From Sphyrna mokarran (Eukaryota): a stretch of 64,000 bases of DNA. Below, piece after piece: positions 1-64,000 of the stretch (position 1 is the first letter of the stretch; each line of letters opens with the position of its first letter). The DNA lies in the NCBI GenBank assembly GCA_024679065.1, contig JAGIQG010000008.1, forward strand, positions 14,136,001 through 14,200,000, in the 5' to 3' direction. The position numbers were made by a program, and so were the translations under genes. Below the pieces are notes generated by a model. That model saw only the letters and a list, made by a program, of their open reading frames with translations. It did no database searches and was not told where the DNA came from.

Positions 1-11941: not shown

Positions 11942-12093
11942 CTTCTGCATGCTTGCCACAGACACATGAAATTCTGTCCTGGTTTTCTTGTTAACTCGGC
12001 ATTTGACTGCGATGATAGAGCTTGATGGTGAAGAGGCTGAGAATTGACCTGAGCTGCTACAGGTGGTGCTGATGAAACTGCTAAAGGGGCAGA
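11942..12093 (-). CDS. ARID2: ARID2 exon (16 equivalent), 152 nt
   Basis: SAPLAVSSAPPVAAQ...RKPGQNFMCLWQACRR; AG 12094-12095, GTGAAT donor. Confidence 0.93.
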
Positions 12094-12410
12094 CTGCAGA
12101 AATATTTGTTATATGTAAATCAATACAGGCACTCCTTCAGTAAAAATAACTTTGAAAAATATCCATATCCTTGCACATTAATGTTACAGAGATTTGCAGC
12201 TATAACTAGCTTCAATTAAGGTAGAATAAAACATTATTAGCTGAGGCAATCAAAATGTTTTGCAATTTAGTGATACAGAATTGAAACATCGTCATTGAAT
12301 TTGAAGATATGAGGTGGTTTTCACTTGAGTTAGGCATCTCATGGTGACTTAAGGTTAAGATGTTGCCCATTAATTCACTGCAAGTGCTCAGTAACAAATT
12401 ACTTTTCAGC

Positions 12411-12704
12411 CTTTTGGCTAAGATCAAGTGTAATATCGACATGCTGTGCTTGGTTGAAGTCATTAGGTTACATTTTAGCTTCATTTGAAGCAATTTTTAG
12501 AAGCGGCATCTTGATCTTTTGGCTCAGATGCAAATGAGATCAAGCCTTGGGAGGAGGAGCCATACCTCTTCCAATCAGCTTGGATCATGTAGATCAAGCC
12601 CAAGACATGGTGAGAGCCCTGTCTTGTCAGCTTGGATCAGGAATGTCCCAACTTGAGGCTCTGACATGGACTCGATTTGAATGAATTGAAATAAAAAATT
12701 TAAA
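12411..12704 (+). mobile_element. Retroposed element with U2 snRNA-derived 5' head (candidate U2-SINE or U2 chimera)
   Basis: 12409-12437 matches U2 nt 12-40 at 28/29; second U2-like motif about 12505-12529; A-rich tail; perfect 15-bp TSD AAATTACTTTTCAGC at 12396-12410 and 12705-12719. Confidence 0.8.
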
Positions 12705-13679
12705 AAATTACTTTTCAGCAAAATCTTGCCCATCATTTAAAGCTACTTGGTACAAACTTGGAAGATCATTATTAAAATCAAGTAAAGGTGTGGTAGGATA
12801 TAGCACATTCATTTTATTCACCATATCTTGTCCAATCATATGCACTACCTGCAAAGTAATTTAATATTTTAAGTGTTAGAAGAAATGCCATTGAACTCTG
12901 GCTGGTTACTACTATATATCAAGATAAGATCACAAGTAGATTTCAGTGCGACACTATGTCTGTTAAGAAATTGAGTTGAACAAGGCTAGTTCAATTGAAC
13001 AAACATTAAATGCTGCTTTCACTAAGTTTAACCTTAATATTAGACCACTCCTAAATGTAAAAATGTTATTCGCCAAAAGGTTCCATATAGATGAAAGGTA
13101 AAAATGTAGCCATGAAACATAACTAAGGTAATCATAAAATATTGCAGCAAGTACAGTTCATCAATTTAATTTTTTTCCATTCAATTAAATGAGACAAAAA
13201 TAAAGTTAACCTTAACCATGAAACAAATTTAAAAACAAAAATACAAACTACACGTCCATTAATGGAGCAAAGCTATTCATTCAATAGCTGGACAATGCAG
13301 GCTAAAAGAAAATAGTATTTGTAGAGTTAGCTGGTCTCAGCAGTGATCATAGTACAGATAGTAAAAGGAGGAAAAATTGACCAGATGTTCTATTCCTCAG
13401 CACTGTTCAGCACATTCAGTTGGTAATTCGGCGATAGAACTTGATTAGCTAAAGATGTTGAAAATTGTTCTCCGAGTTTCTGCTGGTCATGTTGTTTATA
13501 CCATTAAAGAGAAGACTACAGGATTGTCAGGTGTAAAATCATATTAGATGAGCTTTGCTGAGGAAATCTTTTCATCATTTTAAATAGCTCATTTAAATCA
13601 CAACTTTCTAAACAAGGTACATTTTATGCAACCTGTTCTCATAACTTGACTCTAAAACTTGATAAGTTTTTAGTGAATT

Positions 13680-14430
13680 TGCACCTAACCTCCTCCAAGA
13701 TCAAGGGGTTCTGCCTAAGGTTCGGTGTCCAAATGTTAACACAACACTCCAAATAGAATCTGACATGGCACTGTACTGCTAAAATAAAGCTTCATCAGTT
13801 TTGTATTCTAGGCCCCTTGATAAAAAAATTCCCATTACCTGTTTGATTATTTTGTACCTATGCCCTCTGTTTTAGCGATTTGAAAGCCTGTACATCAATC
13901 TCTGCTCCTGCACCGTTCGTATCATTTACTATTAAGAAATTACTCTGATTAAACTTTTGTAGATCCAAATTGGGTGAACTCACACCTTCTCCATAGTGAT
14001 TCCATCTGTCCCAGTTTTACCTACTCACTTATTCAGTCTATTGTGTCGTGGGACAAGTAACTGCGCCTCCTTACATAGTGTCACCTACAAACCTAACAGG
14101 AAATCTCTCCTCCCTCATTCATGGGGACAAAGGGAGACCCTAATACAGAACCCTGGGGAACACCAATCAGACAAAGGTTTTTTAGATCCTTACTCTAACT
14201 CCAACCTTCTAATTAATTATCAACCTATATATAGTTACCTTCAATTCAGTTCTAACTGTTATTAACAATCCCTCATGCAGATAATCTTATTTTACCAAAT
14301 ACCTTTTGGAAGCCTAAATAGATATATGCATTCCTCTACCAGCATAGGGCTGACTTAAATATTCAATTAAATTAGTCAAACATGTTCTACCTTTCAGAAA
14401 TCCATACAGATCTTTGATCAATTCAAAATT
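13680..14430 (-). mobile_element. Highly decayed CR1 RT fragment
   Basis: Remnant motifs (ACAGAACCCTGGGGAACACC = GVPQGSV reversed; AATACCTTTTGGAAGCC = DFQKVF-like reversed). Confidence 0.5.
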
Positions 14431-14750
14431 TGTTCAAATATTCAGTTATGCTAACCCTGGTGACAGATTCAAGTAATAACTTCCTCAAAACTGACAGAGT
14501 GCTTTCATGAATTAATAACAAAGCATCAAATTCGTCAACAACTCACAGCACCACATCTCTGGAGCTTTCAAAAGTGTAGCAAAGTCAATTTGAAAATTGA
14601 AGTTGAAATTCAAGTCAAGCTAGGTTCGTTAGCAAAATCTGTAAATCTTTAGAAGAGTCAAAATGAACATTGCATCGAACAAAATAAAATGCAGTCAAAT
14701 GTGGAACTGAAACAAACAGACAACAGAATTATGATATGCACCCATGTATG

Positions 14751-15625
14751 GGCTTGGATTTTACGTGAAGTAATGGCTCCAATGATATCTGTGGTGGGAA
14801 TTTCCCCCTTCCCGACTTTAGTTTAAAACTGGTGTCAGCAGGCATTTAGCAAATGATATCATCAAGCAGGATAAGCAGCATCTTAATGTTCAGCAATCCA
14901 GGAAGGAACATGGGCCTTTTTTTCCCCAAATTTAATTAAAATTTCACAGAACAAAAATAAATGTTTGGTACATACATCTTGAAATATAAAACAAACTGTA
15001 AAAAGAAATTAAAATGTGATTTTCTTTCATCATTACACAAATTTGACACTTATAAATAGAAAATTAGTTTCTCAGGATAGTAAGGCGATTTAGCAGAATT
15101 AAGGAGTGTTGCAAGTGTTTTTACAGCAAGACCAAGAATACAAAGAGCAATTTATCAGCAATTAAAGTAAAATTAAAGTTCATTTATTAGTCACAATTAG
15201 ACTTACATTATCACTGCAATGAAGTTTCTGTCAAAAGTCCCAAGTTGCCACATCTGAGGGTCAATATAACATGGCCAATTCACCTAACCTGCACATCTTT
15301 GGACTATGGGTAGAAATCGGAGCACCCTGAGGAAACCTACACAGACACACGGAGAATGTGCAAACTGGGACCTATTCCTGGGTCCCTAGTGCTGAGGCAG
15401 CAGTGCTAACTATTGTGCCAACATGCCACCTAAATTGATTGATTTCTGCTTGCTTGATTGCAGTCTAGGGAACTTCAATAATGCATTCAATGGGAAAACA
15501 GATATTTACTGATGGCAACTTTTGGATTTCTGCAAGTGTGGACTCCAAAGGTTGCTATCAGTTTTGGAGGTATAAGGACCGTCAGTGCTAACAGTTTCTA
15601 TTATGATTACTACTGTAAAATCTGG
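14751..15625. mobile_element. Probable MITE/non-autonomous DNA transposon containing a V-SINE
   Basis: Imperfect terminal inverted repeats TTGGATTTTAC / GTAAAATCTGG. Confidence 0.35.
15165..15430 (-). mobile_element. V-SINE (HE1-like)
   Basis: Same head, V-domain and tail as 4353-4627. Confidence 0.8.
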
Positions 15626-16386
15626 GATATTGTTTTTGCTGCATTGTAGTTGGAGGAAAATAATGAATATGTAATTGCTACTTTAATCAATTTGCTAATT
15701 TGTTTTGAGAGAAATGGCATTAAGACCATAAACATAGGCACTGCATAATGTCAGTATTCCAAAAGACTTGCTGGGATGTGATCTCGCAAGCAGCAGCAGT
15801 AAATACTTAAAATAATTTGCATAAATAAAATAACCTTGGAATTGCGATCAAATAAAAAATTGAAGACTTCAGACCATGGATAATTCTAACAGTTTCTCTG
15901 TAAAGCTGCCAAAAGACATTCCCTCATTAACTTTTAAACAAGCACCTATTTGGCAGATTTCCATGCTAAATTTCTTCTCACTCAAAGAACAGGAGTTTAG
16001 AATTAGTTCTTACAGCAGAAATCTGTAGCTACAGCGTGAAATCAAGAATATGGAGGTGGAAAACCAGCTGTGACATTTTTCTGAACATCATAATCATTTC
16101 TTCATTTGCAAGTTATTCAATATAAAATGGTACAAGAATTTTTACATTCACAAGTTATCTCAAGTCATCTTTTTAAACTTTATGGTATAGTAATTTTCTA
16201 CTTCCTTTAATACACTGTAAATGTAACAAAATAATGTTAATGTGAAACAAGTCATTAAATAGCAACGTACACAAACAAGCTGGATTCTGAAGCATTAAAT
16301 ATCAGCATTAAAACAGAAATTTTACAAGGAACTTCAATCAATTTAGTAAGTTAAATAGAAATTAACTTATTTAATTACTTGCTTAC

Positions 16387-19181
16387 CTGATTAACTATGC
16401 TCTGAGAAAGAACAGGCAGGTGCTGATTTTGCTGTGTTACATTGTCCATAGCTACTTTGGCTATAGTATTGGAATCAGATCCTACCGGCACAGCCACCAT
16501 TGTTGAACTGCAACCAGCATTGTTAGGGTCACTGATGGTAACAATCCTTACTCCCACTTTATTTGGTATTAATGATATGTTATCTTTGCACTCAGCTGAT
16601 CTTTTTAAAAGATCAGTTGAACCATTGGTTGTTGGAGTCTGGTAAAGTTGGACTGAATGTATAGCTACAGGTCCAGGTTGATTTGGAACTGGAGAGTAAT
16701 GCACCTGGGGAGTGTTAGAAAGCGAAGACTGCACAGAAACAACTGAACTTGGACACTGCTGAAGCTGAGGCACCGCTGAACCTATGCCAACTGTTATAGG
16801 TCCGTTGGATAATCCTGAGTTTGTACCACTGATTTGCTGGTCAACAGAGCTTGAAATGACTGTACAGCTAGCACTAGAATTTCCTATTGAAACAGGTCCG
16901 TTATGCACTTTGGTCAACTGACCACTTTTGGCAGTGTTTTGCTGGTTACAGTCCATATTGCCCCATTGCTCCTGTGCAACTATATCACCATTTTCCACAT
17001 GATTGGAAGCTTTATGATTTGGAATGTTTTTGCTTAAGTGTGAACCATCTCCTTTTTCAAAATCACAGATTCCATTAACCATGGGCATTTTCGTAAGATC
17101 TTTTTTAATTTCCTGCATTCCTGTATGCTGTACATTCAGCTTCCCATTGGATACATTTTGATTGACTCCTGTCAAAGGTCCGTTTGAGGCCACTGTGCAT
17201 TGGATGGGCTCAGACTGAGCTATCCCTGAGTTAGATGGAGGTAGATGTGAATTATCGTGTTTTTTTCCATTTACAAGTTTTATCGCCTGCGTTCCACTTT
17301 CATTCAAGCCACCATTTGGTGTAACTCCTTCTGAACAGGAAGGATTCTCGCAAATTTCAATTTTACGTTCATGTAGATGTAAATCTGTTGTATCTTTTGC
17401 TTCCTCCTCCTTCTGGCAAATTATTTTGTCACCTGTGAATGCAATTCCAGATTCTGCGCTTTTTACCTGTCCACTCTGTGATGTCAAGATAGGTGGAGAT
17501 GCTTGTACTTGGAGGCCAACTCCGGCTTGTGACCCACTGACAGGAATTCCTGCAGGGGCTATGATCTGCGTTCCACTGCCATGACTCCCAGCTGCAGCAG
17601 TAAAGGTGGTATTTGGCACAACAGTAATGGTAACCTGGTTGCCAGTTGTTCCCTGGAGAAGAGCAGCAGTGTTACTAGCAGAGATTAACTGACCCGGTAA
17701 AATCTGCATGTGAGGAATGGGCACCGTCTGCACTGACCCCGGTGAATGAATGGGACCTTGAACAAGCTGCACATTTTGTTGTCCAACTACTAACTGCTGA
17801 CCTTGGGCTTGAACTCCAAAATTACTTGCCTGATTGTGAGTCACTTGATAGACCACCTGAGGACTCGGAGCTCTAGTACTGGAAGGGGGAGGCATTTGAG
17901 GAGCAGGTAATATAAGTTTACCACCTGGAGTAGGGGGCCCTCTTTTTGGAAGAAGTAATTGTTTTATTAAGCTAGATTCCCCAGAGGGAGGTTGACTAGC
18001 TCCAGTAGTGGTCTGTTGAGACTGAAGTTGCATCTGGAACTGCTTTTGGGGGTGTTGTTGCTGCTGTTGCTGCCGTTTCACAGAAAGCATCTTGCTCACT
18101 GTTTGAGGCCCTTGTACTTGAGGAGTGGAAGGTTGGGTAACCAACCCCACTTGTACTGGAGTGTTGTTGACAGGTAAAGGAGATGGTGAGGATGAAGGGG
18201 CTACATGTGCCTTCCCAGCCAAATGAATAGTTTGGCCAGCTTGAATAGCAGCTGGATTTGTCAACAATATCTGATGAATGGCAGGGGCAAAACTCTGTCC
18301 CTGTTGAGTTGGCTGACTAACAATCACACGCACACTTTGCTGGGGTTGCTGTTGCATTATGGTAGACTGGATTTGCTGAGGTGGCATTCCTGCTGGTTTT
18401 GGTGCTATATTCTGGAAACACATCCTGGGGGCTGGAGGGCTTTGAACCCCAGCAATTGCAACCACTTGACCTGTCGAGACTTGAAAGTTTTGCACTGTGG
18501 CACCAGATACAATGGAGGGACTTGGGCTGCAAGAATAGTGCTGAGGTGCCAATAAAACAGGGTCCTGCTGGTTATTTATTTTTGGTTGGTGACGTGGTGC
18601 CTGGGATACTGCACCTGATAATAGCTGTCCTTGGGAAACTGTGGTGGCTGGTATGCTTTGAACTCTGCCAATTGCTGCATGGCTGTGAGAGACAGCCTGC
18701 TGTATCACAGTAACAGTTGTTGTTGCAGAGGTATTCACCTGATTAGAAGATACTGTTGGTATGGAAAGCTGGTGACCAGGAAGCTGCTGTTGAAAGAATT
18801 GTGGATGTTGAAGCACTTGCTGAGAGGTTGCCATTGTAGCTGATGATGGTGTTGTCGTGGCATGGTTTTGGGTCACTGTTCCCTGTGGTATGCTGATTCC
18901 AGTTAACGAATATGGAACAGAAACCACAGGATGATTGCTAAAAGTTGGAGAATGGACAACTGTACACCTCACTGCTTCACTAGTGATTGGAGTTCTGCTT
19001 TGTACAAGGGTCACTGCAGCATTTTGGTGTGGTTGTGCCAGGCCAATTTGCTCTTGTGGCATCTTGGTAACATTCAGAGCTGGAACACTTTGTTGAAAAG
19101 TGTAGATCATTTGAGATCCTGGGTGACCAGTAGAAAGGTTACCTCCAGGAATCCTTTGAAAGTGGTTTATCACTGCCTGTG
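16387..19181 (-). CDS. ARID2: ARID2 giant exon (15 equivalent), 2795 nt, Gln/Pro/Ser-rich region
   Basis: Conserved blocks FQNIAPKP, GESSLIKQLLLPKRGP, GDKIICQKEEEAK, NGICDFEKGDGSHLSKNIPNHK, PNKVGVRIVTISDPNNAGCS; TTTCAG acceptor 19182-19183, GTAAG donor at 16386. Confidence 0.97.
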
Positions 19182-20074
19182 CTGAAATCAGAAAAACAAT
19201 ATCATCACAATGCATAACTGTGGTCCTTCCAGCAGAGCCTTTACAGATTACAATCCTTTTATAATTCAGTTTAATTTGTTCAAGAATAACAGTTTTATTA
19301 TTTTCAGTGTAGACCAAGCATGCAACACCAAACAGCACAGATTCACTGAGGACAAGATCTTGTTTCAGAAATTTTATATTATATGATGTTCACCAATCAC
19401 CAGTCTCATACAACACCTCACATTATCAAATTCTAAATAACAGCATAAAGGGAGTGTGAAATTTTTAAAGATAAATGCTATTCCCAAGGTGACCATAGAT
19501 TTATTTATCATCATTTTCAAAGAGATGCATTAATGATACAATCAGCAAATTATATTATACAAGAATGGTTTCAGCCATTAGCAATTAACATCCTATGACA
19601 GCTTCAAAAATATTAACTATTCTTCCCTAAACATGATATTTCAATGTTATCAATGGTTTTCTGATGTAGACATTCAAGTAGCTCGACTTAGCCATAAATC
19701 TATGTTACATTCCATCCTTACCCCAACACTCCACATCCCTAAGGATTCAATGCATTGACTAGGTTCTGAATGAGAGTACCTATATCTTTGGAACAATACT
19801 TTTTTTTGCCAAAAGGAGACTTAAAAGATCTGCTACAATAAATCTTGTACAGGTTTACACATAAGCATTTTCTTCATTCAAGTATTTCCCAAACTGAGTT
19901 CCATGGAAGGAGACACCCAGTGGTTCTGCAGTACATCTGTTCATTTAAATTTGAAAAAGCTGTCCTTTCAGCTTGTCCATTTAAAGATGGTTTTCACACT
20001 GTGTTGACTACAGATAGGCGCACCAGTCACCAGAAGCTGGCCTCCAATTGGATAAGTTAGAAATAGCAGCAAAG

Positions 20075-20520
20075 TGTGTGAGCATGGGAGGGGGTAAGGG
20101 GGATGTGTGCATGAGAGAGAGAGAAAGGGGTGTGCATGAGAGAGAAGGGTGCATGTGTGAGAGAGAGAGCATGAGTGCAGGAGAGAGTAAGTGCATGTGC
20201 ATGAGAGTATGAGTGCATGAGCAGGGTGAGTATACAAGTATAACTGTAAAGTGAGAGTACATATGTGTGCGTACTGCATCAGAGGGAGAGAGGAAGAGGT
20301 AAGAGTATGTATGAAAGGTGGGTGTGAGAGTATTTGTGTGCGGGAGGTGAGTGTGTGTGAAGGAGGAATAAATGTGCACAAAAGAGCTGAGTGTGTGTGA
20401 GAGGGAAAGAGATGGGAGTGTGTGAGACAGAGTAAGGAGAGGGGAGTAAGAGAAAGGGGTAAAACAGTGAGAAAGGGAGGATGAGAAAGAGACACATACA
20501 AACAGAACTAGTGAGTGCAC
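20075..20520. repeat. Low-complexity (GA/GT)-rich degenerate microsatellite
   Basis: Runs of GAGA, GTGTGT and GTGCAT. Confidence 0.8.
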
Positions 20521-21158
20521 GCATGTCTGATCTGAAAATGCAGCTCTCCAGCAGCATTCCTAATACTAAGCCAATTTGTGAGCACAAGAGCAGCATCACC
20601 ACCCCAATTAAAAATGACTAAAAATTAAATATTTGTTGAATAAAATGACAATAAATGTATACATAAGAAATAGAAAATATTATGTGCCTATTGAGCAAAA
20701 ATTCTTTTTGTGCTTTAACTCTTCAACATAGTTAAGGATGTTTCTTAGGGGTTCAGTCAATACTCTTAGGAGGTCAAAAGAGTTCCACGGCTGGAAACAT
20801 TTGGGAAACCCCAATTTAAACTAAAATACAAAGAGTTTGTAGACTTCAGATTGATGGTCTACCTGGTTGCTAAAGATATTTTACATTAAAGGGCATCTGC
20901 TGTGAACTAGTAACTTCACTGTAGTGTTAATGTAAGCCTACTTGTGACACAATGAATAATTTTTAGACTTTAAAACATCCAGAAAATATAGCTTGCTGAG
21001 GGTGGCAGCCCTGATTATTTATTGGTCAGCCAGATTTGCTAACTTTTACTCCATTCATTTATTTAAAATTTCTGGAGGAATGTCTGAACGTAGTTTTTTT
21101 TTCTGATTAATCTGACATGTTAAGTATTCACATATATTTTCATGAGTAAGCAACTTAC

Positions 21159-21340
21159 CTGACAGTGGTGGATTCTGTGTTAGCTCTGGTGTAATAGAGG
21201 GAGCCATTGGTGATTGCTGGTAGTGCACTTGCATGGGAAGTGGTGTAGCCCTTCTTTGGATCCCTACTACGTGTATTTGTGCTTGGCCACTATTATTGGG
21301 ATCTTCTATTCTTTTTACCGTATGGGTTGGAAATAGAGAC
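21159..21340 (-). CDS. ARID2: ARID2 exon (14 equivalent), end of RFX-like winged helix, 182 nt
   Basis: SLFPTHTVKRIEDPNNSGQAQIHVVGIQRRATPLPMQ...; AAG acceptor 21341-21342, GTAAG donor. Confidence 0.94.
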
Positions 21341-21679
21341 CTTGCATACAAGACAAAAGAAAACACGTCAAGGTCTGCAAGCAACCAATTCAGTGTTCTG
21401 AACAAAACTATTCAGAGTAGACAATGTAATTACTGTTACATAGATCGGCAATTGAGCATTTTAGAATGTTGTAACATATCACTCCTCAAATCTATTTTTC
21501 TTGCACAGCAAAATATTAAAAACATAAGTCAGGTAGATGAAAATCCAGGGATTTTGAGCAAGAGAGGTCATATTTCCCTGTGAGAAAAACAGAAATGTGT
21601 TTGCCTTTCTAAAGCTATTGTTCACTTGTTCAAGATTTTTTCGGAAATGGCGTTGACAGAAGCCATGCACCAACATGGT

Positions 21680-23060
21680 TCATAAGATAAAAAGGGGTAG
21701 AATTAGGCCATTCAGCTTATTGAGTCTGTTCTGCCATTCGATCATGGCTGACATGCTCCTCATCCCCATTTTACTGCCTTCTCCTCATAACCCTTCAACT
21801 CATTACTAATTAAAAATCTGTCTAACTCTTCCTTAAATTTACTCACTGTCCCTGCATCTACCACACTTTGGGATAGTGAATTCCAGTTTCACAACCCCTT
21901 TGACAGTAGTTTCTCCTCAACTGTTTTGCTATCCCTTACCTTCAGACTATGACCTCTTGTACTAGAGTGCGCCATAAGAGAAAGCATCTGCTCCATGTCT
22001 ACTTTATCCATATGTTTTACAATCTTGTATACCTAATTTGATCTCCCCTTATTTTTCTATATTCCAAACAGTATAGGCCTAAACTGTTCAATCTCTTTTC
22101 ATATGACAAACCTCTCATCTCTGGAATCAATCTAGTGATCCTCCTCTGAACTGTCTCCAATGCCATTACATCTTTACTCAAACAGGGGGACTAAAACCGT
22201 GCACAATCCTTTAGGTGTGGTCTCACCAATGCCTTGTATAGTTGCAACAATACTGCCTTACCTTTATTTTCTATTCATTTAGGTATAAATGCCAACATGC
22301 CATTCGCTTTCTCTATTATCTGCTGTACCTGCATGCTAGTTTTCTGTGATGCATGAACAAGAACACCCAGATCCCTCTTCATCAGAGCATTCAGAAGTCT
22401 CTCCCCATTTAGATAATAAGTTGCTTCCCATTTTTCCAACCAAAATGCATGATCTTATACTTATTCACATTAAACGCCATCTGCTACATTTTGGCTTACT
22501 GTCTTAATCATCTACATTCATTTGTAAGGTTCTAACTTCCTCATTGCAACTTACTTTCCCATCTATTTTTTGTCATCTGCAAATTGCGTTATAGAGCCTT
22601 CTATCCCTGTATCAAGTCATTAATATAGATTGTAATAGTTGGGACCCAAGAACCAAACCCTGTGGTACCCCACTAGTTACATCCTGCCATCCAGAAAAAA
22701 AATATTTATGCTGATTCTGTCTTCTGTCCAGCCAGTCACCTACCTAAGCTTTTAAATTACTCCTCATCCCACGTGATCTAACCTTGTGAATCAACCTTTT
22801 GTGTGGCACCTTATCAAACGCCTTCAGGAAGTCCAGATATACTACAAATACAGGATCCCCATCATTATTTTGCTTCTTACACCTTCAAAAAGCTCTAGCA
22901 AATTAGTCAAATATGATTTGCCCTTCATAAAGCCATGCTAACTCTGATGGATAGCATTTTGACTTTCCAAATGTCCTGATATAGCATCCTTGATAATTGA
23001 TTCTAACACTTTCCCAACAACAGCAGATGTTAAACTAACTAGTCAGTAATTTCCCACATT
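21680..23060 (-). mobile_element. CR1 LINE, 5'-truncated, decayed RT to 3' tail
   Basis: GGCCATTCAGC...TCGATCATGGCTG tail; reversed VTSGVPQG and [11 protein letters not shown] motifs. Confidence 0.8.
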
Positions 23061-23313
23061 ATTCCCACAAGATACGTGCCAGCACATGGAGAACGAACTG
23101 CGAAATTACAGGAACAAATCTTACACTCTTTTTATTATCCTTGGGTTGCGTCCTTGACAATGCCAACATTTCTTGCCAGCATTTTGTTGCCCACTCAAGT
23201 TTCCCTCAAGATGATAGTGGTAAGGTTTTGTTCCATACCCTCTCAAAAAATACTAGCTTTGTCAATAGTGGAAGAAGTGAAAATCGTTTTCACCATCAAT
23301 TAGTTTGACTTAC

Positions 23314-23448
23314 CTAAGACATCTGTTAAATCCTGTTGAAGTCAGAATTCCACCCCGAGCTAATTTACTGCACACAGAAAGATATTCAGAGTAAAGATCC
23401 ACTCGTGAGATTGAGCCTTCCAGCGAGGTCTCAAAATGTGCACTTAAC
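23314..23448 (-). CDS. ARID2: ARID2 exon (13 equivalent), RFX-like winged-helix domain, 135 nt
   Basis: [45 protein letters not shown]; canonical sites. Confidence 0.96.
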
Positions 23449-25680
23449 CTGAATAAGCAAGAGACCAAATTTCAGAAAGAATTTCACAGACTTAGAGTAC
23501 GGTGCCTTACATAATTTAACTGAGAGTGTGAACAGAGCTCAGAGGAAAAGTCATTCCAATAGTAATTATTTTCTTGACTTGCTGCAGTTTCATGAGTTTC
23601 CCAGAATTAAGTGGTAAAATTAGCAATCTATTTAAGCTCCAAACCTTTGGCAAGGATACTATAAAAGCTTTATCCATTCAATTAAATTTCCTGACAGAAA
23701 AGGGCACTTTCAGTATTCAAGTGGTTTAAACAATTTACTGTTAAACATCAATATTTCATATTTTATCCATTTCTAGGAAGGCTATTTTTGAACTACTAGA
23801 TAATCTTTGAACAGTTAAGGTAGCAGTACAAATGAGTGAGCACTTACATTCCAAAACACATCTTAATCTACTGACAACAATAAATGAAGACAATATCAAA
23901 TGTTAATTCAAATAATGAGTGGAAATTAATTTTTTTTGAGTTAATAATGACAGGCTCAGTCAAATACCAAACAGAAATGGTTAGAGTCCTTCTTGCTGAA
24001 GACAGTCATTACATGGGACATCTGTATTCTTTCGAGCAGAAGTAAAATGAGCAAGGCATTGAGTAAATAACATTTAGCTCATTGCATAGGAGAATACATA
24101 TTGCAGTGCCTTACATAGCAAGTTTGCACAGTATAGTAAAGGCTCACTTTATCCTGGATCTTAATCACACTTCTCATTGAACTTTGCAGACTACTTTATA
24201 GAATAACTGTCTAGTTTGCCAAGTATCTGGAATTGGTCATTTGATTTGACAACTTCCCAAAATCTTGCACTTTGGTCATACTGCTATCTGTCTACATATC
24301 ATAAACACATTACTGTGGTCATTGGCCAAATAAACATCATGCTCACTTTTACTGATGCCAGCTTTTTACTCCCAAATTTTAAAGAATGGCATTCAAATTC
24401 TCAAACTACTACAAACTTCCATTCTTAGTGCAGACTCTAACATACAAGTCCAGTAGCATAGTCACTGCATCCAAAGTTAAATTATATATTCAGAGGATAA
24501 TAAAAGCAAAATACTACAGATACTGGAAATCTGAAATAAAAACTGAAAGTGTGGAAAACACTCAGCATGTGTAGCAACATTGGTGGAGAGAGAAACTCGA
24601 GTTAATGTTTTGAGATATGACATCATATATTATGATGGTTCCAGTATGAAAGACATCACAAAACAAAACAAAAAGGGCTTGTTTCAAGTTCTACAATAGG
24701 CAACAGCTTGGGAGAAAACATCAGTCATTTTAAACTGGTAATAAATTGAGAAAAATAAATATTCATTTCTAGGCTCAATAGTTTGGAATTCTTTAGCTCA
24801 AATTTATGGCAATGTTCAAATAATCAATATTCACAATAAAGTCAGTCAAACATCAGGATTTGCTTAAATACTACAATACATTTCCCCATTCCTTTGAAAT
24901 ATCAAAGTAACAAAAAAAAAAACAAATTCTTCTCATACCATAACTAATTTACCTTTTCTCTCATACTTTCTGTGCTATTCTAACTTTAATTGGTCTACTT
25001 AATCTGACAATTCAAGTTCTCTACATCACATTTATTTGGGGCAAAAAAAATTCTTTTAATTCCTCTTTTTGGAAATGGAAGCAACCTTTAAAAATAACTT
25101 GGATTGGATGTGTTAAAGAATGGCCTAAAAAACCAGCTTTTCAACTCATTCAAAGCCAAAAAATTTAAATTAGTCATTATACCCTGACCATTTCAATGAT
25201 TGATGTGTCTACCTATCAAGAGACGATGGAATTTCCAATGTTAAAAAAAAGTTGCTGACGCCTTAGAGAAAAAGAGCATGTCCATGATGTGCAAAAAGCT
25301 TATTCTTCTCAATACTGAATGTATATTTTAGACTGGTATGCTAAAAATACAATTTGACTTACATTGATGTGTTGGCATTGCAGTTTGGCAAATCTTTAGT
25401 CTTTCATCAAGGCTCAGGATCTTTGCTCAAAGGAATTAACCCCTTCTCATGTTTAGCATCCAATATCAAATAAAGCATTCCATTTTATTCACAGAACATC
25501 TGGCCAAGAGCTTTTAACAAGATTAGCAATTTGCAGCGCCTAAACTGACCAATGTTTTTGTTTCTTATTGGCGTCCTCTCACCCTATTAACATATTCTTC
25601 TCTTCATGGGCTTATCCAGCTTGACCTTAAATGGATTTATACTATTTACCTCAGTCACTCCATCTGGTAGCAAATTGCAT

Positions 25681-26263
25681 GATGTAGAGATGCTGGCGTT
25701 AGATTGGAGTAACCACAGTAAGAGGTCTGACAACACCAATTTTAAATCCAACCGATTTATTTGATAGTAAACTCGTAAGCTTTCGGCTTTTGTAGCCTTC
25801 CTCAGGCGAATGAGGTGTTCTGGTCTGCAACAGCACACATATCAGCACATACAGTTTACAGATTGCTGATTAGAATGCGAATCCTTACACCTAACCTGCT
25901 ATTCAAGTCTTAAAGTGGCTAACAATGTGAGTGGAAGGAGCATTGAGCACAGGTTAGAGAAATGTGTATTGTGTCCAGACAGCACAGTAAGTGAGGTTTT
26001 TGCTAACCCAGGTAAGTCATGGGGGTTACAGATAGTATGACATGTCACACTATCTCACATTGTTAGCTACTTTAAGACTTGAATAGCAGGTTAGGTGTAA
26101 GGATTCGCATTCTAATCAGCAATCTGTAAACTGTCTGTGCTGATACGTGTGCTATTGCAGAGCAGAACACCTCATTCACCTGAGGAAGGCTACAAAAGCC
26201 GAAAGTGAATTTACTATCAAATAAATCAGTTGGATTTAAAATTGGTGTTGTCAGACCTCTTAC
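25681..26263. mobile_element. PLE-derived fold-back element (inverted pLTRs) with hammerhead cores
   Basis: About 210-bp inverted arms 25718-25931/26054-26263, 37-nt tail, perfect 12-bp TSD AGCAAATTGCAT (25669-25680/26264-26275); homologous to 1121-1450. Confidence 0.88.
25771..25811 (-). ncRNA. Minimal hammerhead ribozyme motif, sense to ARID2 pre-mRNA
   Basis: ATTCGC-CTGAGGA-A-GGCT-ACAAA-AGCC-GAAA-GC-TT-ACGAGT: intact core, perfect stem II, one mismatch at the core-proximal pair of stem I. Confidence 0.55.
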
Positions 26264-27344
26264 AGCAAATTGCATACCCAGCATTTTGAATGAACAAGCC
26301 ACTCAAATTTCTTACTGGATTTATTAATGTCTATTTTACATTTATAACCTCTAATTTTAGACGCTCCCAGAAGTGGAAACATCTTCTCTACGCCAATGTA
26401 ACAAACCTATTCATAATTTCTGGCCACATCTGTGTCTTCACTAGAGCCCTTAACTTTTCAGTCTTTCCTAACTCAAATTTGATATCATCCTGGCAAATTA
26501 TTTTTGCACTTTCTCCAATGTTAACATGGCATGACCATTTCAGTAGTAAAACAATGGTGTGGCATGGGCATTTTTGGACCAGGATCTGAATGTATTTCAC
26601 GTATAGGAATATTAGTCTGTAAAAGGAAACACCATCTTTAATGGATTTAATTCAGATCCCAGAGATGAACAAAAAATGCACTAATCCAGTTTCACATTTG
26701 TTTTTACTACCAAATATTTGACTTAACATTTCATTGTATGTCATATTCATGAGCTAAATTTCTTTTTCAATCCACCAAAAAAAAAATCAACTATATTAAA
26801 TATAAGCAGAACAGATTAAATACTGTTAATAATCTCAAAATCACCTTGATAAAGACTGATTTTCCAAACAGTTCAAAGTGGGACCTGACAGCTATCAAAT
26901 CAAAATATAGTCTATAAGTTCTTTAAATATTCAATCCAACCATCATATTCATTTTCAGACATAATTTTAAAGAACTTTTTCTTTCGATCTCCATGGAGTG
27001 ATACTAACTTTTCATAATTATTTAACTTGTGAAACACTACAAAAAATAAACATACAAGTATATTTTATGGCATGACCTATAAGAGACTGATTGTATCCAA
27101 AATCAAGTTTCAGTAAATTTTAAGTCTTCCATACCTCTAGCTATTAAATAATTTACAACAGCCAAAGATTTTGGCTAATTTTATAAAGAGGAATGTAATA
27201 AAAACAAGAATACAATAATGTTTTTTAGCTACTATTCTACACTTCCTGTATCCTAAAGTGGACAGTATGTACAATGTTGAAACTTATATTTGCAAAAAAG
27301 TATCAAAATACTGTTTTAGACAAGTTTCTTTTTTTTTATTATTC

Positions 27345-27695
27345 TTTCATGGGATTATGGGCATCACTAGCAAGGCCACTATTTATTGCTCACCCCTAAC
27401 TGCCCTTGAACTGAGTAGTTCTTCAGATCAATTCAAAGGATACTTAAGAATAACAATATTGTGTTGGTGTGCATTCACCTATAGGTCAGATTTCCTTCCC
27501 CAAAGGACATTAATGCACAAGATGAGTTTTTACGACTATCAGTGTAGATTCATGCCTGATGCTTCCAAAGTGACCAATTAATTGAATTTAAAACAGTTGC
27601 CATGGTGGGATTTAAATCTGTGTGCCCAAAAAAAATTAGCCTGGGCACCTGGATCACTCGCCCAATGACATTAACACTAGCCCATTATCTCTCCA
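27345..27695 (-). mobile_element. tRNA-head SINE of a second, older family (related copies about 39485-39930, 40290-40575, 58680-59030)
   Basis: Shared TTCATGGGA...GGCATCACT...GGCCA...ATTTATTGC tail and A/B-box-like head on the minus strand. Confidence 0.5.
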
Positions 27696-27755
27696 ATCAG
27701 TACAGTTGAAATACGTAATTATTGTATTACATTTTCCTTCACCATTTATACTTAC

Positions 27756-27828
27756 CACTGGCAGCCAAATTTTTCACTGTCAACTTCTGGTCCTGGAGGT
27801 GTAACTAATGCAGAGCCAACTCTTGCTG
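27756..27828 (-). CDS. ARID2: ARID2 exon (12 equivalent), 73 nt
   Basis: AARVGSALVTPPGPEVDSEKFGCQW; CAGCAG tandem acceptor, GTAAG donor. Confidence 0.9.
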
Positions 27829-28749
27829 CTGTGCAAATGAGTAAGAACAAAAGATCAATGATGTGGGGTGGTGGTGGCTGGGGTAAAAGGGAAGAGTAAT
27901 GAAAGAATACCATCATACATTAATGAAGTCATATGGGACAGATTGTTTTGCTTTGTTATAAACAGTAACTTAAACATTTTTATATATGTATGTAGTTAAT
28001 TACCCTTGTATTTATTTTACACCTATACTTCCAACTAGAAAAAAAAGGGAAATTAGTCCTCATTGTAAATTCTGTTCTCCAAACACAACTTTGCATATAA
28101 ACACTTGGGTTTACCTGATTGTATGCATGTTGGTAGATATTCTGAAATGTACCCACATGCTCTGAAATGACCTTCTGCATAGTAAGTGGCGCTCCCTCCC
28201 ATCAATGCTGGAGAAGAGTTAGAGATTACTCATTGAAATGACGTGGAGTCTCAGCACCAGCAGGTGGTGCCACAGGCTACGAGGATAAAATTCTCATTTC
28301 TGGAGATCATTTGGCCAATACTGGAAGGAGAGATACAAGGACTAGAAGCAATATATTTTTTAAACTAGAAGTATTCCTCTGTTTCTCTCACTCAGCTCAC
28401 TGCTATCTGCTCAGAACCACACTGGCAAAGAATTTCAGTCAGGTCAATCATCAACTCTTTACAGCTGCCAGCCTTTTAACCTTGTTATCTATTGTAACTA
28501 TCACTGATAGGGAAATCTCTGATTATTTTTAAAAATCGCTTTCTACTTCTACCCTTTTCCCAGCAACTTAATTTCATTCTGTGCTGTCTCTCCCACCTAC
28601 CTAGGAAAAAAAAAATTCCCTCAAGTTTAATACCACCGTATCTTCATATTTCCAACTAGCTAGATTTTGTTCTGCAATTTGTCATTGCATTTTTGCAGTT
28701 ACTAGTTTTGTAAAATTACAAGCCTTCATTTTTGGTTCTCTTGTCCCAG

Positions 28750-29900
28750 TTTAAAAACCATTAAACGCTCATCTCCATCCCTCCTCTGGTGTACCTCTTA
28801 CATTCCAACAGTTCAAGTCTAAAGGGAAACAGACTTGAACATCTTTGGCAGACAATTGGTTTTGTAATCCCTTGTCGAATCTGACTGGATCACATAAAGC
28901 ATCATTAACGTCTGACATCCAATTGTTCAAAGATATCCAGGAAGTAAGGATAACACCAAACTTCTCTTTACTACCACAAATTGTCTTCTTAAACCATCCT
29001 GACATGCCTTCTCCATCCTCATCTCTAACATTAAGTGCAAGCTCAGGAATAAGTTTGCTACTTGGTACGAGATCAAGACCATCCATTCAGTTGCCTCTGA
29101 AGATTCCTACCCTCTCCTAGCTCACCGGGTCAAACTTCCTCAAAAGGTCGCTTGTTCAAATCCAGAATTCCATCTTTCTCTAGTTTCTCTCCCATCTTTC
29201 CCCCATGCTTCTCACAGCTCATCTTGCTGATGAGACCCATTGCCTTTTTTCCAGTCACTACTTGTAAGAAACTGCTGGTCACCACACTTGTCTTCCTGGC
29301 TTCTATTTTGCTGATATTGTTAAAGCCTTTCTTACTTTACATACTGTACATTCTCCATCAAATCAGCTGTCAACATCTTCTCCTCAAAAAAAAAAATTCC
29401 AGGATTTCTCCATCCTGCAAAATACAATTCCTGTAACTTATTTGTTAAGTCCTTGAACTTATCATCAGCTCCTATAACCGTGTTCACTTTCCTCAATCAT
29501 TCCTGCCACAGTGCAATAACTGCTTATCAAAGTCACAAATGACATCTTAGCTGACTTGAAAAAAAGTAAACTCTCCCTTCTAGAACCAGCTGCATAAAAA
29601 CTGATCACAAAATTCTCCTCCAACACCTTTCCATCATGATCCAATTGAGTGGAATGTGACTCACTTGCTTTAATTCCATCTATCCAGAGCATCAATGGTA
29701 ATGATTTCTCTTTCTACTCCCATAACTTTACCTCATCACATGTGCCCAAGAATTTACCCTCAGACTCTTCCTGCTTCTCACCTGCAAACTACCCTTGGGC
29801 AATATCTGAAGATTCAGCATCAGTTTCTACACATATGCCATTGTACACAGTTTCAATGCTCCTTCCAAGCTATTTGAATGTATGGCTCACTACAGGTCAG
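28750..29900 (+). mobile_element. Old L2-type LINE fragment (continues about 31840-32710)
   Basis: Decayed L2 ORF2 motifs (ACTGCTTATCAAAGTCACAAATGACATC = ALIKVTNDI-like; GTGCCCAAG). Confidence 0.55.
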
Positions 29901-29904
29901 AACT

Positions 29905-31640
29905 CACTTCTTCTTCGGCAGTCCCTCAGGGTTGAGGATGACTTGCCTCCACTCTGAAGAGGTAGATTTTGCAGTGAGCGAATAGTTCAATCCTGGAATT
30001 GCAGACTCTGTCACAGGTTTGGCAGGTGGTTTGATGAGGTGGGATGATCTGGATTCTGCACTTTTTCTCTATTGTTTAAACTTGGCCTCCACAGACTCCA
30101 CCTGGTGGCAGGAGGTGATTGGCACCTTCATGGATTCTTCTCCAGTTTGTGTGCTCTTAGGCAAGCAATTCACATGCATCAATGAGGATGTTGCATTGAT
30201 TTAGGGAAGTGTTCAGACAGTGTTCTTGCTATGTTTCCTCTGCCCTCTTAGTGACTGCTTGCTATTGTGGAGCTTGGAGTAGAGCACTTGTTTCAGGATT
30301 TTACTGTCGGACACATGGTCATTGTGGCCCGCTCATTGCCGCTGGTTGAATATGACCAGTGCCTCAATGCTAGGGATATTGGTCTGGGAGAAGACGCTCA
30401 GATTGGTTATGTCTCTCTTGCCAGTGGATTTGCAGGATTTTGCATAAGCAAAAACGTAGGCAATATTAATTGTATCTCTCCAGGGATTTGAGGTATCTGC
30501 CATATATTGTCCATGTTTCTGTTGCATACAGGAGAGTGCAGATCACAGTTGCTCTGAAGTCCATAAGGTTGGTGCTGGATTTGAGGGCTCAGCTTTCAAA
30601 TGTTCTGTTCCTCAGATAACGAAGACTGCTGCTTGCTGCACTTTTCACGTGCTGACGATCGTGTCCATTGTGCCTCTTGATGGGCAGAATCTGCACTGAA
30701 ACTCAGACAAGAGCTCTTCAGCTATTGGGCACGTGAGGAGGATTCTCATGATGACTTTTCTTGTGGTGGAGAGAATGGAAATCCGTTTGTAATTTTCACA
30801 ATCAGACCCGTCTCTTTTCTTGAAGATGCTAACAACTAATGCATCTGAGATCTCCTGACATGCTCTCTTTCTTCCAGACAAGGGTGATGAGATTGTGGAT
30901 TCTTGTCAAGAGTGCCTTTCCTTTTGCGGAGATACCACCTGTGTACAATTTTGGTCCCCTTATTTAAGAAAGGGCATACTAGGTTTGGAGGGGGTGCAGT
31001 GAAGGTTCACCAGGTTGATTCCAGAGATGAGGAGGTTAGCTAATGAGAAGAGATTGAGTAGACTGGAGCTGTACTCACTGGAGTTTAGAAGGCTGAGGTG
31101 AAATCTTATACAGGCATATATAATGAAAGGGCTAGACAGGATAGAAGCAGTGAGATTATTTCCACTTAGAATGGAAAGAAGAACTAGAGGGCATAGCCTC
31201 AAAATATGAGGGAGTCAACTTAGAACAGAGTTGAGGAGGAACTACTTCTCCCAGAGGGTAGTGAATCCTTGGAATTCTTTGCGCATTGAAGCAGTGGAAG
31301 CTACCTAGTTAAATATGTTTAAGTCACAGATAGACTTCACCAATAAGAGAATTAAGGGTTACAGGGAGCAGGCGGTAAGTGGAACTGAACCACTATCAGA
31401 TCAGCCATTATCTTATTGAATGACAGGGCAAGCTCAAGGGGCTACATGGCCTACTCCTGCTCCTACTTCTTATGTTCATCTGTGCTGGAGACCTTGTTGT
31501 TTTTCAGCTGTTAGATTGTTTGTTTGACCTCACAGTAAGTTGGGTTGTGCTAAGATAGTGGTGGGTAGTGTGTTGTGGAACGCAGTTGAGGGCACTTGAG
31601 TTGAAGGCTGCATTTTGGTTGAGGGTGCAGCAGCAAACAC
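29905..31640 (-). mobile_element. RTE-type LINE fragment, split by a CR1 insertion
   Basis: DALVVSIFKKRDGSDCENYKRISILSTTRKVIMRILL...ELLSEFQCRFCPSRGTMDTI RT N-terminus; CTTCTTCTTCGGCAGTCCCTC...GAGGATGACTTGC 3' end. Confidence 0.7.
30944..31477 (+). mobile_element. CR1 LINE 3' fragment nested in the RTE
   Basis: VQFWSPYLRK...FTRLIPEMRRL...LYSLEFRRLR and tail GGCCTACTCCTGCTCCTACTTCTTATGTT. Confidence 0.85.
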
Positions 31641-32049
31641 CACGCACAAAAGAAGCAGTCGCTTTAAGATATGGTGATAATTTTAAAAGGGACCACACAA
31701 TAGGAAATTAGTCAGAACACTGCCCAGTTCTACCTCATCTCCACCTCTTTCAATCATTCAGGTTTCTAAATAATCGTATTACTTATACAGTACTGGATAA
31801 ATATACATAAATACTAAGATGATAAAGGGCATTGTCTTCTGTCTATGTTATAAACTTTGTTTCTTAGCCAATGACTACATCCCTTTTCCTGGCAACCATC
31901 CAAAATTGAACCAGACTGTGTGCAATCTCATGCCAAAATGAGCTTTTTAGCACATCACTAAGATTGTTCAGTTCCAGCTCCATAACATCACCCAACTCAG
32001 GCTCAGCTTACCAGCTACAAAACTGTCATCCATGCCTTTATCACATCTA

Positions 32050-32265
32050 GACTTGATAATTTTAAACACACTCCACGACTTGATAATTTTAAACACACTC
32101 CACGACTTGATAATTTTAAACACACTCCACGACTTGATAATTTTAAACACACTCCACGACTTGACAATTTTAAACACACTCCACGACTTGACAATTTTAA
32201 ACACACTCCACGACTTGACAATTTTAAACACACTCCACGACTTGACAATTTTAAACACACTCCAC
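32050..32265. repeat. 27-bp minisatellite, 8 copies (GACTTGAYAATTTTAAACACACTCCAC)
   Basis: Four copies with T then four with C at unit position 8, otherwise identical. Confidence 0.97.
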
Positions 32266-35200
32266 GCTGATCTCTCACATTCTAATCTCCACAAACTCTG
32301 CTGCCCATATCCTAACTCAACTTCCTCTATGCTTGCCTAACCAGAGTGGCTCCCAGTTAAACAATGCTTCAGTTTTAAAATTCTTATCTTTGTTTTCAAG
32401 CTTCTACGTGGCACGACCACCTCCCTATCACTGTGATTTCTTCTGAGTTTACAATTATCCCCTCCAACCATGTCCAAGGCCTCAGAGCTCTGCCAATCCT
32501 GGACTTTTGAGCACTATCAATTTTATTCACTCTGTTACTATTGGCCTTGTCTTCTCTGCCTAGCCCCTATGCACCAAAATGTCCTCAATAAACTTCTGTA
32601 TTTTACTTTCCTCCTTGATGTCAGGTTTTTTTAAAAAAAAATCAGGTAACACTTAACACATCTTGAGAGATTTTGTTACCTTAAAAGGTATTACATAAAT
32701 GCAAACTATTGTTTTTGCAGTTAGTATTTGGCATAGAGTTTAAGGTCATGAAAAGTTATTCTTTCAGGCCATACAAATTAGCTTTCTATTGCCAATTACA
32801 TCTAGCTGAACATTAAGAGAATAAAACAAAATTCTACAAGGAAAATACACCTTTGGTAATTAGCTGCTGGTGAGTAGAGTTGAAACAAGCCACAAATTAA
32901 TCAGCAAGAAAGCAAAGGAAGAAACAAAGATTGCAGATGAAGGAGGCAATATTACTGGAAAACTGTTTAGTGTTTTGCTTTTCAGCTTGCAAAAGATTAA
33001 AAAGCAACTTGCCCCATCATAACACACAATTGTTTATTTTTTCAGCTTGAGTACCTGTTAAAGCAATTGCCTTTCCCTTGGCACTACCCAACCACCACCT
33101 CTCCCATACACACCATTTCCCCTCCCCACAAGAGTGTCAAAATACTTTGCTGAGAGAGGATCAACAGGTTTGTGCCAGAAAACCATTCTTTGGAGAACAG
33201 AAATTACAATGGGCAACTTCCATTTCTCCTTCAAAAGCAGATCTTCCATCTATGGAAGGTAGATCAATGGGGACAGAGAAGTGCATATCCAAATATCAAA
33301 TTAAACAATTATCACAGTGAACAAATCCCTACTGCCCAATTTAAGACTATAATGCTTCTAAATTTTGTTGTAAGTTTATATTTTCTCCCCTTACACTTTT
33401 TCAGGTCTCCCCTCGCCACAGACCATTCTCCAAGTCACGAGGAAGTGCATGAACATGGCCCCGGGGAAAACATCCCTCCAAATTTTCCTTCCTCTCTGTG
33501 AGAATGTGCCTGGTCTCTGCTGTTGAACAAAGAAAGATGGCAGTCATTTTCCAGCAGCCATACCATGGTTCACGTTGGTTCGGAATAAAAGGCCAAGTGG
33601 CAGGCCTGGGATGAAGCCAAATAACTCGAAGGTTAAAAATCCAAATTGCAACGGAGATTGACAGAACAAGAACATCTAGGGACGGAACATTAATTGATCA
33701 GTTATCCAAATGGTCTTTACTAGCTGCTGCCCTAGACAGCCTGGTATCACTAATATTTTCTGAACATCAATCTAGCCAACAGCTATCAACTTTGTACTAC
33801 TAATAATTTTATGACAGAGGTGCTGATAGTGCAAAGAAATTTTGAAATAGTTATCAGGTGAATCTACAGAAACTAGTAACTGGACATTTCTGATGCTTTT
33901 GTCTATGTGATTTAAAATTTAGTTTGTCTGAGGCATTGCTTTCATCCTTTCACACTGAACCCATTGCAGAACAGAACCTTCCTACAGCCACTGATCTGAG
34001 GCAAAACAACCCAGCAAGGACATGGGAATGATTTGAAGATCCTGTTGTTTACTTGGCTCATAACAAGGGAAATATGTCTACTTGGAACCATCCAGCGGCA
34101 CAAAGTTACGATTACTAAAAGAAAAGGCAGAACTCTTGAGCAAAGAAGGATGAGGCATTAGGAAGAAGAAATTGGGCAATATGGGTTTAAGATCTAAGCC
34201 AATAGGGAGGAAACAACCCATACCATGCAGGGGGTCTTGTGGCAAAAAATAAAGTGCAACTTTCTACATATTCAATGTTGTACATGTACAGTTAGGGAGA
34301 CCCAAGTGTTTGTATGTGGAAGATATAAATCTGAAAAGAAAAAATTAAATTAAAAAAACCACGGAAACAAAATAGTTCACACAAAATTTACAGATGTCAC
34401 ACAGGCAAAATTTTTGTGATTTTATTAAGTGAAGGGAAAGTTTATTAAATACTTCCCAATTCAATATTTAAAACTAAAAACTCTTAACGATCTGCTAGAT
34501 CATCATAAATTCATTCAGATATTTTCTTTCTCATGTTGACAACTGCAGGTCAGTTGGAATCCAAGCTGATCCATTGGTATGGTTTTGAAGACAGTCCACA
34601 TACACATTGGTACTCGAGAATGAAATACTTGCTTAAGGGCATCTTCCGTCAGCATCAAGCACATTCGGACACAAAGTATGGTCTGTCAATTTGTGCTGAA
34701 CTGAATACAGTTGAGTTGTGGGCGTGCAGCAACTAGCAAGGAGGTAGAGTTTAAATGGATCCACATAACCAAGAGATTGGAGACTTTAAATGTGAGCCAC
34801 AATTATATTTGAGCATTAATTTTAATCATCAGTTATCCTTATTGAGGAAAATCTCAGTCAATATCTCATTTAATAACTAAACAGATAGATGCAAAGTGCT
34901 GCGACCAACAACCTTTATTATGCTTGGCTGTGTTTATAAGAAGTTTGCTAAATGCTTGGAAGTTTTTGCTTTAGGAAGTGAAGCTGACAACACAAGGCAA
35001 GATACAAGCAAAGATAAATTTATGGAGTCGTACATCTTTACACAGGGTTATTACCATATTGACGGCAACTACCTCTGTTCTATGCTCTCAGTACCAACAA
35101 TAATCAGTTCAAATCCCTGAATTTGAAACTTTCCCAATTTTCTCCCCTTCTGAAGGGGAGCTGCGACACAAGTTGCTGGCAGATTGTAGTTGGCCATTCA

Positions 35201-35415
35201 GCAGGTGCAAATTGGCAGATTATGTGGCTTCAGTAGGCATCATCAAAAATCTGTTCATGTTCAACCATGCCTGAACACTTCCCAAATGGAAATGAAAATA
35301 AAAACTCAAGATTGACAAATAAAACATCAGAATATTCATCCATATGGTTTGATTTAACAGGACTTTGAATTTCAAATTTCAGGCCTTTTAAATTTTACCA
35401 CAACTAGTCACGTAC

Positions 35416-35586
35416 CTGTCACTGATGTGACGTGCGTTGGTACATGCGGCAAATGTTCCATTGCTTGTGGCCTGATCTCTGAGATTACTTGATGGTTAGA
35501 ACTTTGATACTCAATTAGTTTCACTGCAGTAGGTGCATCAGACTCAAACGATTGGATATCCACTGACACAAGACAGACTAACATAT
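35416..35586 (-). CDS. ARID2: ARID2 exon (11 equivalent), 171 nt
   Basis: [45 protein letters not shown]...; AG 35587-35588, GTACGT donor. Confidence 0.95.
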
Positions 35587-36069
35587 CTGATAAGAAAAAA
35601 GAAATTGCTTAACAAACCAGACCAAAACTAAAGTGGAACATGGTTTCAGTAATTGTTTTCTAACTTTAAATGGCCAAGTTTTGATGATGAAACTGGTTAA
35701 CAAATATAATACCTGCTAGCCGTGTTAAATTGAGAACATGTAATGAAGGGTTAAGTTCACACCAGCTCCCGCACTGGATCCCACCCCCCCACACACACAC
35801 ACACACACGCACACATATATTCCACCAGATTTGGGTGGGAGATTTTGTTGTAATAATTTGCTTTTTGAAGACTTGTCTCTGCACTTGTAAGGACACCGTA
35901 TTATCACATTTTGCACAACAATTTCCGGTAAGACTAATTTCTGATTGAAAATTAATTTATTTTATGGTTTTTTTTACCCTTCATTTAGCTCATGAACAAC
36001 TGTATACAATTTGCCCTGCTGCACCTCACTTCAGAATCTCCAGAAACATCAAAGAATCACAAATAAAAA

Positions 36070-37060
36070 CATTCCAACAGCTTTCATAGCATTTAGTGTA
36101 ACAAAATATCCTGACGTGCTTTACAGGAACATTATAAAATAAAAAATAACACTAAAAGACACAAAAGCAGATATTAGGCCACTACTGTCTCAGGTCTTAG
36201 AAGGTTGTGGGCCTGAAGGTAACATGGATAAAGAGAGGACAAAGTTATGGAGGAATCTGAAAACAAGGATGAGAATTATGAAGTCAATAATTGATGGGAG
36301 CCAACGTAGGTCAACCTCACAGGAGTGATAGGAAATAGAGTTAGCTGAGAGTTAAGATGGGCTAGTAGTGTTTTTGAATACCTCACAACTATGCAGGCAA
36401 AATATGAGAAACCAACCAAGGGTGCATTGGAATAGTTGAGTCTAGAAGTAATGAGGCATCAAAAGGGTTTCAACAGCAAATGCGTTGAGGCAGGAGTAAA
36501 GTCAGGCAATGTTACAGAGGTGGAACTAGGTAGTCTTAATGATGGCAGAAATAAGGGGTTGGAATCTTATCTTTGGATCAAATATGACATAAGGATTGCA
36601 AACAGACTAGCTTAATCTCAAACCATTCCCACTGACAGTGATGGAGTCAGCAATTAGAGAAGAGTTTGGAGTTGGGACCAAAACAATGGCTTCAGCGTTT
36701 CCCAGTATTCAACTAAAAGAAATTTCTGCTCGTCCACTTCTCGATGTCGAACAAACAATCAGATAATTTATAATGGAAAAGGAATCTAGAGAGAGGTGGT
36801 GGGGAGATAAAGCTGGGTGCTATGTCTTCAAGAGGCAGTATGTAGATGAGAAGTAGGAGATCGATTCTTGGGTATTGCAAGACAGACTGTACGGGAGTAA
36901 GGAAAGTCACTGCAAGTGGTTCTTCAGCTACAATTGGATAGTTATGAAGCAAGGTGAGGGCAGTTCTGATCAGCTGGATAATAGGTGTTAAAGAAGAGAA
37001 CGGTGTGGTCAAACATAACAAAGGCTGTAAACAGATTGAAAAAGACAAGGAAGAAAAGTT
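36070..37060 (-). mobile_element. Old L2-type LINE fragment
   Basis: Minus strand ...LQYPRIDLLLLIYILPLEDI RT remnant and L2-like 3' tail; inverted relative to the adjacent plus-strand L2. Confidence 0.55.
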
Positions 37061-37079
37061 TACTTTCTTCAGTCTATGA

Positions 37080-38070
37080 TCATCACTACCCTCAGAAAAC
37101 TGCTCCACTGCTACTAAATTATCAGACTGCTTACCCAATATCTGATCCTGAATGAGGAATTTTTTTTTCTAATTAAATACTGGGAAGACAGAAGCCATTA
37201 TTTTCAGTCTCCACTTCAAAATTCATCCCTTAGTCATTGACTCCATCTCTCTCCCTGCCAACAGTCTGAAATTAAATCAGTCTGCTTTCAGTATTTGACG
37301 TGGAGTCACCAGTATTGGACTGCGGTAAACACAGTAAGAGGTTTCATAACACCAGGTTAAAGTTCAACAAGTTTTTTGATAATAAATTCACAAGTTTTTG
37401 GGATTTGCCCCTTCGTCAGGTGAGTGGAGTCACCACTCACCTGACAAAGGGGCAAACTCCAAAAGCTTGTGGCTTTACTATCAAATAAACTTGTTCAACT
37501 TTATCCTGCTGTTGTGAGACTTCTTTCAATATCTGATCCAGAGATGAGCTCCTAGCTTCGCATCCATGTCAACACCAAGGCTGCCTAGTTTCACCTCCAT
37601 AACGCTGCCTGATTTTGCTCACTTCAGTTTATTTGCTGCTGAAGCCCTTAATCCATTTCTCCTTTGCATCTAAACTTAACTACTCCAACACATTCCTGGC
37701 TGGTTTTCCCCAGTCTACCCTCCATAAACTTAAAGTCATCCAAAACTCTGCTGCCTGACTTAATTTACACCAATTCTCATTTCATTCTTCTGCTCACTGG
37801 CCTACATTATCTCCTGATGTTGACTTTGTAATTCTCAAACCTTGGTTTTCAAAATCTTTTATGTCCTTGATCCTTCCACACCCTCTCCAATTCTGGCTTC
37901 TTGTGTAATTATAATTATTCTACGATAGATGGATAGATGCAGTCTAACTCAAACTCGAACTCCTTCCCCAAACCACTCCTCTCTTCTTCATATTCCTCCT
38001 TTAATCCGTCTCTTTGACCACGCTTTAGGGCATCTTTCCTGACATCTGCTTATGAGACTCAAAGTCCGAT
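37080..38070 (+). mobile_element. Old L2-type LINE fragment interrupted by a PLE palindrome
   Basis: CTAAATTATCAGACTGCTT...AAAGTCATCCAAAACTCTGCTGCC (IQNSAA) L2 motifs. Confidence 0.55.
37299..37522. mobile_element. PLE-derived palindromic element with decayed hammerhead cores
   Basis: Inverted arms centred on GTGAGTGG-AGTCA-CCACTCAC (37420-37440); 14-bp TSD 37285-37298/37523-37536 (12/14 identical). Confidence 0.8.
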
Positions 38071-38859
38071 TTTACCACTTTCATTCTAAGTGCTGAATCT
38101 GGGTGTTATGCAGATCCCACTTGGAAATCTGCTTTCAGGCGCTCCAATACACACAAGCTTGAAAAAAAAAACAACATGGCTCTCATTCACAGCATGGGTG
38201 GGCCTCAGCACTCCCGAAACAATCAGAGCACTGAACTGCACATGGCAGTTAGAAAAAAAAATTTGAAGAAGCGCGCCCATGTCAGATTGTTTTGGGCCAC
38301 AGAAAGCGGAGAAAGTGGCCCGGGAGCGAAAAGTGGGAGTGATGGCCCTCTCTCACACACATCACTGTGTCCCTCATCCACCCATCCCTCCGTTATCCCC
38401 ACACATCACTGTCCCCCTTATCCACCTCCCCACTATCTACACACATATCACTGTCCCCTTTATCAACCCACACCCCACTCCAGTACCCAGACTGATCGCA
38501 ACCCTTACACCCATCCCCCTCCCCTCTGCAGAGTGGCAGCGGACCCTCCTGCTCTCCCCACAAGGGTCTGATTGAACCTTCCCCAACACCCCTCCCACCA
38601 GAGGTACATCTGACCTATCTCCCTCCTCCTCTCTCTCCAGACAGCAATCAGCAATCCTCCCTCCCAAGAATGGTCTGCCTCACTCACCACCCCCAACCCT
38701 CCAGATGAATATCTGACCCACCTCCTCCTCCCCCCACCACCAGACAATGATCACCCCCTCCCCTGCTACCAGAAACGCATCTGATCTGCCTCCTCTTTCT
38801 TCCTCTCCTCCTATCCTTCCAAGCCATCCAGACAACAATCTGGCCTCCCTCTCACCCAT

Positions 38860-39000
38860 TCACCCTACTCTTTGGGTGAAGAAGTGTCTCCTCACCGCCA
38901 TTCTAAATGATCCATCCTGAATCCTCAGACTGCGATCCCTGGTTCTGCATTCCTCCAGCATTGGGAACATCCTCCCTGCATCTATCCTGTCTAGACTGGT
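38860..39000 (-). mobile_element. CR1 ORF2 C-terminal fragment
   Basis: LDRIDAGRMFPMLEECRTRDRSLRIQDGSFRMAVRRHFFTQRV. Confidence 0.75.
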
Positions 39001-41275
39001 TATAAATACAAATTGTTGCTGTTCATTTTGTACTAGCATTTCAAAACTTAGCATGTAGTACTACTTCAACTATCTTTTCAGGCCAATTCCATATTCTTTT
39101 TATCTATTATGTTCCATTCCAGCTAAGTTCCATTCCATTCCCAACTTATTCTTCACACCTAAGTTAAAATCTTCAATTACATGTACAAGTCTATAGGACA
39201 TTAGTGATGCACAAAATCAAAACATCAATGGTGTGAATTGGTTCTTAAAATAAAGTAGTTGCAATTCTTCAGAAAAGCACAACTAAACTGAAGTGCAACA
39301 GACATGGCAAACAGTCAATTTTATATACTTATGTCATAGTTCAGTATTTCATTCATCAATTCAAACTCTAAACACTTCGTACAAAAGCACAAAATGTTCT
39401 TCAGCATATTGATTTTAGGTAAAATGTGACATTTCTTCAAATCCAGTTCATTCTCATAATATTTAACCATGTAAATTTAAAAAACAATTCATGGGATGTG
39501 GACACTACCTTCAAGGCCAGCATTTACAGGCCATTCCTAATTCTAATTTTATTTGTTCAGGGAATGTGGATGTCACTGATAGGTATGGGCAACAAATGCT
39601 GGCCAAAATTGCCCTAAACTGAGTTAGACCATTTAAAAATCAATCACAAGACTGCCAATCTGGAGTCACATATAAGCCGGACTAGTTAAGATGGCAAATT
39701 TCCTTTCCTTGATTCCCTTTCCTAAAGGGCATCAGTGAAACAAATGTTTTTTTTTGCAATCGACAATGGTTTAATGATCATTATCAGACTTTTAATTCCG
39801 AATTTATTTTTACTGAATTCATATTTCACTATCCACCACATTGGGACTTGAAGTGGATACATAGATCTTTACCTTGGGTTTCCTGATTACTAATCCAGTG
39901 ACAATATCACTAAGCCATTGCCTCCCCTTAAGTTACCCTATAGAAAGTGATTCAGTAGTAAGAGAGGCTACCATGCGGTAATTAACAGGAATGTTCCTTG
40001 CCCACATTGGCCTGATGCCATGAGACTTCATGGGGCCTACTGTCAACACTGAGCACAATCAGAACCACTCCACCACCACCTTTGCTGGGTCTACCTTCCT
40101 GATGGGAAAGGATATACTTAGCAATGATAATGGAGGAGTCTAGAATGTTTGAGAGTATGACTGTGGCACAGCGTTATCAATGTGGGCACAAATCTTCAAA
40201 TGAGTGTGGAAGACTATACAACATTGACTGTGTCTTTGTCATGTCCAGAACTTGGGCAGATGTGAACACCCAAATTTTAATTTTCATTGTTCTCTTTAAT
40301 AGCAGTCTGATACAACGGAGTACTTTGCTCAGCCATTTCAGAGGGCAGTTAGGAGCCAACCATATTGCTGTTGGTCTGGAATCACAGAAGCCAAACCAAT
40401 TACGGACAACAGACTTCCCTCTCTGATGGAGATTAGTGAAGTAGATTTTTGTTTTACAAGATATGGAAGTTGACTGATAATAGCTTTTTATTCCAGATTT
40501 ATTTAATTAAATTCCCTAGCTGCTGTGATGGAATTTGAGCCCATTAGACCTCTGGGTTACCAGTCTGCTGATATAAACAGTATGAGCAGGATGTTTCAGA
40601 CAGCAACGTTTCCCCAAAAACAGTCCTCTGTTACCCAAGGGATCAAAGAGGTATGCATCCCTGCAAAGGGCAGCAGTAGGTGGCATGCAGGCCATGCGTT
40701 TCATTTTACAAACACTTACACCTTCAAAGCCATGGGCAGGGAACTATAAAACATTATCTTATGTTACAATTCCCAATCCAGCACAGGCTGACACTGCTCT
40801 TCTCAAAACACCCAGTACTGCTCTTCCCAAAACAACTGTGGCTTTTTGGGACAGAAATATATTTTTCCCTTTAGGTTCACATTAGAAGACTGTGGCAGAT
40901 TCGGTCCTCTATATCCTTATTTTAAATACAGAATTGTGTGCGTTTCAGGTACGTGGGAGATGGAAAGGCCATTGCTTATAAGAAGATTACACATTAAATG
41001 GATTTGAACATTCTGAACAAAGCAAAATTGTAGCATGCAAGTTAGAAATCAGGATCAACAATACAATGTAGTACCATGTCACAGCTGAATTCTCCGAGAA
41101 GATGCAACATAAATACTGATTCATTAAGTTTAGATAATCTCAAGTGACTTTGCTATAATTAGCAAGTGGCATTAGAAAGAAAATTCAGCAGTTTACTGTC
41201 GTCTAGAATGGTGAAAAAACAAGATGTCTAAATAATTAAATGGCTGTCTTTATCTCCAATAACGTTTAAACTTAC

Positions 41276-41485
41276 CCACACTTTTTTCCACACTAACTAT
41301 CTTTGTGCAGGGTATTTCTCCTAGTTCAGTAAGCATGTATAGCACTTCTAATGAAGAGATGACCAGCAGCATATCAGGTAAAGTTAGATGACATATGATC
41401 TCTTTGTAAGATTCCTGATCCACATATTCACATATCAAGTCTGCATTATCTTCAGCTCTACATAGATTTGCTAGTATTTCCATAC
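41276..41485 (-). CDS. ARID2: ARID2 exon (10 equivalent), ARM-like region, 210 nt
   Basis: [56 protein letters not shown]...; canonical sites. Confidence 0.97.
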
Positions 41486-41567
41486 CTAAAAAAAGACACA
41501 GAATTAACTATGAAGATAATGCGTAAAATCAAAGAGAAAGAATGGCATTATTAAAGCTGCTACTCAC

Positions 41568-41664
41568 CTCTCATCTTCAAACACTTGTCACAGGAAAGTA
41601 GACATTTAGTTACAGTATGAAAAATTAGGTGGGTACTTTTAAAATCAACAGGATCCAACTGAAG
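41568..41664 (-). CDS. ARID2: ARID2 exon (9 equivalent), 97 nt
   Basis: [32 protein letters not shown]; AG 41665-41666, GTGAGT donor; 82-nt intron follows. Confidence 0.96.
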
Positions 41665-42926
41665 CTGTAAAATTATAAACAAAAAAAGGAAAATTAAATT
41701 ATTTCATCCCTTCTTGTCATTTAACAAGTTCCATTAACTGGCAACATTGAGTGCTGTTGGTCCGTGATTCATGTCAAGAACAAAAATAAAAAACCATAGC
41801 TAAAAATTAATTAAAACTATTGTAGGATCACCACATGGAACACATTTTTTGTAACCTACGATGTTCAAATTCACTGCAAAGTTAACATACAAACAAAAAT
41901 TAAAGCTTCCTTACATAAGCAGGAGTTGGCTGGCAAGGGGCATTTAAAAGAAAACTCAGCAGTTACTGCCATTTTATCATTATAAACTGTTAAGGATTCA
42001 ACCCAGAATATATCTGATGCTATTATTTAAGAATAAAAAGAAAAAAAATGGAACAATAATAAAATGTGGAATATTAAATGACAGCTTATTGGAAAATATA
42101 TTGGATCTATTATAGGAAACATTCGTAATAACAAAACAGGATGGGCAACATTTCTGTTGGTGGGTTTAAATTGTGTCATAATAGACATCCTAGTCTATAT
42201 GTTTTGGAATGGCAGTATGTTGTAATTCTGTAGGAATCTTTTATTTTGTGTCTGAAACGTGTAAGTACATAGGTTCCTTTCTCTATTTTATTTGTCTCCA
42301 GTTTGACATCAGGATCAATGGAAATGTCGAGTTGTTTTTGAAATACAATGAGAACATCAGGCTTCTCTATTCCATTAGCATCTCCTGAAACCCATCTCGC
42401 TTCCAAATAGTGTAAGGAGATTATTAACTTGTAGAGACTGATTTGCTGCCTCCCACCACTTTCCGCTTCGACGAAATTAAACTTGCCCCAAAACTTCCTA
42501 ACTTCTTCGAGGCCCTCAGGCTAGCTGACATAGTAATGGGTTCGCCCATTTAGTACTGTCTCCTTCTTTTTCAAATTAACAATCACTCACCCCCACATTA
42601 CAATCCCATCCTCTTTGGTAGTACCCTATCTCTGACCTCTGTTTTCTCTTCAAGAAGGATGGACAACAAATGCTGGTGCCCACATCCGATGAATACAAAA
42701 AATACCACACTTTAATTAGGACAATTTTTTTGCAGCGGCATTGGAAAATTTAAATGTTGAGTTGCAAGAAAACATGCACCAAATTAACAGTGTATATTTT
42801 ACTGCAACTCAATTTTTTAAGTTTTCTAATTATGCTTCCACCACTCCCACATCATCAAATAGCCCTAACCAAAGTCACAAATTTTTGTGGGCACTAGAAT
42901 TTGATACCCATCTCTAATTAACCTCA

Positions 42927-43196
42927 GGTTAGCACTGCTACCTCACAGAACCAGGTTCAATTCCCATCTTGGGTCAAAATCTGCGTGGAGGGTGAACGTT
43001 TTCACCACATCTGCACATGTTTTCTCTGGGTGCTGTATAGTTCAAAAGATGTACTGGTTAGATACACTGGCCATGTTAAATTCTCCCTCAGTGCATGTGA
43101 ACAGGTGCCAGAGTGTGGCAACTTGGGGATTTTCATAGTAACTTCGTTGCAGAATTAATGTAAGCTTACCGTGACACTAGCAAATAAATTTTAAAC
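42927..43196 (+). mobile_element. V-SINE (HE1-like)
   Basis: GGTTAGCACTGCTACCTCACAG head; TTAATGTAAGCTTAC..GTGACACT..AATAAA tail. Confidence 0.75.
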
Positions 43197-44588
43197 AGAT
43201 ACACCTACAATGCTGTTAGAAGAGAGTTCTGGGATTTTGATCCACTGGCAGTGAAGAAATAATGAGATTGTTCAAAGTCAATATGGAAGGGAACTTATAG
43301 ATGTTGTTGCTCCAAACATTTGCTGCTCGTGGCCTTCTAGGACATGAGTTTGGAAAGTGTTGCCAAAGGAACCTTCACGAGTTGTTGTAGTCTCTCTTAA
43401 TAAATGATGCATACAGCAGCTACTGTCCATTGGTGTGAGGAGTAAATGTTTAAGGTGATGGATAGAGTACTGACCAAGTTTTGGATGGTGCTGAGTTCAG
43501 AGGGAGCCCTACTCATCCAGGAAATTGGAGAGTATTCCATTCTAACTGTGTCTTGTAGACTATGGACAGGCTTTGAGTCAGGAGATAAATTATTTATCTC
43601 AGAATTTCCAATCTCTAACCTGTGCTTGTAGCCACAGTATATGGTTGCTCCAGTTCAGTTTCTGATCAATGGCAACCCCTGATGTTGATAGTGGGGGATT
43701 CAGCAAATGATAATGCCACTGAATATTAAGGAAAGATGATTATATTATTGTTGCTACAGATGGTCATTAACTGAACGTCTTTGAAAACAGTTGAGTGGAA
43801 AATGGTAAAGGGCACAGCATAGCAAAAGGAGCAGCAGATTACATGTTCAAGTGAACTAAACCAGGAATTTAAGTGAAAAACAAATCTTGTGGCAAATATT
43901 GCACCGTAACCAGAGAAAAATTAGTTTGTAAATGTTTGACTAAAGAGAAATTAGGAAAGATAATCAAAGGGGGCATAATGAAAATATCTACATGCAACAT
44001 GCCAAGTACCAGGTCCAATTTGTGCAAATAAGTATTTAAGCAAGATTTGAACACATTCCTTCATTCAAAAAAATGGTTCAATGAAGCAGAAATGAAAAAA
44101 GCTCATGATGCTTTGATAAATTCAATTTTTGATCTGGTTCTTTAGCTTTCAAGAACTGGCCACAGCTTAAGTAAAAGGGGGCAAAAGAAAACGTCGAAAA
44201 TTAAAATTACATTATTTCCGATCTATCATTAGATGTACTCTATGTCACAAAAATCCTATCTTAAGGTTCGATACAGGATTATTTGTGTACAGTTGTTGCC
44301 AAAACATTTGTAAAAGTTAGGAAATCTCATTATTTCCACATGCAAGCCCATTATTTCCCAAAATAAAATAATGACGCTTTATGAAATTTACAGGTCACAC
44401 AAAAGTTTTAGTAAATAAATCTAATTTGCCTTATATAATAGCCTTTTCTCTGGAGACAAGTTTCATAAATGTGTTACATTAGATAAAGCACTATGGTATC
44501 ATTCAATTTAAATTAGGGTTTGTAACAACACAAGAATATAAACAATTTTGCTGACTGAAATACACTATTTGTCAGAATAATTTCATAC

Positions 44589-44839
44589 CTCAGCTGCTAC
44601 GTTACCCAATGTGTCCAGCCCCAGTTGCTTGAGAGAAGCATACTGACAATGGGAACATAACAACAGGAAACGGACACATGTACGATGAGCTGCCAATAGC
44701 TTCACGTTTCCTTCCTCAAATGACAAATTGCGAAGAATTACTGCTATCTGAAGTACACGCTGTCCCTCAACATCATTGATGCCCACTTTATGAGGGGGAT
44801 GGAATAAAGATGTCTCTGTATCGATTTCTATACTCGTAC
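44589..44839 (-). CDS. ARID2: ARID2 exon (8 equivalent), 251 nt
   Basis: [45 protein letters not shown]...[12 protein letters not shown]; canonical sites. Confidence 0.97.
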
Positions 44840-45212
44840 CTAAATTAATAAAGAGACCAATTTTATTTAAAAAGCTCTGGTTACATAAATAAAAATCCAA
44901 ATTTATACAGAAAACAAAGCAGTAAAACAGAACAAATGCAAATGCAAAAAGGCGCTAACCTCTGCTTCATACTTCCTTCAACAATACAAGACAGGCTGAG
45001 AACTCATCACATGAAAATGATGGGTGACTTTTTTTAAACCTTTGTATCATATAGCATATTTAACATTCATATGCTGCAGTTCACCTGCCACTTCACATCA
45101 TAAAACACAGTGCAATTAAAATTATTGTACTATAATAAATAATAAATATCAACTTTTCAGTTAAATATTTGTTCTGGCTCTTGAGCTTTCAAAAATTTAT
45201 TACTTCACTAAC

Positions 45213-45282
45213 CTTGTGATCCATTGTTCCTAAAAATAATGAGTTCCCGTATTTCGTTATCTTCAACATTGTCTTTCCAAAA
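45213..45282 (-). CDS. ARID2: ARID2 exon (7 equivalent), 70 nt
   Basis: FWKDNVEDNEIRELIIFRNNGSQ; AG 45283-45284, GTTAGT donor. Confidence 0.93.
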
Positions 45283-47378
45283 CTATGAAAGTCAAAACAA
45301 AGGAGCCATTGTAAATGCTATGCATAAAAAATTTCTTATTGAAATTTTATTAAACTGCATTCACAGCAAAACTGCATACAAAGTAGAAAAACAAATTTTT
45401 ACAATAATTCTTCAAAATGTTTAGGAGTGTAATATAAAGTACTGAAACGATGGGCATTTGGAAACCACTTTTTTTTACAGAAGTGAAAGAGTGACAATTT
45501 AATCATCATGCAAGAGTTTTATTAGGCAACATTTTGAAGGCTGGGAGACATTTACACAATCCTTGAAATGTTTATATATAAATGTGAATCTGTATTTAGA
45601 TAGAACAATTGTGACAGCTAAACATAACTTACGCGTTCTAAAACAAACACCAAATTCTTAAATTCCAAATAATTATAGAACTTCATTAATCACAAAATTA
45701 TCCAAGCATATCAAATATTCATCTGTTACTGAAGATTTTAAATTTCTAAAATAAACAAAGCTTTTAAAGATGAGTTTTGTTTAATTCCTTACATTTTAGA
45801 AACTGTAATTTTGAGAGCATAAAAGACTGGGTTATTGAGTCTATTATATTTTAAACATTTGGCCAACACAACCCAGAAACAATAATGCTTAAGCAGGTTT
45901 TAAATGACACCTCAGATGTACTCCAATTTTTAAATCAAATTGGCCTTTTGAAAAAGCACTGGCTTGGATTCTTTTGAACAGTGGCCAAGGAACAGCACTT
46001 ACTGCTGACTACACTGACAGCTGGTCAGAGTTTCAAAGACTTTGAGGGTCTAATCCAGCAAGATGTTCGCTATAGAAAATCTATGGGATATTTTAGCAAC
46101 AACATGGCACTTCAACCAATCAGACTGAAGAAGCTTCACTGAGATAAGGGACTGGATTTTGCCAGAATAGCTGCAAGCCTGACATCCAGCATAATTCCAG
46201 GTCAGGAACTAAGACGTGGCAGGCATCAGCTGCAATCTTCTCAAAGGTGTCCAATTAAGAAGCTGTCTCTAGGGGTTCTGTCCAATTAAGGATGGCAAGG
46301 GAATAGACAGGCCCAAAGGGAAGGCCCACAGATATCTTGCCAACACCCCAGTCAGAGGTTTCTTCTGAAGAATTCTGAAAGTATCAAAAAAGTGCAAAAT
46401 ACAAGGACTGGCACAATTGATAGGCCATCAATGTGGTGAGGAAATCCTTCTCCAGGATGGCCTAAAACAACAGCTGTGGCCGTCTGGCACACCGTTTTTG
46501 ATTCCAAAATGGATAGCAAGTCAATGTGATGCAGCAGAAAATTGTCAACACAATTGTAGAATCAGATTCTGGTGGTGATGTGCATCGAAGGAACTTGTGC
46601 GCATATCTTGGTGAAGAGCCAAATAATATAGCATACTTGCTACTCTTAACCAAAAGCAAAGACAACAAAACCTTATATTTTTGGCCAGAGTTCAAATTAT
46701 TGTTGGATTTAGATTACATTATTGGAATCTAATAATTTATCTCAAGGGAACAGAATGTAGAAGTACAAAGATTGTACTGCAGCCAAGGGTCTTGGGTTTT
46801 TTTAAATATTCATTCATGGGATGTGAACATTGCTATTACCCATCCCTAATTACTCTCGAGAAAGTGATGGTGAGCTACCGTTTTGAATTGCTGCAATCCA
46901 TGTAATGTAAGTACACTCACTGTGCTGTTAGAGAAGTAATTCCAGAATTTTGACCCAGTGACATATTTCCAAATCAGGATGGTGTGTTGCTTGGATGGGA
47001 ACTTGCAGGTAGTGATACTCCTATTTATCTGCTGCCTTTTTCCTCCCAGCTGATGGCAATTACAGGTTTGGAAGATGCTGTCCAAGAAGTCTTGATGAGT
47101 TTTCACAGTACATCTTGTAGACAGCACACAGTATTATCACTGCATGTTAGAAGTGGTGAAGGTTTGTGGGTGGGGTGCTGAGCAAGTGGGTTGCTTTGAC
47201 CTGAATAGTGTCAAGTTATTGTGTTGTTGGAGCTGTACTCATCCAAAAAAGTTGATTGTGGGGATTCAGTGATAGTAGGTGCATCACTTAGGGCTGAAAT
47301 GAGGAAAGATTTCTTCACTCAGAATGGTGAGCCTTTGGAATACACTACCACAGAAAGCAGTTGAGGCCAAAACATTGT

Positions 47379-48090
47379 GGGGATGATGCTCCCAAAAAAA
47401 TTCTAAGTGTCGAATTTGCACAAAAACTGGAGTAAATCCTACTGATTTTTCCAGCAGGAGTTTCAAAATAAATCTTCCACACTCTGTGCATTGCAGAAAG
47501 CACTAGCATGAATCACTCCAAAAATAAGTAGATGGCCTTTTCCCACTGGAGAGGCTGGCAACATAGTACTGACTGGGCCTATACTGATTGATCTGTCAGA
47601 GCTGGCCAGCCCTGCGACCTTCCCCTTTTCCAAGATCGTTGGCCATATGACCCTCCCACAGCCCAATTACTGGTCCCAAAGCACATCTGGGTGGGCCATC
47701 CCGCTAACCCCAAACACCAGCAGCCCCAGTCTCCCAACCGACAGGGCTGGGGCCTTGCCTAGCAATGCCTGGGGGGTACGCCCCCGAAGCCTCAACTCTG
47801 TGGGGGGTCCTCAATGGAGTCAAGGGGAAACCAAGTGGGGAGTTGTTGTAAAGCCCACTGGAGTGAAACACTCCTGGCGGGGGCAGAAACGCTACTGGAG
47901 ATTTCAGTCTCATTTAACTACGATCAGCATAACTTATACAACTCCGCAGCAATTTCTGGCACCAGATATCCGGCTGCCAAAGACTCGCGGGGGCCGTGGC
48001 ACCCAGCTGGAAGCCCGTGAAATGGTCTCTGCTCGAGTCACCCAACCGATTGTGCTGCAAATGCAGCGAAGTGGGCTGGAAGATTCTCCT
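47379..48090. mobile_element. GC-rich insertion (probable non-autonomous DNA transposon) splitting a CR1 3' fragment (about 47285-48250)
   Basis: CR1 sequence GCCAAAACATTGT stops at 47378 and resumes TTGTATGTTTTCAA at 48092; weak terminal inverted repeats. Confidence 0.45.
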
Positions 48091-49329
48091 CTTGTATGTT
48101 TTCAATGAGTTAGATATAGCTTTCGCGAGGCAATGTGGATTAAGGTATATGGCAGTGAGGCAGGTGAAATCATGCTATCGAGTTGGATGATCATCCATGA
48201 TCATAATGAATGATAGAGCATGCTCAAAGTGCTGATTTATGTTTCTATGTGAATAGCACTGTTAATGACTCCTTCCATCACTTTACTGATGATCAAGGAT
48301 AGAGTCATTGGCAATAAATGGTTGCAAGGATTTGTGCTGTTTTTGTGCAGCAGACATACTTGGGGAATGTTCCACATTTTGGGTAGGCGACAATGATGTA
48401 GCTGTATTGAAATAGCTTGGCTAGAGGCATGGCAAGTGAGAACACGTGTGGAATACTGTCTACAGTTTTGTTCTCCTTCTTTGAAAAGGAATGTAATTGT
48501 GTCAACAGTTTAGAGGTTCATTCTCTTCACTCCTGAGATGAAGGGCTTCGGAAGAACAATAAAACTGGTTGGGCCCAAACTCACTGGAGTTTAGAAGAAT
48601 GAGAGATGGTAAGATCCTCAGGAGGCATGATGGGACAAATACCAGAAGAATGTTTTCATCTGGGGAGACTGGAACTAGGGGACACAATTAATAATAACAG
48701 TTCTTTCTTAAGATGCGTATGAGGGTTTTTTTTCTTTGAGGCTTATGAGTCTGTGGAATTCTCTTCCCCAGAAAGAACTAGAGGCTGGGTCACTGAAGTT
48801 ATTCAAGCTGGGGTAGACAGATTATTGATGGACAAACATGTTAAGGGTTGTATGCAATGGCAGGCAGACTGGAAAGTGGAGCTGAGATCAATTTTGGTCT
48901 TACTGAATGGTGGTGCAGACTTGAAGAGCTGAATAACATATGTATGCTCCTATGTTCCTATGACCTGCGTATTTAAATAAAAAGGTCTGCTGGCTTTTGA
49001 CTTTACCTTTGCCAGCTACTCAGAACATCAGGATAAAGTCCAAGACAGTGAGATTCTGCAGTTTTCCAGTAGACAATTAACCTGAGCCATTTTAATCTTA
49101 CTTTGCCTGGTGTTCGTTGGGTGGGCAGAGTTAAAATGGCTCCCTTTGAATAAAGTAGGGAGCCTTTATTCACTGAGAGTGAACAACCTGATATCACGTT
49201 GTATTTAGAAAGGTCCAGTGAGTTTCTCATCTATCTTTACATAGATCTTGGGGCTGGAGTACACAAACTGCACAAAATCCAAAGTTTGACCACTTCCAGC
49301 TACTTCACAATGGATGCATAAGGGATTTT

Positions 49330-49625
49330 GGGGCAGCACAGTGACTAGCACTACTGCCTCAACGCACCAGTGACCTGGGTCCAGTTCCAGCCTTGGGTCA
49401 TTGGCTCTGTGGAGTTTGCACATTCGCCCCTTGCCTGTGTGAATTTCTCCAACAGTTCAAAAACGTGCAGGTTAGGTTGACTGGCTATGCTAAATTGACC
49501 TTTGGATCAAGGGGATTAACAGGGTAAATATGTGGGATTATGGGAATAGGGCCTGAGTGGGATTGTGATCGATGCAGACTCAATGGGCCAGATGGTCTCC
49601 TCCTTCACTTCAGGATTCTGTGATT
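49330..49625 (+). mobile_element. V-SINE (HE1-like)
   Basis: GGGCAGCACAGTGACTAGCACTACTGCCTC head, partial V-domain, CR1-type tail. Confidence 0.8.
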
Positions 49626-50662
49626 AAATTGAAAGTTGTTGAGCACAATGCAAGTGAGGTTTCTTCCAAATCTTACAACAATCCCTGATCTTGTCCCTGT
49701 AAGTTGCTCAGGAAAATAAAAACGGGTCTGCTATTTACTATCTTTTCAGAATTCTGGGTTCCTGCTCCAAAACAACACAATGGAAATTTTTAAAAAATTA
49801 CATTTGCTATAATATTCAAAAACATAATGGAATGTCAGTCTGCATAACAAAGTGAGGAAATATTTCTACAATTATACAAATCCCTCAAGACCACATCTTG
49901 AATACTATATACAATTCTGGTCATCACACCTCGGAAAAGATGTGCTGGCCCTCAAAGGAGCGTAACAGAGATTTACCAGAATGTTACCTTAGCTCTAAAG
50001 ACTAGGTTATGAGGAGAGATTACATTAACTAGGCTTATATTCCTGATATACAAAGTTAAGAAAGCTATGGACAACCTGATTACAGTTTTTAGGTCACTGA
50101 AAACCATTTTCACATGACATAATTGTAAAATTTGAGCAAGGTCATTTGGGAGCAAACTTAGGAAACACTTGTAGTTGTATCCTTTGAGTAAGCAAGTGTG
50201 AAACATTTTCCCACAAGATGACACTAGCTAAATTAATAATTTTAAACTGAAGAGCAGCAGATTTTTTCTAGACGTCAGTATAAAAAGATACAACTATAAA
50301 GGTATATGGAATCAAGAAGATGGATGGAGTTAAGCACCTCACTAAATAGTGGAAATGGCTTGAAGAGGCCTACTCCTGTTCCTACTTTCCCGTTATACTA
50401 TTTATTCCATCAACAACTGACACCATTATGCACACGCTCATAATCATTTCCTTCAGATCAGTGAAGAAATTATAAGTAGTGCAACTGCCACCACTTATAG
50501 ATAATAATTTCAAAAATAATAGCCGCTATAATGCAGCTGACAGGTGCATTTCAATAATCAACTTGCCGTAATTAATTTGACAGATTTTAATTATCTTTAT
50601 AAACTTTACACTAATTATTCAGATACCATTTATTGTTTGATCTATTAACCATCATATTTTAC

Positions 50663-50730
50663 CTTAACAAAATCTCTGCCTGTTTTTTCTTTCCATTCTG
50701 CACCAAATACAGAGGACAAGGTACCCAAAT
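50663..50730 (-). CDS. ARID2: ARID2 exon (6 equivalent), 68 nt
   Basis: NLGTLSSVFGAEWKEKTGRDFVK; TTTACAG acceptor, GTAAAA donor. Confidence 0.94.
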
Positions 50731-52188
50731 CTGTAAACAATCACATCAGGACAAATAAGCATAAAATTAAGCTAGTACAATCAATGCTTAAAACTATCCC
50801 TCCTCATTATTTACTTTTACATTTACTATTAGCACGTTAAAATTAAGAGATAACTTGTTTCAATAATAAATCCATAGTGTTTCCGTTAAAAAAAATATTG
50901 CATGCATACGCTTCAATTAACGATGTATCTTTTCAAAAGTGGCCATAACATTTACTTTACAGCGAAGATGCTGTAACCACCAACAGTTTAAAACAAATGC
51001 TTGGTCAATGATTGCAAGTGAATGGACAAGTACCTTCTTTATTTTCAAACAAGTTCTTACAACAGTTAACAAAAAAATCCAAATTCAAGGCTAAATTAGA
51101 TAGATTTTTGATCTACGATGTTTGATCTTTTGATAAGGGAGTCAAGGCTATGGAGAGCAGACAGGAAAGTTGTGACCACAACCAGATCAGCCATAATCTC
51201 ATCAAATGGTAGAACATGTTTTAGGTCCATGTTTTAAATGGACATAAATCATGCATGTTCTTGAAACATACCTAAATTATTTAAACCAATCCGTGTGTGC
51301 AACGCTAACTATCATATACAGATTATTATTTGTACATGAAAGAATCTAGAAGTCTTTTTAAAAATAAGCAACAGGAGCAAATTCAAACCCCAAAACAGAA
51401 TTAAAACAGCTACCAACTGTCTTCATGTACTGAATGTTAGTTAAAATGAAGAAAAATACTGCATTTCTAATTAAAATCTGGAATAAATTCTGATTCTCAT
51501 TTTCTTACATTAGTTAAAATACTCATTCCTGATCAAACCTAGAATAAATTAGAAGATGGGAAAGAACAATTGCAAAAATTAAGTGAAACAAGAAGTGAGA
51601 AGTGAAATGACAGCAGAAAGCCCAACAACAGCACAGTTTGATGGTGAGTGACAAGAAACAGTATTTATTGTGGACCTCAAAGAAAAGCTGTTAAAAAGAT
51701 TTAGCATGCTTCAGTGTACCCATTTCCTTTATTAGCCATAATCACCCAATATTCTCTCAATTCAGGAATTGTCCTTTTAGATTGGAAAATTTCAACTGCA
51801 GCTCCATTATTTAAGAATGATGGGAGAGAAAACTAGAAAGAATAATTCTTGTAGTCTAACATCTATTGTGGGTAAGTTATTGAAATTTATAAACAAAGAC
51901 AAAATGTCTGAACACATGTATCAATAACGGGTAGGTCATGTCTAAAAGTAACCAACTGAATAGATTTATTACTGTAACTTCAATGTTCATTTCAGTATCA
52001 CCTGCAAAACAGAAATCACAACTACCAAAAAAAAGGGAAAATCAGCAGACGTAATTTTTACTTTAAACCTCTTTTTTGCTGTCAATTTACATTACACAGA
52101 CAAAAAGATCAGTTCATAAAATAAGGATGAAAGCACTTCTGAAACGTTTTCATAATTCGATTACGAAGGATATGTTTGCTTCCAAAAC

Positions 52189-52421
52189 TTGGGTCACTGT
52201 GCGGAGTCTGCACGTTCTCCCAACATTTGTATGGGCTTACTCCAGGTGCTCCGGTTTTCTCCCACAGTCCACAATGTGTGCTGTTAGATGCACTGGCCAT
52301 GCTAAATTCTCCCTCAGTGAACTCGAACAGGCGCTGGAATGTGACGACTAGGGGATTTTCACAGTAACTGCATTGCAGTGTTAAGATAAGCCTATTTGTG
52401 ACATGAATAAATAAACTTTAA
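52189..52421 (+). mobile_element. V-SINE (5'-truncated)
   Basis: V-domain and GTGTTAAGATAAGCCTATTTGTGAC..AATAAATAAAC tail. Confidence 0.8.
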
Positions 52422-52771
52422 ATGAAAAGATTGAACGAAATTGGGTCTATATCCTTTGGAGTTCCAAAGAATAATGTTACTGAAACACACAAAATCCTGA
52501 AGGGATAAGAGTGGATAAGGATATTTTTTCTTGCGAGAGTCAGTGTTTAAGAATAAGAGTTCTCCAATTTAAAATGGAAATGAGGAGACTTTTCATTCTC
52601 TCAGAGGATCCTTAGCATGTAGGATTCTCTTCCCTAGAAACCTGAAGTTTAGGTCACTGAATTTATTCAAGGTTAAACTAGATAAGATTTTTGATAGACA
52701 AGAGTGTTGGTGAGTAGGCAGAAAAGAGGAGTTGAGATAATTAGATAATCTTACTGAATGGTGGAGCAGGC

Positions 52772-53984
52772 TGTCAGGAAACAGAGATAGATTCAAGTGA
52801 TCTATATTTGTATTGTTAAATATTAAATATAAGGTGAGATTTAAATGGGTTGAATTTAGTGTTCTGCACAGGAAAGAGTACAACTCTAGATTGTGCTTGA
52901 TGTATGGACGTTTTGATTTTAGTTAAAACTATGTTCAGAGTGCTGAGAGCAGGTTTACCATGTGTAAAGTAAGTAAGAAACTGGAGAACGAATGAGCTGC
53001 TGCTTAGCAACTAGGGGCCACTTTTAGGGAATTTTTTTTGAGTTTAGTTTTTAACCGAAAGCCAGTATAGAAAGCAGCTTTTCACCAATTTTCTAAAAGA
53101 AAAGCCATACAATGGAGTAAGGGGCAAGGAGCAAATGCCAGAAATCTAAAGAATGCCTAGTTAAGAAAATTGATTAAAATAGAAATTTCTAGGAAGTCTG
53201 AAATTAAAGGAGCAGAGGAATTTTGAACAGGATCCTGTTCATTGAAGCCCCCAAAGCAGAGAAGGAATTGGCTATTGAGAAGCCAGAAAGATATCTGAAG
53301 TGATTCTGAGGTTTGTCATATTTTACTACAGCCTGTGAAGGATTAGTCGAAGTAATTTTGAAGCAATTTGTGGTTGGATCTTAGAGTTTGTGTAAAATCA
53401 TTCAAGACAAAGGAATACTGAAAAGTGTGTTAAAAATTTGGAGGTGGGTCCTTATTAAAATGGCAGAGAGAAAGCTTTGGTTGAAATTAGTTAAAAAACC
53501 TGGAGTTTGACCTTTGATGAAAACAGCAGATGGAAAGCACTGGTGGAAATATATTTTCAAGTGTGTCTTTTTGGGAATGGAATTTGGAAACATCATACGA
53601 CCATCATCTGGGGGCATGTGAGGTGAAATTCACAGAAGATCAACTTTTATTTCAGAGTGGAGCATTGTCTGACCAGCCTATTGGGTGACAGAATCTGGTG
53701 TTTATTCATAAGATTGTAGCAAAAGATATATTTTGTAAGCCGTGTTATCCTTAACATTTGTGTGCACGTACGAATATAGGGGGAAAATGAAGGAGTGCTG
53801 CATGCCCCAGTCACATTTTTCATGTTTAATAAATGCTTTTGTTGTTGTTAAAACCTAATTGGCATTCTGTAACTCTATTTCCCCCATGTTTTCTAAAATA
53901 AGTAGAAGCTGCAATCTTATGAGCCAAGGTTCCATTCTGAGATCATCCCGTTCAATTATAACATCAACTGGGATTGTAACCACA
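52772..53984 (+). mobile_element. Probable solo LTR (about 1.2 kb) inserted in a CR1 3' tail
   Basis: CR1 tail GAATGGTGGAGCAGGC breaks at 52771 and resumes CTCAAAAGGCCAAATGTCCTACTCCT near 53985; TGT start, AATAAA near 53828, GGGATTGTAAC end. Confidence 0.5.
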
Positions 53985-54879
53985 CTCAAAAGGCCAAATG
54001 TCCTACTCCTACTCCCAGGTTCGTTGCTCTACGTCCAAGCTTGCCAGTACCAATACAGTTATACTTAATTGCCCTATTAGTATTGTCTTTACATCTCACA
54101 ACCAAATTTGTTAACGACACTGAAATAAAGAGAGAAGCAAAGCTAAAGGATGCAGCTAAAAAAATGCAGATATATTTTTGATCATTTCTGTAACTGAACA
54201 GTTTTTCTGCCAATAAAATTTTAAACTGATAAATGCAGAAGTATTGAATAATGGTTAAAAAATAAATGTCAGGCATTTGTCTCAGTATATATTTTTCAGT
54301 ATGATTCAGCTACTCACTACTCTAACCAAATGAGCCAATAGGTGATAGATGCATCAGCATAAAATTCCTCCTGTTTGAAAAGGAAACGTGACCGCCTAAA
54401 CGGTGTGTGGTTATGTAGGTTGCCTTTGAGTCCATGACAATAAATGTTATCAAAACTTGCTTCTCATGGAATTTTCATAATTAATGTCTTCGCTATAAGG
54501 AAGTTACCAATTATTTGATTCTGATAACCTCAACACAGGCATGTTTATAAACTAATATTTAACTGTTATTTATACTGAGGTCCCTAGGGTATTGATTATT
54601 GAGATCACTTAATGTTTTAATTTGATGGCAATGACTCCAACCAAATCTTGATCTCAATCTTGATCTCAAGAATGCCTTTGATATATAGATTCTTCTTTCC
54701 ATTACTCCCAGCTCTCTCCACTGCTTTTGAAGGTTTCAGTATTCTGATCTATACACAATGATGCATTGCACTTCTGTAATGTTGAATGGTATTGGAAAAC
54801 CCACAGCTGATGTGGTGAATAATAATACTCAGAACTTGGACAACACCACCATTGTCAGAATTTATTGCCCATCTCTAAT

Positions 54880-57276
54880 CAGAACATAGAACAATACAGC
54901 ACAAACAGGCCCTTCGGCCCACGAGTTGCGCTATAACCTATCTATAACCCCCTATCCTATTCCTTTCCATATACTCATCCAGAAGTCTCTTAAAAGACCC
55001 CAGTGAGTTTGCCTCAACAACCTCCGACGGCAGTCGGTTCCATTCACTCACCACCCTCTGAGTGAAAAACCTGCCCCTGACATCTCCTTTGTATTTGCTT
55101 CCCTGCACCTTAAATCTGTGTCTTCTCGTAGTGACCATTTCAGCTCGGGGAAATAGCCTCTGAGAGGCCACCCTATCTATCCCTCTCAACATTTTATAAA
55201 CTTCTATCAGGTCGCCTCTTAACCTACGTCTCTCCAGTGAGAAGAGTCCCAGCTCCCTTAACCTATCTTCATAAGGCCTGCCTCCCAATCCAGACAGCAT
55301 CCTTGTAAATCTCCTCTGAACTCTCTCAATAGCCTCTACATCCTTCCTATAATGAGGCGACCAGAACTGCGCACAATACTCCAACTGGGGTCTGACAAGA
55401 GTCTTATAGAGCTGCATCATTACTTCCTGACTCCTAAACTCTATTCCTCAATTAATAAAGGCTAGTACACCTTATGCCTTCTTGACCACTTCCTCCACCT
55501 GCAAGACCGATTTAAGAGTCCTATGGACCCGGACCCCGAGATCCTTCTGCTCTACAATACAGATAAGACTCCTACACCTTATATTGTACACCTTCATCCC
55601 ATTATTCCTACCAAAATGGACCACTACACATTTATCTGCATTGAAGTCCATCTGCCACTTCTCCGCCCAGTCTTGCATCCTGTCTATGTCCCGCTGCATC
55701 CCTCCAGACCATCCACAACACCACCGATCTTTGTATCGTCGGCGAACTTGCTAACCCATCCCTCCACTTCCTCATCCAGGTCATTTATGTAAATGACAAA
55801 CAGCAGGGGTCCCAGAACAGATCCCTGGGGCACTCCACTGGTTACCCACCTCCATGCAGAACATGACACAACCACAACCACTCTCTGCCTTCTGCCGGCA
55901 AGCCAGTTCTGGATACACGAGGCCAAAGCCCCTTGGATCCCATGCCCTCTCACCTTCTCCAGAAGCCTTGCATGGGGGACCTTATCAAATGCCTTACTAA
56001 AGTCCATGTACACTATGTCCACCGCCCTTCCTTCGTCAACGTGTTCAGTCACATTTTCGAAGAACTCAACTAGGCTCATAAGGCATGACCTGCCCTTGAC
56101 AAAACCATGCTGACTATTTCTAATCAGTCCAAACTTCTCCAAATGTTCATATATCTTATCCCTCAGAAGCCTTTCCATCAGCTTATCAACCACTGAAGTC
56201 AAACTCACCGGTCAGTAATTTCCTGGACTATCCCTGTTCCCTTTCTTAAAGGTAGGAACCACATCCGCAATCCTCCAATCCTCCGGAACCTCTCCCGTTT
56301 CCATGGACGACGCAAAGATCATCGCCAGGGGCTCTGCAACCACTTCCCTCAACTCCCACAATAACCTGGGATACATCCCATAAGGTCCTGGCGACTTGTC
56401 TATCTTGATAGAATTTAACAGGTCTAACACATCCTCTTTCCTAACATCCACATACTCAATCTTTTCCGTATGCCTCAAACCTGCAGTGCAATCTCCCAGT
56501 TCACTTTCCACCGTGGATACCGAGGCAAAGTACTCATTAAGCACCTCTGCCACTTCTTCCGGATTCACACAGACTTTTCCCCCTTCACCTTTTATAGGCC
56601 CTATCCCTTCTCTTCTCATCCTTTTACTTTTCACATATTTGTAGAAAGCCTTGGGATTCTCCTTAATCTTACCTGCCAAGGCCTTCTCATGACCCCTTCT
56701 GGCTCTCCTAATTTCCTTTTTAAGTTCCCTTCTACACACCTTATACTCCTCTAGATTCCTAACATCCCCCAGCTCTCTGAACCTTTTATATACCTTTTTT
56801 CCCTTCCTAACTAGGTTCACCACTACCTTCGTGTACCACGGTTCCCGCGTCCTACCAGAACCTCCTTGACTCCTCGGAACGTTGTCTTGCAGTGCCCCAG
56901 ACAAACAATCCTTGAAAAACCGCCACTTTCCTTCTGTACTCTTCTCCAAGAACACCTCCTTCCAGTTTATGCGTCCAATTACCTGCCTAATGTTTTCATA
57001 TTTCTCCTTACTCCAGACATACACCTTCCTAGCCTGCCTGATCCTATCTCTTTCCATCGCTATCGTGAAAGAGATAGAATTATAATCTCCATTCCCAAGA
57101 TGCTCACCTACCGTGAGATCCGACACCTGCCCTGGCTCATTAGCAAGCACCAGGTCAAGTACAGCCTCTCCTCTTGTAGGCTTTTCCACGTACTGTGTCA
57201 GGAAACCTTCCTGAACACACCTAATAAACTCCACACCATCCAAACCCCTTACCCTTGGGATATTCCAGTCGATGTT
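54880..57276 (-). mobile_element. Young 5'-truncated CR1/HER1-like LINE, ORF2 reverse transcriptase with few disruptions
   Basis: ORF pieces 56212-57243, 55684-56208, 55472-55699, 54938-55420 with [37 protein letters not shown] motifs; AGAACATAGAAC tail. Confidence 0.95.
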
Positions 57277-57665
57277 TGCCCCAAGGTGATGGGCCCCAAG
57301 TCTAAATTGTCACAAACTTTTATAAAAAAAAGTACAAACCATCATTAAAAAACTACAAATGAAATTCCTGATTTCATAACAAGATATTGCCAATAACATG
57401 AGCAAAAGATAAACTAGTTTTCTAAATACTAACAAGCTTTGCGCAGGAGCACCATATAAATAACACGGCACACTTCACATCAAACTTTAATAGGTGAATA
57501 TTCCAGCAGACTTGACAAACTTGTTTGGTAGCCTATTTAGCTGAGATGAACAAATTATGAACTTGCGTATCTTGGGTTCTTGATTGTTAAATTTTGTATT
57601 CACAATGAAAACGTTATCACAACAAACACTGTCAACACACATTAGCATCCTGTAGTATAACTTAC

Positions 57666-57884
57666 TGTCATCAAAAACTCCAGCATGCGCAAGCAAAATG
57701 GTGGTGATTCTGGGGTCTTTTTCAAGTTGCATGATGTGCTTATTCCCATTTGACAGAAGAGTGCAAACGTTAATTGCAAAGTCCACTTCATTAGGGAGTC
57801 CAGACAGAAGAGAAAGCACCAATTTATTGTAGTCACTAAGTGTTACAAACTCCGTATTAAGTCCATAGCTTTGTCGAATATAAT
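57666..57884 (-). CDS. ARID2: ARID2 exon (5 equivalent), 219 nt; most upstream exon in the window
   Basis: DYIRQSYGL...[29 protein letters not shown]...[10 protein letters not shown]; TTTTAG acceptor, GTAAG donor. Confidence 0.97.
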
Positions 57885-59590
57885 CTAAAAGAAAAAACAA
57901 ATTATTAAGCATAAGTAAAAATTATGCTGATTTATCAGTGCTCTATTAACGTAAAGTACTCTGTTGTGATGATGATGCATCAGCCAATCATTTTCACCGA
58001 TTTTTAAATACCAATATTTTTGCATGTTATGTTTAATGAAAATACATTTTCATATTCTGTCTCAAATGCAAAGCATGGAGCATCAAGTGGAATTATACTA
58101 TGGGTTGTTAATTTGAGTACAAAAAGAACACAACTATGCACAAAACAAGCAAACCAATTCTATAATCAGATCAGTCACATACTTGCTCATTGAAAATAAA
58201 AAGTTGCAACTTTATCAACAACACAGCATGCACCTAATTGGCAACTTAAATTGCAACAGGTTTCATCTGAGCCTGTACTATCCATATCCTGCTCCATGTG
58301 GCAGATAATACAGAAAACGTAGGATATAGACGATGATTAATTTGATTTATTGTCACATGAATTAATATACACAGTGAAAAGTATTGTTTCTCACATGCTA
58401 TATGAAGCATACCATACATGGAGAACAAAAGGAGAGAGTGACGAATGTAGTGTTGCAGTAATACAAGAGTTAGAATAAAATAAATTTCGAATGAAGTTTT
58501 AGAAGCACAGAGCAAGGGTAAAACATAGAATTAGAGGGTATGCTGGGCATAGCTTTCAAGAAGTCAACATGCTCCAGCGCTATCTTGGAGTTTCTTGAGG
58601 TTAAAGATGACTAACTCAATGTCAGAACCCATTTGTAACACTGAGGAAGAAGAGGTCAGACTAGCAAATTTGTAATACAACACCCAGAGGTCATGTACTC
58701 AAATTCTACCAGGACAACATTCAGAGCAGAAGTCAGTGAATCTGCTTATCTGTGATTAGCAGGGGGGAGAAAAAACGAAATTACCACATCATAGTAATGG
58801 AAATTGTTTGATACCAACAGCATATATCAATTTCATTGCTATCTGAATAACTGAGATAGGTATGAGTTTAGCCACACCATTCAGCAATGCCCATTCAATA
58901 GACTTGTCTATATGATGTGGCTGACTCTTAATGCTACATGAAATACTCCAACAAACCAGTCATTAGGACAACTAGGGACATGCAATAAACATGGTTTGGC
59001 CAGTGTTAGCCACATCACGAAAATAAATAAAATCTCTGTCAGGATGTGAACAAAAGTAGCACTAGTGTTATTAAAATATGAAGAAAGCTGGTAATGGTAG
59101 ATAGGAATCTAGGAAAATATCAATGGTTCTATCCTTCTTGAATTAACTACTCTAAGAGCTCTTTTATGACCAAAAAAAGTCATGCTACCACACTATTTTG
59201 AAAGAAACCTTTTCTGGAAGTACATTGTCACCATAGACTAAATTAATTTATTCTCACAAACTAAAGCAGAGTTAATTAGATCTAAATCTAATGTTGCTGT
59301 GCCAATTTTCCAGTATAAAACAAAGGCAACAGTATCAATTTCTCAAGGCAGAGATCTATGCCTTTCTTCTGATCAACAGGTTGAGGACTTTGTTCACAAC
59401 TGTATACATCTTCAAACCAGATTGATAAATTAATCTGCCCCAATTAGAGCTTGCAATGTGCGCTAGCCCACTCTGGCCATCTCTCCAAATTGCCTTCTCC
59501 CGTTCTTTACTTGCCTCCTAGTGCAAATGAACTTACAAATGGGTAGATCATTCAGTTCCTCAAGCCTGTGGAAAGAAATCAATATCAGTT

Positions 59591-59886
59591 CATAGAATCT
59601 CTACAGTACAGAAGGAGGCCATTTGACCCATCAAATCTGTACCAACCACAATCTCATCCAGGCCCTATTCGCGTAACCCTCGTTTATCTTGCTAATCCCC
59701 CTGACACTAGGGTCAATTTAGCACGGCTATCAACCTAATTTGCACGTCTTTGTCTGCTTGGGTTTCCTCCAGTTGCTCCAGTTTCCTCCCACAATCCACA
59801 GGGAGAAAGTGCAAATTCCACACAGAGGCTGGAATTGAACTTGGGTCCCTGGTGCTGTGAGGCAGCACTGCTAACCACTGTGCCAT
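59591..59886 (-). mobile_element. V-SINE (HE1-like), internally rearranged
   Basis: CATAGAATCTCTACAG tail and GGTGCTGTGAGGCAGCACTGCTAACCACTGTGCC head (reverse); central V segment about 59750-59795 inverted. Confidence 0.75.
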
Positions 59887-59899
59887 CGTTCTTCAGAAC

Positions 59900-60850
59900 T
59901 TCTTCCTCTTGCAATGAGCAACAACATTCCATTTGCCTTCCTAATCAGTTGTTGGACACACATTTCAAATTTTTGAGATTTATGTATAGAGACACCCAGA
60001 TCCCTCTGTAGCTCAATAATTCTGCAACACTATTTAAATAACTTTTTTTGTTCTTTCTGCTAAAATGGCAAATTCATATTTTCCTCACATAATACTCCAT
60101 CTACCAATTTTTATCCAATCACTTAACTATCTGTATCTTATTACAAAATCTTTTTGTTCTCTTCAGATCTTACTCATCCTCCTATCTTTCTATCATCAGC
60201 AAATTTAGCTATCGCACATTTGGTTCAGTCATCCAAGTCATTAATATAGATTGTAAATGGCTGAGGCCCCAGCAATGACCCTTATGACACTCCACTTGTT
60301 ACATCTTAACCTCAATGCCTATCATTTCCTATTAGCTAACAAATCTTCTATCCATACTAATTTGTTACCGTCTACATCAGGATTTCTTATTTTGTGTAGG
60401 AACCCCTGATTTGACACCTTATCAAACATCTTTTGGAAATCTAAGTATACCGCGTCCACAGGTCTCCTTTTATTAGGAGTCTTGTTACTTCCTCAAAGAA
60501 CACTAGTAAATTAATCACAGTTTCCCTTTTACAAAACTATTGTGGCTTGGCCTGATTACCTAATATTTTAAAAGTACCTTGCTGTAAAACTTCCTTGATA
60601 ATAGATTCAGCATTTTCCCTTTGGCAGATGTTATGTTAATTTGACTGTATTTTCCTATTTTCTGTTCCCCTCCTTTCTTGAATAGAGAAGTTACATTTGA
60701 TATTTTCCAAACTGATGAGACCTCTTCAGAATCTAGAACATTTTGGAAAATTACCATGAATGCATCTACTATCTCAGCAGCCATTTTTTTAAAGACCCTA
60801 GGATGAAGTGGATCTGGGACCTTGTCAGATTTCAATTGTAATAATGTCCT
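59900..60850 (-). mobile_element. Decayed CR1 RT fragment
   Basis: KVPDPLHPRVFKKMAAEIVDAFMVIFQNVLDSEEVSSVWKISNVTSLFKKG. Confidence 0.75.
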
Positions 60851-62840
60851 CAGTACCCTTTCATTGGTGAATAGAATTTTGAGTTGCAATTTCTTGATTC
60901 ACAGTTATTTCTGGGATCTTATTTGTACAATTTTCCTATAATTAGTATGGAGAAAAACAGACAATACGCCAACAGATGCATTGTGCAAATTTCCTTAATG
61001 GTCATGTGCAGATTGCCTAATTTATTCTGAGGACAGAGGATAAATTTAGGGCAGAATTCTCCCCAACAGCATGCAGCAGATTTGTGGATAGTACGGGTGA
61101 TGAATCTAGCAAGAGTCAAAAAAATCGAAAACTTGTCGTTGTTAAATCTTGCTACTATTCTCTAAATGACAGGTCTCCCTTCCCACTGGCAGATGTTGCA
61201 AATGCTTTATTTCTATCTTAGGAGTGCTCATTAAAACAGCTGCCTGGGGCCATCCCATCAGGCCTTTCAATGTTGTATCATATCTGATTGCTAATAAGTG
61301 GTAAGCACAAGGCGATCCTCAGGTTAGAGTGAGTACAACAACTTTCTGCCATAGTGCTGCTCTCTTTCTGAGATGCTGTTCACCATTATGCTGGGGCAGA
61401 CCAGCTCCTACCTCCATTTCCCATGCTGAACTGTGTTGATGGGCAGAACCTTGATGCTGGACCCATGGACCTCCTGTGTTAGAGTCAGATAGGTACTGTG
61501 CCTGCAACTGTACAGGACAGGGAATTCCATAGAACCCTCCTTCAGTAGATAATATGATATCCCTGGTGCCATACAGCAGAGTTTATCTGGGTAGGAAGGT
61601 GCTGTGGGACTTGTGCTGACACTGTAACAAAGGTCTGAATTTTGACCGGCATGGGTGGAGTATGAAGGGATGAGGTTTAACAAGAGCAAGAGGGGACAAT
61701 GTTGAAAGGCAGCTGTGCAAGGAGGGAGGGAGGAAGGATGGATGAGGGCTCATGATGGCAAGCAGAAAAGGATGCAGATGAAGATGAAGACGAAGAATGG
61801 AAAGTGGAGGGAAAACTGAGGGAAGGGAAACTGGACTCCAACAAGACTATATAACAAACCCCCAAACAAGGGACTCAAAGGGATACCCACATTGTTTACT
61901 GAAGGGGATGGAGGAAGACTCCCAATAAAATCATATGAGGTCCAAATGAGCCATGGGCACTTCACATGATGGGTTTGGGGAGAGTCTAGCTGAATCGAGG
62001 AACAAATATCTTCTCTCCTTTAACCATATCTGTAATTGCAATATCATAATTCCATGTAGTAATCCAAGGTCTCAGTTCATCTGTCTTACATGATATATTT
62101 AATTACATAATATATATTTTGAGCTGATTTTGAAAAAAAGCAACATGTCCCTACACATCTATGATTTCCCTTGCAACTTCTCGCCACAAGTGAAGTGAAA
62201 CTCCCATCATCAGAGTCAGTAGCAGCTGAGAAAGGTTTGTATTCACAGCTGACTGCTCAATATTTTACACAGAACATACAGTGTAGAAACTTTAGCTCTG
62301 TTCTCTCTCCACGGATGTGGTCAGGCTTGCTGAGATTTTCCAGCAATTATCTTTTTTGTTTTAGACACCAGCATCCACACAATTTGTGTTTATATCATTG
62401 GCCTTTGCACATCACACAAGTGAATATATTCTTTGTCTAACCCTTCACTGGGGTGGAGTTAACATTTCAAATTTTTCCTCACTCAAATAGTAAATAGGTA
62501 CGGTGTTAAACATTAATTTTAAAATATAAAATATGTTTAGACAGTCACATGGGAAAGATGAACATAGAAGGATATGGGCCAAATGGGATTAGCTTTTGGG
62601 TGTGTGTGGTGTGTGTGTGTGTGGTGTAAAAACAAAGGGTGGCATGGACAAATTGGGCCAAAGGGCCTGTTTTCATGTGTAAACCTCTATGACAGCTTTG
62701 AAAAGAAACTTCACTTGCTGAGCAAAAAAAATAGATACGAGTATTAGAATGCAGAATGAATCTGTGTTTCTGGCAATATTCCCAGTCTCAGGATGTTCAC
62801 TCAGTCATCCTCACCCTCTAAGTGGATGATAGTGTGTGTT

Positions 62841-63120
62841 TAAAGTTGTATTTAATAGTCACACTTGCGTTCACATTAACACTGAAATGAAGTTACGATG
62901 AAAATCCCCTAGTCATCACACTCCAGTGCCTGTTCAGGTAAACTGAGGGAGAATTTAGCATGGCCAATGCATCTAACCAGCATGTCTTTCTGACAGTGGG
63001 AGGAAACTGGAACACCTGGGGGAATCCACGCAAACACAGGAGGGCAGACAGTCATCCAAGTGGGAACTGACCCGGGGCTCTTGGCGCTGTAAGGCAGCAG
63101 TGCTAACCATTGTCCCACCA
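62841..63120 (-). mobile_element. V-SINE (HE1-like)
   Basis: Same head, V-domain and tail as 4353-4627. Confidence 0.8.
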
Positions 63121-63506
63121 TGCATGTGTGGGTGAGGGAGAATGAGAACAAGTTGGTAAAGAGCCAGACTTGAGGGTATATACACACTTACTCTCCTTGC
63201 ACTCTTCTTTCCCTCACTCTCCTCTACCTTACTCTCTCCCTCCCTCCCCTCATCTTACTCTCACCTGCACTATTCCCCTTCTGCTCTCTCATCACCACAC
63301 CCCACATTTCTCTCTCTCAGCCATATTTCTCTGTCACCGTTCCCCCCCACCCCACCCTCTCTTACCAGTCCTCAGAATTAATTTCAAATGCATTCAGCTT
63401 TCTTTAAGCAATGTCATGTCATTTCAAAGCAAAGATTATACAACAAAAACGAAAAAAAATGAGATCATTGGCACTTGGTTTGATTTACATTTTCCACCAT
63501 AACTCG

Positions 63507-64000
63507 GTTACAAGTGGTGTACCTCAGGGATCTGTTTTGGGGCCCCTGCTGTTTGTAATTTTTATAATTGATCTGGATGAGGGTATTGAAGGATGGATTA
63601 GTAAATTTGCTGATGACACCAAAGTCCGAGGAGTGGTAGATAATGAAGAGGGGTGTTATAGTTTGCAGAGAGACTTGGACAAGTTGCAGAGCTGGGCCGA
63701 GAGGTGGCAAATGGAGTTTAATGAGGAAAAGTGTGAGGTAATTTACTTTGGCAGGAATAACAAATGTGTAGAGTACAGGGCTAATGGTAGGACTCTTAAT
63801 AGTGTTGAAGAACAGAGGGATCTTGATGTATATGTGCATAGATCCCTGAAAGTTGGCAATCAAGTCGATAAGGTTGTTAAGAAGGCATACGGAGTCTTAG
63901 CTTTTATTGATAGGGGGATTGAATTTCGGAGCCGCAACGTCATGTTGCAACTGTACAACACTCTAGTGCGGCCGCACTTGGAGTATTGTGTACAATTCTG
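63507..64000 (+). mobile_element. 5'-truncated young CR1 LINE, uninterrupted RT frame running off the window
   Basis: [39 protein letters not shown]...LVRPHLEYCVQF with no stop in 494 nt. Confidence 0.92.

What the first reader, a model, noticed from the sequence alone, without database searches (positions are those of the whole stretch)
12396..12719. Candidate U2 snRNA-derived SINE with perfect 15-bp TSD
Seen: 294-bp insert starting with U2 nt 14-40, then a non-U2 body with a second U2-like motif (about 12505-12529), repeated AGATCAAG and CAGCTTGGATCA motifs, and an A-rich tail, flanked by an identical 15-bp TSD (L1/Tx1-like mobilisation). Established: snRNA-headed SINEs (SINEU) are known from crocodilians, and Keno and Utopia retrotransposons insert about 37-38 nt into U2 genes, close to where U2 similarity ends here. 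Inference: a shark U2-headed non-autonomous retroposon, possibly born from a U2-targeting element and transcribed from a U2 promoter. The TSD itself resembles U2 nt 1-13 (9/13, all transitions), suggesting homology-aided 5' joining.
Basis: partly seen in the sequence, partly recalled or inferred. Interest (0 to 1): 0.75.

Follow-up and report, generated by a model that had tools for sequence, protein, structure and literature searches.

The report
Shark U2-derived structured retroposed RNA
A shark intron holds a short reverse-transcribed insert built from the splicing RNA U2 and folded into conserved hairpins, probably a new family of snRNA-headed jumping elements of a kind so far described only in crocodilians.

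Summary
A 294-bp insert sits between perfect 15-bp repeats, antisense in an intron of shark ARID2. It opens with U2 nt 14-40 (26/27) and ends in AATAAA plus an A-rich tail. New here: the body is an evolved RNA structure, not a random fused fragment. (1) 12445-12469 pairs back on U2 nt 11-35 (14 Watson-Crick, 7 G-U, 0 A-C, 4 mismatches). (2) An Sm-like site lies at nearly U2's distance. (3) Two duplicated hairpins keep an invariant 8-bp base built on U2 nt 25-31, and their 7-bp upper stem shows 5 compensatory double changes. (4) The empty site matches the Keno/Utopia U2 target in register (11/20) and resembles the SINEU-3 TSD, which points to a Tx1-clade mobiliser and may partly explain why the TSD looks like U2 nt 1-13. 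Best reading: one copy of a SINEU-like non-autonomous retroposon whose RNA locks its U2 splicing face. Copy number, the empty orthologous site and Dfam/Repbase status could not be tested, because no shark DNA collection was available. 'Family' and 'new' are therefore inferred, not shown.

The parts
12396..12410 (+). 5' copy of the 15-bp direct repeat (TSD); 12398-12410 also reads as a degenerate U2 nt 1-13
12411..12437 (+). U2 head, nt 14-40, 26/27 identical; G36A in the branch-site pairing stretch
12445..12469 (+). Fold-back arm pairing without gaps with 12408-12432 (U2 nt 11-35): 14 WC, 7 G-U, 0 A-C, 4 mismatches at U2 nt 16-17 and 23-24
12478..12491 (+). 5-bp hairpin directly before the Sm-like site (pair probability 0.77)
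12492..12500 (+). Sm-like site AATTTTTAG at element nt 95-103 (human U2 Sm site is nt 98-107); A in place of the first G after the U run
12504..12545 (+). Second, interrupted U2-like segment (12516-12529 resembles U2 nt 14-27; 12510-12518 is the reverse complement of U2 nt 23-31); fold ambiguous
12528..12535 (+). Exact octamer motif ATGCAAAT inside the element; function untested
12537..12587 (+). Hairpin module B: 8-bp base stem on U2 nt 25-31 plus variable upper stem
12591..12639 (+). Hairpin module C: duplicate of B with identical base stem and compensatory changes in the upper stem
12640..12689 (+). 3' segment without significant structure (z +0.1); candidate partner-LINE tail, source not identified
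12690..12704 (+). AATAAA followed by short A-rich tail
12705..12719 (+). 3' copy of the TSD; with the next 5 nt it lines up without gaps with the Keno/Utopia target (U2 nt 39-58) at 11/20
12338..12356 (+). Tentative PSE-like stretch in the flank at -60 (11/19 to a human U6 PSE); may be chance
12192..12199 (-). Tentative 7/8 octamer in the flank at -206; may be chance
12094..16386 (-). Host intron of ARID2; the element lies antisense, about 300 nt from the acceptor at 12095-12094

Best explanation
This is one retroposed copy of a short, non-coding, U2-derived retroposon of sharks that works like crocodilian SINEU but arose separately. Shown in the sequence: TSD, U2 head, poly(A) signal and A-rich tail, and a body folded into a fold-back arm, an Sm-like site and two covarying hairpins. 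Inferred mechanism: (a) A source copy is transcribed by RNA polymerase II from an outside promoter; internal T runs argue against Pol III. (b) The RNA keeps a U2-like frame (5' end, hairpin, Sm-like site, 3' stem-loops) that could be stabilised by snRNP biogenesis, while the arm pairs over U2 nt 11-35 and G36 is changed, so it should not act in splicing. (c) A Keno/Tx1-Mar-like Tx1 protein with relaxed preference for sites resembling U2 nt 39-58 nicked before 12396 and primed on the A-rich tail. (d) U2 nt 5-12 and nt 45-52 resemble each other, so the 15-nt target overhang could pair with the cDNA end, and joining fell at U2 nt 13/14.
For: Unique exact 15-bp repeat with A-rich tail. Fold-back arm: 21 of 25 positions pair; 0 of 19,858 random 52-nt stretches reach this in any of 27 registers; G-U versus A-C split 7 of 12 against 0 of 9, Fisher p 0.007. 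By folding energy, 26 of 2,979 random tails and 62 of 3,000 shuffles do as well. Modules B and C: base stem 8 of 8 pairs invariant; of 10 upper pairs 5 change on both sides, 1 on one side, 2 are invariant, 2 break; slid controls pair 29-50% against 94%. 7 of 7 pairing in a fixed register occurs in 186 of 127,972 window 28-mers and 168 of 200,000 shuffles. Whole element z -2.7, 0 of 100 shuffles; the + strand folds better than the - strand, -93.0 against -76.5. Sm-like site within 11 positions by chance 0.1-0.8%. Target likeness: 11/20 to the Keno target (1.0% of window 20-mers; 0.2% of 4,740 sites starting AAA), 9/16 to the SINEU-3 TSD at +1, and 9 of 13 positions shared by both published targets (0.3-0.5%). 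SINEU precedent, Tx1-Mar clustering with Keno, and U2-headed Tx1 families (PMC4494074). Tx1 present and full L1 absent in whale shark (PMC8455134).
Against: No second copy in the 64 kb (blastn, nhmmer). No translated copy in three protein searches covering three reading-frame pieces (weak tests). No partner LINE with a shared 3' end: the only RT found among 146 of 197 long ORFs scanned is a CR1-like element whose tail differs. Target-likeness falls to 2-4% if four nick registers are allowed, and it was noticed after the fact. The covariation rests on two paralogous modules, and the structure was derived from them (11 of 500 shuffles reach it). Arm limits were chosen after folding. 5 of 122 GC-matched windows fold at least as well, at least four of them at inverted-repeat elements. 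The Sm-like site is not a perfect consensus. No expression evidence.
Confidence: 0.6

Rival explanations
1. A rare retrocopy of a host gene: a shark-specific U2-derived small RNA (a variant snRNA with its own function) that is not itself a mobile family.
For: Selection on structure and an Sm-like site at U2 spacing fit a functional RNA. Polyadenylated snRNA retrocopies with TSDs exist in mammals (PMC4476161). No second copy in the window.
Against: A poly(A) signal and internal duplications of U2 pieces are features reported for SINEU. No Rfam family matches the body.
Confidence: 0.17
2. An internally deleted non-autonomous derivative of a U2-headed or U2-targeting LINE (Keno-like Tx1 or Utopia), the hairpins being its UTR signals.
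For: U2 similarity stops at nt 40, 2 nt past the Keno/Utopia site after nt 38. The tail matches the 3' end of turtle Utopia-1_CPB at 13/15 by eye, with the target in the same register. Tx1-11_Crp carries a U2 head.
Against: No ORF remnant. Alligator Utopia insertions keep TCTG next to the junction in 14 of 31 listed rows (read by eye), whereas this site matches distally and starts AAA. Reptile Utopia make 20-bp TSDs. The AT-only tail match is cheap.
Confidence: 0.13
3. The 13-mer is the element's own U2-variant start rather than target DNA: either an in-place snRNA-type gene under the flanking promoter-like motifs, or a unit copied from a head-to-tail array so that it carries terminal repeats.
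For: 9/13 likeness to U2 nt 1-13 in exact register, all transitions, three at CpG. PSE-like 11/19 at -60 and 7/8 octamer at -206, jointly 0.45% of positions. Inside the element, an exact octamer at -179 and a 10/19 PSE-like stretch at -65 relative to the second repeat.
Against: Two different promoter readings both look significant while the 5' flank does not resemble the element's 3' part, so at least one is chance. Thresholds were set at the observed scores. The PSE-like stretch lacks the ACC core of the three published PSEs. Repeat, A tail and AAA start fit ordinary target-primed insertion.
Confidence: 0.06
4. A one-off template-switch chimera of a U2 5' fragment and an unrelated RNA.
For: snRNA chimeras and truncated snRNA retrocopies are known.
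Against: The body pairs with the head, repeats a U2 8-mer twice more and covaries. U6 and U6atac make up most validated template-switch chimeras in mammals.
Confidence: 0.04

Closest known systems
SINEU-3 (crocodilian U2-derived SINE; Kojima 2015, PMC4494074)
   Same: Short, U2 5' head broken near the branch-pairing region (32 nt there, 40 here), unique 3' part, A tail, TSD of 15-16 bp that resembles ours (9/16 at +1), internal T runs, no internal Pol III promoter. From the paper's lengths its 83-nt middle piece should include the Sm site (my inference).
   Different: SINEU-3 is U2 with a ~50-nt deletion. Here U2 nt 41 onward is replaced by a fold-back arm and duplicated covarying hairpins, and the body has no independent U2 hit. 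Host is a shark; the paper found no SINEU outside crocodilians. The flank is not a repeat within the window.
SINEU-1 / SINEU-2 and U2-headed Tx1-Mar families
   Same: Repeated additions and partial duplications of U2-derived pieces; Tx1 mobilisation proposed.
   Different: No U1 part; sequence kinship of the bodies could not be tested (consensus not readable).
Keno (Tx1 clade) and Utopia (restriction-like endonuclease clade)
   Same: The site downstream of the nick resembles their U2 nt 39-58 target in register; the tail resembles Utopia-1_CPB.
   Different: No ORF; not inserted in a U2 gene; the junction-proximal TCTG is absent.
U2 snRNA (Rfam RF00004) and its retrocopies
   Same: nt 14-40 nearly identical, Sm-like site at similar distance, 3' stem-loops.
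   Different: 45.1 bits is below the gathering score of 46; stem-loops IIa/IIb, III and IV are not recognisable; the 5' domain is paired in cis; the RNA is 100 nt longer and ends in a poly(A) signal.

Membership tests
SINEU | 5' head derived from U1 or U2 snRNA | tested here: met
SINEU | Short (<500 bp), non-coding | tested here: met
   294 bp; stops in all six frames; no Pfam hit for the two element peptides scanned
SINEU | 3' poly(A) tail and target-site duplication | tested here: met
   A-rich tail is short and interrupted; TSD exact
SINEU | Internal oligo-T runs, no tRNA-type head | tested here: met
   T4-T5 runs; no tRNA gene in the window
SINEU | Many dispersed copies sharing one structure | not testable with these tools
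   No shark DNA collection; none in the 64 kb
SINEU | Sequence kinship to SINEU-1/2/3 bodies | not testable with these tools
   Consensus only in figures and Repbase; supplement unavailable
SINEU | Target preference shared with Tx1-Mar (Mariner-N4) | tested here: inconclusive
   9/16 to SINEU-3 TSD; flank not repeated in the window
SINEU | Crocodilian host range as described | tested here: not met
   Shark ARID2 locus; so filed as SINEU-like, not as a member of SINEU-1/2/3
U2 snRNA (RF00004) | Score at or above gathering 46 bits over the whole model | tested here: not met
   45.1 bits; no hit at gathering; body alone no U2 hit
U2 snRNA (RF00004) | Upstream PSE and DSE | tested here: inconclusive
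   Weak motifs at -60 and -206; shark U2 PSE not available
Keno / Utopia | Endonuclease and RT ORF | tested here: not met
Keno / Utopia | 3' flank is U2 from nt 39 | tested here: not met
   11/20 only; flank shows no significant U2-head likeness
Tailless snRNA retropseudogene | 3'-truncated small RNA with no tail | tested here: not met
   Long body and A-rich tail; definition in PMC5322556
Ribozyme-bearing retroelement | Hammerhead or HDV-like core | tested here: not met
   No Rfam hit; my simple descriptors found none on either strand

The most novel reading that the evidence does not exclude
A retroposon that parasitises U2 snRNP biogenesis as Alu parasitises SRP. It carries an Sm site and two or three locked copies of U2's branch-point stem-loop: the module 5' strand is U2 nt 25-31, the 3' strand turns the weak pairs into Watson-Crick pairs, and the branch-recognition tip is replaced by a covarying hairpin. 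It takes its U2 nt 1-13 from the target duplication, and in tandem insertions its internal octamer could promote the next copy. This would suggest an answer to the open question of how SINEU-type elements are transcribed and stabilised.
Probability: 0.12. Interest if true: 0.85.

Novelty: new variant of a known kind. Interest (0 to 1): 0.58.

Why it matters
snRNA-headed SINEs have been described only from crocodilians (PMC4494074: none detected outside; still cited that way in PMC5381603), and how they are transcribed is stated there as open. A shark family would be a second, independent origin. Its covarying hairpins give a concrete structure to test what such RNAs bind. The fold-back arm suggests how a U2-headed RNA avoids disturbing splicing. 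The target likeness predicts a TSD motif that can be checked in one genome search. If instead the source is a host gene, it is an undescribed vertebrate U2-derived RNA. My literature searches found no shark U2-headed SINE, but they cover only open-licence papers and preprints, and Repbase and Dfam were not searchable.

Tried and rejected
Copies in the window: none (blastn word 7; nhmmer). Copies as host contamination in bacterial genomes: 4 pattern matches, none extending beyond the pattern, in line with my rough estimate of about 7 by chance; rejected. Copies as mis-predicted proteins: one hit for peptide 12538-12681 (E 1.6e-13) is a 4003-aa tandem-repeat protein whose stretches score at most 6.3 bits each; chance. 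No hit for 12397-12534 or 12501-12653; the antisense frames were not searched. Older decayed copy in the flanks: 20 comparisons, best p about 0.02-0.04, not significant. CR1 as mobiliser: the CR1-like element at 57309-54880 ends in a TTCTATG-type tail, with no similarity to the element. The 12-nt tandem at 54644-54669 containing AGATCAAG lies about 210 nt beyond that tail and is taken as chance. Ribozyme, tRNA, snoRNA or miRNA identity: none. The near-copy of the TSD at 12849-12862 (13/14, minus strand) has no explanation and is treated as chance. Species-level naming through cluster members was not available. SINEU supplement not readable, so SINEU consensus sequences were not compared.

Full report
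Setting. The window is a shark ARID2 locus. The 961-aa exon piece is 91% identical to Carcharodon, 89% to Scyliorhinus canicula, 82% to Hemiscyllium and 67% to Callorhinchus ARID2. Exons map on the minus strand. The finding lies antisense in the intron after the large exon (19185-16387), about 300 nt from the acceptor at 12095-12094. The species was not determined.

Observation. The 15-nt repeat is exact and unique in the window outside one minisatellite, and it is the only exact pair of 12 nt or more with an A-rich run before the second copy. Rfam finds nothing at gathering level in 64 kb. At E-value level U2 matches 12398-12597 with 45.1 bits. The head alone scores 33.3 and the body alone has no U2 hit, so clear U2 homology is confined to the head. 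Against the human U2 line in PMC4640811 S1, the head is 26/27 for nt 14-40 and the first repeat is 9/13 for nt 1-13, all transitions.

The body is a selected RNA structure. (i) 12445-12469 pairs without gaps on U2 nt 11-35: 14 WC, 7 G-U, no A-C, and four mismatches in two 2x2 loops. None of 19,858 random stretches does as well by pair count. Neutral decay of an inverted copy would give A-C as often as G-U; the split is 7 of 12 against 0 of 9 (p 0.007). The energy-based tests are milder: 26 of 2,979 random tails, 62 of 3,000 shuffles. The arm covers the parts of U2 that form stem-loop I (nt 7-26), U2/U6 helix I (20-28), part of the branch-point stem-loop (25-45) and the start of the branch helix (32-44) (domain limits from PMC12424890). 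(ii) A 5-bp hairpin is followed by AATTTTTAG at element nt 95-103, against nt 98-107 for the U2 Sm site; chance 0.1-0.8%. (iii) Modules B and C are duplicates. Their 8 base pairs are invariant. Of the 10 upper pairs, five differ on both sides and still pair, one differs on one side, two are invariant and two break. Full pairing of 7 in a fixed register has a background near 0.1%. With only two sequences this is suggestive covariation, not a phylogenetic proof. The 5' strand of the base stem is U2 nt 25-31, the 5' strand of the branch-point stem-loop. Its partner resembles U2 nt 38-45 with weak pairs made Watson-Crick; one such change, C40U, is described as hyper-stabilising. Whether this is descent or plain complementarity cannot be told.

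The target site. Read from the start of the repeat, the empty site matches the Keno/Utopia 3' target (U2 nt 39-58; PMC6136364; PMC4640811) at 11/20 with no gap, 8 of these within +5 to +14. It matches the SINEU-3 TSD at 9/16 when shifted by one. Backgrounds are 1.0% of 20-mers, 0.2% of AAA-starting sites, and 0.3-0.5% for the 13 positions common to the two published targets, rising to 2-4% if four registers are allowed. Tx1-Mar, the proposed SINEU mobiliser, clusters with Keno. Utopia is the other candidate: the tail resembles Utopia-1_CPB (13/15 by eye). But alligator Utopia junctions keep TCTG in 14 of 31 listed rows and reptile Utopia make 20-bp TSDs, while this site starts AAA and matches distally. 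Whale shark has Tx1 repeats and no full LINE1. U2 nt 5-12 and 45-52 share a core (read), which would put a 15-nt overhang from such a target in register with U2 nt 1-13 and favour joining at nt 13/14. Microhomology at 5' junctions is documented for L1 (PMC2912911). This step is inference.

Transcription. Internal T runs argue against Pol III, as for SINEU. The flank has a PSE-like stretch at -60 and a 7/8 octamer at -206, jointly 0.45% of positions. The element itself has an exact octamer at -179 and a weaker PSE-like stretch at -65 relative to the second repeat. The flank and the element's 3' part are unrelated, so both readings cannot reflect one origin, and I treat these p-values as inflated. 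The idea that an upstream copy drives a downstream one rests on tandem SINEU-3 insertions and on recalled HeT-A biology; it is a lead only.

What could not be tested. No eukaryotic DNA collection was available, so copy number, the empty site and Dfam/Repbase status are open. Indirect routes were negative or chance. These are weak tests and do not argue strongly against a low- or middle-copy family.

Papers seen. PMC4494074: parts 1-4 of 5 of the text, no figures or supplements. PMC4640811: passages, part 2 of 5, and S1 figure parts 1 and 8 of 8 plus searched rows. Passages only: PMC6136364, PMC5322556, PMC5499810 ('snRNA' 0 occurrences), PMC7245038, PMC12424890, PMC8455134, PMC4476161, PMC2912911, PMC1790723, PMC3544641, PMC3706591, PMC5381603. 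All others were seen as search listings only. The original Keno paper was not read, so Keno's TSD length is unknown to me. Recalled, from no call: the Alu/SRP analogy, HeT-A promoter logic, and the family names given to other repeats in the window.

Verdict. A real retroposed insertion of an evolved U2-derived structured RNA. It works most likely like SINEU-3 and is not a member of the described crocodilian families. Novelty: new variant of a known kind, pending a database look-up. Interest 0.58.

Noticed in passing
window 12408-12437 (minus strand): Because the element is antisense to ARID2, the pre-mRNA carries about 28 nt nearly fully complementary to U2 nt 11-40 some 315-345 nt upstream of an acceptor; it could bind U2 snRNA. 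No evidence of an effect.
   Followed up: no
window 12849-12862: 13/14 copy of the TSD on the minus strand, 130 nt downstream of the element; looks like a cryptic 3' splice site of ARID2.
   Followed up: partly
window 54880-57309 (minus): 5'-truncated CR1-like LINE with RT domain (Pfam RVT_1, E 5.5e-22) and a TTCTATG-type tail; a second, more decayed piece at 63506-64000.
   Followed up: partly
window 25718-26263 and 1133-1447: 546-bp element with 214-bp inverted arms at 94% identity, related to a copy at 1133-1447; MITE-like.
   Followed up: no
window 9182-9349 and 37336-37525: Two related palindromic elements (about 83% self-complementary), weakly related to the 25718 element.
   Followed up: no
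window 4150-4620, 6514-6683, 15164-15426, 43039-43197, 49336-49623, 52188-52422, 59590-59885, 62837-63123: Abundant diverged (66-79% identity) short repeat family, probably the common elasmobranch tRNA-derived SINE (name recalled, not tested).
   Followed up: no
window 32050-32266: 27-bp minisatellite, 8 copies, 99% identical.
   Followed up: no
window 54644-54669: 12-bp tandem duplication containing the reverse complement of AGATCAAG; taken as chance.
   Followed up: partly
window 47512-48108: 198-aa stop-free frame in a GC-richer intronic stretch with no Pfam match; possibly a decayed mobile-element remnant.
   Followed up: partly
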